From positions 182,489-214,488 of the forward strand of contig CANQYW010000001.1 in the NCBI GenBank assembly GCA_947628185.1: a DNA stretch of 32,000 nt, in the 5' to 3' direction. Each line of letters begins with the position of its first letter. The first letter of the stretch is position 1. The notes under the pieces were generated by a model. It ran no database searches, had not been told where the DNA came from, and saw nothing but the letters and a program-made list of their open reading frames with translations. This stretch comes from an uncultured Oscillospiraceae bacterium. Its GTDB lineage: Bacteria; Bacillota; Clostridia; Oscillospirales; Oscillospiraceae. Positions 1 through 32,000 of this stretch are shown here, piece after piece. The translations under genes and the position numbers were made by a program.

Positions 1-129
1 CGGCTATATGAGTCCGAGTCCGGCCCGGAATTTGAATATCTTGGGGACATCTTGGAGGCCGACCCGCCGCAGGACTACGGAAACGAGGCCCGCTCCAACT
101 CCTGGGCAAACTGGTACTTTTTCGACTAA
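1..129 (+). CDS. 3' end of an unidentified CDS (partial, continues upstream of the window)
   Basis: Frame 1 is open from base 1 to TAA at 127-129 (...EADPPQDYGNEARSNSWANWYFFD*). Third positions are GC-rich like neighbouring genes, and a strong hairpin terminator follows. Too short for a family call. Confidence 0.35.
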   Translation, partial: RLYESESGPEFEYLGDILEADPPQDYGNEARSNSWANWYFFD

Positions 130-145
130 GCATATAATGTTGTTA

Positions 146-186
146 CGGCGCCGGGACCTTGTGAGTCCCGGCGCCGCGATTATTTT
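146..186. terminator. Hairpin terminator between convergent genes
   Basis: Perfect 11-bp inverted repeat CGGCGCCGGGA (146-156) / TCCCGGCGCCG (166-176) with a 9-nt loop and an ATTATTTT tail. It lies between the partial + strand CDS and the 3' end of glcK. Confidence 0.7.
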
Positions 187-194
187 AAGATGAC

Positions 195-1127
195 TCACAA
201 AAGGGAAAACATGCAGCCGTAGATCCCCGCGTCGTTGCCCAGCGCCGCCCGCCTTATTGGGGTACCGCGGCAGGCCGGGAAGGCGTATTTCACATAGAAC
301 TCCGTCACACGCCGGATAAGGGGCTCGCCGGTGTGGGAGACGCCGCCGCCTAGGAGTATGACCTCCGGGTCCACCGTGTTTGCCACCGCCGCGAGGCCCC
401 GGGCCAGGTAATCGGAGAACCTGTCGGCTATCTCTATCGCCAGCATGTCCCCGGCTATGGCCGCGTCCCAGCAGACCTTGGAGTCAAGTTTCTCCGCCTC
501 CCGGAGGACGGAGGGCTCACGGCTCTCACTCAGCACCTCCCGGGCGATGGCCACGTTGCCCGTGGCGGAGGCGTACTGCTCCAGGCACCCATGGCCGCCG
601 CACCCGCACTGGCGGGTCTCACTGGGGTTCACGGGGATGTGGCCTATCTCGCCGCCGGCGCCGTGGGCGCCGCTCATGCACCGGCCGTCCACAACTATAC
701 CGCCGCCGACGCCCGTGCCGAGCGTCACCAGCACGAGGCTCGAGAATCCCTTCCCGCTGCCCATCCAGTACTCGCCCTTGGCGGCCATGTTGGCGTCGTT
801 GTCCGTGACTATTCTGAGGCCGGTCAGGCGCTGGAGCCTCTCGATCATGGGGAAACGATGCCAGCCCAGGTTCACGGCGTCAGCGGTGCCGTCCTCCTGA
901 TGGGCCTGGCCGGGGAGGCCAACCCCCGCGCCCATGACGTCCTCACGGGCGATGCCACGATTTGACATGTCCGCGAGTATGGAATTTCCTATGTCCGCGG
1001 GTATGTTCTCCCCGCCGCGGGTTATATCCGTCGCCAGCGACCACTTATCTATGAGTTTCCCGGAGCTCTCGAAGAGCCCCATCTTAACAGTTGTGCCGCC
1101 GATATCCACGGCGTATCCGTACTTCAT
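195..1127 (-). CDS. glcK: ROK family glucokinase
   Basis: N-terminal ASKHA ATP motif AVDIGGTTVKMGLF and ROK zinc motif CGCGGHGCLE; about 310 aa. Start moved from the ORF-track start to ATG at 1127, preceded by AGGAGGAG. Confidence 0.85.
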   Translation of the reverse strand: MKYGYAVDIGGTTVKMGLFESSGKLIDKWSLATDITRGGENIPADIGNSILADMSNRGIAREDVMGAGVGLPGQAHQEDGTADAVNLGWHRFPMIERLQRLTGLRIVTDNDANMAAKGEYWMGSGKGFSSLVLVTLGTGVGGGIVVDGRCMSGAHGAGGEIGHIPVNPSETRQCGCGGHGCLEQYASATGNVAIAREVLSESREPSVLREAEKLDSKVCWDAAIAGDMLAIEIADRFSDYLARGLAAVANTVDPEVILLGGGVSHTGEPLIRRVTEFYVKYAFPACRGTPIRRAALGNDAGIYGCMFSLL

Positions 1128-1128
1128 A

Positions 1129-1773
1129 CTACTCCTCCTCAATTATGGAACCGATGTCCTCCAGGGCGTACTCCTTAAAATACCGCACCCCGAGGCCCCG
1201 GGACCTTATGAAACCGCATATCCTCTCAAAATACGGGTGCGCGGACAGGTCGCCGTTGAAGATGACCTCCCCGCCCACACGGCCCGAGGCGCCGCCGATG
1301 AACCCAGTGGGAAAACCGGGGAGGGCCACATGCCCGGGCGTGACCTCAAGGACCTCTATCCCCCTCCCCCGCAGCGCCCTTATGATGCCGGGGTCGGAGG
1401 TTATGAGGGCGCCGTCGTCCACCGTGACGCAGCCGCACTTTGTGTACCCCTGGCGGACGTTCACCGCCTCAAGTTTGCGGCTCTTAGCATATTCTAAGAT
1501 ATTCTCATCTGTTATGTCAAGCCGGTGGATGAGAAACTTCCCCAAAATGACGGCGCACATGGCGGCGCTCCCGGGGTATCCCTCCCTCACCTCGCCGCCG
1601 AGACGCAGTACCGGGCCGCTGGCCCCGGCCTTGCAGAACCGCAGGTCCGGGTGGGACTCCACCCCCCGGCCAAAACGCGGGTCGTCGCCCACAATATCGA
1701 GCTCGTGCCCCTGGGATATTAGATACCGGCAGAGCTCCCGCCCCGCCCGGTGGGAGAGGTGCACCAGGCTCAT
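1129..1773 (-). CDS. Conserved hypothetical protein, resembles the clostridial DUF6873 (GME-fold) family from memory
   Basis: 214-aa ORF with native codon bias. Its start overlaps the upstream stop (ATGA), and its TAG stop lies 1 nt before the glcK ATG. No catalytic motif recognised; the family name is recalled, not computed. Confidence 0.5.
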   Translation of the reverse strand: MSLVHLSHRAGRELCRYLISQGHELDIVGDDPRFGRGVESHPDLRFCKAGASGPVLRLGGEVREGYPGSAAMCAVILGKFLIHRLDITDENILEYAKSRKLEAVNVRQGYTKCGCVTVDDGALITSDPGIIRALRGRGIEVLEVTPGHVALPGFPTGFIGGASGRVGGEVIFNGDLSAHPYFERICGFIRSRGLGVRYFKEYALEDIGSIIEEE

Positions 1774-2879
1774 GACGCCGCCTCCAGGTAATACTCCACC
1801 AAGAGGTCCACGCAGGCGCCGTAGGAGTTCATGCCCAGCTCCTGGCCGTTGGCCTTGAGGTAGCCGTCGTACACCTTCTCCGAGACCTCCGTCACCTTGG
1901 ACTCAAAACTCCGCCAATAGGCGCTGTTGTCGTTCCAGTCGAGGCGCATCTCGTCGCTCATGCCGGACGTCAGCTCCCGCCAGAGCTCCGGGTCGGCCCT
2001 ATACAGGGCGTTGGAGAGGTGTACCGAGCCCATGAGGAACCCGGAGTATCTAAATACCGCGTCATCACAGGAGAGACACGCCGCTATGCCGACGAAATTC
2101 GCCTCCTGCTCCGCGTATATCCCCCGCCTGTGGGCCAGCTCGTGGGCGATGGTGGCGGGGATGAGGCACGCCGGGGCGTCAATATTGATGTTGGACTCCC
2201 CGGTGAAGGGGAAATAGACGCCGGTGAATCCCATGGCGCTGGAGAGCTTTGAGAATATGTACATCTTCTTCGGCCTCCTGTGGGCGGCCCTCAGGAATGG
2301 GAAGTCCTCGGATATATTATCGTAGATCCCGGCTGAGGCGTCAAAGAAGGAGTCGATGTCCCGAATGAAGTGGCCCTCACTATCCCGGGGCACCTCAGAT
2401 GAGAGCGCCGAGGCGTTCTCCACAAAATACCGGGTCACCTTATATAGGTCCTCCGTCGCCACGGGCCCGCTCACGATGCCGCTCTTATCCTCAAAGGAGT
2501 CGGAGCGGTAGTCTATGCCGAACATCCAGAGGTACGCCGTGAGGACGTATATTATAATGAGCGCGAAAATACCGAGGCGTCTCATGAGCACCAGGAACCG
2601 TCGCTCAGAGCGGAGCGTGAGTATCACGGTGCGCAGGAGGTACACTATGACGAATAGCCCCGCACCTATGTACATGAGCTCCATCACCGAGAAGGGCACC
2701 AGGCCGAAGACCGCTCCCAAAAAGTCCCTCACGGGCCGGGAGAAGTACCTCACCGCCCCGTTCGCGAAGGCCCTGACACCCGAGAGCGCCGCGAAGAGTA
2801 TGAGCCCGAGGGCGGGCGCCCCTATGAGAGTTAGCCATTTAATGTCCACGCGCCGTCTCCGGCGTTCCCTGGTCTCCAT
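1770..2879 (-). CDS. DUF3810-like membrane protein with a zinc-metalloprotease-type HExxH motif
   Basis: Three N-terminal hydrophobic helices followed by a soluble domain containing IAHELAHRRG. Length and layout match DUF3810 proteins. Confidence 0.65.
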   Translation of the reverse strand: METRERRRRRVDIKWLTLIGAPALGLILFAALSGVRAFANGAVRYFSRPVRDFLGAVFGLVPFSVMELMYIGAGLFVIVYLLRTVILTLRSERRFLVLMRRLGIFALIIIYVLTAYLWMFGIDYRSDSFEDKSGIVSGPVATEDLYKVTRYFVENASALSSEVPRDSEGHFIRDIDSFFDASAGIYDNISEDFPFLRAAHRRPKKMYIFSKLSSAMGFTGVYFPFTGESNINIDAPACLIPATIAHELAHRRGIYAEQEANFVGIAACLSCDDAVFRYSGFLMGSVHLSNALYRADPELWRELTSGMSDEMRLDWNDNSAYWRSFESKVTEVSEKVYDGYLKANGQELGMNSYGACVDLLVEYYLEAAS

Positions 2880-3075
2880 GGGGCAGCACCTCCTTTTACT
2901 ACAAGATTATATCATATCCGGGCGTATTTTTGAATCAAAATCCAAATAAATAAAGTGTAAATAATCGGTAACAAAACTGTACTTTTTTTAACTTTCATTA
3001 TTTGTCACGTTGTGCCATAATATAGGAGTCGGGATAAATCGACACAAAAGATGAGATAGAGAAGGAAGCGTTTTG

Positions 3076-4968
<1,893 letters not shown>

Positions 4969-4982
4969 ATGTAAGCTAATTA

Positions 4983-5017
4983 GGGCGGCCTTCGATCGAA
5001 GACCGCCCCGTTATTTT
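4983..5017. terminator. Hairpin terminator between convergent genes
   Basis: GGGCGGCCTTCG / CGAAGACCGCCC form a 12-bp stem with one mismatch, followed by GTTATTTT. It lies between the deacetylase stop and the SpoVK-like stop. Confidence 0.6.
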
Positions 5018-6152
5018 ACATATCCGCCGCTTTTTCGATGTCCTCCCGGAGGACGATGGTGAGGTCCCGGCGCTCCGGGTGATCCTGTGCCGCCACACGG
5101 TCGGCCTGGACGGATATCATGTTCTCAAAGAGGTTCCGTACATCCCTGGCGTTGCCGAAATTCTCTCCCCGGGACTCGTAGATGTGCCGCAAGTAGCGTT
5201 TCGCGAAGACCTGGGCCTCCACGGAGAGCCGGTAGCTGTTTTTTTCGCACATGGAGAGGAGTATCTTAAAGAGCTCATCGCCGTCGTAGTCCTCAAAGAG
5301 GAAGTAGCGGTTAAAGCGCGACTCGAGTCCCGGGTTGGAGGAGATGAACTTCTCCATGAGCTCCTCATACCCCGCCACTATGACCACCAGGTCGTCCCGG
5401 TTGTCCTCCATGGCCTTGAGGAGCGTCTCTATGGCCTCCTTGCCGAAGTCGTTGTCCCCGCCGGTGGAGGTGAGGGAGTACGCCTCGTCCACAAAGAGCA
5501 CCCCGCCGATGGCGCGTTTCACCGCCTCGTCGGTCTTTATGGCCGTCTGGCCCACGAACCCCGCCACGAGCCCGGAGCGGTCCACCTCCACGAGCTGTCC
5601 CTTGGAGAGGACGCCTATGGCGTAGTAGAGCTTTGCTATGAGCCGCGCCACGGTGGTCTTGCCCGTGCCGGGATTCCCCATGAACACAAGGTGCAGAGAC
5701 ATGGCGGGCGTGGGCAGATCGTGCTCCTCCCGCAGTTTCCGTATCTTGGCAAGATTAATGAGGCTCCGCACGTTCTTCTTTATCTCGTCGAGGCCCACAA
5801 GGCCGTCGAGCTCCTTTAGGAGTTCACCCAGGTCCGGCCTCTCCGGCGCTTTCTCCGCCTCAGTCTTGGGGGCGTCGGAGCTTATGGCCTGCTCCTTGGC
5901 CTCCATCTCCTTTAATAGCTCGTCCGCCGCCTTCTTCGCCTCATCCATGGAGGTCTTGAGCTCCTCCACGTCGTCCCGGGCGCCGCTCTCCTTCTCCGTT
6001 CTCGTCTCTTTCGGGGGACTTCCGAGCCCGGAGAGGGCGCTCCCCAGTTCGTCCCGGAGTCTGCGTATGTCGTCAAGGTACGCCCCGGCGGGCCTCAGTC
6101 CAAAGCCGTTAAAATCTATATTGAGTCCGTAGCCCTTCTGCTTTTTCGCCAT
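5016..6152 (-). CDS. spoVK: AAA+ ATPase of the SpoVK/CbxX family (stage V sporulation protein K-like)
   Basis: Walker A GNPGTGKT and Walker B VLFVDEAYSL, with a CbxX-type C-terminal region. The N-terminal 120 aa are acidic and coiled-coil-like. Confidence 0.75.
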   Translation of the reverse strand: MAKKQKGYGLNIDFNGFGLRPAGAYLDDIRRLRDELGSALSGLGSPPKETRTEKESGARDDVEELKTSMDEAKKAADELLKEMEAKEQAISSDAPKTEAEKAPERPDLGELLKELDGLVGLDEIKKNVRSLINLAKIRKLREEHDLPTPAMSLHLVFMGNPGTGKTTVARLIAKLYYAIGVLSKGQLVEVDRSGLVAGFVGQTAIKTDEAVKRAIGGVLFVDEAYSLTSTGGDNDFGKEAIETLLKAMEDNRDDLVVIVAGYEELMEKFISSNPGLESRFNRYFLFEDYDGDELFKILLSMCEKNSYRLSVEAQVFAKRYLRHIYESRGENFGNARDVRNLFENMISVQADRVAAQDHPERRDLTIVLREDIEKAADM

Positions 6153-6193
6153 CTCATCGCCCCTATCTGACTTTCAGGCTGATTTTCCCAGGA

Positions 6194-7588
6194 TCAGAAG
6201 TCCGCGCTGCCCACCGTACGGGGATGGGGCAGTACGTCCCGGATGTTGGAGACGCCCGTTAGGTACATTATCATCCTCTCAAAGCCAAGGCCGAAACCGG
6301 CGTGGCGGCAGCCGCCGTAACGCCGAAGGTCCAGGTACCACCAGTAGTCGCTCTCCTTGAGGCCCAGCTCCGCCATCCGGGCGGTGAGGACGTCAAGCCG
6401 CTCCTCGCGCTGGGAGCCGCCTATGATCTCCCCTATGCCGGGGGCCAGGCAGTCCGCCGCGGCAACGGTGCGGCCGTCGTCATTGAGGCGCATGTAAAAC
6501 GCCTTTATCTCCTTGGGGTAGTCGGTCACGAACACCGGGCGGCGATAGACCTTCTCTGTGAGGTAGCGCTCGTGCTCGGTCTGCAAGTCGGAGCCCCACT
6601 CCACCTTGTAGTCAAACTCGTCGTTGTGGCGGCTGAGGATGTCAATGGCCTCGGTGTATGTCACCCGGGCAAAGTCGCTGTTCACCACGTTATGGAGTCT
6701 CTCCAGCAGCCCCTTGTCCACGAAGGAGTTAAAGAAGTTCATCTCGTCGGGGCACTTCTCAAGGACGGTGTTTATTATAAATTTCACCATGGCCTCCATG
6801 CACTCAAGGTCGCCGTCCAGGTCGCAGAAGGCCATCTCCGGCTCGATCATCCAGAACTCCGCGGCGTGGCGCTGGGTGTTAGAGTTCTCGGCGCGGAAGG
6901 TGGGGCCGAAGGTGTAGACGTTCCCGAAGGCCATGGCGAAGTTCTCCGCGTTTAGCTGGCCGGACACCGTGAGGTTCGCGGGCTTGCCGAAGAAGTCCTT
7001 TGACTCGTCGACGGTCCCGTCCTCGCGCCGGGGCAGGTAGTTTAAGTCCATGGTGGTGACCCGGAACATCTCCCCCGCGCCCTCGCAGTCGGAGGCCGTT
7101 ATTATGGGCGTGTGGATGTAGACAAAGCCCCTGTCCTGGAAGAATGTGTGTATGGCGTGGGCCGCCACGGACCTCACACGGAACACCGCCGAGAATAGAT
7201 TCGTCCTGGGCCGCAGGTGCTGTATCGTCCTCAGGTACTCCACCGTGTGGCGCTTTTTTTGCAGGGGGTACTCCGGCGAGGAGACGCCCTCCACCGCTAT
7301 GCTCTCGGCCTTCAGCTCCAGGGGCTGTCTCGCGCCGGGGGTCAGGACGACAGTACCCGTGACTATGAGCGCCGCGCCCACGTTCTGAGAGGCGATCTCG
7401 CCGTAATTTTCAAGGTTCTCCCGCTCCATCACCACCTGCAAGTTCCTGAAGGCGCTGCCGTCATTGAGCTCGATGAACCCGAAGTTCTTCATGTCCCTGA
7501 TGGTCCTGGCCCAGCCGGCCACGGTGACGCGGCTGCCGCTAAGGGTCTCGGCGCCGGCGTAGATCTGCGCGATTTTTGTAAACTTCAT
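6194..7588 (-). CDS. asnS: Asparagine--tRNA ligase
   Basis: 464-aa class IIb aaRS with an N-terminal OB fold, motif 2 [21 protein letters not shown] and motif 3 [15 protein letters not shown]. Confidence 0.95.
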
Positions 7589-7615
7589 ATTGCTGTCCTC
7601 TTTTCAATTTATGGG

Positions 7616-8374
7616 TCACTTCCGCACAACTACGAGCTGTACGGAGTGCATATAACCTTGTGTGAAGGCGAGATCCGTGTTGGAGGCGTCCGGCGAGAGC
7701 CGGCCTATGGAGAAGGAGGTCTTGCCGCTCTCCGTCATATATAGGAGCATACCCGGTTCCACCGCGGCAAATTCAGGCCGCAGGCCGAGATATTCGCAGA
7801 CCGCGAGGGCCACGTCTATCTCTATCCCCTTGAGCTCCCCCTCCTCGTCATAAAAAGCGTAGGGGTAGAAGTCCGGCTGCACGCCCACCGTCACCACCGG
7901 GTCGTCTGAGTCAAACTCGTACTCCCCCTCGTACCCGCCGGACTCCCAGCCGGATACTATACGCGAGAGCTGGCCGCTGACGGCGGAGAGGGCGTCCTTG
8001 AGGTTTGAGAGCATCAGCCTATTCTCCACCGACAGCGCCAGGGCGTATTCCTCGTCAACATACGGCGTCCCCAGCGTCCGAAGGCCGGAGGTGAGGCCGG
8101 TCATGGACCCCGCCGTGTCCTCGTCCGCCACGGCGCAGTCGATGACACCGGCCCGCAGATCCGCCGCCATGGCGTCGGCGCTCTCGTAGTACCTCACATT
8201 GAGACTGCCTATAAATCGCTGGACGTATCCGGCGGAGGCAGTATCGCTCAGAACGCCCACTTCCATCCCCTCCATGTCCGCCGGGTCGTAGACGCGGTTC
8301 GCCACCCCGGAGCCGCAGGAGGCGGCGGAGAGGACCAGGAGGAGGGTGAGGAAGACGAGAAAAAATCTTTTCAT
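7616..8374 (-). CDS. Family-3 solute-binding lipoprotein, apparently circularly permuted; orphan (no adjacent ABC permease or ATPase)
   Basis: Start set at ATG 8374 giving MKRFFLVFLTLLLVLSAASC (lipobox). SBP_bac_3-type motifs are present but in swapped order (see findings). Confidence 0.65.
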   Translation of the reverse strand: MKRFFLVFLTLLLVLSAASCGSGVANRVYDPADMEGMEVGVLSDTASAGYVQRFIGSLNVRYYESADAMAADLRAGVIDCAVADEDTAGSMTGLTSGLRTLGTPYVDEEYALALSVENRLMLSNLKDALSAVSGQLSRIVSGWESGGYEGEYEFDSDDPVVTVGVQPDFYPYAFYDEEGELKGIEIDVALAVCEYLGLRPEFAAVEPGMLLYMTESGKTSFSIGRLSPDASNTDLAFTQGYMHSVQLVVVRK

Positions 8375-8497
8375 ATTATGTAAACCTGCCGAGTCAGTCA
8401 GAGCTTTAGAATCACACGTAGACAATTCTATAATAAAACTCTTTTCTAATCAACAGGTTTTTTAAATTTAGAATTTACTTTTTTGTAAAATTAAGAT

Positions 8498-10801
8498 TTA
8501 TTTCTCGCCGGTGACGTCTCTGGCCAGGCGCTCAAACTCCCCGCAGAGCTCCCTGGCGGCCTCCATATCCGCCCCCTCGCCCCGGAGCTCCAGGGCGGAG
8601 CCGTCGGCGCTGGGGGAGACCTTTATGTGGCCCTTGGCGGTATCGTAGGTGAGGCCGCCGCCGAAGTCCTCCGCCATCTCCTGACGGCTCCCGGCCATGA
8701 GGCGCATGGCCTTGGCCCGGGAGCAGGCCACGTCCACCCGGCACGTCACCACGGCGAAGGGCGGGAGGCTGTCGGAGAGCGTCGCGAGCTCCATCCCCCC
8801 GCCGGCCGCCGCCGTCATGGCGGACGCCGCCGCCAGTACCCCCTGGGAGAAGGGGGCGGCGGGCCGCTCGGCCCCCTCGGGGGGAGTATCGACGAGCTTG
8901 CACCCGTGGCGGACGGCCAGACGGCGCACCGCAGCCGGCGCGTCTCCGGGCACGATGAGCGACGCAGCGCCGAGGCGCATGAGGCCCTCCGCCGCCAGCG
9001 CCGCCCCGTGGAGCTCGTCTATGCGTCTCCCACGCTCGTCATAGGCGGTGAAGGTAAACCCGCCCCGGGAGACGCTGAGGGCGGCGACGCCTGGCGCGCG
9101 CTCCGTGAGCTCAAACCCCAGGCCCCGCAGGACGAATGCGAGGGCCCTGTTCTCCGCGCCGAATCCCTCAACGCACACGCGGCCCGGTTTCGATCTTCCC
9201 AGCATCGGTTTTAGGAAACTCAGAATACCCGTGAGGTACGCCCGGGGCAGTCCGGAGATGCCGGTGATCCCGCCGACACGTCCCCCCTCCTGCCCGGAGG
9301 CGGACTTCACCGCCCCGGCGAGCTCCCGGCGGAGCGCCGGGGGTATGGCAAAGCCGGAGCCGGAGAGGAACGTGGCGGACATCTCCCCGCTCTCCTCCCT
9401 TATAAACACCGCGCTCCTCATGGAGAAGAGGGGGCACATCCCGGCAAGCTCCGCCTCAAACTCCGCGTCACAGCGCAGGCACTCCGCCCCCGTGCCGGTG
9501 ACGCCGCAGGAGAGGGCGTCAGAGAGCAGCCGGGCCCCCTCGCCGCCGGTGTGGGCCACGCCCACGGGGCCCTTGGAGCCCAGGCACCCCCCGAGGCCGA
9601 TCATGAGCTCCGGCGTCAGCTCGTGGCCCAGCCTGCCCTGGAGAGTCCCCCGGTCGCTGATGGCCACGGGCCCCCTGGGGCGCTCCCCCACTATGCTCTG
9701 GGTCACCCGGCGGCCCTCCGGGGCCTCCCGCTCCGTCCAGACACGCACCCCCGGGGAGAGGACGCAACCCGCGCCAATAACGGCCCTGTCACCCACCACG
9801 CAGTCCGCCTTCACCTGGGCCCCCGGCCCTATGACTGCCCCGCGGCTCACGACGCACCCCTCAAGCCGGGCATTGGCACCCACCTCGGCGCCGTTCACAA
9901 CGCTATCTTTTATCACCGCGCCCCGGCGCACAACGCTGCCCCGGGAGATGACGGCGTTGGGGCCTATCTTCGCCCCCGGCTCAATGGTGCACCCCTCGCC
10001 CACGTACACCGGCGGCGCGATCTGGGCGCCCTTGGTGGGGGATAAGGCGTAGACGCCGCTCTCCACCTCCGGGGCCTCCGGGACTATGCCGGTGAGGCCC
10101 GCCAGGGCGTCCATACAGCAGCTCCTGTACGCCTCCGGGGAACCTATATCGCACCAGTAATTGCCGACCTCCTTGGCGTAGAGGCGGCGGTCCTCCCGGA
10201 GGAGCCGGGGGAAGAGGTCCTTCCCGAAGTCGTAGCACTCGCCATCAGGGATCATGGCTATGACCTCTGGGGAGAGGATATATATCCCGGTGTTCACGAG
10301 ATTCGTGGTGACCCTCTCCCAGGACGGTTTCTCCGAGAAGGCGGTGACGCGCCCATCCTCATCGGTTATGACGAGGCCGTACTCCGTGGGCTCCGGGTGC
10401 TCAAAGAGGACTATTGTGGCCTCCGCCCCCCGCTCCCGGTGGAACCTCATGCACTCGCTAAGGTCTAAGTCGCACACCGCGTCCCCGGAGATTATGAGCA
10501 CGTCCTCGTCGCCTATGAAATCAGAACAGACCCTAACGCTCCCGGCGGTGCCGAGGGCCCTCGGCTCCACGTGGTGCTCAATGCTCACGCCGAAGTCCGA
10601 GCCGTCCCCAAAGTAGTCCTCTATCCCCTTGGGGAGATACCGGAGAGTCATCAAAATGTCCGTAAACCCGTACTTTTTCAGCTTTTCCACCGTGTGGTGC
10701 AGTACGGGCTTATCGAAGATCTCCACCATCGGTTTTGGCCTCACCTCCGTCAGGGGCTGCAGGCGCTTACCGTCGCCGCCGGCCATAACTATTGCCTTCA
10801 T
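8498..10801 (-). CDS. Sugar-1-phosphate nucleotidyltransferase fused to a left-handed beta-helix and a PGM/PMM-like C-terminal region
   Basis: N-terminal MAGGDGKRLQPLT signature and ...NYWCDIGSPEAY. The middle holds hexapeptide-type repeats (VISRGSVVRRGAVIKDSVVNGAEVGANARLEGCVV...). The C-terminal 400 aa align by eye to phosphohexomutases. Start set at ATG 10801, preceded by GGAGG. Confidence 0.8.
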   Translation of the reverse strand: MKAIVMAGGDGKRLQPLTEVRPKPMVEIFDKPVLHHTVEKLKKYGFTDILMTLRYLPKGIEDYFGDGSDFGVSIEHHVEPRALGTAGSVRVCSDFIGDEDVLIISGDAVCDLDLSECMRFHRERGAEATIVLFEHPEPTEYGLVITDEDGRVTAFSEKPSWERVTTNLVNTGIYILSPEVIAMIPDGECYDFGKDLFPRLLREDRRLYAKEVGNYWCDIGSPEAYRSCCMDALAGLTGIVPEAPEVESGVYALSPTKGAQIAPPVYVGEGCTIEPGAKIGPNAVISRGSVVRRGAVIKDSVVNGAEVGANARLEGCVVSRGAVIGPGAQVKADCVVGDRAVIGAGCVLSPGVRVWTEREAPEGRRVTQSIVGERPRGPVAISDRGTLQGRLGHELTPELMIGLGGCLGSKGPVGVAHTGGEGARLLSDALSCGVTGTGAECLRCDAEFEAELAGMCPLFSMRSAVFIREESGEMSATFLSGSGFAIPPALRRELAGAVKSASGQEGGRVGGITGISGLPRAYLTGILSFLKPMLGRSKPGRVCVEGFGAENRALAFVLRGLGFELTERAPGVAALSVSRGGFTFTAYDERGRRIDELHGAALAAEGLMRLGAASLIVPGDAPAAVRRLAVRHGCKLVDTPPEGAERPAAPFSQGVLAAASAMTAAAGGGMELATLSDSLPPFAVVTCRVDVACSRAKAMRLMAGSRQEMAEDFGGGLTYDTAKGHIKVSPSADGSALELRGEGADMEAARELCGEFERLARDVTGEK

Positions 10802-10894
10802 ATCATATATCCTCCAATTTGACCCCATTATGAGGGTTTTTATGTGTGTGATTATTGTTGCCCCGGAGTATGAAAATATTTTGCGTATAATATA

Positions 10895-10923
10895 TTGTTA
10901 ATCGCACTAAGATTTGGTATAAT
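10895..10923 (+). promoter_or_regulatory. Putative sigma-A promoter of the gdpP-rplI-dnaB operon
   Basis: TTGTTA (10895-10900), 17-nt spacer, then extended -10 TGgTATAAT (10915-10923), about 30 nt upstream of the gdpP start. Confidence 0.4.
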
Positions 10924-10955
10924 TACAAGGTCTTTATTGTTTTTCTGGGGGTGGC

Positions 10956-12974
10956 ATGGTGAACAGAAAATTAAAAAGCCTGCTGAGCTCAAACGTATAC
11001 CTCTACTTCTTCTTCCTCATACTCTTCGCCGTGGCGACGTTCTTCTTCGGCAGCCACAGTTTCGAGCTCTCCCTGGCGGAGGGGACGGTCATAGTCATCC
11101 TCCTCATCTACTCAAGACTCAACAGTTCCCGCCGCAACAGGGAGGTCCTTAAATACATCGAGTCCATGACGGAGAACATCGACACCGCCACGAAAAACAC
11201 CCTCGAGAATTTCCCCCTCCCCATGGTGACCTTCACCTTGGACGAGAACGAGATAATCTACGCAAACGAACCCTTCCTCAGCCTCACCGGCCTCTCCGAG
11301 CGCTTTCTCGCCATGAACATAGCCTCCATAATCCCCGGTTTCTCCGCCCGGTGGCTCATGGAGGGCAAGATGGAGTACCCGGGTCTCGTGACCATCGGCT
11401 CCGGCAGGTACCGGGTCTTCGGGAACCTCGTCCGGGGCTCCGACACGCCGGGCGTCAAGAGTTTCGTGGCCACCACCTACTGGGTGGACGAGACGGAGAA
11501 TTCCAGGATATCTCAGGAGTTCATCGACTCCCGCCTCCTATTCTCCATCATAATGCTCGATAACTACGACGAGATAGTGAACGGCATATCGGAGAAGGAC
11601 AAGTCGATGCTCGTCTCCAACATCGACGACAAGATATCCGCCTGGGTCAAGGACAAGGGCGGGTACATCACCCGGTCCGACAGGGACAGGTACATCTTTC
11701 TCTTTGAGGAGAGGTACCTCCAGAGTTTCATAGATGACAAATTCTCCCTCTTGGACGCCGTCCGGGAGCTCATAACCCCCAAGGGCATGCGGCCCACGGT
11801 GAGCATTGGCCTGGGCAAGGACGGCAAGGACATCGGGGAGAACTACCAGTTCGCCTCCTTAGCTCTGGAGATGGCCCTCTCCCGTGGCGGCGACCAGGCG
11901 GTCATAAAGAACCGCTACAATTTTGAGTTCTTCGGCGGCAAGACCTCCCAGGCGGAGAAACGCACGAAGGTCAAATCCCGCGTCATGGCAAACTCCCTCT
12001 CCGAGCTCATGCGGGACGCCTCCCGGATATTCGTCATGGGCCACAGGTTCGCGGATCTCGACTCCGTGGGCAGCGCCATTGGCCTCTGCTGCGCGGCCAG
12101 GAGCCTCGGCAAAAAGGCGAAGATCGTCATAAACATGGAGACGCAGGTGTCCCAGCCGCTCATCGACAAGTTCCTGCCCCTCCCGGAGTACCAGGACGCC
12201 TTCATAGACCCCCAGGCGGCGCTATTGGCGGCGGATGGCTCCACGCTCCTAATAATAGTTGACACCAACAGGCCGGACCAGGTGGAGTCCCAGCCGCTCT
12301 TGCAATCCTGCAACAAGGTGGCCGTCATAGACCACCACCGGAGGGCCGCGGACTACATCCAGAACGTCGCCCTCTCCTTCCACGAGCCCTACGCCTCCTC
12401 CGCCTCGGAGCTGGTGACAGAGCTACTTCAGTACATGGTGGAGCAGTCCGACATACTGCGCCTGGAGGCGGAGGCGCTGCTTGCCGGGATAGTGCTGGAT
12501 ACCAAGAACTTCACCCTCCGCACGGGGGGCCGGACATTCGACGCGGCGGCATTCCTGCGGCGCGCCGGCGCGGACACCTCGGACGTCAAGCACCTTTTGC
12601 AGTCCGACCTTAAATCCGCCATGGAGAAGTACTCCATGGTCCAGAAAGCCAGGATCTACAAAAGCGGCATAGCCATCGCGGCGCCAGACTCCGCCGACAA
12701 CCGGGTGGTGGCCGCCCAGGCGGCGGATGAACTATTAAATATCTCCGGCATCCAGGCCTCCTTCGTGGTATTCCCCTTCGAGGAGAAGATAAACATATCC
12801 GCCCGGAGTCTGGGGGATATAAACGTCCAGGTCATACTGGAGAAACTTGGCGGGGGCGGCAACAAGTCCACCGCCGGCGCCCAGATAGGCGGCAAGACCC
12901 AGCGTGAGGTGGTCTCGGACCTCCTCTCCGCCATTGATAAGTACCTGGAGGACTACTCCATGTCGGAGGAGTGA
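10956..12974 (+). CDS. gdpP: Cyclic-di-AMP phosphodiesterase GdpP (DHH/DHHA1 family)
   Basis: Two N-terminal TM helices, a PAS-like and a degenerate GGDEF region, DHH motifs (DLDSVGSA, VIDHHRR) and a DHHA1 GGGG..AG motif. It sits in the conserved gdpP-rplI-dnaB context. Confidence 0.9.
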   Translation: MVNRKLKSLLSSNVYLYFFFLILFAVATFFFGSHSFELSLAEGTVIVILLIYSRLNSSRRNREVLKYIESMTENIDTATKNTLENFPLPMVTFTLDENEIIYANEPFLSLTGLSERFLAMNIASIIPGFSARWLMEGKMEYPGLVTIGSGRYRVFGNLVRGSDTPGVKSFVATTYWVDETENSRISQEFIDSRLLFSIIMLDNYDEIVNGISEKDKSMLVSNIDDKISAWVKDKGGYITRSDRDRYIFLFEERYLQSFIDDKFSLLDAVRELITPKGMRPTVSIGLGKDGKDIGENYQFASLALEMALSRGGDQAVIKNRYNFEFFGGKTSQAEKRTKVKSRVMANSLSELMRDASRIFVMGHRFADLDSVGSAIGLCCAARSLGKKAKIVINMETQVSQPLIDKFLPLPEYQDAFIDPQAALLAADGSTLLIIVDTNRPDQVESQPLLQSCNKVAVIDHHRRAADYIQNVALSFHEPYASSASELVTELLQYMVEQSDILRLEAEALLAGIVLDTKNFTLRTGGRTFDAAAFLRRAGADTSDVKHLLQSDLKSAMEKYSMVQKARIYKSGIAIAAPDSADNRVVAAQAADELLNISGIQASFVVFPFEEKINISARSLGDINVQVILEKLGGGGNKSTAGAQIGGKTQREVVSDLLSAIDKYLEDYSMSEE

Positions 12975-13022
12975 CGCTCCCCTTCCCTATAAAATTGGCA
13001 ATAACATAGAAAGGAACACACA

Positions 13023-13472
13023 ATGAAAGTCATACTACTGAAAGACGTGCGCGATCAGGGCAAAAAGGGCCAGTTGGTGGAGGTCTCCGACGGCTACGCC
13101 AGGAACTATCTCCTCCCCCGCAAGCTGGCGGTGGCCGCCACAGCCGACACCATAAACACCATGAAGAACCAGGAGAAGGCCCGCCTCAACAAGATAGAGG
13201 CCGAGAAGGCCGAGGCCCGGGAGACAGCCGCGAAGTTGGAGAGCTGCCTCGTGAAGGTCTCCGCCCGTGCCGGTGAGAGCGGAAAGCTCTTCGGCTCCGT
13301 CACGCCCCGGGAGATCTCCGAGGCCCTGGAGGCCCAGTACGGCATAAGCATCGAGAAGAACAGGATCGTCATCTCCGAGCCCATCCGCTCCTTCGGGCCG
13401 GTGGACGTGAAGTGCAAGCTGGGCTACGAGATAAGCGCCGTCCTCCACGTCCTCATAACCGAGGGCAAGTGA
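13023..13472 (+). CDS. rplI: 50S ribosomal protein L9
   Basis: MKVILLKDV..GKKGQLVEVSDGYARNYLLPRKLA, 149 aa. Confidence 0.95.
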   Translation: MKVILLKDVRDQGKKGQLVEVSDGYARNYLLPRKLAVAATADTINTMKNQEKARLNKIEAEKAEARETAAKLESCLVKVSARAGESGKLFGSVTPREISEALEAQYGISIEKNRIVISEPIRSFGPVDVKCKLGYEISAVLHVLITEGK

Positions 13473-13487
13473 GGCGAGGGGGGGATA

Positions 13488-14831
13488 ATGCCCGACATCT
13501 TTACCGCCAAACAGGTACCCCACAGCGTGGAGGCCGAGCAGGCCGTCCTGGGGGCGATGCTCATCGACTCCCGCTGTGTGGCGGACGTCATTGGCGCGCT
13601 CAAGGCGGACGATTTTTACATCGACACAAATAGGAGCATATACGAGACCATATACTCCATGTTCAACTACTCCATGACCATAGACCCCGTCACCGTAATC
13701 GAGCAGATGAAGGTGAACGGGTCCTATACCGAGGGCGCGAATGACTACATCCTCAAGCTCATGGAGATGACCCCCACCGCCGCGAACGTGGCCCAGTACG
13801 TGGCGATAGTCCAGGACAAGGCCCTATTGCGCCGCATAGCCGACGCCGGAAACGAGATAAACGCCCTCGCGATGGCGGGCACCGGCCAGGCGGACGAGAT
13901 CCTGGACGTCTCAGAGCAGAAGATCTACGCCATACGCCACGGCCGGCTCACCGGCGGCCTCACGCCCATCTCCCAGGTGATGGTGGACGTCTACAACAAG
14001 CTCACCGAGGCCGCGAAGTCCGGGAACCGCATACCGGGCCACTCCACCGGGCTCTACGACCTTGACAACGCCATAATGGGGCTAAACGACTCCGACCTCA
14101 TCCTGATAGCCGCCCGTCCGGGCATGGGAAAGACGAGTATAGCCCTCAATATCGCCCTCAACGTGGCCCGCTCCACCGAGAAGGCCGTGGCCATATTCTC
14201 GCTGGAGATGAGCCGCGAACAGCTCTGCACCAGCCTTCTCTCCGCGGAGAGTTTCGTGGAGCGTAAGAAACTCCAGACGGGAGTGCTCTCTGATGAGGAT
14301 TGGAAGAAGGTGGGGGCGGCGGCTGTATCCGTTGGCGGTATGCGAATAATGATAGACGACAACCCCATGCTCTCCGTGGCGGACATTAACGCCGCCTGCA
14401 GGAGGGTAAAGGACCTGGGACTCGTGGTGGTGGACTACTTGCAGCTCATGCAGTCCGCCGGGGGCAACGCCCCGAAGTACAACGAGAACAGGACACAGAT
14501 AGTCTCGGACATCAGCCGTATGCTGAAGATCATGGCAAAGGAGCTGAACGTCCCCGTGATTTGCGCCTCCCAGCTCTCCCGCGCCAACGAGAGCCGCAGC
14601 GACAAGCGGCCCATGCTCTCGGATCTGCGGGAGTCCGGCGCCATCGAGCAGGACGCTGACATCGTCCTGGCGCTCTACAGGGACGACTACTACAACAAGG
14701 AGACAGAGCGGCCGAACATCGCCGAGTGCATAATCCTCAAAAATAGGCGCGGCGAGACCGGTACTGTGGAGCTCCGCTGGCTCCCGGAGTACACCTCCTT
14801 CGCCTCCATCGACCGCCGTCACGACGAATGA
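13488..14831 (+). CDS. dnaB: Replicative DNA helicase
   Basis: N-terminal PHSVEAEQAVLGAML, Walker A ARPGMGKTS and a RecA-like C-terminal domain; 447 aa, no intein. Confidence 0.95.
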   Translation: MPDIFTAKQVPHSVEAEQAVLGAMLIDSRCVADVIGALKADDFYIDTNRSIYETIYSMFNYSMTIDPVTVIEQMKVNGSYTEGANDYILKLMEMTPTAANVAQYVAIVQDKALLRRIADAGNEINALAMAGTGQADEILDVSEQKIYAIRHGRLTGGLTPISQVMVDVYNKLTEAAKSGNRIPGHSTGLYDLDNAIMGLNDSDLILIAARPGMGKTSIALNIALNVARSTEKAVAIFSLEMSREQLCTSLLSAESFVERKKLQTGVLSDEDWKKVGAAAVSVGGMRIMIDDNPMLSVADINAACRRVKDLGLVVVDYLQLMQSAGGNAPKYNENRTQIVSDISRMLKIMAKELNVPVICASQLSRANESRSDKRPMLSDLRESGAIEQDADIVLALYRDDYYNKETERPNIAECIILKNRRGETGTVELRWLPEYTSFASIDRRHDE

Positions 14832-16177
14832 TATCCAAAAAGCTGAAAATTATAGCAGATTTCTGTCAAGAATATGATATGCTGCCCCGTGGCGCCTCCG
14901 TCATGGCGTGCGTCTCCGGCGGCGCGGACTCCATGTGCCTTCTCCATGTGCTCACCCTTCTGGCGCCGGAGCTGGGGCTCTCGGTATCCGCGGCCCATTT
15001 CAACCACAATCTGCGGGGCGCGGAGTCCGACGGGGACGAGCGTTTCGTCCGGGACTACTGCGCGGGGCGCGGCATACCGCTCTACGTGGGCTCCGGGGAC
15101 GTGAGGACGGCGGCCCGGGACTCCCGCCGCGGGCTCGAGGAGACGGCCAGGCGGCTGCGCTATGAGTTCTTTGAAAATACCGCCCGGGAACAGGGCATCG
15201 AGAAAATCGCCACCGCCCACACCGCCGACGACAATTTGGAGACAATCCTCCTCCACCTGACACGGGGCTCAGGGCTCGCGGGCCTCGGGGGCATACCGCC
15301 GGTGCGCGGCAATATCGTGCGGCCCATACTTCCCCTCACCCGCCGGGACGTGGAGGAGATAAACGCTATAGAGGGCGTCCCATCCCGAGTGGACTCCTCG
15401 AACCTAACCGACGACTACGCCAGAAATAAACTGCGCCACAACGTGATACCCGTCCTCCGGGAGATAAACCCTCAGGCCGCGAGGGCCGCCCTTAACTCCT
15501 CCGCCCTCCTTCGGGAGGATGAGGAGTACCTCCTCTCCAAGGCCCGGGAATTCGTCTCCGCGAACGGTGGGGGGCGCGTCCCCGCGTCTGAGCTCGCCTC
15601 CCTCCCCCGGCCAATATCCTCAAGGGCCATCCGCCTCCTCTACGGCTCCGGGCTGAGCCGGGCACATGTGGAGGCCGTACTGGAGCTCGCGCATAGCCGG
15701 GATCCCTCGGCGCGCCTCTCCCTTCCGGGGCTCACCCTCCGTCGGGAGTACGGGGATATTTTGCGGGATGATGTGGTGCGCGGCGGTGCCTTTGAGCCCT
15801 TTAGCGTCCCTATTGACAGGGGTATTATAATGGAGAGGTCTGGCTTTAAATTTTTAAGTGAGAAAATAGTTGCAGGCAACGAGATTTACAATTCCTTAAC
15901 TACTTTTCTCTTAAAATGCGATAATATCATGGGTGGACTGACGGTACGCCCAAGGCAGACCGGCGATTTCATAAAACTCCCAGGCCGCCCCAGGAGGAGC
16001 CTTAAAAAGATCTTCATTGATTTGAAGGTCCCCTCGCGTCTCAGGGACATGTATCCCGTCATAGCGGACGGGGACGGGGTCCTGGCGGTCTACGGCATCG
16101 GTTGTGATACCCGCGCACAGGCTGGAGCTGGCGACAGTGCGCTTAAAATAACGATTAAGGAGAAATATAATGATTGA
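14828..16177 (+). CDS. tilS: tRNA(Ile)-lysidine synthase
   Basis: PP-loop SGGADS and a TilS C-terminal substrate-binding domain. ATGA overlap with the dnaB stop. Confidence 0.9.
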
Positions 16178-16709
16178 GAATGACATCGAGAGGGTATTCT
16201 TCTCAGAGGAGGAACTCAAGGCCCGCGTAAAGGAGCTGGGCGCGAAGATAACCCAGGACTACGACGGAAAGTCCCCCATCTTCATAGGCGTCCTGAAGGG
16301 CTCCTTTGTGTTCATGGCGGACCTCATGAGGGCGGTTAGGACTTATTGCGACATCGACTTCATGGCCGTGTCCTCCTACGGCAGCGGCACAGTGACCACT
16401 GGGGCCGTCAAGATAAATAAGGACCTCTCCTACAACGTCGAGGGGCGGCACATCATCATCATTGAGGACATCCTCGACTCCGGCGTGACGCTCTCCTACC
16501 TCAAGAGATACATCGAGGCCCGCAAGCCGGCGTCCGTGGCGATATGCACCCTCCTTGACAAGCCCGCCCGCCGCAAGGCTGACATAAGCCCCGACTATGT
16601 GGGGTTTGAGTGCCCGGATGCCTTCATCGTGGGCTACGGCCTCGACTACGCCGAGCGCTACAGGAATCTCCCCTACATAGGCGTTTTAAAGCCTGAGATA
16701 TACGCTTGA
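16170..16709 (+). CDS. hpt: Hypoxanthine phosphoribosyltransferase
   Basis: PRPP-binding motif [14 protein letters not shown]; 179 aa, in the conserved tilS-hpt-ftsH context. Confidence 0.95.
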
Positions 16710-16747
16710 ATGCGGAAATTTCCCATTGGAAAGAAGTGTGATGTCAT

Positions 16748-18751
16748 TTGAACAAGAAACCGATACGCCGCCCCGACATTGGGTTTTATATATTTATAAT
16801 CCTCATCCTTGTTGCCGCCATATACCTGCTCAGCAGTCCCGGTAACGACAGCGCCAGCGAGATAGAGTACTGGGAGATGGTGGAGCAGTTCAAGAGTGAG
16901 AACGTCTCATACTTCACCATCGACGACGGCGTCGTGCGCATGGAACTGCGCACCCCGATAGACGAGTACAGCGGTACCAGCGTCTATCACCAGCTCTACT
17001 CCCTCTCCGTGTTCTATGAGGACCTGGGTGACCTCATCAACGAGCAGCGCGACAGGGGCATACTCAAGTATAACTACGAGCCCGTGTACCAGACGCCCTG
17101 GTTCGTCACGATAATCCCCTACGTCATCATGATGGTGGTGTTCATCGCCCTGTGGTACGTCATGATGAACCGCGTGGGCGGCGGAGGAGGCGGCGGCAAC
17201 GGCGCCGGACGTTTCGGCAGGGCGAGAACGCGCCTGGCCTCCGAGGATAAGCGCAAGGTGACATTCGCGGACGTGGCCGGCGCCGACGAGGAGAAGGCGG
17301 AGCTGGAGGAGATAGTCGACTTCCTCAAGGCCCCCCAGAAGTACACCGCCCTCGGCGCCCGCATCCCCAAGGGCGTGCTCCTTGTGGGCCCCCCGGGCAC
17401 CGGTAAGACACTCCTTGCGAAGGCCGTGGCCGGTGAGGCCAACGTCCAGTTCCTCTCCATCTCCGGTTCCGACTTCGTGGAGCTATACGTGGGCGTCGGC
17501 GCCTCCCGCGTACGCGACCTCTTTGACCAGGCGAAGAAACTCGCCCCCGCCATCATATTCATCGACGAGATCGACGCCGTGGGCCGTCAGCGCGGCTCCG
17601 GCCTCGGCGGCGGCCACGACGAGCGCGAGCAGACCCTGAACCAGTTACTTGTGGAGATGGACGGTTTCAACACCAACGAGGGCGTCATCGTGATGGCCGC
17701 CACGAACCGCGCGGACATCCTGGACTCCGCCCTGCTGCGTCCCGGGCGCTTTGACCGTCAGGTCTTCGTGGGCGTCCCGGATATCCGCGGCCGCGAGGCC
17801 ATATTGAAGATCCACTCCCGGGGCAAGTCCCTGGGCGACGACGTGGACCTCGCCAGCATAGCCCGGGGCACACCCGGTTTCACAGGCGCGGACCTTGAGA
17901 ACGTGATGAATGAGTCCGCCCTCCTGGCCGCCAGGAACAACCGCCAGTTCATCACCATGGCGGACGTGGACGAGGCAATTTTGAAGGTCCAGATGGGCCC
18001 GGAGAAGAAGTCCAAAAAGATGAGCGAAAAGGCCCGCAAGCTCACCGCCTACCACGAGTCCGGCCACGCCGTCACCGGCATGTTCCTGGACCACGCCGAC
18101 CCCGTACACTATATAACCATCATCCCCCGCGGCCAAGCCGGCGGCTACACCCTCTTCAGGCCCCAGGAGGATCTGGAGAACTACAAGTCCCGTGAGGAGA
18201 TGTTTGACGACATCGTGATGGGCCTCGGCGGCAGGATATCCGAGAAACTCTTCCTGGACGACATCTCCACCGGCGCCTCCGGGGACATCCAGTCCGCCAC
18301 AAATATCGCCCGCTCCATGGTCACCCGCTACGGCATGAGCGACCGTCTGGGCCCCATAAGCTACGACAGCTCCGACCACTCCATATTCATAGGCAGGGAC
18401 TTCGGTACCACGAAGTCCTACTCCGAGGAGACCGCCGCCATCATCGACGAGGAGGTCAAGCACATCTTCGACGAGGCCGCCGTGAAGTGCGAGTCGATAC
18501 TGACCGAGCACCGCGAGCTCGTTGTGGCGGTGGCCGAGTACCTCCTGGAGAATGAGTCCATGGACGGCGAGACATTCAAATACGTCTGCACCCACAACGG
18601 CCAGCTCCCCCCCGAGGGGTGGGACCCGAAGGACCCGGACAAGGAGCCCGACAGCCCCATAATGAAGGAGATAAAGGCCGAGGCCCTTGAGGAGGCCCGC
18701 CGCAGGGAACTCGAGGAGCGCCGCCAGAATAACCCCTTCGATGATCAGTGA
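16748..18751 (+). CDS. ftsH: ATP-dependent zinc metalloprotease FtsH
   Basis: Two TM helices, Walker A GPPGTGKT, Walker B IIFIDEID and zinc motif HESGHA. TTG start. Confidence 0.95.
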
Positions 18752-18768
18752 TGATACTGCAAGTTAAG

Positions 18769-18802
18769 GCCCACGGAACGCCCTCTGTTCCGTGGGCTTT
18801 TT
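18769..18802 (+). terminator. Rho-independent terminator after ftsH
   Basis: 11-bp stem GCCCACGGAAC (18769-18779) / GTTCCGTGGGC (18787-18797), 7-nt loop, T5 tail. Confidence 0.8.
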
Positions 18803-18937
18803 GCAACTCAATGAAGGAGAAAATTCACTTCCTTCGTATAAAATAACAAAATATTCGACACGTCCCCCGATAATTCTTGACATATAATGGGGCCTGGTGT
18901 ATATTCCAATATGAGAAAATTCAAAAGGGGGATAAAT

Positions 18938-20272
18938 ATGAACCTCATCTATAACATCAAGGACAAGCCCAGTGCCGGTCAGATCCTGCTGTTTGCGGTC
19001 CAGCAGCTTCTGGCCATCATGGCGGCCACGATCGCAGTGCCGGCGGTGGTGAACAGCGGCACCGGCTCCGAGCTCACGGCCTCCGCCGCGATCTTCGGCG
19101 CGGGCGTGGGAACATTCGTGTACCTGATCTTCACCCGCAACTCAAGTCCCGTGTTCCTGGGTTCTTCCTTCGCGTTTATCGGCTCCATGATGAGCGCCTT
19201 CTCCGGCGCGGCCTCCATGGCCCTGGGCTACTGGGGACTCATCATAGGCGCCGTGATGGCCGGCCTCGTCTACGTCGTCCTGGCGCTGGTGGTACACTTC
19301 GCCGGCGTCAAGTGGATAGACAAGCTCATGCCCCCGGTGATCATCGGGCCCACGGTGGCCATCATCGGTCTGAGCCTCGCCGGTAACGCGGTGGGCGACC
19401 TCACCAGTTCCAGCGTCGCGGACAGCGGCTCCGTCTATGTGGCGCTTGTCTGCGGACTCGTGACGCTCTTCGTCACCATCATCGCCTCCACCTACGGCAA
19501 GAAGATGCTGAAACTCATCCCCTTCATCATCGGCATCCTGGCCGGTTACGCCACGGCCTCCGTCTTCGCGCTCATCGGCAACGCCACCGATAATCCCGCA
19601 CTCGTCGTGATAAATTATAGCGCCTTCAAGAACGTCGGTTTCTTCGCCGCCCCGGACTTCACCTTCCTCAAGGGCTCGGCTCTGGGCGACATCTCCGGCT
19701 CCTACCTCGTGACGCTCTTCTCCGCCTATGTGCCTGTGGCGTTCGTTGTCTTCGCTGAGCACCTGGCGGACCACAAGAACCTCTCCACCATCATCGGCAA
19801 GGACCTGCTGGAGGACCCCGGCCTCACAAGGACCCTCCTGGGCGACGGTGTGGGCTCCATGGCCGGCGCGCTCTTCGGAGGCTGCCCCAACACCACCTAC
19901 GGAGAGTCCATCGCATGCGTCGCCATAACCCGAAACGCCTCCGTGGTCAGTATCTGGGGCGCGGCGTGCCTGTGCATCGTCGTCTCCTTCATCAGCCCCC
20001 TCATGGCATTTCTCCAGACTATCCCCTCCTGCGTCATGGGCGGCGTCTGCGTGGCCCTCTACGGGTTCATCGCCATGTCCGGTTTCAAGATGCTCCAGGG
20101 CGTGGACCTCAATAAAAATAGGAACCTCTTTGTTGCCTCCATCATCTTCATCACCGGCGTGGGCGGCCTCTCCGTGAGTTTCGGCCCCGTGGAGATCCGT
20201 ACTGTCGCCTGCTCCCTCATCCTCGGCATCCTCGCTAACGTCCTCCTCAGCCGCGAGAAGGACGAGGAATAA
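18938..20272 (+). CDS. NCS2 family nucleobase (uracil/xanthine-type) permease
   Basis: About 444 aa and multi-TM, with an NCS2-like N-terminus (LLFAVQQLLAIMAATIAVPAVV). Start set at ATG 18938 after GGGGGA. Substrate not determinable by eye. Confidence 0.8.
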   Translation: MNLIYNIKDKPSAGQILLFAVQQLLAIMAATIAVPAVVNSGTGSELTASAAIFGAGVGTFVYLIFTRNSSPVFLGSSFAFIGSMMSAFSGAASMALGYWGLIIGAVMAGLVYVVLALVVHFAGVKWIDKLMPPVIIGPTVAIIGLSLAGNAVGDLTSSSVADSGSVYVALVCGLVTLFVTIIASTYGKKMLKLIPFIIGILAGYATASVFALIGNATDNPALVVINYSAFKNVGFFAAPDFTFLKGSALGDISGSYLVTLFSAYVPVAFVVFAEHLADHKNLSTIIGKDLLEDPGLTRTLLGDGVGSMAGALFGGCPNTTYGESIACVAITRNASVVSIWGAACLCIVVSFISPLMAFLQTIPSCVMGGVCVALYGFIAMSGFKMLQGVDLNKNRNLFVASIIFITGVGGLSVSFGPVEIRTVACSLILGILANVLLSREKDEE

Positions 20273-20293
20273 ACGAATAAATAGTCCGTAAAA

Positions 20294-20343
20294 AGGGGCT
20301 GTGAAAAAACACGCCGGCTGAGACGTGGATTTTCGCAGCCCCT
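20294..20343 (+). terminator. Long imperfect hairpin after the permease gene (possible terminator without a U-tail)
   Basis: AGGGGCTGTGAAAA (20294-20307) pairs with TTTTCGCAGCCCCT (20330-20343), with one G-U pair. The loop has an inner CACG/CGTG pairing. No clean T run follows. Confidence 0.35.
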
Positions 20344-20447
20344 ATCTATATTTCATATATGTAGTTATTCCGCCTCGCACTGTGCTGGGGAGACGCATTT
20401 CGTCAAAATAGCAACGAACTGTTTCATCGAAAATTCGCTCGATTTGC

Positions 20448-20476
20448 TTGCTATTTCTGTGAATATCGATTAAAAT
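20448..20476 (+). promoter_or_regulatory. Putative promoter of the toxin-antitoxin pair
   Basis: TTGCTA (20448-20453), 17-nt spacer, TAAAAT (20471-20476); RBS AAAGGAG lies before ATG 20501. Confidence 0.3.
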
Positions 20477-20500
20477 ATAACACAGAAAGGAGTCGATCCC

Positions 20501-20731
20501 ATGCAAGTTACCGCTACCGAATTCAAGCTGAACCTTGGCAAGTACCTGGAGCTCGTTCTGGCGGAGGACATCTGGATCACCAAAAATGGAAAAACCGTAG
20601 CTAAGCTCATTAACCCGAACATCTCCGCCGTTGACGCCATTTCCGGCGTCCTAGCCGGGAAGGTGCCCGCTGACCTCGACCGTCACGCTCTACGTGAAGA
20701 AAGGCTGTCAAAGTATGCGCTTGATGATTGA
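20501..20731 (+). CDS. Type II antitoxin, Phd/YefM-like
   Basis: 76 aa. The N-terminus VTATEFKLNLGKYLELV...IWITKNGKTVAKLI is typical of Phd/YefM antitoxins. Its stop overlaps the start region of the PIN gene. Confidence 0.75.
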   Translation: MQVTATEFKLNLGKYLELVLAEDIWITKNGKTVAKLINPNISAVDAISGVLAGKVPADLDRHALREERLSKYALDD

Positions 20732-21134
20732 CACGAACATCATCCTGGATGTCCTTATCCGCAGGGAGAATTTCTACGGCAACTCCAAAGCCGTCCTGTC
20801 CCTCTGCGAAGACCGCACTATCCAGGGGCTCGTGCCCGCCTCCGCCGTCACGGATATCTTCTATATCACCCGAAAAGCTCTCGGAAACACAGAGGACACC
20901 TACAGGGTAATTAGTTCGATCCTGAACATCGTCCGTATCCTGACAGTCACCAACGATGACGTCCTGAACGCATTCCAGGTCAAGGCAAAGGATTTTGAAG
21001 ACTGTCTGATGGCGACCTGTGCCAAATCCAACAAGTGCGACGGCATCGTCACACGGAACAAGAAGGATTTCCTGACCTTTGGCGTCACCCTTTATTCACC
21101 TGAGGAACTGCTGCAGCTCTTCGAGGAAACGTAA
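20715..21134 (+). CDS. PIN-domain ribonuclease toxin (VapC-like)
   Basis: MRLMIDTNIILDVL... (first PIN acidic motif) and C-terminal DCLMATCAKSNKCDGIVTRNKKDF. Start at ATG 20715 (alternative 20724) overlaps the antitoxin 3' end. Confidence 0.8.
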   Translation: MRLMIDTNIILDVLIRRENFYGNSKAVLSLCEDRTIQGLVPASAVTDIFYITRKALGNTEDTYRVISSILNIVRILTVTNDDVLNAFQVKAKDFEDCLMATCAKSNKCDGIVTRNKKDFLTFGVTLYSPEELLQLFEET

Positions 21135-21181
21135 GCTGTGCCCACTTTTGCGGCAGCCATACTAACACAAACCAATAATAC

Positions 21182-21213
21182 GAGCCGGGAAGTCAAATCC
21201 CGGCTCATTCTTT
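21182..21213 (+). terminator. Rho-independent terminator after the TA pair
   Basis: 9-bp stem GAGCCGGGA (21182-21190) / TCCCGGCTC (21198-21206), 7-nt loop, ATTCTTT tail. Confidence 0.7.
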
Positions 21214-21255
21214 AGTACACGACTGTAGTTTCTATAAAAAACCTTAATCAAATAC

Positions 21256-21283
21256 TTGACAATACTTTTAGCTGTATTATAAT
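21256..21283 (+). promoter_or_regulatory. Consensus sigma-A type promoter
   Basis: Exact TTGACA (21256-21261), 16-nt spacer, exact TATAAT (21278-21283), about 44 nt upstream of ATG 21327. Confidence 0.6.
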
Positions 21284-21326
21284 AACATTAATTACAATAA
21301 ATTATAAAATTTTGGAGGTGTCTACC

Positions 21327-21692
21327 ATGTTCCCAGAACATATCCCAGCGTTTGACTGTCTCGATATTCCCAGTGAGAGGCACAAGGGACGCAGATACAT
21401 AGACTATGCTGTGGCCCTGATACTCGAAGATCCGAATAAACTGCACAATGTCACAAAAGGCCTCTATGCGGAGATTGCAGAGCACTTTGGGACTACACCG
21501 GGTCGTGTGGAGCATGGTATGCGCAATGTATGCCATGCGGTGTGGAATAATAGCTCCGAACTGCTGAAAGAATGGGCCGTCTATCCTCTGAATGAGAGAC
21601 CGTGTGTGACGCGACTCCTATCCATTCTTGTGTTTCATATTAAGCAGGATGACGCGGAATTTCAGGCTCTATTATGCCAGATTCGGAGGTAA
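21327..21692 (+). CDS. Stand-alone Spo0A C-terminal (Spo0A_C-like) DNA-binding domain protein, copy 1
   Basis: By eye, ...YIDYAVALILEDPNKLHNVTKGLYAEIAEHFGTTPGRVEHGMRNVCHAVW... aligns with the Bacillus Spo0A effector domain (...[50 protein letters not shown]...). No receiver domain. ATG 21327 follows GGAGG at 21314-21318. Confidence 0.7.
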   Translation: MFPEHIPAFDCLDIPSERHKGRRYIDYAVALILEDPNKLHNVTKGLYAEIAEHFGTTPGRVEHGMRNVCHAVWNNSSELLKEWAVYPLNERPCVTRLLSILVFHIKQDDAEFQALLCQIRR

Positions 21693-21698
21693 ATAACC

Positions 21699-22037
21699 AT
21701 GGACGCGGGACATAACTCCATATTAGATCAGCTCGGCATTCGCAACGGAGAATATAAGGGCGGTGCATACACTGAGTATGCCGTTTCTTTGGTGCTCGAG
21801 GATTATAATAAGATGATAAATGTCACAAGGGTCCTCTACCCGGAGGTTGCGGAGCACTTTGGGACCACGCCGAGTTGCGTTGAGAGGGACATGCGCATGG
21901 TCGTTCAGAAAGCGTGGGAGAGAAATCCCGATCTGCTGTGCGAATGGGCGGGCTATCCCTTGAAAAGGAAACCGCCGGTGACAAGGTTTATCGCCATTCT
22001 GGCGGAATACTGCGAGCGGAACGGTATCGAGGTCTAA
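21699..22037 (+). CDS. Stand-alone Spo0A C-terminal (Spo0A_C-like) DNA-binding domain protein, copy 2
   Basis: Paralog of copy 1, roughly half identical by eye: YTEYAVSLVLEDYNKMINVTRVLYPEVAEHFGTTPSCVERDMRMVVQKAW. Its RBS GGAGG lies inside the end of copy 1. Confidence 0.7.
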   Translation: MDAGHNSILDQLGIRNGEYKGGAYTEYAVSLVLEDYNKMINVTRVLYPEVAEHFGTTPSCVERDMRMVVQKAWERNPDLLCEWAGYPLKRKPPVTRFIAILAEYCERNGIEV

Positions 22038-22104
22038 TTATGTGTTTCGGAGCAACATATACCGCCAAGATAGTAGGGCCCGGTCTTCTACTGTGAATCA
22101 AATA

Positions 22105-22706
22105 TTAGTCACAGAGTTTCTCGTTAAACAGTTCATAGTAGTTATCCTCATTTGCATATCTAAGATAATATCGAGTTGCATGATCTTTATGAATAATAAC
22201 ACCAGGATTCCCAACAACGATCGAATGAGACGGAATATCAAAATTAACATAAGCATTAGGGGCTATAAGAACATCATTTCCGATGTTGATATTCCCAACC
22301 ACCATTGCATTCATGCCTATCCAAACACAATTTCCTATAGTTGGGCAACCCTTTCTTTTACCACGGTTTTCCTGACCAACGGTACATCCTTTATGTAAAC
22401 TAACGCAGTTCCCTAAAATTGCCTGCGAGTTCACAGTAATCCCAAAAGCATGTCCTAAATACAAATATTTACCAATATTGGCCGTGTAGAGATCAAAACC
22501 ATATTTCTTCCCAATCACCCTAGACAGAACATGATATATCTTGGATATGATACCTTTGGAAGAATTCGACTTTCTTTGAAGAAATAAATATCTTAGTGAT
22601 GGTTCCTTAACAAAAGCCTTTACCCCCCCCCCAATTTATTTTTCTCAATTTTCTGTCCGTATTCAAATCTATACTGATGGTAATCATATTTGAAATAGCT
22701 TTTCAT
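22105..22706 (-). pseudogene. Hexapeptide-repeat (CysE/WcaB-like) polysaccharide O-acetyltransferase, frame interrupted at a G10 tract
   Basis: ATG 22706 (RBS GGAGG) opens a 28-codon frame ending in TAA immediately after the G10 run. One extra G (or two fewer) joins it to the 22105-22518 ORF. The joined product reads ...KNKLGGGVKAFVKEPSLRYLFLQRKS...VIGKKYGFDLY... plus left-handed beta-helix repeats. Confidence 0.75.
22623..22632 (-). repeat. Homopolymer tract, G10 on the coding (minus) strand
   Basis: Ten consecutive C on the + strand, counted directly. Confidence 0.95.
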
Positions 22707-22793
22707 AACAGAACCTCCGGTTAATAAATTAGCAAAAAGTTTTCTAAGTCCGACCAAATATTGTTGCGTCTATGTAATGGCGCAGTTTATGTT

Positions 22794-23906
22794 TTATAAT
22801 AGGGCCTTGTAGCGATTTAATGCCTCGGCGACTACCTGGTCCATGTCGTAATACTTGTACTCAGCGAGGCGGCCGCCGAAGATCACTTTTGTTTCGGCGG
22901 CGGCAAGTTTTTTGTACTCTGCATAAAGCGCTGTGTTCTTCTCATCGTTCACGGGATAGTAGGGCTCGTCGCCGGGTCTCCACTCTGAGCTGTATTCGCG
23001 GCTGATTACCGTTTTTGGCAGGTCGTTTCCGTTCTCGTCCTTGCCGAACTCAAACCATTTATGCTCAATGATGCGCGTCCAGGGAGTCTCGCGGTCGGTA
23101 TAGTTGACCGCCGCGTTGCCCTGGAAGTTGGGCCTATCGAGGACTTCGGTCTCAAATCGCACCGAACGATATTCCAGCGGGCCAAGCTTATAGCCGAAAT
23201 AAGCGTCGATGGGGCCGGTATAGACCACCGTCTCGGCGAGCTTGTCAAGCTCCGCCTTGTGCTCGAGGTAATCGACACCCAGCCGCACCTCGATGCCCTC
23301 AAGCATTCGTTCCACCATCTTCGTGTAGCCGCCAATGGGGATACCCTGGTAGAGGGCGTTGAAGTAGTTGTTATCAAAGGTGAACCGCACTGGAAGGCGC
23401 TTTATTATGAACGCTGGAAGGTCGCGACAGGCTCTCCCCCACTGCTTTTCCGTGTAGCCCTTAACGAGCTTTTCGTAGATGTCAGTACCCACGAGGGAGA
23501 TGGCCTGTTCCTCAAGATTTTGGGGGTTCGTGATGCCGGCGGCTCTCCGCTGTTCCTCGATCTTCGCCGCCGCCTCCTCCGGCGTCACCACGCCCCACAT
23601 GCGGTTGAAGGTGTACATGTTGAAGGGCAGAGAGTACAGTTCGCCCCTGAAGTTCGCTACGGGACTGTTCGTAAAACGGTTAAATTCGGCGAATTGGTTG
23701 AGATAGTCCCAAACTTCTTTGTTGTTCGTGTGGAAGATGTGCGCGCCGTATTTGTGGACGTTTATACCTTCGATACGCTCAGTATAGACATTCCCGGCGA
23801 TGTGAGGGCGTCTCTCCACGACGAGCACGGACTTTCCGGCGGCGTGGGCGAGGTTTGCGAATGTGGCGCCATAGAGCCCGGCGCCGACGACGAGGTAATT
23901 ATACAT
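22794..23906 (-). CDS. glf: UDP-galactopyranose mutase
   Basis: N-terminal FAD fold MYNYLVVGAGLYGATFA and characteristic ...HKYGAHIFHTN... and ...YYPVND... segments; 370 aa. Confidence 0.95.
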   Translation of the reverse strand: MYNYLVVGAGLYGATFANLAHAAGKSVLVVERRPHIAGNVYTERIEGINVHKYGAHIFHTNNKEVWDYLNQFAEFNRFTNSPVANFRGELYSLPFNMYTFNRMWGVVTPEEAAAKIEEQRRAAGITNPQNLEEQAISLVGTDIYEKLVKGYTEKQWGRACRDLPAFIIKRLPVRFTFDNNYFNALYQGIPIGGYTKMVERMLEGIEVRLGVDYLEHKAELDKLAETVVYTGPIDAYFGYKLGPLEYRSVRFETEVLDRPNFQGNAAVNYTDRETPWTRIIEHKWFEFGKDENGNDLPKTVISREYSSEWRPGDEPYYPVNDEKNTALYAEYKKLAAAETKVIFGGRLAEYKYYDMDQVVAEALNRYKALL

Positions 23907-23928
23907 AGCGATTTTCCTTTACATTTAC

Positions 23929-24984
23929 TCACTTATTTTGTTCTGATTCGACCATCTTCTGATCTAACAACTCGGCCACTCTCCCCTCCTGTCCTCGGGA
24001 AACCATAATGGCATCTTTACTGAAACGGTCTATCTTCCACTGGTTATAACCAGCTCCAACCGTCTCCTGATCGGATCTTAACGTGACGTCGCCGCCAAAC
24101 AGGGCCCTCCCCTTCATCTCGCTGTAGTACAGGGTCTTGCCCTCCACGGCATACATCACCGTTAGTAGATCCCAACTGCTTCGCGTAAAACCATTCTGTT
24201 TATTGCTGTAGAGCTCGTAAGCGGCTCTTACCGGGTTATTTTCACTTAATTCGCCTATTCTTTTCCCGGTCATAACGGATTCGCCTATTTCGTAACCGCA
24301 CCACATGATATGGGCGGGGAAATTTTGTGATACGAACTCGGCCGCCTCAGGCGCCAGACTGATATTGTACTCCCCCTGCGGTTTTGATTCCGGAAACTGC
24401 CCACCCATTATGACGCACAACTTTACTTTCTTCCTCACAAGGTCTACGCCATTTAGCGAACTATGTGAATCTCCCTCAGAGCGCAATAGATCATACAGAT
24501 TATTGAGCGGCCCCACCACTACGATCACCACGCTGCCATTGTCCGCGCCCGCGAGGCATTTGCGATAGACATCTACAGCCGATCCCGCATTTTTGTCTGA
24601 AAGAATATCATTTTCAAAGTTCTCGGATATGTATTTCTGATACCTCGACGTACCCTTGTCCGGGCAATCGGGAGATATCCCTATTGGAATATCAGGTAAA
24701 CCATAGTAGGTGTTTATTGCGTCAATACATGGCGCCGTATAGCCTGTATTACAGGAGCCGACAGCCGCCAAAAGTTCAGCTCTGCCCTCCCGAATGTACG
24801 AATGGAGGATCGCGAGCGCGCCTACGTCGTCCACATCAGTGTCCATATCTGTATCAAAAATAATTTTCACTGTCTCGTCAGGCGTGTATCTATATGCTCC
24901 AAGTTCCTTCCTGGCGCACACTCCCACAAGCAATACAAATATAGACACCGCAAACAATATACCGATAAACCGCTTTTTACTCAT
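23929..24984 (-). CDS. Membrane-anchored or secreted nucleoside-hydrolase-fold (IUNH-like) protein
   Basis: N-terminal hydrophobic anchor FIGILFAVSIFVLLVGV, then the aspartate cluster IFDTDMDTDVDDVGALAILH typical of inosine-uridine nucleoside hydrolase-like proteins. Confidence 0.6.
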   Translation of the reverse strand: MSKKRFIGILFAVSIFVLLVGVCARKELGAYRYTPDETVKIIFDTDMDTDVDDVGALAILHSYIREGRAELLAAVGSCNTGYTAPCIDAINTYYGLPDIPIGISPDCPDKGTSRYQKYISENFENDILSDKNAGSAVDVYRKCLAGADNGSVVIVVVGPLNNLYDLLRSEGDSHSSLNGVDLVRKKVKLCVIMGGQFPESKPQGEYNISLAPEAAEFVSQNFPAHIMWCGYEIGESVMTGKRIGELSENNPVRAAYELYSNKQNGFTRSSWDLLTVMYAVEGKTLYYSEMKGRALFGGDVTLRSDQETVGAGYNQWKIDRFSKDAIMVSRGQEGRVAELLDQKMVESEQNK

Positions 24985-25005
24985 ACAACTTGCTCCGATG
25001 TACGC

Positions 25006-26430
25006 TCACAGTCTCCCGCGATACTTTGAGATCTTTTGAAGGATCTCAGTTAGTTCCCTCCGATTTGCGACCAGGTATACGCAATACACCGCAAAATATA
25101 TGATCCCGGCTTTCCAGAGGCTGAAACACATATTTGCCGCGATAAACACCGCGGACAGGACGCACTCCCAGGCCGTGACTCCGTCCATGGAGATCCGGTA
25201 GTTTCTCGATATCGCCATATTCGCTAAGATGCTCCTCAGCGCCACGCAAAACACCATTGCCAGCACCAATGCGTTCAAACTTTTAACGACAAACACACTC
25301 ACAGCGCAGAGCACGGTGCTCGTCACGAGGGAAACTGCGTTTATCGCCAAAAGGCTCCTCTCTTTTCGGAGAACTTTCAGGTATGTGGAGTACAAAAGCT
25401 GCATTTTTCCGTCAAAAACGCACACCGGAAGGAGCCAGGACATGTAACCGAGGCTCACCTCGTACTGGGGCAGCCACATGCCCAGGAGTTTCCTCATGGG
25501 TATGAACAGCACCATGACGAAACAGAGAAGAAAACTCGAATTCTTCCTGAGTGACACAAAGAGCTGTTTTGCCTTGTCCGGCTCGATCTGTCTCAGGGCC
25601 GGGAACATGACCATGCTCACCTGTGATATGAACTGTAAAAAGAAGTTCGTCAGGGAAATGGCAAAGGACAATAGCCCAAACTCCGTTATGGTCTGGGTCA
25701 TGTCCACAAAGATCCGCCCGATGCCGAGGATGAGACTGCTGGCTATATTGGATACTGTCAGATTTATCCCGACCCGGATATTTATCCAAGCCTCCCGCAG
25801 GGACCTACCGGGTGATACGCCGCCCGCGAAGATGAAACTCCGGCTCTTTATGAGGCAATAGAGCGACGCCGCAAGCTGGGACACCACAAAAAGGACGATA
25901 TAGATCTCGAACCGCCTCTGGCGCGTAAAGAGCAGAAAGGCGATGCAGAGGATGAAGGCCACCTTGGAGATGATAGTCGAGAGCGAGTAGACCCTCGTCC
26001 TGTTCGCCGCCTGATAGACGTACCCCCAGAACCAACAGGTGTTGGCAAGGAGCAGATAGACGGCTATGCAGATCCACACGAGCCGGCGCTCCGGCGAGGC
26101 AGTGGTGAGCACGACGACCGGCAGCAGGACGGCGCAGATAACCGTCTGCCAGAGCAGCATGAGCCGGTACTGGGAACCTATCAGCGGCTTATCAAGCTCG
26201 TCAAGCTCCTTCCCTCCGTAGCGAAGATATATCCCGTCCGACATCCCAAAATGGAAGAACCCCACATAACCGCTGTAGAACATGAATAGCTGCCAATAGG
26301 AGAATTGCTCCACGCCCAAAAGTTTCGGTATGAGCAGTGACGTCAGGACGCTGGCCACAAGGCTTATGGTCTGCGCCGCGAAGGCGACGGCAACATTTTT
26401 CGCAAATCTCGATGCTTTAGATTCAGACAT
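25006..26430 (-). CDS. wzx: Polysaccharide flippase (Wzx, MOP superfamily)
   Basis: 474 aa and about 12-14 TM. N-terminus ...FAKNVAVAFAAQTISLVASVLTSLLIPKLLGVEQFSYWQLF... is typical of Wzx-type flippases, and the gene lies in a glycan locus. Confidence 0.8.
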   Translation of the reverse strand: MSESKASRFAKNVAVAFAAQTISLVASVLTSLLIPKLLGVEQFSYWQLFMFYSGYVGFFHFGMSDGIYLRYGGKELDELDKPLIGSQYRLMLLWQTVICAVLLPVVVLTTASPERRLVWICIAVYLLLANTCWFWGYVYQAANRTRVYSLSTIISKVAFILCIAFLLFTRQRRFEIYIVLFVVSQLAASLYCLIKSRSFIFAGGVSPGRSLREAWINIRVGINLTVSNIASSLILGIGRIFVDMTQTITEFGLLSFAISLTNFFLQFISQVSMVMFPALRQIEPDKAKQLFVSLRKNSSFLLCFVMVLFIPMRKLLGMWLPQYEVSLGYMSWLLPVCVFDGKMQLLYSTYLKVLRKERSLLAINAVSLVTSTVLCAVSVFVVKSLNALVLAMVFCVALRSILANMAISRNYRISMDGVTAWECVLSAVFIAANMCFSLWKAGIIYFAVYCVYLVANRRELTEILQKISKYRGRL

Positions 26431-26435
26431 TTAAT

Positions 26436-28340
26436 TTATCCCTTATTAAACCGGCGTTTCAGTATAAAATAGATGCGCTCATAGGGCAGGGGCAATTTTA
26501 TAAGGCGTTTCATAAAGCCTATCTTCCACATGCTGGATATAAAATCTCCCTTGAGCCGCCCCGGGTCTCTCAAGTATTCCCGGAGTTTTGCGGGGCGGGC
26601 GATAAGCATTATCAAATTGTCAAACACCCTGAAGTCGCCCCACAAATTTGCCTGCCAGAGGGTGGGGCTGAGACACATGTCCGTGAAGTTATACCAAGCG
26701 GCGTCCGGCGGGATGGGTGGGAGCCCGCCCGGGAATGACGCGGCCAAGTCCCTCACGAACTCCAGCGCGCCGCTCTGGTACTCCCGCATTATAGATATCT
26801 CGTCACAGCACTTTCCATCGCGGCTCTCGTACTCGAAGTCATACATCACCGGCGCGGGTCTCCCGTCCACCTTGACGAAACGCTTGACGGAGCCGTGCTG
26901 ACCTAAGAAGATCGACTCAAAGATCGGCACGAAACAGCTGAGCTTATTCACGAACTCCTCGTTCTTGCCCCGCTCGTGGAGATAGCCCGAGGCCCGGATG
27001 ACGCCATTGTTCACCAGCGGCGCGTCGGGTGAGACGCCCACATAGTACCCCCGCACCTCGATGCCGAGACCGGACTCGCGTATGAGCTCCTGGAGGCCGT
27101 TCTGCATCGTCCCGTGGCGGCCTATGTCCACCACCGCTATGCGCTCCGCCATATGGAGGGAGGAGATATACTCCAAAAGCGCGTCGTACTCGTCTTTGGA
27201 GTTCTCCACCACCAGATCGCGGACGGAGTCATAGAACTTGGACACCCTATCTGAGGTCTTAAATGTCCCGTGCTCAAAAACCTCGTCCAAATCTACCCCG
27301 CAGGCGGCGGCGCGGTCCCGGCAGTCCTCCGGCTCCAGGCCCAGCCTCAGTATGAATGTGCGGAGGGTCATCCGGTCCTGGAGGGTTATATTCTTGAATA
27401 TCTCATGGAGCTCCGGGTGTTTCCAGATGAGGGGCACGGTGTAAGACCGGCGGGAACAGTAGAGGTAGTGGGTGGAGAACCCCTCCCCGTACACCGCGTC
27501 AAAAGCCTGTTTCATGGTGTAACCGTCCCGGGACATGAAATATACGTCCCTGATGCCGTCCCCCTCCAGCCGCCGCGCCAGCCACTGGGTGAAACCCGCT
27601 AAGAGCGGGCCGAAGGTTTTAGCGCCCAAGCTGGCGTATGTACCCATCCCGGGGGACACGTTCTCTATAGCGGCGGCGAGAGTGCGGTAAATGAGGGCGC
27701 TCTGGGGCGCCAGCCCCTTCGGGACGGCGCAGAGCTCCTTCCTGGCGCCGGGTACGCGCCGCGCGTGTATCCCCATGGAGCGCGGGATGAGAAAGTCGCT
27801 CTTTCTGTTGTCCCCAAAGTGCGCGAGCTCTCCGGCGGAGATGCCAAGGTCCTTCAATACCGCCCGGTAGAGGGATCCGTCGGCCTTCGTGCGTGACTCC
27901 TCGCAGGAGACGTAGAGCCGCTTATAGCCCCGGACGCCGCACTTCTCCAGCATCTTCCCGATGAACGACGAGGGGAGGTACATGTCCGATATTAGCACCA
28001 CCGTCCGGCCCTCCTCCAGGCAGCGGTCAAAAAGGCCCACATACTCAGGATCAGGCCGGCAGCCCATGAGCTCAAAGCTCAGTTCCCTCTCCATGAGCTC
28101 CCCCGCCGGGGCACCAAGCTGAGAGCCAAGTTCGGCGTAAATATCCGCAATCGTGACAGGCGTTCTGGACTTCGCCGCGGCGGCCCTCTCCGCCACGATA
28201 CGCAGCTCGGCAAACCCCGCCGGGACGTCCCCGCAGCAGTGCTCCATCATGCGGAAGATGTCCGTGGGTCTCGCGACGCTGCGTTTGATGAGGGTGTCGA
28301 AGACATCAAAGGAGACGTATGTCTGCTTAATTTTTTGCAT
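26436..28340 (-). CDS. HAD-superfamily hydrolase domain protein with a large uncharacterised C-terminal region (COG5610-like, recalled)
   Basis: HAD motif I FDVFDTLIKR, motif II LISD, and motif III/IV K...GDNRKSD in the first 200 aa. The remaining 430 aa are unassigned. Confidence 0.55.
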   Translation of the reverse strand: MQKIKQTYVSFDVFDTLIKRSVARPTDIFRMMEHCCGDVPAGFAELRIVAERAAAAKSRTPVTIADIYAELGSQLGAPAGELMERELSFELMGCRPDPEYVGLFDRCLEEGRTVVLISDMYLPSSFIGKMLEKCGVRGYKRLYVSCEESRTKADGSLYRAVLKDLGISAGELAHFGDNRKSDFLIPRSMGIHARRVPGARKELCAVPKGLAPQSALIYRTLAAAIENVSPGMGTYASLGAKTFGPLLAGFTQWLARRLEGDGIRDVYFMSRDGYTMKQAFDAVYGEGFSTHYLYCSRRSYTVPLIWKHPELHEIFKNITLQDRMTLRTFILRLGLEPEDCRDRAAACGVDLDEVFEHGTFKTSDRVSKFYDSVRDLVVENSKDEYDALLEYISSLHMAERIAVVDIGRHGTMQNGLQELIRESGLGIEVRGYYVGVSPDAPLVNNGVIRASGYLHERGKNEEFVNKLSCFVPIFESIFLGQHGSVKRFVKVDGRPAPVMYDFEYESRDGKCCDEISIMREYQSGALEFVRDLAASFPGGLPPIPPDAAWYNFTDMCLSPTLWQANLWGDFRVFDNLIMLIARPAKLREYLRDPGRLKGDFISSMWKIGFMKRLIKLPLPYERIYFILKRRFNKG

Positions 28341-29649
28341 AGGCTTGCGGCCTCCTCTTCACTGGTACTATGCGAAATCTGATTTGTTTTTCCACAACAA
28401 GTTTGTAAAGTATGTAGGTGATCATGATTTTGAATACAAAACCAAAAGATACGATGTTGGAATAGAAGAAGTTATTATACATATACAGAATGGCACAATA
28501 ATAAATTTGGCAGAAAATAATAATAGGAAGATTACTCCGTTTCTTTTTTGTGTACTCATAGAAAACCGAGTATATAAGCGAGAATAAAGCGTGAAGAACG
28601 AAAACGCCAATCATTCCAAAGTCGTAATGGTAATCACGTAACGCCGTATATATGTTCCCTGTACTTACACCGGCAACAGACCTAAACTCCTTATGGAAAA
28701 TATAACTTTCTATATCAACGATTCCCACACGTCTAAGTGCGTTGAGTAGGGAATAAAACGTTTCTTTTCCCCAGATATCTGACTTCATAGGCGGGTTATT
28801 CAAATAAAGGTCAAGGTTGACAACGCCTGTTCCCATGTAATGCGCCGTATAATCGAGAAGTGTAGCATCGCTCACGCGGCCCACAAATTCCTTTACAAAA
28901 TAAAAAAACCACGCCGCGACAACCACAATCAGCATTACACGCATAAGAAAGCCAAATTTATAAGTTTTATACTTTCCCAAGCGTTGAATGCGTGTCATGT
29001 GGAACAGAAAGATACCGGCAATTATGTTTGACAGTATAGAAAACCGCCCACTGGTAAGCAAACTGGACAGGACTGTAAGGGCCAAAAACACAACCTGTAA
29101 AATTATTTCACGGACCTTGAACGAGCGGAAGAACTTGATCAGGTTGAACATATACAAAATACATAATGCCTGCAACAGATTCATCGTCAGCCGCAGCCAC
29201 AACGGGTACTGCGCGTCCACATCGGTGGAATATCCATGCGCGTTTCGATAGGAGGTCATGATCTGCCCGAACATTCCCGATGTTCCCGCCACGCGAGTGA
29301 TCTCCCGCAGCTGAGCGATAATCACAACAACCGCCACGAGCAGCGCAAAAAATGTAAAGCCTTTTGGAATTGGGCTTGACTTGTCCTGCACAGGACGGAT
29401 CCGAATATGCTGAAACGCGCTGCGACAGAACATCCCAATAACCACGCTCAGCGTCATGCACGAACCAATGAGCACGGTCGTCTGTAAGCTAAAAGAATAG
29501 TCGAGGTCAAACAGGATATAGATACTCAAACTGCACGCAAAAATAAAACCGAGAATCATCATCGTGGACGGTGCGAAGAAGTCCCGCCCGGTCAGGTAAT
29601 AGCTGATGTAAAAGAGCGCGATCAGCCATATAAATAAAACTATCTGCAA
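28327..29649 (-). CDS. wzy: Oligosaccharide repeat-unit polymerase (Wzy-like)
   Basis: 440 aa, about 10-12 TM, very AT-rich, no soluble domain, placed between glycosyltransferases and wzx. TTG start after GGAAGGTGGG. Confidence 0.65.
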   Translation of the reverse strand: MQIVLFIWLIALFYISYYLTGRDFFAPSTMMILGFIFACSLSIYILFDLDYSFSLQTTVLIGSCMTLSVVIGMFCRSAFQHIRIRPVQDKSSPIPKGFTFFALLVAVVVIIAQLREITRVAGTSGMFGQIMTSYRNAHGYSTDVDAQYPLWLRLTMNLLQALCILYMFNLIKFFRSFKVREIILQVVFLALTVLSSLLTSGRFSILSNIIAGIFLFHMTRIQRLGKYKTYKFGFLMRVMLIVVVAAWFFYFVKEFVGRVSDATLLDYTAHYMGTGVVNLDLYLNNPPMKSDIWGKETFYSLLNALRRVGIVDIESYIFHKEFRSVAGVSTGNIYTALRDYHYDFGMIGVFVLHALFSLIYSVFYEYTKKKRSNLPIIIFCQIYYCAILYMYNNFFYSNIVSFGFVFKIMITYILYKLVVEKQIRFRIVPVKRRPQAYAKN

Positions 29650-29677
29650 GACATTCCCACCTTCCGTCTACTCACCC

Positions 29678-30217
29678 TTATCCCCTGGCAAACGCCCTAT
29701 AAAACCCATCCCGTTTCGCGTCCAAGCGGTCTTTGCGGAACCTTTGGGCCTCCGCGAAATTCCGACGAGCTACGCGGAGCCGCAGGTCCGGCTCCAGCAT
29801 CTTCCGCAAAATATCCGCCAACTTCCGGTAGTCCCCTCTCGGGAACAAAAACTCCCGCTCGATTAGCTCGTAATTCCCGCCCACGTCGCAGGCGGCCACG
29901 GGACACGCCCGGCTCATGGCCTCCACTATCGAGCGGCAGAGGCCCTCGCTGAGGCTCGGGTGGACGTAGACGTCTATCCCGTCGTACCACTCAAAGGTCC
30001 TGTCGTGGGGCAGCAGGCCCAGGAGTTTCACCTGGTCCTCCACGCCCAGACGCCGGGATATATCCTCTATCCGCCCGGGGTCCCCGCCGCCGATGATCTG
30101 ATACTCTATCCCCGTAATGCCCTCGTCCTTCAGCTCTTTTATCGCCCTAATGACGGTCTCGTGGCCCTTGAACTTTAAATTCACATGGGCCGCCGTCCCG
30201 ATTATCAACTTGCTCAT
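29678..30217 (-). CDS. Free-standing GT4 (GT-B fold) C-terminal half-domain protein
   Basis: MSKLIIGTAAHVNLKFKGHETVIRAI...EGLCRSIVEAM (EX7E motif) is a paralog of the C-terminal half of the upstream GT4. ATG 30217 has RBS GAGGAAGG 5 nt upstream; the alternative ATG 30244 overlaps the upstream stop. No N-terminal Rossmann half is encoded. Confidence 0.7.
   Translation of the reverse strand: MSKLIIGTAAHVNLKFKGHETVIRAIKELKDEGITGIEYQIIGGGDPGRIEDISRRLGVEDQVKLLGLLPHDRTFEWYDGIDVYVHPSLSEGLCRSIVEAMSRACPVAACDVGGNYELIEREFLFPRGDYRKLADILRKMLEPDLRLRVARRNFAEAQRFRKDRLDAKRDGFYRAFARG
29894..29937 (-). repeat. 44-nt perfect direct repeat, copy 1 (EX7E-coding segment)
   Basis: CACGCCCGGCTCATGGCCTCCACTATCGAGCGGCAGAGGCCCTC is identical to 30467-30510. 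Confidence 0.9.
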
Positions 30218-30466
30218 AAAAACCTTCCTCAAATCGTATATCATGACCTCATATAGAGGTTGTAGAATTCATCCCGCTTGCGGTCAAGGACCGTCTTCTG
30301 GTACTTGTGGGCGCGCTCAAAGTTAAGTTTCGCGCTCCGGGCCTGCTCATCTTTCTCCATCATCCGCTTTATGCTCCCGGCGAGCCCATTTATATCGCCG
30401 GCCCTAAAGAGGCAGTCGGAGTGGACGAGCTCGTAGTTCCCGCCCACGTCGCTGGCGATCACGGGG

Positions 30467-30510
30467 CACGCCCGGCTCATGGCCTCCACTATCGAGCGGC
30501 AGAGGCCCTC
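30467..30510 (-). repeat. 44-nt perfect direct repeat, copy 2 (EX7E-coding segment)
   Basis: Identical to 29894-29937; the flanking ~115 nt are also far more similar than the rest of the paralogs. Confidence 0.9.
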
Positions 30511-30777
30511 CTGGTAGCTCGGCTGGACGTAGACGTCCACGGTATCCATCCACTGGGCCACCTGCTCGTGGGGCAGCGCCCCGATGATATGTACCTGGTC
30601 CTCGACACCCATCCGCCTACTCACACTTCTCAAATATTCGCCGGTCCCGATCCCGATGAGGTGATACTCGATGTTCGTGATCCCCTCCCGTTTCAGCCGG
30701 GCGAGGGCCTTTATGACGGTGTCCTGGCCTTTCCAGCGCACATCCAACAGCGCGGCCGTGCCTATGATTAGCTTATA

Positions 30778-30786
30778 CCCCCCCCC
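30778..30786 (-). repeat. Homopolymer tract, G9 on the coding (minus) strand
   Basis: Nine consecutive C on the + strand, counted directly. Confidence 0.95.
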
Positions 30787-31490
30787 GCGATTTTCTTCAG
30801 CCGGTTCTCCAGGATCTCGCTGTCCATATCATCCAGTTCCACATCGGAGCAGCCTATTGAGAGCCCACCGCATGGGTAGCGCTTTTGCAGGGCCTCGTCC
30901 GTCACGTACACGGCGTAGGGCACGTCCTTTAACACGCGGCGGCACTTCAATTCCCTCGGTCCCGCCACCAGCTTGCCCCGCAGGCTGTGGTACCAGAGGC
31001 CCTCCCAGGCGAACCCGGTGACCTCCACCAGGTAGACCTTGCGGTATTTCCGGGCGTACTTCAGGGCCGTACTCGTGTACACGTTGCCGACGGAGCGGAT
31101 GATCACCCGGTCCGCTTTCCTCACTTCCCGCTCTATCGTGCTGTCGATCTGGCGCCGGTACGCCAAGTTCAGGCAGTTCGCCGCCGGACGGTAGATGTCA
31201 GGCAGCGCCACCAGCGCGGAGCGGCGGGCGTCGTAGAAATTGAATCTCTCCGCCGCCTCCTGGGGGTCGTATATCCTCTGTTCACGCCTGAGAATGACCG
31301 TCAAATGGTCGCAATAGCTCCTGTAGCGTTCCCAGATATGCTCGTTGAAGTTGCTGTCGGTGTAGGCGTTCCCCTCCGTGTCGAATTTCCACCGGGACCC
31401 GCCCTGGATGAATAGCAGATTCATGCGGCAATACCTCCGGTAATGGTACTGCGGCATGAAACCGCCTGGGTGTACGGTAAATATACGAAT

Positions 31491-32000
31491 TCAAGTTCGT
31501 ATATTACCCCCCCCCGCCCCGAATTTCTTGGCGGTGTACTTCGTCTGGATCACTTTATATATCCTCCCCGCGTTGTAGGCGAAACGCATACCGAGGTATG
31601 TACACCTCGCCCCGTAAAGATTCTTCGCCCTGAGTTCCGGGGACTTGTCCCGGGCCACCACGTCGCGGTATTTAAGCAGCGAATCCCAGACCTTCTCCAG
31701 GGAGTCCGTGTCCTCCGGCGGGATTTGGATGAACACCTGGTAATTCACCGAGAAGGCCCTGGCGTAGGCGGCATCTTTAAGCGTCTCGTCATAAGCCATG
31801 ATATCCCCGACGACCCTCTCGCCCACCTTGACGCATATGAGTTTCGCCGGGGTGAACTTCATATGCACTATGCTGTCCGCGCGGACACGGTAGGCGTATG
31901 TGCGGCACTCCAGGAGCGCGATTTTTTCCGCGCGCATGAAGGCGCGGTGGGTGGTGGCGGCGTCCTCAAAGAGCCAGCCCGTTGGGAAACGCAGTCCATC
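31491..32000 (-). CDS. GT2 family glycosyltransferase, C-terminal part (partial, 5' end beyond the window)
   Basis: The frame is open to the window edge (...DGLRFPTGWLFEDAATTHRAFMRAEKIALLE...), typical of the region after the GT-A catalytic core. It ends ...KKFGAGGGNIRT*. Confidence 0.65.
   Translation of the reverse strand, partial: DGLRFPTGWLFEDAATTHRAFMRAEKIALLECRTYAYRVRADSIVHMKFTPAKLICVKVGERVVGDIMAYDETLKDAAYARAFSVNYQVFIQIPPEDTDSLEKVWDSLLKYRDVVARDKSPELRAKNLYGARCTYLGMRFAYNAGRIYKVIQTKYTAKKFGAGGGNIRT
31507..31515 (-). repeat. Homopolymer tract, G9 (then C, then G4) on the coding (minus) strand
   Basis: Nine consecutive C on the + strand, followed by G and CCCC, counted directly. Confidence 0.95.

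What the first reader, a model, noticed from the sequence alone, without database searches (positions are those of the whole stretch)
22105..32000. Three G9-G10 tracts cluster in one polysaccharide operon: candidate multi-switch phase variation of a surface glycan
Seen: the three longest homopolymers in the window are G10 at 22623-22632, G9 at 30778-30786 and G9 at 31507-31515. All have G on the coding strand of glycan genes (O-acetyltransferase, GT4, GT2). By eye, no other G or C run exceeds 7 (G7 at 13478-13484, C7 at 18607-18613), although the other 22 kb is at least as GC-rich. Two tracts sit exactly at reading-frame breaks. Established: poly-G tracts of this length cause slipped-strand ON/OFF switching of capsule, LOS and glycosylation genes in Campylobacter, Neisseria and Haemophilus. 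To my knowledge this is poorly documented for Gram-positive anaerobes. Inference: independent switching could give combinatorial glycan variants (acetylated or not, GT4-dependent sugar present or not). Caveat: both broken frames are repaired by the same +1 G change, which is also the signature of systematic homopolymer under-calling in an assembly.
Basis: partly seen in the sequence, partly recalled or inferred. Interest (0 to 1): 0.75.

Follow-up and report, generated by a model that had tools for sequence, protein, structure and literature searches.

The report
Poly-G switches in a gut-bacterial glycan locus
Three runs of 9-10 G sit in the genes that decorate a surface polysaccharide of a Clostridia-like bacterium, and the same runs occur at the same codons, with different lengths and reading-frame states, in related gut bacteria. 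They therefore look like genuine slipped-strand ON/OFF switches, a mechanism hardly documented in this group.

Summary
C10 at 22623-22632, C9 at 30778-30786 and C9 at 31507-31515 (G on the minus, coding strand) are the only G/C runs longer than 7 in 32 kb. All three lie in a 10-kb Wzx/Wzy polysaccharide locus, whose G/C run lengths go 1-5 and then 9, 9, 10.

- **T1** splits a hexapeptide O-acetyltransferase. It is in frame at G8/G11 and out of frame at the assembled G10.
- **T2** splits a GT4 glycosyltransferase in its inter-domain linker. It is in frame at G7/G10 and out of frame at G9.
- **T3** lies seven codons before the GT2 stop and breaks nothing.

The tracts are conserved at orthologous codons elsewhere, with other lengths. 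The acetyltransferase tract is G9 (in frame) in a related MAG, and G8 versus G9 in two otherwise identical contigs. The GT4 tract is G9 (in frame) in a 73%-identical gene from a 36%-GC contig.

In 80 mostly human-gut metagenome loci of this acetyltransferase family, 30 of 32 distinct G/C runs of 8 or more are G on the coding strand. Several contig pairs with no substitutions differ only at these tracts.

Best explanation: slipped-strand phase variation. It is a new member of a known kind, in gut Firmicutes. No reads were available, so the OFF/OFF state of this assembly is unverified.

The parts
22623..22632 (-). T1: G10 tract at codons 25-28 of the O-acetyltransferase gene. As assembled it is out of frame (GGG TAA stop directly after the tract); G8 or G11 is in frame.
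   Evidence: An orthologous tract at the same site is G9 in frame in L012/L013/L014, G8 versus G9 in L015/L016, and G8 in L017/L018.
22105..22706 (-). Hexapeptide-repeat (EpsC/WcaB/CysE-like) O-acetyltransferase gene, 200 aa when repaired. GC is 37%, so it is probably horizontally acquired.
   Evidence: Pfam Hexapep. NCBIfam EpsC, cysE and WcaB hits are all below their cut-offs. A full-length 200-aa homologue, P0144, is 86% identical. GC.
22794..23906 (-). UDP-galactopyranose mutase (Glf). Implies galactofuranose in the glycan.
   Evidence: Pfam GLF, 275 bits.
23929..24984 (-). Nucleoside-hydrolase-like protein (IU_nuc_hydro).
   Evidence: Syntenic in L012.
25006..26430 (-). Wzx-type flippase (Polysacc_synt).
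   Evidence: An identical protein is encoded on an independent ENA contig, L010.
26436..28340 (-). 634-aa protein with an N-terminal HAD-like domain, function unknown. A homologue is conserved in L012.
28327..29649 (-). Oligosaccharide repeat-unit polymerase (Wzy-type).
   Evidence: NCBIfam TIGR04370, 127.6 bits against a cut-off of 40.
29678..30217 (-). Stand-alone GT4 C-terminal (donor-binding) domain gene, 179 aa, with its own RBS (GAGGAAGG) and the EX7E motif retained. It is 54% identical to the C-half of the upstream GT4, and the alignment starts exactly after the T2 tract.
   Evidence: Conserved intact at 71% identity directly after the tract-bearing GT4 of L017. Decayed in L003 and absent in L004, where the tract is interrupted or absent.
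30241..31424 (-). GT4 glycosyltransferase gene, 394 aa when repaired. Start ATG 31424, with GGAGG nine nucleotides upstream.
   Evidence: There are 736 homologues at E <= 1e-10; the 120 best listed are nearly all 392-419 aa and cover 98-100% of the query. 73% identical to the GT4a of L017.
30778..30786 (-). T2: G9 tract encoding the Gly3 of the linker between the N- and C-terminal Rossmann domains of GT4. G9 is out of frame (stop after 3 codons); G7 or G10 is in frame.
   Evidence: Same codons in L017: ATG GGG GGG GGT, G9 and in frame. In L003: GGA GGG GGC, interrupted. In L004: no tract.
31507..31515 (-). T3: G9 tract in the non-conserved C-terminal tail of the GT2, 83-91 nt upstream of the GT4 start. 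G9 gives tail ...GAGGGNIRT*. G10 gives ...GAGGG*. G8/G11 gives a 31-32-residue extension that ends at the TGA of the ATGA overlapping the GT4 start.
   Evidence: The tail is not conserved in homologue P0264. No promoter-like site.
31491..32000 (-). 3' part of a GT2 glycosyltransferase gene. The N-terminus lies beyond the window.
   Evidence: P0265 carries PF00535 and overlaps identically.
31414..31505 (-). Two predicted RNA hairpins between the GT2 stop and the GT4 start. Hairpin 1: 31480-31505, -8.3 kcal/mol. Hairpin 2: 31414-31466, -29.6 kcal/mol; it pairs the GT4 AUG and two nucleotides of its SD.
   Evidence: 141-nt region, MFE -58.2 against -37.2 +/- 3.7 in shuffles, z = -5.7.

Best explanation
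The window holds the distal part of a Wzx/Wzy-dependent surface-polysaccharide locus that includes galactofuranose synthesis. The host is a Firmicute of the Clostridia type (SpoVK-like and Spo0A_C genes; core GC about 60%).

Two of its 'decorating' genes carry poly-G tracts on the coding strand that act as slipped-strand contingency switches:
- a hexapeptide O-acetyltransferase (T1);
- a GT4 glycosyltransferase (T2).

Gain or loss of one G during replication moves the gene between an in-frame state and a truncated state. T1 is in frame at G8/G11 and T2 at G7/G10. In the truncated states a TAA or TAG follows within 0-6 codons.

The assembled sequence shows both switches OFF. Independent switching would give up to four glycan variants: with or without O-acetyl, and with or without the GT4-dependent sugar.

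T3 is a tract of the same kind, but it lies in the dispensable 3' tail of the GT2, at the junction where a GT4 + C-domain module was inserted. It does not inactivate the GT2. Any effect would fall on the tail or on translation of the downstream GT4.

**Shown:** tract positions, frames, non-randomness, conservation of T1 and T2 at orthologous codons with different lengths and states, and length polymorphism between otherwise identical contigs of related loci.

**Inferred:** reversibility, switching within a population of this organism, and the phenotypic outcome.
For: 1. **Non-random.** Three runs of 9 or more where 0.11-0.18 are expected; no runs of 6-8 in the locus; a G10 inside a 37%-GC gene.
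2. **Repair restores real proteins.** The repaired GT4 aligns over 98-100% of its length to homologues that are nearly all 392-419 aa. The tract falls in the variable Gly-rich inter-domain linker. The repaired acetyltransferase matches the 200-aa P0144 at 86% over 100% of its length.
3. **T1 is conserved with variable length.** L012 comes from MAG GCA_947623805.1 and is 76% identical at DNA level over flippase-hydrolase-Glf-acetyltransferase.
   - L012, L013 and L014 have G9, in frame.
   - L015 has G8 and L016 has G9; their flanks are identical and both are out of frame.
   - L017 and L018 have G8, out of frame.
4. **T2 is conserved.** The GT4a of L017 (73% identical, contig GC 36%) has ATG GGG GGG GGT at the same codons, G9 and in frame. 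More distant homologues have GGA GGG GGC or no tract.
5. **Family-wide pattern.**
   - Of 88 loci with a hit to this acetyltransferase family (80 of them from the metagenome scan, mostly human gut), 32 carry G7 or longer in the N-terminal region.
   - An automated call put 21 in frame and 11 out of frame. That call over-counts in-frame states because of alternative start codons.
   - In all 97 related loci retrieved (678 kb), 30 of 32 distinct G/C sites of 8 or more are G on the coding strand.
6. **Hypermutability.**
   - L038 against L051: 4788 nt, 0 substitutions, 2 indels, both at poly-G tracts.
   - L015/L016 and L066/L072: 0 substitutions, with the tract as the only indel.
   - One tract site shows G7, G8, G9 and G10 across nine contigs that are 94-100% identical.
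7. **Out-of-frame lengths in the relatives deviate both ways** (+1, -1, +/-2), so there is no uniform under-call.
8. **The rest of the window shows no broken genes.** None of the 29 homopolymers of 6-7 nt lies at an ORF break.
Against: - No reads are available, and no second assembly of this species covers any of the three tracts.
- Both broken frames are repaired by +1 G, which is what homopolymer under-calling would produce.
- Several comparison contigs have only 2-5x coverage (L016, L013, L014, L066), so some length differences could be sequencing error. L051, however, has about 36x.
- OFF/OFF could also mean decaying genes.
- T3 causes no frame break in a catalytic domain and has no orthologue to compare.
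- The organism and the sequencing chemistry of the source assembly could not be established.
Confidence: 0.75

Rival explanations
1. Assembly or sequencing miscall. The tracts are real, but the true lengths in this organism are G11 and G10, so both genes are intact and the frame breaks are 1-base homopolymer under-calls.
For: Both breaks are repaired by the same +1 G. Long G runs are error-prone on every platform. Some related contigs that differ in length have only 2-5x coverage.
Against: None of the 29 runs of 6-7 nt in the window lies at an ORF break. The related assemblies from what appears to be the same project are SPAdes 'NODE' contigs, which implies Illumina, where systematic under-calling is not expected (this is an inference). 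Out-of-frame states in the relatives deviate in both directions, and one member of a substitution-free contig pair that differs only at its tracts has about 36x coverage. Even if this rival were true, it would change only the current state, not the hypermutable nature of the tracts.
Confidence: 0.15
2. Gene decay. The acetyltransferase and the GT4 are horizontally acquired genes being lost. The poly-G runs are just mutational hot spots where inactivating frameshifts became fixed, with no adaptive switching.
For: Mosaic GC (37-60%) indicates acquired DNA. Related loci do contain clear pseudogenes, namely the split GT4 of L015 with a linker deletion and the decayed C-domain of L003. Many homologues are out of frame in assemblies.
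Against: Apart from the single frameshift, both genes are intact over their full length, with no further stops or deletions. The tracts are kept as pure G runs at the same codons in lineages only 65-76% identical at DNA level, and in 36-45% GC backgrounds where GGG codons are disfavoured. That argues for maintenance by selection. In-frame and out-of-frame alleles coexist among near-identical contigs.
Confidence: 0.07
3. Recoding rather than DNA switching. Transcriptional slippage or ribosomal frameshifting on the G run yields some full-length protein from a fixed 'out-of-frame' gene.
For: Long homopolymers can cause RNA-polymerase slippage. The question was raised for bifidobacterial G-tracts (PMC9187656).
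Against: DNA-level length differences are seen directly between otherwise identical contigs. In the bifidobacterial case the switch was attributed to replication slippage (abstract). Nothing here tests RNA.
Confidence: 0.03

Closest known systems
Campylobacter jejuni poly-G contingency genes in capsule, LOS and flagellin-glycan loci (e.g. Cj1295; PMC3068675)
   Same: G8-G11 intragenic tracts, several per glycan locus, in modifying enzymes. Frameshift ON/OFF switching gives combinatorial surface glycans.
   Different: That host is a low-GC Gram-negative pathogen, and switching there was shown experimentally. Here the host is a Clostridia-like Gram-positive commensal-type organism, the evidence is comparative only, and the tracts are almost always G on the coding strand.
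Neisseria gonorrhoeae pgtA pilin galactosyltransferase poly-G tract (PMC2193922)
   Same: A poly-G run inside a glycosyltransferase coding region switches addition of one sugar.
   Different: Different GT family, and a protein glycan rather than a polysaccharide. No duplicated domain lies next to it.
E. coli K1 NeuO capsule O-acetyltransferase (PMC9659370)
   Same: A horizontally acquired O-acetyltransferase of a surface polysaccharide is switched by slipped-strand mispairing of an intragenic repeat. It protects against phage.
   Different: The repeat there is a heptanucleotide (in frame every third unit), not a homopolymer, and it is prophage-borne in a Gram-negative.
Bifidobacterium breve sortase-pilus G-tracts (PMC9187656)
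   Same: An intragenic G-tract replication-slippage switch in a Gram-positive gut commensal. Genome assemblies show the out-of-frame state.
   Different: That organism is an actinobacterium and the genes are pilus genes, not glycan genes.
Streptococcus pneumoniae serotype 15B/15C wciZ (TA)n switch (from my own knowledge, not checked here)
   Same: A Gram-positive capsule O-acetyltransferase toggled by a simple sequence repeat.
   Different: A dinucleotide repeat, and one switch per locus.
Bacteroides invertible-promoter control of capsule loci (reviews PMC11868660 and PMC12413058)
   Same: Phase-variable surface polysaccharides in gut commensals. Functionally analogous bet-hedging.
   Different: The mechanism there is site-specific inversion of promoters that switches whole loci, not slippage inside individual decorating genes.

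Membership tests
Simple-sequence-repeat (homopolymeric tract) contingency locus / slipped-strand phase variation | A homopolymer of about 7-8 nt or more inside a coding region or promoter, longer than composition predicts. | tested here: met
   G10, G9, G9. Expected 0.11-0.18 runs of 9 or more in the locus. No runs of 6-8. G10 lies in a 37%-GC gene.
Simple-sequence-repeat (homopolymeric tract) contingency locus / slipped-strand phase variation | A +/-1 change in repeat unit moves the gene between a full-length and a truncated reading frame. | tested here: met
   Met for T1 (in frame at G8/G11) and T2 (in frame at G7/G10). Not met for T3, which changes only the C-terminal tail.
Simple-sequence-repeat (homopolymeric tract) contingency locus / slipped-strand phase variation | Tract length is polymorphic among close relatives while the flanks are conserved. 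| tested here: met
   Met in orthologues and homologues: L012-14 G9, L015 G8, L016 G9, L017 G8/G9. One site shows G7-G10 across nine 94-100% identical contigs. L038/L051, L015/L016 and L066/L072 have 0 substitutions with indels only at the tracts. Not testable for this species itself.
Simple-sequence-repeat (homopolymeric tract) contingency locus / slipped-strand phase variation | Within-population length heterogeneity and reversible switching, linked to a phenotype. | not testable with these tools
   No reads, cultures or glycan analysis.
GT4 (GT-B fold) glycosyltransferase | A C-terminal Glycos_transf_1 domain with the EX7E motif, preceded by an N-terminal Rossmann-like acceptor domain. | tested here: met
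   PF00534 at 85.6 bits and PF13692 at 88.1 bits on residues 221-365 of the repaired protein. EGLCRSIVE is present (sequence). Full-length alignment to homologues of about 394-397 aa. NCBIfam equivalogs are all below their cut-offs, so specificity is unknown.
Hexapeptide-repeat (left-handed beta-helix) O-acetyltransferase, EpsC/WcaB/CysE-like | Hexapeptide repeats, and a match to a curated acetyltransferase model. | tested here: inconclusive
   Pfam Hexapep 29.9 bits against a cut-off of 27 (met). NCBIfam EpsC 87 against 150, cysE 70 against 211, WcaB 57 against 195: all below cut-off. The superfamily is clear, but substrate and subfamily are not assigned.
Wzx/Wzy-dependent polysaccharide locus | A flippase, a repeat-unit polymerase and glycosyltransferases in one co-directional cluster. 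| tested here: met
   Polysacc_synt 39 bits against 28.2. TIGR04370 polymerase 127.6 against 40. GT2, GT4 and Glf are present. The initiating transferase and chain-length regulator are not in the window.
Two-polypeptide (split) GT-B glycosyltransferase, Alg13/Alg14-like (considered only for the novel reading) | N- and C-terminal Rossmann domains are made as separate proteins that assemble into an active enzyme. | not testable with these tools
   A separate C-domain gene with its own RBS exists and is conserved in L017. The T2-OFF product is an N-domain ending at the linker. Assembly and activity are untested.

The most novel reading that the evidence does not exclude
The tracts may do more than ON/OFF switching. 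They may re-wire the module composition of the glycosyltransferase.

**T2.** It sits exactly at the N/C domain boundary of the GT4, and a second, stand-alone C-terminal (donor-binding) domain gene follows. In the four lineages seen:
- a pure G tract co-occurs with an intact stand-alone C-domain (window, L017);
- an interrupted tract co-occurs with a decayed C-domain (L003);
- no tract co-occurs with no C-domain (L004).

So T2-OFF might release a free N-domain that pairs in trans with the alternative C-domain, switching the donor sugar instead of deleting it.

**Related loci.** These place G tracts between a complete enzyme and a duplicated C-terminal (sub)domain:
- the L012 GT is 328/331 aa at G8/G10 and becomes a 509-aa N-C1-C2 fusion at G9;
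- L028 has a TupA-like ATP-grasp protein with a G9 tract before a partial duplicate domain.

**T3.** It may be a frame-dependent translational-coupling switch. Only in the G8/G11 frame does GT2 translation run through a -29.6 kcal/mol hairpin that pairs the GT4 start codon, and it then terminates at the overlapping AUGA.
Probability: 0.15. Interest if true: 0.85.

Novelty: new member of a known kind. Interest (0 to 1): 0.62.

Why it matters
Phase variation of surface glycans in gut commensals is known almost entirely from invertible promoters in Bacteroides. The 2025 reviews consulted mention no slipped-strand switching of glycan genes in gut Firmicutes.

The evidence here suggests that poly-G contingency tracts in O-acetyl/acyl-transferases, glycosyltransferases and ATP-grasp decorating enzymes are common in Firmicute polysaccharide loci of the human gut, and that they vary between samples. 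If so:

1. Strain-level surface antigen and phage-receptor diversity in abundant, poorly cultured Clostridia would be generated at high rate by a mechanism that metagenomic pipelines currently discard as frameshifts or pseudogenes.
2. The question becomes directly testable from existing read sets by tabulating tract lengths.
3. The domain-boundary placement next to duplicated domains hints at a richer switch logic than simple ON/OFF.

Tried and rejected
- **Exact-protein look-ups** for window genes (Glf, DnaB, the HAD-like protein, the N-terminal GT4 fragment) found no indexed contig. The source is an NCBI contig of 214,488 bp whose proteins are singletons or near-singletons at 90% identity. 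The rest of the genome and its taxonomy could not be retrieved.
- **The one genome-contig scan**, used on the repaired GT4, returned only 26-27%-identical hits in Bacteroidales and Bryobacterales. It was uninformative.
- **Two independent low-coverage ENA contigs of the same organism** (L010, L011) stop short of every tract.
- **GT2 tail search** gave two hits only, with no orthologous T3.
- **Rfam:** no family in the window.
- **Promoter scan:** no sigma-70-like site at T3, so a promoter-spacer switch was rejected.
- **Possible inverton.** A 26-nt imperfect inverted repeat (22058-22083 / 31513-31538) brackets the locus and was considered as an inverton. It was rejected as chance, because its quality equals that of seven other pairs in the same scan and the core is a 12/13 match.
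- **Representative search with the stand-alone C-domain** showed mostly full-length GT4 proteins of about 390 aa and a few short ones. It could not tell fragments from true stand-alone domains.
- **Literature:** six of the seven full-text searches looked for prior descriptions (the seventh was for analogues). Together with two reviews, they found no description of this phenomenon in Clostridia, Lachnospiraceae or Oscillospiraceae. Absence from this library is not proof of absence.
- **The automated in-frame/out-of-frame call** over-calls in-frame states where an alternative start exists in a second frame. An example is the window's T1 at G9, with the ORF MITISIDL... Its counts are approximate.

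Full report
**1. The observation**

The window is 57.8% GC. Its only G/C homopolymers longer than 7 are C10 at 22623-22632, C9 at 30778-30786 and C9 at 31507-31515 on the + strand. That is G10, G9 and G9 on the minus strand, which is the coding strand of every gene between 22105 and 32000.

The other 22 kb is more GC-rich (60.0% against 52.7%) and has none.

In the 9.9-kb locus, 0.11 (independent bases) to 0.18 (first-order Markov) runs of 9 or more are expected, giving Poisson P of 2e-4 to 8e-4. The G/C run-length distribution there is 1-5, nothing at 6-8, then 9, 9, 10. T1 lies in a gene of 37% GC and 31% GC3. The cluster is real and is not a product of composition.

**2. The genes**

On the minus strand, upstream to downstream:
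- the 3' part of a GT2. It has no Pfam hit of its own. P0265, which is 100% identical over the overlap of about 25 residues and continues upstream, carries PF00535;
- a GT4 glycosyltransferase;
- a stand-alone GT4 C-terminal domain gene;
- a Wzy-type repeat-unit polymerase (TIGR04370);
- a 634-aa HAD-like protein;
- a Wzx flippase;
- a nucleoside-hydrolase-like protein;
- UDP-galactopyranose mutase;
- a hexapeptide O-acetyltransferase (EpsC/WcaB/CysE-like, below all equivalog cut-offs).

The rest of the window carries housekeeping genes: DnaB, FtsH, L9, TilS, AsnRS-type synthetase, GdpP, a SpoVK-like ATPase and two Spo0A_C-only proteins. This fits a Clostridia-type Firmicute. I could not name the organism.

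The locus has mosaic GC (37-60%), so at least parts were acquired horizontally.

**3. Frames**

- **T1.** ATG 22706, then 24 codons, then TTG + G10. G10 reads GGG TAA and stops. G8 or G11 gives a 200-aa protein continuous with ORF 22105-22518.
- **T2.** G9 reads ...GCG GGG GGG GGT ATA AGC TAA. G7 or G10 gives a 394-aa protein joining ORFs 30768-31457 and 30241-30747.
- **T3.** It lies seven codons before the GT2 stop. G9 gives ...GAGGGNIRT*. G10 gives ...GAGGG*. G8/G11 adds 31-32 residues and stops at the TGA of an ATGA that overlaps the GT4 start.

The third is not.

**4. Are the repaired proteins real?**

The repaired GT4 has 736 homologues at E <= 1e-10. The 120 best listed are nearly all 392-419 aa and cover 98-100% of the query. 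In the alignment the tract encodes the Gly-rich, variable linker just before the first strand of the C-terminal domain, KLIIGTAA.

The repaired acetyltransferase matches the 200-aa P0144 at 86% over its whole length. Several homologues in the database are called only from the Met that follows the tract, like the 137-aa ORF here.

**5. Comparative test: T1**

P0144 lies on MAG contig L012 (GCA_947623805.1). L012 is collinear and 76% identical at DNA level with window 26431-22109, covering flippase, hydrolase-like gene, Glf and acetyltransferase.

| Locus | Sequence or length at the T1 site | State |
|---|---|---|
| L012, L013, L014 | AAA TGG GGG GGG GTA (G9) | in frame |
| L015 (second MAG) | G8 | out of frame; in frame would be G7/G10 |
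| L016 (ENA contig, flanks identical to L015) | G9 | out of frame |
| L017, L018 (Logan contigs, 32-36% GC) | G8 | out of frame; in frame would be G9 |

The tract is thus kept at one site across sequences only 64-86% identical in protein, in very different GC backgrounds, with lengths 8, 9 and 10.

**6. Comparative test: T2**

L017 also carries a GT4 that is 73% identical to the window's over all 394 residues. At exactly the same codons it has ATG GGG GGG GGT AAC, which is G9 and in frame there.

More distant homologues have GGA GGG GGC (L003) or AAA GGA GGA (L004) at that position. In a 36%-GC contig, three consecutive GGG/GGT glycine codons are not what codon usage would give.

**7. Family-wide picture**

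A metagenome scan with an alignment of this acetyltransferase family returned 80 loci, mostly from human-gut assemblies.

- Of the 88 loci in which the family is detected, 32 have G7 or longer in the N-terminal region. An approximate automated call put 21 in frame and 11 out of frame.
- Across all 97 related loci retrieved (678 kb), 30 of 32 distinct G/C sites of 8 or more are G on the operon's coding strand.
- Besides this acetyltransferase, the tracts sit in a second hexapeptide acetyltransferase family, a membrane acyltransferase, TupA-like ATP-grasp enzymes and GTs.
- One tract is intergenic, upstream of an LPXTG protein.
- Sites with identical 15-nt flanks differ in length between samples:
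  - G7/8/8/9/9/9/9/9/10 at one site;
  - G9 or G10 at a second;
  - 9/9/10, 9/9/8 and 7/8/10 at three further sites;
  - 8/10, 8/7 and 8/9 at three sites represented by two contigs each.
- Three contig pairs have 0 substitutions and differ only at the poly-G tracts:
  - L038 against L051, over 4788 nt, with two indels;
  - L015 against L016;
  - L066 against L072.
- Out-of-frame lengths deviate from in-frame lengths in both directions.

This is what is expected of hypermutable tracts. It is difficult to reconcile with a uniform under-calling artefact, although some of these contigs have low coverage.

**8. What this means for the window**

T1 and T2 are best read as slipped-strand contingency switches of two decorating steps, O-acetylation and one GT4-dependent sugar. 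The assembly's consensus state is OFF/OFF. I put 0.75 on this.

The remaining uncertainty is that no reads and no second genome of this species were reachable. The specific lengths G10 and G9 could therefore each be 1-base miscalls (rival 1). The genes could also be decaying (rival 2). Against decay, both genes carry no other lesion, and the tracts are maintained as pure G runs across lineages.

None of the 29 homopolymers of 6-7 nt elsewhere in the window lies at an ORF break.

**9. T3 and the junction**

The GT2 tail after GRIYK is not conserved in the only homologue found (P0264, 69% identical). In that relative the GT2 is followed directly by the Wzy homologue (L099). The GT4 + C-domain module of the window is therefore an insertion, and T3 lies at its upstream junction.

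The 90 nt between T3 and the GT4 start are predicted to be highly structured. The 141-nt region folds at -58.2 kcal/mol against -37.2 +/- 3.7 in shuffles, z = -5.7. A -29.6 kcal/mol hairpin (31414-31466) pairs the GT4 AUG and part of its SD.

Only in the G8/G11 frame does GT2 translation traverse this hairpin, and it then ends at the AUGA overlap. A frame-dependent translational-coupling switch is therefore conceivable. It rests on a structure prediction alone and has no comparative support.

**10. The duplicated C-domain**

Directly after the GT4 lies a 179-aa gene (29678-30217). It has a strong RBS and an intact EX7E motif, and it is 54% identical to the GT4 C-half, with the alignment starting exactly after the tract.

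| Locus | Linker tract | Stand-alone C-domain |
|---|---|---|
| Window | pure G run | intact |
| L017 | pure G run | intact (71% identical) |
| L003 | interrupted | decayed |
| L004 | absent | absent |

C1 and C2 share a 110-nt segment that is 90% identical.

In L012 a different GT has N-C1-[G9]-C2. G8 or G10 ends the protein right after the tract (328 or 331 aa), and G9 fuses the second C-domain (509 aa).

These observations suggest that some tracts switch module composition, and hence perhaps donor specificity, rather than simply destroying the enzyme. With four lineages and no biochemistry this is a lead, not a finding. I give it a probability of about 0.15.

**11. Comparison with what is known**

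Mechanistically this is the classical homopolymeric-tract contingency locus, as in:
- Campylobacter glycan genes (PMC3068675);
- gonococcal pgtA (PMC2193922);
- the NeuO O-acetyltransferase, which uses a heptanucleotide repeat (PMC9659370);
- among gut Gram-positives, the Bifidobacterium breve pilus G-tracts (PMC9187656).

The 2025 phase-variation review and the 2025 review of gut cell-surface polysaccharides discuss gut commensals only in terms of Bacteroides inversions. Neither mentions SSR switching of glycan genes in Firmicutes. My other searches found none.

I therefore file it as a new member of a known kind, in an under-described host group and apparently widespread in human-gut metagenomes.

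**12. Verdict**

- Observation: confirmed.
- Interpretation: supported for two of three tracts by independent comparative evidence. The state in this assembly is unverified.
- Interest: 0.62. The mechanism is familiar. However, its prevalence in gut Firmicute glycan loci, the coding-strand bias and the domain-boundary architecture are unexpected enough to merit a read-level follow-up.

Noticed in passing
window 29678-30217 (-); L017:6721-7266; L003:6663-6992: A stand-alone GT4 C-terminal domain gene with its own RBS lies directly after the tract-bearing GT4. It is intact where the linker tract is a pure G run (window, L017), decayed where the tract is interrupted (L003) and absent where there is no tract (L004).
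   Followed up: partly
window 29865-29974 and 30428-30537: A 110-nt segment is 90% identical between the stand-alone C-domain gene and the C-half of the GT4, although the proteins are only 54% identical overall. This may reflect gene conversion around the EX7E region.
   Followed up: no
window 31414-31505 (-): Two predicted RNA hairpins lie between the GT2 stop and the GT4 start. The second (-29.6 kcal/mol) pairs the GT4 AUG. Only the G8/G11 frame of T3 lets GT2 translation run through it to an AUGA overlap.
   Followed up: partly
window 22615-22631, 30770-30786, 31500-31506; L012, L015, L017 tracts: The G runs are typically followed by TA(A/T): GGGTAAAGG, GGGTATAAG, GGGTAATAT. Out-of-frame readings therefore stop within 0-6 codons. 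In the related loci, 12 of 30 distinct G tracts are followed by TA.
   Followed up: partly
L012:432-1961 and L012:1958-2399: In the related MAG, a G9 tract lies between two tandem GT C-domains: 509-aa fusion at G9, 328/331 aa at G8/G10. A G10 tract splits a second hexapeptide acetyltransferase, which would be in frame at G9/G12. That locus therefore also carries three tracts.
   Followed up: partly
L028:2084, L032:2030, L044:3518: TupA-like ATP-grasp genes in gut metagenome loci carry G9-G11 tracts at their C-terminal end. In L028 one frame reads on into a partial duplicate of the domain.
   Followed up: no
L038:4528 and relatives: A polymorphic G9/G10 tract lies in the intergenic region between the acetyltransferase stop and a gene for an LPXTG-anchored surface protein.
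   Followed up: no
L099 against window 28327-32000: In a relative, the GT2 homologue (69% identical) is followed directly by the Wzy homologue. The GT4 + C-domain module of the window is therefore an inserted cassette. The same cassette sits in a different context in L017.
   Followed up: partly
window 21312-21692 and 21699-22037 (+); 21256-21283: Two tandem small ORFs consist only of a Spo0A C-terminal DNA-binding domain. They lie next to the glycan locus on the opposite strand, behind a perfect TTGACA-16-TATAAT promoter match. They may be regulators of the locus.
   Followed up: no
window 20501-21134 (+): A Phd/YefM antitoxin plus PIN-domain toxin pair lies at the boundary between the housekeeping region and the low-GC glycan region.
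   Followed up: no
window 23929-24984 (-) against L011 / P0142: The same nucleoside-hydrolase-like gene on a contig from another sample lacks nine residues (IFDTDMDTD) of the Asp-rich N-terminal motif. This is either a natural in-frame deletion variant or a low-coverage artefact.
   Followed up: no
window 22105-22706 (-): At G9, the catalytic part of the acetyltransferase is in frame with an alternative ATG (MITISIDLNTDRKLRKINWGG...) that has no obvious RBS. Strictly, then, only G7/G10/G13 closes all upstream starts.
   Followed up: no
L089:6035-6060: A C26 run lies near a contig end in one metagenome contig. It is probably a sequencing or assembly artefact and is unlike the intragenic G8-G11 tracts.
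   Followed up: no

What the first reader, a model, noticed from the sequence alone, without database searches (positions are those of the whole stretch)
22105..22706. O-acetyltransferase split by a G10 run directly after a 28-codon leader
Seen: ATG 22706 (RBS GGAGG) reads MKSYFKYDYHQYRFEYGQKIEKNKLGGG, then TAA immediately after the tract. The frame with 11 or 8 G continues without stops through VKAFVKEPSLRYLFLQRKS... into the hexapeptide-repeat ORF at 22105-22518. As assembled, that ORF has only a GTG start and no N-terminal region. A stop placed right after the tract in the OFF frame is the classic layout of a contingency gene. O-acetylation is a common phase-variable glycan decoration that affects phage and antibody recognition.
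Basis: partly seen in the sequence, partly recalled or inferred. Interest (0 to 1): 0.7.

Follow-up and report, generated by a model that had tools for sequence, protein, structure and literature searches.

The report
Poly-G on/off switch in acetyltransferase gene
A sugar-acetylating enzyme gene in a gut bacterium's surface-polysaccharide cluster is interrupted by a run of ten G's, and relatives carry the same run at lengths that read through or break the gene, the pattern of a classical slippage on/off switch seen here in uncultured commensal Clostridia.

Summary
On the minus strand there is GGAGG (22718-22714), ATG 22706, 28 codons, G10 (22623-22632), then TAA. Eight or eleven G's give one 199/200-aa reading frame.

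The fused protein is a serine-acetyltransferase-like left-handed beta-helix enzyme. A 200-aa orthologue (86% identity, same wzx-hydrolase-glf-acetyltransferase order) reads through with G9, so the 137-aa ORF is not a normal full-length protein.

All 11 distinct genes of this clade (57-86% identity) carry G8-G11 at the homologous codons: 4 in frame, 7 out of frame. Every tract glycine codon is GGG (24/24, against 26% elsewhere in the same genes). Near-identical contigs differ essentially only in tract length: G8/G9, G7/G8 and G8/G10.

More distant relatives have G tracts at about four other positions. The same cluster in the window has a glycosyltransferase split by G9.

Verdict: a homopolymeric contingency locus, assembled OFF. 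This is a new member of a known kind (compare NeuO and Campylobacter capsule genes) in an uncultured Oscillospiraceae.

Not shown: switching within this strain, and the acetylated substrate.

The parts
22714..22718 (-). Shine-Dalgarno GGAGG, 7 nt upstream of the ATG
   Evidence: Read directly from the sequence
22620..22706 (-). 5' segment of the gene as assembled: 28 codons (MKSYFKYDYHQYRFEYGQKIEKNKLGGG) plus TAA. It corresponds to helix 1 and the linker of the full-length enzyme.
   Evidence: The leader is homologous to the N-termini of P0001, P0003, P0005 and the reconstructed relatives.
22623..22632 (-). G10 homopolymeric tract (C10 on the + strand), the proposed slippage switch. ON at G8 or G11; OFF at G9, G10 and G12.
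   Evidence: G8-G11 tracts sit at the homologous site in 11 distinct genes.
22105..22622 (-). 3' segment in the -1 frame (VKAFVKEPSLRYLF... to the stop): the rest of the N-terminal helical domain plus the hexapeptide beta-helix catalytic domain. The mechanically listed ORF is 22105-22518, starting at an internal GTG.
   Evidence: The AF2 model of the orthologue and its fold search hit serine acetyltransferases.
22105..22706 (-). Whole conceptual acetyltransferase gene (200 aa at G11). It is 35.7% GC, the last gene of the EPS operon, downstream of glf.
30778..30786 (-). Second tract in the same cluster: G9 in the inter-domain linker of a GT4 glycosyltransferase. OFF as assembled; ON at G7 or G10.
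   Evidence: The fused 394-aa protein matches 392-405-aa homologues over 98-100% of its length.
30241..31424 (-). GT4 glycosyltransferase gene split by that G9. The N-half runs to 30768; the C-half is 30241-30747. The true start is ATG 31424, with GGAGG at 31438-31434.
31507..31515 (-). Third G9 tract, 8 codons before the stop of the upstream ORF, which runs off the window end. Length changes only remodel the C-terminal tail.

Best explanation
The feature is a phase-variable (contingency) gene for a cytoplasmic, acetyl-CoA-dependent, serine-acetyltransferase-like hexapeptide acyltransferase. The enzyme most likely O-acetylates a sugar of the exopolysaccharide or capsule made by the surrounding wzx/wzy cluster.

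A run of G's on the sense strand encodes a Gly-Gly(-Gly) linker between the first two N-terminal helices. Slipped-strand mispairing during replication adds or removes G's. Lengths of 8 or 11 give the full 199/200-aa enzyme (ON). Other lengths end translation after 28 codons, here at a TAA that abuts the tract (OFF), and the catalytic domain has no ribosome-binding site of its own. The assembled consensus of this genome is OFF (G10).

Shown: the anatomy; homology of both halves to one protein; conservation of a pure G tract at this site; mixed ON/OFF states; and length differences between near-identical contigs of relatives.

Inferred: that switching is frequent and reversible in this strain; that the substrate is the EPS repeat unit; and that the benefit is variation of the surface seen by phages and the host immune system.
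For: Anatomy and the in-silico frame test.

Family assignment:
- Pfam Hexapep scores above its cut-off.
- The best NCBIfam models are EpsC, CysE and WcaB. EpsC aligns residues 29-174 to profile positions 19-166 of 168.
- PDB serine acetyltransferases align with the catalytic Asp and His in place.
- The AF2 model of the orthologue has pLDDT 90. Its lowest-confidence stretch is residues 11-30, which includes the tract-encoded glycines. Fold search returns serine acetyltransferases over 172-180 columns, so the N-terminal helices are part of the fold.

Full-length orthologue: P0001 is 200 aa, 86% identical with 100% coverage. It sits in a colinear 4.35-kb wzx-IUNH-glf-AT block and carries an in-frame G9.

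Every truncated database homologue examined (P0004, P0007, P0008, P0009, P0011) is split at a G8-G10 tract at the same site, and the 253-aa P0002 owes its N-terminal extension to the same frameshift.

Tally: 11 distinct genes, 4 ON and 7 OFF, with OFF states in both wrong frames.

Tract purity: 24/24 tract Gly codons are GGG, against 48/186 elsewhere in the same genes, across 57-86% protein identity and 31-51% GC.

Length polymorphism in near-identical DNA:
- L006 G8 vs L007 G9: 0 mismatches and 1 gap in 1228 bp.
- L035 G8 (OFF) vs L036 G7 (ON): 0 mismatches in 1152 bp; three gap openings, 9 gapped positions in all, one of them the tract.
- L044 G8 (ON) vs L083 G10 (OFF): 99.7% identity over 3365 bp with a single 2-nt gap; contig names give coverage 31x and 6x.

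Recurrence: G tracts occur at about four other positions in more distant family members and in other glycan genes of these loci, including a GT4 in this window.
Against: - No reads and no second assembly of this exact locus are available. Tract heterogeneity in this strain is therefore unobserved, and a consensus error at the homopolymer cannot be excluded for this one contig.
- Several comparison contigs have only 1.6-2.7x coverage, where homopolymer miscalls are plausible.
- About one third of the genes are ON. That is what drift among the three frames would give, so the data do not by themselves prove that switching is adaptive rather than a tolerated mutational hotspot.
- No equivalog cut-off is reached (87 bits against 150 for EpsC), so the substrate is unknown.
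- RNA-polymerase slippage on G10 could make the OFF allele leaky.
Confidence: 0.78

Rival explanations
1. Assembly or sequencing artefact. The real tract in this genome is a fixed in-frame G11 (or G8), and the frameshift comes from miscalling the homopolymer.
For: Homopolymer G runs are error-prone on Illumina, and synthetic G11 controls showed about 3-6% length heterogeneity (PMC9187656). No reads or second assembly could be checked. Many related contigs have low coverage.
Against: The window comes from a 214-kb contig. Seven of 11 independent relatives are also out of frame at the same site, in both wrong frames. A pair with 31x and 6x coverage differs by 2 nt at its tract. Even if this particular call were wrong, the conserved pure-G tract would remain.
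Confidence: 0.08
2. Plain pseudogene. An accessory, horizontally acquired gene was inactivated by a chance indel at a mutational hotspot and is decaying, with no selected switching.
For: The gene is compositionally foreign: 35.7% GC against 55-62% for its neighbours and for housekeeping genes. OFF alleles outnumber ON alleles 7 to 4, close to the neutral one third ON. One relative, L026, carries a second frameshift.
Against: Both segments are otherwise free of stops in the window and in 6 of the 7 OFF relatives. The RBS and start codon are retained. The tract stays uninterrupted (24/24 GGG) across lineages whose synonymous sites are otherwise diverged. Tracts have arisen at several other positions in the same family, which a decay model does not predict.
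Confidence: 0.05
3. Programmed recoding. The G10 allele is expressed through RNA-polymerase slippage on the G run, or through -1 ribosomal frameshifting at G GGG GGG before the TAA. The genomic OFF state would then be a constitutive low-level ON.
For: The downstream frame is -1 relative to the leader, and the stop abuts the tract. Transcriptional slippage on homopolymers is established in general (own knowledge). It is discussed for the bifidobacterial G tracts (PMC9187656).
Against: OFF relatives need different corrections, +1 in some and -1 in others, so no single recoding event fits. In-frame alleles exist with the same tract. DNA-level length differences are seen directly. G/C runs are poorer slippage substrates than A/T runs (own knowledge).
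Confidence: 0.07
4. Two genuine products: a 28-aa leader peptide and an independently initiated 137-aa catalytic fragment from GTG 22518.
For: ORF callers annotate such 131-143-aa proteins in databases, for example P0008, P0009 and P0011.
Against: There is no Shine-Dalgarno sequence at a workable distance from GTG 22518. Every such short database protein that was examined is a frameshift product of a tract-bearing gene. The family fold includes the N-terminal helices.
Confidence: 0.02

Closest known systems
NeuO, the phase-variable polysialic-acid O-acetyltransferase of E. coli K1 (prophage CUS-3)
   Same: It is a left-handed beta-helix O-acetyltransferase that decorates a capsule. It is switched ON and OFF by slipped-strand changes in a repeat placed in the 5' coding region, and in-frame repeat variants are tolerated at the N-terminus (PMC3046976).
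   Different: The NeuO repeat is a heptanucleotide VNTR (AAGACTC, 2-93 copies) starting 2 nt after the start codon, not a mononucleotide run. NeuO is prophage-borne, whereas no viral relatives of this gene were found. It belongs to a different LbH subfamily (closest structural homologue OatWY), while this protein is CysE/EpsC-like. In NeuO the repeat length tunes activity; that is untested here.
Campylobacter jejuni poly-G/C contingency loci in capsule, LOS and flagellar-glycan modification genes
   Same: Intragenic G/C homopolymers switch several surface-glycan-modifying enzymes within one biosynthesis cluster (PMC8437040, PMC8355987 and PMC3025981; abstracts). Here the AT and a GT4 in the window are split by G tracts, a third tract sits near a gene's 3' end, and AT3, MBOAT and hexapeptide genes in related loci also carry G tracts.
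   Different: The host is a Gram-positive-type, spore-former-lineage gut commensal (Oscillospiraceae) rather than an epsilonproteobacterial pathogen. The enzymes are different, and no switching rates have been measured.
Bifidobacterium breve sortase-dependent pilus G-tract switch
   Same: It is a gut commensal in which an intragenic G11-G12 tract separates two ORFs of one gene. Replication slippage restores the frame, and database annotations split the gene (PMC9187656).
   Different: That switch controls pilin genes in an actinobacterium, and was shown experimentally by maximum-depth sequencing. Here the gene is a glycan acetyltransferase and the evidence is comparative only.
Haemophilus influenzae oafA and Neisseria meningitidis oatC (phase-variable glycan O-acetyltransferases)
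   Same: O-acetylation of a surface glycan is switched on and off. For oafA this is cited in PMC11868660. That the switches are simple-sequence repeats in the coding region is from my own knowledge, as is the oatC case (Claus et al. 2004, listed as ref. 24 of PMC3046976).
   Different: From my own knowledge, oafA is a membrane acyltransferase-3 protein with a tetranucleotide repeat, and OatC is not an LbH enzyme. Both are from Gram-negative pathogens.
CysE / EpsC / WcaB serine-acetyltransferase-like acyltransferases (enzyme family)
   Same: The fold is the same: N-terminal helices plus an LbH domain. The catalytic Asp/His are aligned, and these are the best profile and structure matches.
   Different: Scores are far below every equivalog cut-off (87/150, 70/211, 57/196). 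The protein is shorter than CysE. The cluster context (wzx, wzy-like, glf, GT4) points to a sugar acceptor rather than serine.

Membership tests
Hexapeptide-repeat (left-handed beta-helix) acyltransferase, serine-acetyltransferase-like branch | Tandem hexapeptide repeats forming an LbH domain | tested here: met
   Pfam PF00132 scores 29.9 bits against a cut-off of 27. The AF2 model of the 86%-identical orthologue shows short beta strands through residues 70-172. The top 37 Foldseek hits are serine acetyltransferases.
Hexapeptide-repeat (left-handed beta-helix) acyltransferase, serine-acetyltransferase-like branch | N-terminal alpha-helical domain preceding the LbH | tested here: met
   Met only by the conceptual G8/G11 protein. 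Helices at 5-13, 24-33, 35-48 and 51-68 are predicted. The EpsC profile aligns from residue 29. The 137-aa ORF alone lacks almost all of this domain.
Hexapeptide-repeat (left-handed beta-helix) acyltransferase, serine-acetyltransferase-like branch | Catalytic His with an acidic partner about 15 residues upstream | tested here: met
   The phmmer alignment to 6wye and 4n69 places D72 and H86 of the query on the SAT '..vDihp..' and 'lDHatG' positions. H86 is invariant in the clade.
Hexapeptide-repeat (left-handed beta-helix) acyltransferase, serine-acetyltransferase-like branch | Reaches the curated score of a named equivalog (EpsC, CysE, WcaB) | tested here: not met
   Scores against cut-offs are EpsC 87/150, CysE 70.2/210.65 and WcaB 57/196. 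I therefore file it at superfamily level only; the substrate is not assigned.
Hexapeptide-repeat (left-handed beta-helix) acyltransferase, serine-acetyltransferase-like branch | Acetyl-CoA-dependent O-acetylation of a glycan acceptor | not testable with these tools
   Inferred from the family and from the wzx / wzy-like / glf / GT4 neighbourhood.
Simple-sequence-repeat contingency (phase-variable) locus | Hypermutable repeat inside the reading frame or promoter | tested here: met
   G10 occupies codons 25-28. A G>=8 run is expected about 0.002 times per gene at this composition.
Simple-sequence-repeat contingency (phase-variable) locus | Repeat-length change toggles an otherwise intact ORF | tested here: met
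   G8 or G11 gives a 199/200-aa ORF, and G9, G10 or G12 truncates it. The same holds in the relatives.
Simple-sequence-repeat contingency (phase-variable) locus | The repeat is conserved among orthologues while its length varies, with both ON and OFF alleles in nature | tested here: met
   Eleven distinct genes carry G8-G11: 4 ON and 7 OFF. All 24 tract Gly codons are GGG, against 26% elsewhere in the same genes.
Simple-sequence-repeat contingency (phase-variable) locus | Length polymorphism between otherwise identical sequences | tested here: inconclusive
   Met for relatives: L006/L007, L035/L036 and L044/L083. For this window's own allele no second assembly or reads exist.
Simple-sequence-repeat contingency (phase-variable) locus | High-frequency reversible switching in a clonal population, with a phenotype | not testable with these tools
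   This needs cultures, or error-controlled deep sequencing plus glycan chemistry.

The most novel reading that the evidence does not exclude
Uncultured gut Clostridia (Oscillospiraceae, Lachnospiraceae, Ruminococcus-like; rabbit and human gut) carry Campylobacter-style multi-locus poly-G 'phasomes' concentrated in exopolysaccharide-decorating enzymes: SAT-like acetyltransferases, acyltransferase-3, MBOAT and GT4 glycosyltransferases. Tracts would have been gained independently at four or more positions within a single acetyltransferase family and spread with horizontally transferred cassettes. If so, SSR-based combinatorial surface variation is a general strategy of commensal anaerobes rather than a speciality of pathogens.
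Probability: 0.55. Interest if true: 0.65.

Novelty: new member of a known kind. Interest (0 to 1): 0.5.

Why it matters
Homopolymer-driven phase variation of glycan-modifying enzymes is textbook for Campylobacter, Neisseria and Haemophilus. [quoted passage not shown]

Here one acetyltransferase family in commensal gut Clostridia repeatedly carries G tracts. It sits next to other tract-bearing glycan genes, and alleles in public metagenomes are both ON and OFF.

This has three consequences:
- It offers concrete loci for read-level tests of phase variation in the gut microbiota.
- It explains a class of "truncated" or oddly extended acetyltransferase entries in protein databases as annotation artefacts (P0002, P0004, P0007-P0009, P0011).
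- It warns that MAG-based calls on the presence or function of EPS genes depend on the tract state at the time of sampling.

I found no description of this in the searchable literature.

Tried and rejected
- Exact look-up of the window's 137-aa ORF in public assemblies found nothing, so no second tract call exists for this allele.
- The genome-contig scan gave one close relative only. The other hits were Chryseobacterium and Sphingobacterium homologues at 42-48% identity; none carries a tract at the acetyltransferase site, and a single G8 lies about 3.5 kb downstream in L018.
- The viral-contig scan found no relatives, so I dropped a NeuO-like prophage origin.
- Window-wide enrichment of G9 runs is not significant (11/100 shuffles). 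The statistical case therefore rests on local composition and conservation.
- The promoter and terminator scan around the gene was uninformative.
- I considered that the invariable 'TA' after the tract (G(n)TA in all clade members and in the other two window tracts) marks a recognition signal. I rejected this as a general rule, because tracts at other positions and in other genes are followed by TT, TG, AT, AG or CT. Within the clade it is a conserved GTA (Val) or TAT (Tyr) codon.
- I considered independent initiation of the 137-aa fragment and rejected it (no SD).
- My automated ON/OFF test miscalled L009 because of a loose motif. I corrected it by hand from the translations.
Whether their 'GGG'/'GG' at the junction is a G tract is unknown.

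Full report
**1. The observation**

On the minus strand the sequence reads GGAGG (22718-22714), then 7 nt, then ATG at 22706. Twenty-eight codons follow (MKSYFKYDYHQYRFEYGQKIEKNKLGGG). The last nine and a third of those codons' bases belong to a run of exactly ten G's (22632-22623), and TAA (22622-22620) follows directly.

Changing the run in silico to 8 or 11 G's gives one open frame of 199 or 200 codons that ends at 22105. Lengths of 9, 10 or 12 do not.

In the downstream frame, the ORF opens right after a TAA at 22638-22636 and contains no start codon until GTG 22518. That GTG is preceded only by an abutting AGG.

**2. What the protein is**

- The fused protein matches Pfam Hexapep above its threshold.
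- Its best NCBIfam models are EpsC, CysE and WcaB, all well below their equivalog cut-offs. The EpsC model aligns residues 29-174 to profile positions 19-166 of 168, so the alignment starts immediately after the tract.
- PDB serine acetyltransferases align over residues ~60-179, with the catalytic Asp and His in register.
- An AlphaFold model of the intact orthologue P0001 (pLDDT 90) has four N-terminal helices followed by a beta-helix. Its least confident stretch is residues 11-30, which contains the tract-encoded glycines.
- Foldseek returns serine acetyltransferases over 172-180 aligned columns, which is more than the beta-helix alone.

So the enzyme family has an N-terminal helical domain, and the 137-aa ORF lacks most of it.

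**3. Is the split real biology?**

The closest database protein, P0001, is 200 aa, 86% identical and colinear over 100% of the fused query. It lies in a MAG labelled uncultured Lachnospiraceae from a rabbit-gut study. The gene order there is the same (wzx, nucleoside-hydrolase-like gene, glf, acetyltransferase), forming a 4.35-kb block 76% identical in DNA to the window. At the homologous place it reads AAA TGG GGG GGG GTA, a G9 run in frame, in three assemblies.

I then fetched the DNA of the suspiciously short homologues:
- P0008, P0011, P0004, P0007 and P0009 (133-166 aa) are each the 3' part of a gene split at a G8-G10 run at the same site, with a homologous MxxxF(K/Q)YDYYQ leader in another frame.
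- The 253-aa P0002 owes its odd N-terminus to the same frameshift.
- P0003, P0005 and P0006 are in frame with G9, G11 and G8.

The tally is 11 distinct genes (57-86% identical to the window's protein): 4 ON and 7 OFF, with OFF alleles in both wrong frames (L009 corrected by hand).

**4. Evidence that the tract is maintained and mutable**

- These genes are 31-51% GC, and a run of eight or more G's is expected 0.001-0.01 times per gene.
- All 24 glycine codons inside the tracts are GGG, whereas only 48 of 186 glycine codons elsewhere in the same genes are GGG.
- Two assemblies of one gene (L006 and L007) are identical over 1228 bp except G8 versus G9.

The metagenome scan returned more distant relatives (41-62% identity, several from contigs labelled human gut metagenome). 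Many carry G7-G12 runs at other positions:
- after the LRYLFFLR motif;
- near the start codon;
- in the IG(x)GLY(L/I)GH turn;
- inside the beta-helix.

Among these, two pairs again differ at the tract. L035 (G8, OFF) and L036 (G7, ON) show no mismatches over 1152 bp, with three indels including the tract. L044 (G8, ON; 31x) and L083 (G10, OFF; 6x) are 99.7% identical over 3365 bp with a single 2-nt gap.

Recurrent tracts at different sites of one enzyme family argue for selection of mutability rather than for one accidental hotspot.

**5. Context**

The window is chromosomal. It carries asnS, dnaB, tilS, ftsH and a SpoVK-like gene. Its AsnRS is 80-82% identical to those of Pseudoflavonifractor, Flavonifractor and Oscillibacter, so the host is an uncultured Oscillospiraceae. 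The window comes from a 214-kb NCBI contig, and its flippase is also found in an ENA assembly of the rabbit-gut series.

The acetyltransferase is the last gene of a minus-strand polysaccharide cluster: GT genes, a wzy-like membrane protein, a HAD-like 634-aa protein, wzx, the hydrolase-like gene and glf. It is compositionally foreign at 35.7% GC, against 55% for glf and 61-62% for housekeeping genes.

Two more G9 runs lie on the same strand in the cluster. One (30778-30786) splits a GT4 glycosyltransferase in its inter-domain linker. The G7/G10 fusion gives a 394-aa protein that matches 392-405-aa homologues over 98-100% of its length, and the two closest have GGG or GG at the junction. The other (31507-31515) sits eight codons before a stop.

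Related loci carry G9-G11 runs in or next to acyltransferase-3, MBOAT and a second hexapeptide gene.

**6. Mechanism**

The best-supported reading is classical slipped-strand phase variation. The G run encodes a flexible Gly-Gly(-Gly) linker, so gains or losses of three G's are tolerated. Changes of one or two G's truncate translation after the first helix, and the catalytic domain has no initiation signal of its own. The assembled state is OFF.

What is shown is comparative: conservation of the tract, its purity, ON/OFF diversity, and length differences between near-identical contigs.

What is inferred:
- switching within this strain;
- the acceptor, probably a sugar of the EPS repeat unit, given the cluster;
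- the selective agent (phage, antibody or IgA).

The rivals are a homopolymer miscall in this contig, a decaying pseudogene, recoding by RNA-polymerase or ribosome slippage, and two separate products. I rank them low for the reasons given in their entries, but the first and third cannot be excluded without reads or cDNA.

**7. Comparison with known systems and novelty**

- The nearest analogue in logic is NeuO of E. coli K1. It is also a beta-helix capsule O-acetyltransferase switched by a 5' coding repeat, but with a heptanucleotide unit, on a prophage, and from another LbH branch (PMC3046976). No viral relatives of this gene were found.
- The nearest analogue in genome style is Campylobacter jejuni, where several poly-G tracts sit in capsule and LOS modification genes (PMC8437040, PMC8355987).
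- The nearest gut-commensal precedent is the Bifidobacterium breve pilus G tract (PMC9187656).

I found no report of such tracts in EPS genes of gut Clostridia in the searchable library. [quoted passage not shown]

I rate this a new member of a known kind. The finding is solid, the mechanism unsurprising, and the interest moderate. The interest comes mainly from the family-wide, multi-site recurrence and from the testable loci it offers for phase variation in the commensal microbiota.

Noticed in passing
window 30241-31424 (-), tract 30778-30786: A GT4 glycosyltransferase in the same cluster is split by a G9 run in its inter-domain linker (ON at G7 or G10). The fused 394-aa protein is colinear with 392-405-aa homologues, and the two closest have GGG or GG at the junction.
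   Followed up: yes
window 31507-31515 (-): A third G9 run lies 8 codons before the stop of the ORF that runs off the window end. G10 would stop right after the glycines. G8 would add a 31-residue tail that overlaps the RBS and start of the GT4 gene. The consequence is unknown.
   Followed up: partly
window 29678-30244 (-): A stand-alone 188-aa copy of only the C-terminal (Glycos_transf_1) half of a GT4 enzyme lies directly after the split GT4, with an ATGA stop/start overlap. It could be an alternative C-terminal half or a remnant.
   Followed up: no
L032-L034, L043, L045, L053, L093, L090, L035/L036, L044/L083, L089, L030, L031: More distant members of the acetyltransferase family in metagenome contigs (several labelled human gut) carry G7-G12 runs at about four other positions in the N-terminal region or first beta-helix turns. 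Both ON and OFF alleles occur, and some same-gene pairs differ in tract length.
   Followed up: yes
L028 3403-3411; L023 1871-1880; L025 1422-1432; L009 2771-2779: Other glycan-acylating genes next to the relatives also carry G9-G11 runs. These are an acyltransferase-3 gene split by G9, a G10 just upstream of another acyltransferase-3 ORF, a G11 near the 3' end of an MBOAT gene, and a G9 in a second hexapeptide acetyltransferase.
   Followed up: partly
window 22105-26431 vs L001 2267-6596: The wzx-hydrolase-glf-acetyltransferase block is shared at 76% DNA identity with a 48% GC MAG labelled Lachnospiraceae, whereas the window's host is about 60% GC and Oscillospiraceae-like. The acetyltransferase is 35.7% GC. 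The cassette looks horizontally transferred, tract included.
   Followed up: partly
database proteins P0002, P0004, P0007, P0008, P0009, P0011: These public protein entries are artefacts of gene calling on OFF alleles. Most are truncated at internal start codons, and P0002 carries a spurious 60-residue N-terminal extension.
   Followed up: yes
window 22620-22632, 30776-30786, 31505-31515; clade loci L001-L009, L023-L028: All tracts of the clade, and all three window tracts, are G on the sense strand followed by TA (a GTA or TAT codon). In several loci one OFF frame therefore hits TAA immediately. Tracts at other sites in the family are followed by other bases.
   Followed up: partly
window 20501-22037 (+): Convergent to the end of the EPS operon lie an antitoxin-like ORF, a PIN-domain toxin gene, and two tandem small genes that encode only a Spo0A C-terminal DNA-binding domain.
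   Followed up: no
L001 1938-2240: The syntenic MAG has a 100-aa hexapeptide fragment upstream of wzx that is 69% identical in DNA to part of the acetyltransferase beta-helix. It may be a remnant of a second copy.
   Followed up: no

What the first reader, a model, noticed from the sequence alone, without database searches (positions are those of the whole stretch)
29678..30747. N-half plus two alternative C-halves: possible phase-selected donor-domain swap in a split GT-B enzyme
Seen: a second copy of only the GT4 C-terminal half lies immediately downstream of the frameshift-prone GT4. It has its own strong RBS (GAGGAAGG before ATG 30217). Its first residues, MSKLIIGTAA, correspond exactly to YKLIIGTAA, the first residues after the G tract in the upstream gene. 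The copies are only about half identical overall, but both keep EX7E. Established: in GT-B enzymes the C-terminal domain binds the nucleotide-sugar donor, and split GT-B enzymes that assemble in trans exist (Alg13/Alg14; streptococcal Cps14F/G-type pairs). Inference (speculative): with the tract ON, the N-half is covalently fused to C1. With it OFF, the free N-half could pair in trans with the free-standing C2. That would change donor specificity rather than simply abolish activity.
Basis: inference. Interest (0 to 1): 0.65.

Follow-up and report, generated by a model that had tools for sequence, protein, structure and literature searches.

The report
Phase-variable glycosyltransferase with spare donor domain
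A sugar-adding enzyme gene in a rabbit-gut bacterium carries a slippery run of G's exactly between its two domains and is followed by a conserved, separately translated second copy of its donor-binding domain, so the run may switch the enzyme between two donor domains rather than simply on and off.

Summary
On the minus strand a GT4 glycosyltransferase is split by a G9 tract (30778-30786). G10 would restore a 394-aa protein that matches more than 100 full-length homologues end to end. Directly downstream lies C2 (29678-30217), a free-standing copy of the C-terminal domain only. C2 is 54% identical to C1 and has its own Shine-Dalgarno sequence and ATG at the domain boundary.

The same N / poly-G / C1 / C2 module occurs in two unrelated low-GC metagenome organisms, with the tract at the same linker position. 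One strain shows G9 (ON) and G7 (OFF) in sister samples, with no other difference in 2.1 kb. C2 orthologues are intact, form their own clade, and evolve at dN/dS about 0.10, the same as C1. In the one relative whose tract is interrupted (locked ON), C2 is a recent pseudogene. No other N-half is seen.

Trans-assembly of the N-half with C2, and any change of donor sugar, remain inferred. The module is very rare: three lineages among 5.8 billion proteins. Verdict: a real and unusual arrangement, most likely a two-state switch, but untested biochemically.

The parts
30768..31424 (-). GT4 N-terminal (acceptor-side) domain ORF as sequenced. It ends KKIAGGGIS* three codons after the tract. An alternative upstream ATG lies at 31457.
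   Evidence: It is 66-71% identical to the N-halves of L001-L008. In the AF2 model of the fused protein it forms a Rossmann-type domain, residues 1-214.
30778..30786 (-). Poly-G contingency tract. G9 as sequenced is out of frame (OFF); G10 is in frame (ON). It encodes the GGG of the interdomain linker.
   Evidence: The same position carries G9, G7 and G10 in L005, L006 and L007. It falls in the loop between helix 202-214 and strand 219-224 of the model. Both wrong frames stop within 3 codons or fewer.
30241..30777 (-). C1, the C-terminal (nucleotide-sugar donor) domain of the GT4. It is read only when the tract is in frame. It has no Shine-Dalgarno sequence or ATG of its own.
   Evidence: C1 sequences of the tract-bearing loci form one clade. 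dN/dS is about 0.10 between L005 and L007.
30223..30230 (-). Shine-Dalgarno-like GAGGAAGG, 5 nt upstream of the C2 start codon.
   Evidence: Counterparts are AAGAAAGG in L005 and AAGAGG in L007, each before the C2 ATG.
29678..30217 (-). C2, a free-standing 179-aa paralogue of the donor domain. It starts 2 residues before the first beta-strand of the domain and keeps E-x7-E and the C-terminal helix motif LDxKRDxFYxxF.
   Evidence: Orthologues P0122 (71%) and P0123 (64%) are both 181 aa. dN/dS is 0.10. C2 keeps 26/27 family-invariant columns.
30467..30510 (-). 44-nt stretch of C1 that is exactly identical to C2 at 29904-29947 (codons EGLCRSIVEAMSRAC). Probably a gene-conversion patch.
   Evidence: the longest identical run is 44 nt here, against 11 nt in L005 and 14 nt in L007. 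Logan contigs join C1 and C2 across it in both senses.
29904..29947 (-). The C2 copy of the 44-nt identical stretch.
28327..29649 (-). Context: an oligosaccharide repeat-unit polymerase (Wzy-type) directly downstream of C2. Further downstream follow a 634-aa HAD-like protein, a Wzx flippase, a nucleoside-hydrolase-like protein, Glf, and a phase-variable acetyltransferase.
   Evidence: NCBIfam TIGR04370, 127.6 bits against a cut-off of 40. Pfam hits.

Best explanation
This is a three-part module in a Wzx/Wzy-type surface-polysaccharide locus of a spore-forming gut Firmicute.

1. A GT4 (GT-B fold) glycosyltransferase carries a hypermutable poly-G tract exactly in the four-residue loop that joins its two Rossmann domains.
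2. C1, its own donor domain, is read only when the tract is in frame.
3. C2, an old paralogue of that donor domain, is translated from its own ribosome-binding site.

Shown: slippage at the tract switches the gene between a single-chain N-C1 enzyme and a cleanly truncated N domain with at most 3 extra residues, while C1 stays untranslated. The module is inherited as a unit, and C2 is kept by selection as strongly as C1.

Inferred: in the OFF state the free N domain docks C2 in trans, through the conserved C-terminal cross-over helix (LDxKRDxFYxxF), and rebuilds a GT-B enzyme with a different donor domain. The tract would then toggle the repeat unit between two structures instead of abolishing a step. 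Whether C2 uses a different sugar nucleotide or the same one (a back-up) is not known. C2-specific invariant changes at otherwise conserved pocket-motif positions (F/L to H11, V to T74, QPS to HPS, S to C110) suggest, but do not show, a changed specificity.
For: Restored frame. The G10 reading equals the family: 394 aa, with more than 100 homologues of 392-405 aa at 98-100% coverage.

Fold. AF2 gives pLDDT 94.6 and pTM 0.88, with the tract-encoded GGG in the interdomain loop. Foldseek matches MshA, BshA, PglA and PimA over both domains at TM 0.6-0.67.

Same module elsewhere. L005/L006 (36% GC) and L007 (40% GC) have N, a tract at the same linker position, C1, and a 181-aa C2 with its own SD and ATG.

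Tract variation within one strain. L005 and L006 differ over 2102 nt only by G9 versus G7, ON versus OFF. A third allele, P0337, ends MRGGVTN and is OFF, with an intact C2 (P0340).

Clean truncation. In all three loci both wrong frames stop within 0-3 codons of the tract.

Selection. For C2, L005 vs L007: dN 0.19, dS 1.9, ratio 0.10, identical to C1. C1 vs C2 within a locus gives dN 0.46-0.51 in all three, so the duplication is old and the copies co-diverge. C2 and C1 each form a clade with the same branching order. C2 keeps 26/27 columns that are at least 95% conserved, including the C-terminal helix residues.

Linkage of tract and C2. L008 has an interrupted tract (CGAGGAGGGGGCAAT, locked ON). 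Its C2 has a stop codon, G7R, W77R and R95S, and is truncated. The decay is recent, with omega 0.23 overall. P0002-type relatives have neither tract nor C2.

No competing C1 product. There is no Shine-Dalgarno sequence or ATG for C1 after the tract, and no promoter- or terminator-like site inside N-C1-C2.

Plausibility of trans assembly. Separately expressed GT-B N and C domains, even from two different enzymes, co-purify as active heterodimers (PMC10937113). ALG13/ALG14 is a natural split GT-B (PMC9527342, listed, title and abstract only).
Against: - There is no direct evidence that the N-half and C2 associate, that C2 is expressed, or that either form is active. No RNA run holds the locus.
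- The equal AF2 confidence of an N-C2 single chain (94.1 / 0.88) rests on the same alignment and does not discriminate.
- The link between tract loss and C2 decay rests on one lineage. There, C2 was also truncated by replacement of the downstream genes, which could be the sole cause.
- In the OFF state about 530 nt of untranslated C1 mRNA precede C2, so polarity could lower C2 expression.
- Only three lineages exist, so co-occurrence cannot be tested statistically.
- In this strain only G9 has been seen (the window, L010, and one X3 contig). Switching is therefore shown in the L005 strain, not here.
- A Wzy polymerase and a Wzx flippase would have to accept both repeat units.
- The locus continues beyond the window end, so an unseen partner upstream is not excluded.
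Confidence: 0.45

Rival explanations
1. C2 is a functional stand-alone protein whose role does not depend on the tract state. It might bind or hydrolyse a nucleotide sugar, modulate the full-length enzyme, or pair with another protein. The tract would then be an ordinary ON/OFF switch of N-C1.
For: C2 has its own SD and ATG and is under purifying selection. In L005 and L007 its 3' end overlaps the start of a second full-length GT4, so other partners are conceivable. Isolated GT-B C-domains fold on their own, for example the P. abyssi GlgA C-domain chains and 3qhp listed.
Against: A GT-B C-domain alone lacks the acceptor site and half of the catalytic cleft. The second GT4 is absent from the window, where a Wzy gene follows C2 directly. 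C2 keeps the residues of the cross-over helix, which in GT-B enzymes packs on the N domain (fold knowledge). C2 is found only next to tract-bearing N-C1 genes and decays where the tract is lost.
Confidence: 0.22
2. The N-half and C2 do assemble in trans, but with the same donor as C1. C2 would be a fail-safe that keeps a lower level of the same activity when the tract is OFF, so the tract acts as a dimmer rather than a structural switch.
For: All catalytic and family-invariant residues are shared by C1 and C2. A Wzx/Wzy pathway tolerates a change in amount more easily than a changed repeat unit.
Against: C1 and C2 have stayed about 50% different for the whole history of the module (dN about 0.5). 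C2 has its own invariant substitutions at positions conserved in the rest of the family: H11, T74, H86, C110. A pure back-up would be expected to stay similar to C1 or to be lost.
Confidence: 0.15
3. C2 is a donor cassette for homologous recombination or gene conversion with C1, producing mosaic C-domains as in pilS/pilE-type variation.
For: The window has a 44-nt exact identity between C1 and C2 where L005 and L007 have 11-14 nt. Logan contigs join C1 to C2 across it: one skips 563 nt in X5 and one goes back 563 nt in X4.
Against: Assembly artefacts are therefore the simpler reading. L005 and L007 have no long identical stretch. Silent cassettes need no conserved SD and ATG at the domain boundary.
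Confidence: 0.08
4. Nothing special: C2 is a leftover of a partial tandem duplication, and the frameshift is a pseudogenising mutation or an assembly error at a homopolymer.
For: Homopolymers are error-prone. G9 runs are not rare in this GC-rich window. Other short C-half ORFs in the databases are plain fragments of broken genes (P0146, P0152).
Against: C2 is intact across a 36% to 60% GC shift with dN/dS 0.10. The L008 pseudogene shows what decay looks like. C1 stays intact and under selection behind OFF tracts in four assemblies. The same G9 appears in three independent assemblies of this strain. A 2-nt tract difference is the only change between L005 and L006.
Confidence: 0.04

Closest known systems
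Poly-G/poly-C phase-variable glycosyltransferases of mucosal bacteria (Neisseria lgtA/lgtC/lgtG and pgl genes, Campylobacter cgtA/wlaN, Helicobacter fut genes; from my own knowledge, with reviews listed, e.g. PMC11475388)
   Same: A homopolymeric tract lies inside a surface-glycan glycosyltransferase ORF. Slippage shifts the frame reversibly. Several such tracts occur per glycan locus: three in the window and two to four in L005 and L007.
   Different: In those systems OFF means loss of the enzyme, and the glycan is truncated or an alternative acceptor is exposed. Here the tract sits exactly in the interdomain linker, the OFF product is a complete N domain, and a selected spare donor domain is encoded next door. 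The hosts are gut Firmicutes rather than Proteobacteria or Campylobacterota.
Natural split GT-B enzymes: ALG13/ALG14 (PMC9527342) and the bacterial Cps14F/Cps14G or EpsE/EpsF-type pairs (from my own knowledge)
   Same: The acceptor-side and donor-side Rossmann domains are separate polypeptides that assemble into one active site. From my own knowledge, the C-terminal helix of the donor subunit mediates docking.
   Different: Those are permanently split and belong to the GT28/GT1-related Alg13 and Alg14 families (Pfam PF04101 and PF08660). Here the domains are GT4 (PF00534, PF13692), the split is conditional on a tract, and one N domain has two alternative donor domains.
Engineered 'mix and match' GT-B heterodimers (Bretagne et al. 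2024, PMC10937113)
   Same: An N domain cut in the linker co-purifies with its own or a foreign C domain, and an active enzyme with altered substrate range results.
   Different: That system is artificial, uses plant GT1 enzymes, and has no genetic switch. One of its two N domains failed to form purifiable dimers, so trans-assembly is not guaranteed.
Specificity switching by truncation or exchange of a domain in Type I restriction HsdS subunits (poly-G truncation in NgoAV, from my own knowledge) and by gene-altering inversions (PMC9881135, PMC10028968, listed)
   Same: A programmed, reversible DNA change gives an enzyme complex a different specificity module instead of switching it off.
   Different: The enzymes are different. 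The inversion systems need a recombinase and inverted repeats, whereas here a simple repeat would decide between a covalent and a non-covalent partner.

Membership tests
GT4 / GT-B fold retaining-type glycosyltransferases | C-terminal domain matches Glycos_transf_1 / Glyco_trans_1_4 above the curated cut-off | tested here: met
   Fused N-C1: PF13692 88.1 bits, PF00534 85.6 bits. C2: 81.8 and 76.6 bits. Cut-offs are 27 and 26.4.
GT4 / GT-B fold retaining-type glycosyltransferases | E-x7-E motif in the donor domain | tested here: met
   EGLCRSIVE is present in both C1 and C2. Both glutamates are invariant in 61 family members.
GT4 / GT-B fold retaining-type glycosyltransferases | Two facing Rossmann-like domains joined by a linker, with a C-terminal helix returning to the N domain | tested here: met
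   AF2 pLDDT 94.6, pTM 0.88. Foldseek matches full-length MshA, BshA, PglA, PimA and HepE at TM 0.6-0.67, probability 1.00.
GT4 / GT-B fold retaining-type glycosyltransferases | Glycosyl transfer activity; identity of donor and acceptor | not testable with these tools
   No NCBIfam equivalog reaches its cut-off; the best is EpsE at 69 bits against 400.
Simple-sequence-repeat contingency (phase-variable) locus | Long homopolymer inside the ORF whose length sets the reading frame | tested here: met
   G9 at 30778-30786. G10 gives the full 394-aa protein; G9 and G8 stop after 3 and 1 codons.
Simple-sequence-repeat contingency (phase-variable) locus | Tract length differs between otherwise identical populations | tested here: inconclusive
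   Met for the L005 strain: G9 vs G7 with 0 mismatches in 2102 nt, plus a third allele. For the window's own strain only G9 was seen (window, L010, X3 contig). Only low-depth contigs were available, not reads.
Simple-sequence-repeat contingency (phase-variable) locus | Tract conserved in position among relatives beyond compositional expectation | tested here: met
   The linker position is the same in the window, L005/6 and L007. Expected runs of 9 or more per low-GC locus are 0.010 and 0.019.
Alg13/Alg14-type split GT-B heterodimer | N and C Rossmann domains encoded as separate polypeptides | tested here: met
   In the sequenced (OFF) state the N-half ORF and the C2 ORF are separate.
Alg13/Alg14-type split GT-B heterodimer | Homology to the Alg14 (PF08660) and Alg13 / Glyco_tran_28_C (PF04101) families | tested here: not met
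   The Pfam scan lists only PF13692, PF00534 and PF20706. The resemblance is in mode of action, not membership.
Alg13/Alg14-type split GT-B heterodimer | Physical association of the two chains and activity only as a complex | not testable with these tools
   Only a single-chain N-C2 chimera could be modelled (pLDDT 94.1, pTM 0.88). No multimer prediction or experiment was possible.
Silent-cassette gene-conversion variation (pilS/pilE-like) | Donor copy lacks its own translation signals | tested here: not met
   C2 has an SD and ATG at the domain boundary in all three lineages.
Silent-cassette gene-conversion variation (pilS/pilE-like) | Recombinant expressed/silent hybrids present in the population | tested here: inconclusive
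   Hybrid contigs occur in X5 and X4 across the 44-nt identity, at 2-3x depth and in both orientations, which is compatible with misassembly.

The most novel reading that the evidence does not exclude
A simple-sequence repeat placed in the interdomain linker of a GT-B glycosyltransferase acts as a domain-exchange switch. In frame, the acceptor domain is covalently tied to donor domain C1. Out of frame, it is released and recruits the separately encoded donor domain C2. One slippage event would then reversibly change which sugar is added to a surface polysaccharide. This would be a new way to obtain two-state, rather than on/off, glycan phase variation, and the first natural, conditional split of a GT4 enzyme.
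Probability: 0.4. Interest if true: 0.85.

Novelty: new variant of a known kind. Interest (0 to 1): 0.7.

Why it matters
Phase-variable glycosyltransferases are understood as on/off switches. A switch that swaps the donor domain on a shared acceptor domain would be a compact genetic way to alternate between two surface glycans, which matters for escape from phage, antibody and lectin recognition in the gut.

It would also be a natural proof that GT4 domains can work as interchangeable subunits, something glyco-engineers currently build by hand (PMC10937113).

The loci further show that gut Firmicutes use clusters of poly-G contingency tracts in polysaccharide loci, a strategy mostly documented in Neisseria, Haemophilus, Campylobacter and Helicobacter.

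The hypothesis is directly testable with three small proteins.

Tried and rejected
- **Wider survey for C2.** C2-specific peptide patterns found nothing in 185,579 GTDB species genomes. In the JGI metagenomes they found only an unrelated 25% hit. A DNA pattern for tract plus GTAA..LDV.WKG found nothing in the genome collection. A profile search of 5.8 billion proteins and an exhaustive HMMER search of 1.84 billion representatives added no C2-clade member. The module is therefore rare, and co-occurrence statistics are impossible.
- **Reads.** Only Logan contigs at 2-6x were available for the window. No tract heterogeneity could be measured, and no RNA run exists. The L005 sequence could not be submitted for a run search.
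- **C1/C2 hybrid contigs** were judged probable assembly artefacts.
- **Other short C-half ORFs** were checked as possible parallel cases. P0146 is a gene broken elsewhere. P0152 is a T5/T4 frameshift at the domain boundary without a second C-half. Neither is the same phenomenon.
- **Expression signals.** No sigma-70-like promoter or intrinsic terminator was found inside N-C1-C2 or in the L007 C1-C2 spacer.
- **AF2 of the N-C2 chimera** was as confident as N-C1. I do not treat this as evidence, because the same alignment drives both models.
- **PDB sequence search** found only remote C-domain relatives, so donor specificity could not be read from a close template.
- **ATG 30244** (ATGA overlap with the C1 stop) was considered as the C2 start and rejected as the conserved one. 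L005 and L007 have no equivalent.
Full report
**What is in the window**

All genes of the region lie on the minus strand. They form the 3' part of a Wzx/Wzy-type polysaccharide locus. In order, the genes are:
- a GT2-like gene that runs off the window end;
- the GT4 gene discussed here, followed by C2;
- a repeat-unit polymerase (TIGR04370, 127.6 bits against a cut-off of 40);
- a 634-aa HAD-like protein, a Wzx flippase and a nucleoside-hydrolase-like protein;
- UDP-galactopyranose mutase and a hexapeptide acetyltransferase.

The rest of the window carries housekeeping genes of a Firmicute: DnaB, TilS, HPRT, FtsH and a Spo0A_C-domain protein. Public runs that hold the sequence are labelled rabbit gut metagenome.

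**The observation**

The GT4 N-half ORF most likely starts at ATG 31424, which is preceded by GGAGG. It ends KKIAGGGIS* three codons after a G9 run at 30778-30786. One more G fuses it to the open frame YKLIIGTAA...YMRS*, which ends at 30241. The 394-aa product matches more than 100 proteins of 392-405 aa at 50-67% identity over 98-100% of its length. The fused form is therefore the ancestral gene.

C2 (30217-29678, 179 aa) follows with GAGGAAGG 5 nt before its ATG. It aligns to C1 without a gap: 54% identity, E = 6e-71. It begins two residues before the first strand of the domain.

**Structure**

AlphaFold2 on the fused protein gives pLDDT 94.6 and pTM 0.88. Foldseek aligns the model over both domains to MshA, BshA, PglA, PimA and HepE (TM 0.6-0.67), which is a GT-B/GT4 fold. 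The three glycines encoded by the tract (residues 215-217) lie in the four-residue loop between the last helix of the N domain (202-214) and the first strand of the C domain (219-224).

**Relatives**

A search with C2 found two free-standing orthologues of 181 aa: P0122 (71%) and P0123 (64%). Their contigs show the same module.
- L005: a 395-aa GT4 followed by C2.
- L006: the same DNA, but with N (215 aa) and C1 separated.
- L007: N (219 aa), an intact but out-of-frame C1, then C2.

These organisms have 36-40% GC, against 60% for the window genes. Even so, a poly-G tract sits at the same linker position in each: G9 (in frame) in L005, G7 in L006 and G10 in L007. Composition alone predicts 0.01-0.02 runs of that length per locus.

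L005 and L006 come from sister samples. Over 2102 nt they differ only by the two G's. A third allele of that strain ends MRGGVTN, is OFF, and has an intact C2. Tract-length variation in an otherwise identical background is therefore documented for the module. It is not documented for the window's own strain, where three assemblies all show G9. In all three loci both wrong frames hit a stop within 0-3 codons of the tract. Every OFF length therefore yields a complete N domain with almost no tail.

**Selection and history**

| Comparison | dN | dS | dN/dS |
|---|---|---|---|
| C2, L005 vs L007 | 0.19 | 1.9 | 0.10 |
| C1, L005 vs L007 | 0.19 | 1.85 | 0.10 |
| C1 vs C2 within each of the three loci | 0.46-0.51 | - | - |

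- In a tree of 170 C-halves, the three C2 sequences form one clade.
- The C1 sequences of the tract-bearing loci form another clade, with the same branching order.
- C2 keeps 26 of the 27 family columns that are at least 95% conserved, as does C1. These include L, R, F, Y and F of the C-terminal helix.
- C2 also has its own invariant residues at positions conserved otherwise: H11, T74, H86 (QPS to HPS) and C110.

The duplication is therefore old, the module has been inherited as a unit, and C2 is a working gene that has diverged in a consistent way.

**The informative exception**

The closest full-length homologue, P0001 (L008, a MAG), has the linker CGAGGAGGGGGCAAT. The tract is interrupted and the gene is locked ON. 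Directly downstream lies a C2 pseudogene with these defects:
- an in-frame stop codon;
- G7R, W77R and R95S at family-invariant positions;
- truncation at codon 113 by a different downstream gene set.

Its overall omega against L007 C2 is 0.23, like that of C1, so the decay is recent. The next relatives (P0002; L001-L004) have neither tract nor C2. Across five lineages, an intact C2 and a mutable linker tract occur together or not at all. This is what the swap model predicts. However, it rests on one informative lineage, and there the truncation by gene replacement could by itself explain the loss.

**How rare it is**

C2-specific patterns and a tract-plus-motif DNA pattern found nothing in 185,579 species genomes, and nothing relevant in the JGI metagenomes. 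A profile search of 5.8 billion proteins and an exhaustive search of 1.84 billion representatives found no further C2-clade member. Other short C-half ORFs proved to be fragments of ordinary broken genes.

**Mechanism**

Shown:
- The tract decides between a single-chain N-C1 and a free N domain.
- C1 has no start signals of its own.
- C2 has start signals in all lineages.
- No promoter- or terminator-like site interrupts N-C1-C2.

Inferred:
- In the OFF state, C2 docks on the free N domain through the cross-over helix and forms an enzyme with a different donor domain.
- This is plausible for two reasons. Natural split GT-B enzymes exist (ALG13/ALG14, PMC9527342). Separately expressed GT-B domains, even from different enzymes, form active heterodimers (PMC10937113).
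- A single-chain N-C2 model is as confident as N-C1. This only shows there is no obvious incompatibility.
- Whether the donor changes is unknown.

**Rivals**

The rival explanations are:
- C2 acts independently of the tract.
- C2 is a same-specificity back-up.
- C2 is a recombination cassette. The window has a 44-nt exact C1/C2 identity, and low-depth contigs join across it in both senses. These joins are probably artefacts.
- C2 is a meaningless remnant. This last reading is contradicted by the selection data.

**Comparison with known systems**

The module works like a poly-G contingency locus combined with an Alg13/Alg14-like split GT-B. It is not a member of the Alg13 or Alg14 families, because its Pfam families differ. 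I found no description of a repeat-controlled exchange of a glycosyltransferase domain in six literature searches. The nearest conceptual parallels are specificity changes by HsdS truncation and by gene-altering inversions.

**Verdict**

The feature is real and conserved.

Noticed in passing
window 22105-22705 (minus), tract at 22623-22632: A hexapeptide-repeat acetyltransferase is split after codon 27 by a G10 tract (MKSYF...KNKLGGG*). Homologues in L005 (73% identical, G8 at 9687-9694) and L007 (frame break at the G9 at 5280-5288) also carry poly-G tracts. The three loci therefore share a second phase-variable gene. The window copy has 36% GC in a 60% GC genome, which suggests a recent import.
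   Followed up: partly
window 31507-31515 (minus): A third G9 tract (G4CG9) lies four codons before the stop of the upstream GT2-like gene (...KKFGAGGGNIRT*), 31-64 nt ahead of the GT4 start. Length changes alter only the tail, or extend the ORF over the GT4 start. Its flanks (AAGAAATTCGGGGC-G9-TAATATA) resemble those of the linker tract (AAGAAAATCGC-G9-TATAAGC). Its function is unknown.
   Followed up: partly
window 30467-30510 and 29904-29947: C1 and C2 share a 44-nt exact identity (about 90% over roughly 100 nt) in this lineage only, which suggests a gene-conversion patch. Logan contigs join the two copies across it: one skips 563 nt in run X5 and one goes back 563 nt in run X4, at 2-3x depth. 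These are probably misassemblies, but real recombinants are not excluded.
   Followed up: partly
L010 (ENA ERZ27249285, 997 bp), equivalent to window 30231-30271: A second assembly of the same strain also has G9. It lacks about 41-45 nt, removing the last 11 codons of C1 and the spacer, so that C1 ends ...RKRGRFL* overlapping the C2 start. Coverage is 1.7x, so this is either a real deletion variant or an assembly error.
   Followed up: partly
L007 1867-2072, tract at 1976-1983: In L007 a 206-nt non-coding spacer separates C1 and C2 and contains a G8 tract. No sigma-70-like promoter was found by the simple scan. It could be a separate, tract-modulated expression signal for C2 and the downstream genes.
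   Followed up: partly
L012-L015 (protein P0152): In four metagenome samples, a more distant member of the family is split into overlapping N (221 aa) and C (182 aa) ORFs by a T5 run (T4 would restore the frame). The break lies at the first strand of the C domain, with an ATG right there. It is either a fixed frameshift pseudogene or a naturally split GT4.
   Followed up: partly
window 28327-29649 and 22105-22705: The locus is compositionally mosaic. The Wzy polymerase has 43% GC and the acetyltransferase 36%, against about 60% for the GT4 parts and the rest of the window. This indicates cassette exchange within the locus.
   Followed up: no
window 20694-21692 (plus): A PIN_3-domain protein (146 aa) and a 126-aa protein consisting only of a Spo0A C-terminal DNA-binding domain lie just beyond the 3' end of the polysaccharide locus.
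   Followed up: no

What the first reader, a model, noticed from the sequence alone, without database searches (positions are those of the whole stretch)
30241..31424. G9 tract lies exactly at the linker between the two Rossmann halves of a GT4 glycosyltransferase
Seen: the N-terminal half ends ...ENRLKKIAGGGIS*. With 10 G the protein reads ...KKIAGGGYKLIIGTAALLDVRWKGQD..., continuing into a C-terminal half with the EX7E motif (EGLCRSIVE). The G run itself encodes the Gly-Gly-Gly linker. The OFF state therefore does not make a random truncation. It makes a complete, potentially foldable acceptor-side domain of about 218 aa and drops the donor-binding domain. The downstream C-half ORF has only a TTG and no obvious RBS, so it probably depends on the fusion frame.
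Basis: partly seen in the sequence, partly recalled or inferred. Interest (0 to 1): 0.72.

Follow-up and report, generated by a model that had tools for sequence, protein, structure and literature searches.

The report
Poly-G switch at a glycosyltransferase hinge
A run of nine G's sits in the flexible linker between the two halves of a sugar-adding enzyme in a gut-type bacterium's surface-polysaccharide operon; it acts as a slippage-prone on/off switch, it recurs at the same linker in distant relatives, and it travels with a spare stand-alone copy of the enzyme's second half.

Summary
On the minus strand, G9 (30778-30786) ends a 218-aa N-half (...KKIAGGGIS*). G10 or G7 gives a 394-aa protein that matches a large family of about 395-aa glycosyltransferases end to end. 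AlphaFold, Foldseek and Pfam place the tract-coded glycines in the loop just before the first strand of the C-terminal Rossmann domain. That loop is the family's main internal indel site.

The hinge position recurs. Homopolymer frameshifts at this hinge appear in at least six lineages, some with only 35-40% GC. One strain shows G9 (intact) versus G7 (split) with no other difference over 2.1 kb. N-half, C1 and C2 all have dN/dS of about 0.1.

It has orthologues in the two nearest tract-bearing lineages. It is a pseudogene in a sister lineage whose tract has decayed to G5, and it is absent from another tract-less relative.

Most likely this is a slipped-strand phase-variation switch. A possible twist (probability about 0.35) is that the freed N-half pairs with C2. 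No read-level data were available, and the window's own strain shows only G9.

The parts
31434..31438 (-). Ribosome-binding site GGAGG, 9 nt upstream of the N-half ATG
   Evidence: Read directly from the sequence. The family N-termini all begin M-x-LLFIQGG, which supports ATG 31424 over ATG 31457.
30768..31424 (-). N-terminal (acceptor-side) half as assembled: 218 codons plus a TAA stop (...KKIAGGGIS*)
   Evidence: No Pfam hit. It is the N domain of a GT-B fold by AlphaFold and Foldseek. Predicted alone it gives pLDDT 86.
30778..30786 (-). G9 homopolymer (C9 on the + strand). It codes Gly214-216 in the interdomain loop. G10 or G7 is in frame; G9 and G8 are out of frame.
   Evidence: A second assembly of the same strain (L008) also has G9.
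30241..30777 (-). C1: the C-terminal (donor-side) Rossmann half, open for 178 codons in the +1G frame, with no start signals of its own. The EX7E motif is at 30484-30510. The TGA stop is at 30241-30243.
   Evidence: Pfam Glyco_trans_1_4 8.7e-25 and Glycos_transf_1 3.8e-24 on the fused protein.
29678..30217 (-). C2: a stand-alone paralogue of the C-half (179 aa, MSKLIIGTAA...). It has its own RBS GAGGAAGG (30223-30230) and starts exactly at the first strand of the domain.
   Evidence: 54% identical to C1. Pfam Glycos_transf_1. Stand-alone orthologues P0144 and P0145 of 181 aa. dN/dS about 0.10. It keeps 36 of 44 highly conserved family columns.
22623..22632 (-). Second in-ORF tract of the locus: G10 in codons 26-28 of a hexapeptide acetyltransferase (ORF 22105-22706). 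It is out of frame as assembled; G11 or G8 restores a 200-aa protein.
   Evidence: Pfam Hexapep on the restored protein. Poly-G also lies at the 5' end of or just upstream of Hexapep or candidate acetyltransferase ORFs in L011 and L013.
31507..31515 (-). Third tract: G9 seven codons before the stop of the upstream GT2-like gene (31491-32000, which runs off the window) and 83 nt upstream of the N-half ATG.
   Evidence: Its length changes only the tail of the upstream protein. G8 would extend that protein to a TGA overlapping the N-half ATG.

Best explanation
The G9 run is a slipped-strand (simple-sequence-repeat) contingency switch. It sits in the interdomain linker of a 394-aa GT4-like GT-B glycosyltransferase, inside a surface-polysaccharide operon (GT2, this gene, C2, Wzy-like, flippase, Glf, acetyltransferase).

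Shown:
- G10 or G7 reads through to one N-C1 enzyme. G9 (as assembled) or G8 stops 1-2 codons after the tract, which releases a 218-aa N-half. C1 is then left untranslated because it has no start signals.
- The tract lies in the loop before the first strand of the C domain.
- Homopolymer frameshifts at this same hinge occur in at least six lineages of the family.
- One strain shows G9 (intact) versus G7 (split) with no other difference.
- N, C1 and C2 are all under purifying selection.

Inferred:
- Replication slippage toggles the gene reversibly within populations.
- With the second switch in the acetyltransferase, this would give several surface-glycan variants.
- The most economical reason for the hinge position is that this loop is the one place in the family that tolerates both indels and a glycine run.
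- The co-conserved stand-alone C2 gene suggests that in this clade the OFF state may not be a plain null (see novel case).
For: Frame logic:
- Translations for each tract length.
- The fused protein matches 753 homologues. The best are 392-405 aa, at up to 67% identity and about 100% coverage.

Hinge position:
- Pfam start at residue 221.
- AlphaFold H203-214, loop 215-218, E219-224, pLDDT 93.5.
- Foldseek full-length hits to GT4 enzymes (SPS, MshA, PglA, HepE, BshA, PimA) at TM 0.6-0.68.
- The only multi-residue internal indel site in the alignment.

Recurrence at the hinge:
- L011 has G9 in frame (395 aa), L012 has G7 and L013 has G10.
- L019 has GA-G9.
- L015/L016 have G9 and L017/L018 have G10.
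- L020 has A8.
- Ten N-half-only database proteins end in, or run through, a Gly run in the hinge columns.

Length polymorphism:
- L012 versus L011 shows 0 mismatches over 2102 nt and one 2-nt gap, in the tract.

Selection and DNA-level mechanism:
- OFF alleles occupy both wrong frames while C1 stays open in all of them. This fits DNA slippage with frequent reversion.
- dN/dS for L011 versus L013 is 0.085 for N, 0.103 for C1 and 0.099 for C2.

Non-chance:
- G8+ runs are far above shuffle expectation in the AT-rich loci.

Operon context:
- Neighbouring gene families.
- No promoter-like or terminator-like sites in 29500-32000.
Against: - No read-level data were available. The window's own strain shows G9 in both available assemblies, and the second has only 1.7x coverage and may come from the same cohort.
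- The number of G9 runs in the GC-rich window is not significant against shuffles.
- The OFF alleles were found partly by searching for N-half-only proteins, so the apparent excess of OFF states is biased by how I looked.
- Only one in-frame tract allele (L011) was seen. Only 1 of 119 close full-length relatives has GGG at the hinge, and it is coded by an interrupted run.
- The G7 versus G9 difference comes from metagenome assemblies, not isolates.
Confidence: 0.78

Rival explanations
1. Phase-variable domain swap. The switch is two-state rather than on/off. In frame, the cell makes the covalent N-C1 enzyme. Out of frame, the released N-half pairs non-covalently with the separately translated C2 half, as in the split GT-B enzymes Alg14/Alg13 and EpsE/EpsF. 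That would form an enzyme with the same acceptor side but a different donor side, so the sugar added changes instead of being lost.
For: - C2 starts exactly at the domain boundary and has its own RBS and ATG.
- Stand-alone 181-aa orthologues sit directly after C1 in the two nearest tract-bearing lineages.
- C2 has dN/dS of about 0.10, the same as N and C1.
- C2 keeps the EX7E motif, 36 of 44 highly conserved family columns and the terminal LDxKRDxFY helix motif. It carries consistent derived changes L227V and V289T.
- In the five-member clade, C2 is intact in the three tract-bearing lineages. It is a pseudogene in L001, with an in-frame stop at codon 39, damaged motifs and a truncation. L001's tract has decayed to GGAGGGGGC. 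C2 is absent from tract-less L002.
- A lone GT-B C domain has no acceptor side, and the OFF-state N-half is the only orphan N domain seen in the locus.
- Separately expressed GT-B halves can self-assemble into active enzymes (PMC10937113). Alg13's C-terminal helix docks it to Alg14, and the split EpsE/EpsF pair acts in exopolysaccharide synthesis (PMC8993221).
Against: - Hinge tracts also occur in lineages with no C2 (L015-L018, L020), so C2 is not needed to explain the position.
- There is no interaction or activity evidence.
- Only three intact C2 genes and one pseudogene are known. An exhaustive profile search found no wider C2-type family.
- The two co-losses may trace to one recombination event that brought in the DUF4422 cassette.
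- The premature stop could reduce C2 expression through polarity.
Confidence: 0.35
2. Expression-level recoding. The G run makes RNA polymerase or the ribosome slip, so one allele yields both the 218-aa N-half and some full-length protein at a fixed ratio. This would resemble the two dnaX products made at a homopolymer at a domain boundary.
For: - G GGG GGG fits the formal X XXY YYZ pattern.
- A -1 slip on the G9 mRNA would give the fused frame (worked out).
- Homopolymer runs of 9 or more are known slippage sites for RNA polymerase (my own knowledge, mostly for A/T runs).
Against: - OFF alleles in different lineages need shifts in opposite directions. The window and L013 need +1 nt; L015 and L017 need -1 nt. 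A dedicated recoding signal would keep one frame relation.
- I did not look for a stimulatory downstream RNA structure.
- Tract length differs at the DNA level between otherwise identical sequences.
- Efficient slippage on G runs is not established, to my knowledge.
Confidence: 0.08
3. There is no switch. The G9 is a fixed inactivating frameshift (a young pseudogene) or a homopolymer sequencing or assembly error in a metagenome-assembled genome.
For: - Both assemblies of this strain show the same out-of-frame length.
- Long G runs are error-prone in short-read data.
- The run count in the window is not significant against shuffles.
Against: - C1 remains open for 178 codons in the window. It is also open in every OFF allele of five other lineages.
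- dN/dS of about 0.1 for both halves.
- The tract is kept at the hinge in genomes of 35-40% GC, where such runs are far above chance.
- An in-frame allele exists (L011).
- A second gene of the same operon carries the same kind of tract.
Confidence: 0.07

Closest known systems
Homopolymer-controlled, phase-variable glycosyltransferases of mucosal pathogens: Helicobacter pylori futA/futB/futC and beta-1,3-galT poly-C tracts (PMC2806470); Campylobacter jejuni and Neisseria poly-G genes for lipooligosaccharide, capsule and pilin glycans (PMC5953494 and PMC3068675 appeared; I cite them from title and abstract only, and the gene details are from my own knowledge)
   Same: An in-ORF G/C homopolymer of 7-16 nt. 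Length changes move the frame between an intact and a truncated glycosyltransferase. Several such genes sit in one glycan locus, giving combinatorial surface variation.
   Different: - The host here looks like a high-GC, Bacillota/Clostridia-type gut anaerobe. That is inferred from gene content. In that group the phase variation covered by a recent review is by invertible DNA (PMC11868660).
- The tract sits at the GT-B interdomain hinge and recurs there across lineages that are only about 40-70% identical.
- A stand-alone spare C-half gene accompanies it in one clade. I know of no description of either feature, and five targeted full-text searches found none.
Split GT-B glycosyltransferases: eukaryotic Alg14/Alg13 and bacterial EpsE/EpsF (Cps14F/G type) (PMC8993221)
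   Same: The N-terminal (acceptor or membrane) half and the C-terminal (donor) half are separate polypeptides that form one active site. The C-half's terminal helix docks it to the N-half. The bacterial pairs act in exopolysaccharide loci. Splits and re-fusions have happened repeatedly in evolution.
   Different: - Those belong to the MurG/GT28-like lineage (Pfam Alg14 and Glyco_tran_28_C). This protein hits Glycos_transf_1 (GT4-like).
- Their split is fixed, whereas here it would be toggled by a mutable tract.
- Here the C-half that would work in trans (C2) is a paralogue of the one that is fused (C1). Pairing is not shown.
Engineered auto-assembling and domain-swapped GT-B enzymes (PMC10937113)
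   Same: Isolated N and C Rossmann halves fold on their own and can reassemble into active heterodimers. The N half sets acceptor specificity and the C half sets donor specificity.
   Different: That is a laboratory construct in GT1-family enzymes. Nothing shows that nature uses it as a switch.
dnaX tau/gamma: a homopolymer-site frameshift at a domain boundary that yields a shorter functional product (my own knowledge)
   Same: A slippery homopolymer is placed so that the truncated product ends cleanly at a domain border.
   Different: dnaX slips during translation or transcription at a fixed ratio. Here the tract length itself differs in the DNA, and OFF alleles occupy both wrong frames.

Membership tests
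GT4-like GT-B glycosyltransferase (Pfam Glycos_transf_1 clan) | C-terminal Glycos_transf_1 / Glyco_trans_1_4 domain above the curated cut-off | tested here: met
   85.6 and 88.1 bits against cut-offs of 26.4 and 27, over residues 221-365 of the fused protein. C2 also passes.
GT4-like GT-B glycosyltransferase (Pfam Glycos_transf_1 clan) | EX7E motif in the C domain | tested here: met
   E306-GLCRSIV-E314. Both glutamates are invariant in 25 aligned members, and the motif is kept in C2.
GT4-like GT-B glycosyltransferase (Pfam Glycos_transf_1 clan) | Two Rossmann-like domains joined by a linker (GT-B fold) | tested here: met
   AlphaFold pLDDT 93.5 and pTM 0.87. Foldseek full-length matches to SPS 6kih, MshA 3c4q, PglA 8dqd, HepE, BshA and PimA at TM 0.6-0.68.
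GT4-like GT-B glycosyltransferase (Pfam Glycos_transf_1 clan) | N-terminal domain recognised by a GT4 N-domain profile (Glyco_transf_4 / Glyco_trans_4_x) | tested here: not met
   No Pfam hit for residues 1-218 at E <= 0.01-0.1. PDB profile matches also start at about position 215. The N domain is GT-B-like by fold only, so CAZy GT4 membership is likely but not shown for the whole protein.
GT4-like GT-B glycosyltransferase (Pfam Glycos_transf_1 clan) | Retaining transfer from a nucleotide sugar to a defined acceptor | not testable with these tools
   The best NCBIfam matches are far below the equivalog cut-offs (69 bits against 400 for EpsE). Donor and acceptor are unknown.
Simple-sequence-repeat contingency locus (slipped-strand phase variation) | Homopolymer of at least 7-8 nt inside the ORF whose +/-1 changes switch between an intact and a truncated product | tested here: met
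   G9 at 30778-30786. G10 or G7 gives 394 aa; G8, G9 and G11 give 216-218 aa.
Simple-sequence-repeat contingency locus (slipped-strand phase variation) | Tract-length polymorphism between otherwise identical sequences | tested here: inconclusive
   Met in the orthologue: L011 has G9, L012 has G7, with 0 mismatches over 2102 nt, and L019 is a third allele. Not seen for the window's own strain, where both the window and L008 have G9.
Simple-sequence-repeat contingency locus (slipped-strand phase variation) | Both sides of the tract stay functional, that is, under purifying selection and without secondary lesions | tested here: met
   C1 is open in all OFF alleles. dN/dS is 0.085 for N and 0.103 for C1 (synonymous sites are near saturation, so the ratio is approximate).
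Simple-sequence-repeat contingency locus (slipped-strand phase variation) | Within-population heterogeneity and a measurable, reversible switching rate | not testable with these tools
   No reads or isolates were available.
Split GT-B heterodimer (Alg14/Alg13, EpsE/EpsF type) | Separate genes for the N and C halves, each with its own translation signals | tested here: met
   The N-half has GGAGG plus ATG and a stop right after the tract. C2 has GAGGAAGG plus ATG at the domain border. C2 orthologues also have an RBS and ATG.
Split GT-B heterodimer (Alg14/Alg13, EpsE/EpsF type) | Homology to Alg14 / Glyco_tran_28_C profiles | tested here: not met
   Pfam hits are Glycos_transf_1 and Glyco_trans_1_4 only. 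It is not a member of that family. At most it works like one.
Split GT-B heterodimer (Alg14/Alg13, EpsE/EpsF type) | Physical association of the two halves and activity only as a pair | not testable with these tools
   The only indirect evidence is that C2 keeps the family-conserved terminal helix motif LDxKRDxFY and co-varies with the tract.

The most novel reading that the evidence does not exclude
A phase-variable domain swap. The hinge tract toggles the N-terminal acceptor half between being covalently fused to donor half C1 and being released to pair in trans with the separately encoded paralogue C2. One slippage event would then exchange the sugar (or linkage) added to the polysaccharide rather than merely deleting it. 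The co-conservation of N, tract, C1 and C2, and the decay of C2 in a lineage whose tract has decayed to a G5 that fixes the fused frame, are what one would expect under this model.
Probability: 0.35. Interest if true: 0.85.

Novelty: new variant of a known kind. Interest (0 to 1): 0.62.

Why it matters
Homopolymer phase variation of surface glycans is textbook for a few mucosal pathogens. It is little documented in uncultured gut anaerobes. In Clostridia-type bacteria the phase variation covered by a recent review relies on DNA inversion (PMC11868660).

This case shows a whole polysaccharide locus with two in-ORF poly-G switches and a third tract. It also shows that in one glycosyltransferase family the switch has settled repeatedly at the interdomain hinge.

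If the spare C-half really partners with the released N-half, it would be a natural example of modular GT-B domain exchange driven by a one-base slip. That would be a new way to diversify glycans, relevant to phage and immune evasion, and a ready-made design for engineering glycosyltransferases.

It is also a practical warning for annotation. Such genes are called as two or three 'fragments' in metagenome-assembled genomes, as happened here (229, 168 and 179 aa).

Tried and rejected
- Genome-collection scan with the fused protein: only two unrelated loci at 26-27% identity. The window's species is not among the representatives.
- JGI metagenome scan with the C2 alignment: one unrelated hit.
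- Look-up of the window's own contig through the 229-aa product: not on record. I could therefore not see the locus beyond base 32000 or name the organism. Cluster look-ups carried no names.
- Exhaustive profile search with C2 against 1.84 billion representatives: the top hits are ordinary full-length family members, with no wider stand-alone C2 family.
- The 200-307-aa hits to C2 are C1-type fragments starting at internal Met, not C2-type proteins.
- Promoter and terminator scan of 29500-32000: nothing found.
- Idea that stop codons right after the tract in both wrong frames are a special adaptation: rejected. They come from the conserved K-L-I codons (CTA ATx, CTG ATT), which tract-less relatives share.
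- Programmed ribosomal frameshifting: considered unlikely, because OFF alleles need shifts in opposite directions.
- A chimeric N+C2 single-chain AlphaFold run: considered and not run. With 54% identity to C1 it would fold as GT-B regardless, so it could not discriminate.
- Chance test of G9 runs in the window: not significant on its own.
Full report
**1. What is in the window**

The gene is on the minus strand. The + strand carries C9 at 30778-30786, which is G9 on the coding strand.

- An ATG at 31424 lies 9 nt after a GGAGG (31434-31438). It opens an ORF that ends ...ENRLKKIAGGGIS* at 30768, giving 218 aa.
- With one more G in silico, the reading continues ...KKIAGGGYKLIIGTAALLDVRWKGQD... 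to a stop at 30241, giving 394 aa.
- G7 would also be in frame. G8 and G11 stop one codon after the tract.
- The downstream half (C1) has only an internal TTG and no purine-rich ribosome-binding site.

**2. Is the fused reading real?**

The 394-aa protein finds 753 database homologues. The best are 392-405 aa, up to 67% identical, and cover about 100% of the query. The restored frame is therefore the ancestral gene.

- Pfam places Glyco_trans_1_4 at 221-357 and Glycos_transf_1 at 230-365.
- The N-half has no Pfam or NCBIfam family.
- An AlphaFold model built on 25 family members is confident (pLDDT 93.5, pTM 0.87).
- Foldseek aligns the model over its full length to GT4 GT-B enzymes: sucrose-phosphate synthase, MshA, PglA, HepE, BshA and PimA, at TM 0.6-0.68.
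- E306 and E314 of the EX7E motif are invariant.

**3. Where exactly is the tract?**

- In the model, helix 203-214 is followed by loop 215-218 and then strand 219-224, the first strand of the C-terminal Rossmann domain. The tract codes Gly214-216.
- In the family alignment this is the only multi-residue internal indel site. It is flanked by the conserved R-x-x-K-I and K-x-i-i-G-T-A-A-f-L-D-V-x-W-K-G-Q blocks.
- Predicted alone, the 218-aa N-half keeps the same fold (pLDDT 86, pTM 0.81). Residues 1-190 score 80-97, and confidence falls only for 191-218.

The N-domain core therefore ends near residue 190. Residues 191-218 are the interdomain linker, and the tract lies at the linker's C-terminal end. 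One caveat rests on general GT-B knowledge: the last helix of such enzymes, here 377-393, normally packs back on the N domain, and the N-half lacks it. I had no coordinates to check contacts.

**4. Is it chance?**

Within this 58% GC window the number of G9/C9 matches is not significant against dinucleotide shuffles. There are 4 matches against 1.58 +/- 1.75 expected, and 11 of 100 shuffles reach 4.

The window has only three runs longer than 7: lengths 9, 9 and 10. All three are G on the coding strand of the polysaccharide locus. The strong evidence, however, is comparative.

**5. Relatives**

*The two closest full-length homologues lack the tract.* L001 has CGA GGA GGG GGC, and L002-L005 have AAA GGA GGA ACT.

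*Searching with the downstream gene C2 (section 6) led to orthologous loci in AT-rich genomes.*
- L011 (GC 0.36) has G9 at the same hinge, in frame. It codes a 395-aa protein reading ...KKIMGGGNKLIIGTAA.
- L012 comes from another sample and is identical to L011 over 2102 nt except for a 2-nt gap in the tract. It has G7, so it is split into 215 and 170 aa.
- L019 is 99.5% identical to L011 and has ATG-A-G9, also out of frame.
- L013 (GC 0.395) has G10, out of frame, with C1 fully open in the other frame.

*A profile search with three N-halves returned many N-half-only proteins.* Their ends fall in the hinge columns and contain glycine runs...RIVGGGKE...TYKGGGH in three clusters...YLRGGQISS......TYGGGATESS... 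and ...NNDGGVGINP....

*The DNA confirms hinge tracts in three more lineages.* The first two are only about 42% identical to the window protein.
- L015/L016 have G9, and L017/L018 have G10. C1 is open in another frame in both.
- L020 has an A8 run, made from the conserved Lys-Lys codons, at the same hinge.

G8+ runs are far above chance in the AT-rich loci. L013 has 8 matches against 0.23 expected, with 0 of 200 shuffles reaching that. L011 has 3 against 0.17, with 2 of 200.

OFF alleles need +1 nt in some lineages and -1 nt in others. This fits DNA slippage and does not fit a dedicated recoding signal.

For L011 versus L013, dN/dS is 0.085 (N) and 0.103 (C1). Synonymous sites are near saturation, so these ratios are approximate. 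They still show genes kept in working order rather than pseudogenes.

One bias should be kept in mind. OFF alleles were partly found because I searched for truncated proteins. Only one in-frame tract allele was seen, and only 1 of 119 close full-length relatives has GGG at the hinge.

**6.

Directly after C1 lies a second C-half gene, C2 (29678-30217). It starts MSKLIIGTAA..., exactly at the first strand of the domain, and has its own GAGGAAGG site and ATG.

- C2 is 54% identical to C1.
- It has stand-alone 181-aa orthologues at the same place in L011/L012/L019 and in L013, at 71% and 64% identity.
- Its dN/dS is 0.099.
- It keeps the EX7E motif, the terminal LDxKRDxFY motif and 36 of 44 highly conserved family columns. 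It carries consistent derived changes L227V and V289T.

On a neighbour-joining tree the five closest proteins group as (window,(P0002,(L011,(L013,P0001)))).
- The three tract-bearing lineages have intact C2.
- P0001's locus (L001), whose tract has decayed to G5, carries a C2 pseudogene. It has an in-frame stop at codon 39, damaged motifs, and a truncation after residue 113 by a different downstream cassette.
- P0002's loci have neither the tract nor C2.

This pattern is what one expects if C2 is useful only when a free N-half can be made. The more distant hinge-tract lineages (L015-L018, L020) have no C2, so C2 cannot be the general reason for the hinge position. An exhaustive profile search found no wider C2-type family.

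**7. Mechanism**

*Most likely (about 0.78).* This is a slipped-strand contingency switch. Replication slippage changes the run length, so the gene alternates between a full N-C1 enzyme and a released N-half with untranslated C1.

The operon contains a GT2-like gene, this gene, C2, a Wzy-like protein, a flippase, UDP-galactopyranose mutase and a hexapeptide acetyltransferase. No promoter-like or terminator-like sites fall within 29500-32000. The acetyltransferase carries its own G10, out of frame as assembled, and G11 or G8 restores 200 aa. The locus could therefore display several glycan variants.

The simplest reason for the hinge position is tolerance. It is the one loop in the family that accepts both indels and a glycine run.

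*A more novel reading (about 0.35).* In the window's clade the released N-half may pair in trans with C2, which would swap the donor domain rather than lose the activity. There is precedent that GT-B halves work in trans:
- Alg14/Alg13 and the bacterial exopolysaccharide pair EpsE/EpsF, where the C-half's terminal helix docks the partner (PMC8993221).
- Engineered self-assembling GT-B domains (PMC10937113).

*Less likely readings.* Expression-level slippage giving two products from one allele (about 0.08). A fixed pseudogene or an assembly error (about 0.07).

**8. Comparison with what is known**

The mechanism is the same as for poly-C and poly-G glycosyltransferase genes of Helicobacter, Campylobacter and Neisseria (PMC2806470). 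Three things differ:
- The host type. Gene content (rplI-dnaB-tilS-hpt-ftsH neighbourhood) suggests a Bacillota/Clostridia-like anaerobe; this is my inference. A recent review of phase variation mentions only invertible DNA for clostridia (PMC11868660).
- The recurrent placement at the GT-B hinge.
- The accompanying spare C-half gene.

It is not a member of the Alg13/14 family, because the Pfam hits are Glycos_transf_1. At most it may work like one.

**9. Limits**

- No reads or isolates were available.
- The window's own strain shows G9 in both assemblies, and the second (L008) has only 1.7x coverage.
- The organism and the polysaccharide are unknown.
- Only a handful of metagenomic contigs support the C2 story.
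- No model coordinates were available to check interdomain contacts.

Noticed in passing
window 22623-22632 (gene 22105-22706, minus strand): A G10 tract lies in codons 26-28 of a hexapeptide-repeat acetyltransferase and stops it at MKSY...KNKLGGG*. G11 or G8 restores a 200-aa protein with a Pfam Hexapep hit. The related loci also carry poly-G next to such genes. In L011 a G8 (9687-9694) lies about 110 nt upstream of the called Hexapep ORF (9802-10212). In L013 a T9G9 (5027-5044) lies near the 5' end of a 132-aa ORF that has no Pfam hit.
   Followed up: partly
window 31507-31515: A third G9 tract lies seven codons before the stop of the upstream GT2-like gene and 83 nt before the N-half ATG. 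G9 and G10 change only the tail. G8 would extend the upstream protein by 29 residues to a TGA that overlaps the N-half ATG (ATGA), which is a translational-coupling arrangement.
   Followed up: partly
window 31481-31504: A perfect 9-bp inverted repeat, ATATACGAA-N6-TTCGTATAT, lies 2 nt downstream of the third tract in the spacer before the glycosyltransferase gene. It has no T-run, so it does not look like an intrinsic terminator. It could be an operator or an RNA hairpin.
   Followed up: no
window 30484-30527 vs 29921-29964 (region around the EX7E motif of C1 and C2): C1 and C2 are about 60% identical at the DNA level overall. They share a patch of about 100 nt at 86-97% identity that includes a 44-nt perfect run. 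The same region is only 71-77% identical in L011 and L013. This suggests recent gene conversion between the two C-halves in this lineage.
   Followed up: partly
L008:555-560 vs window 30199-30243: A second assembly of the same strain has a 45-bp deletion. It removes the last nine codons of C1, part of its terminal helix motif, and the spacer before the C2 ribosome-binding site. Coverage is only 1.7x, so this may be an assembly artefact.
   Followed up: no
L001:6654-6992: A C2 pseudogene lies in the lineage whose hinge tract has decayed to GGAGGGGGC. It is 73% identical to the L013 C2 over residues 1-113. It has an in-frame TGA at codon 39 and several damaged motifs, and it is cut off by a DUF4422 cassette.
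   Followed up: yes
L013:1976-1983: A G8 tract lies in the 206-nt spacer between C1 and C2. It is followed by a promoter-like TTGACG-N16-ATTAAT ahead of the C2 start. In that lineage C2 may have its own, possibly tract-modulated, promoter.
   Followed up: no
L011:6135-6142, L013:1306-1313, L020:5626-5633: The conserved Lys-Lys-Ile codons just before the hinge form an A8 run in AT-rich relatives. In L020 this A8 is itself the frameshift site (A9 would be in frame). In L011 and L013 it sits a few bases from the G tract.
   Followed up: partly
window 20000-32000: The polysaccharide locus is a compositional mosaic: GC is 0.37 for the acetyltransferase, 0.43 for the Wzy-like gene and 0.59 for the glycosyltransferase, against about 0.60-0.65 in the housekeeping half of the window. 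This suggests cassette exchange. A PIN-like toxin ORF (20694-21134; assigned by eye from its sequence, not checked against a profile library) and a small ORF lie at the locus border.
   Followed up: no
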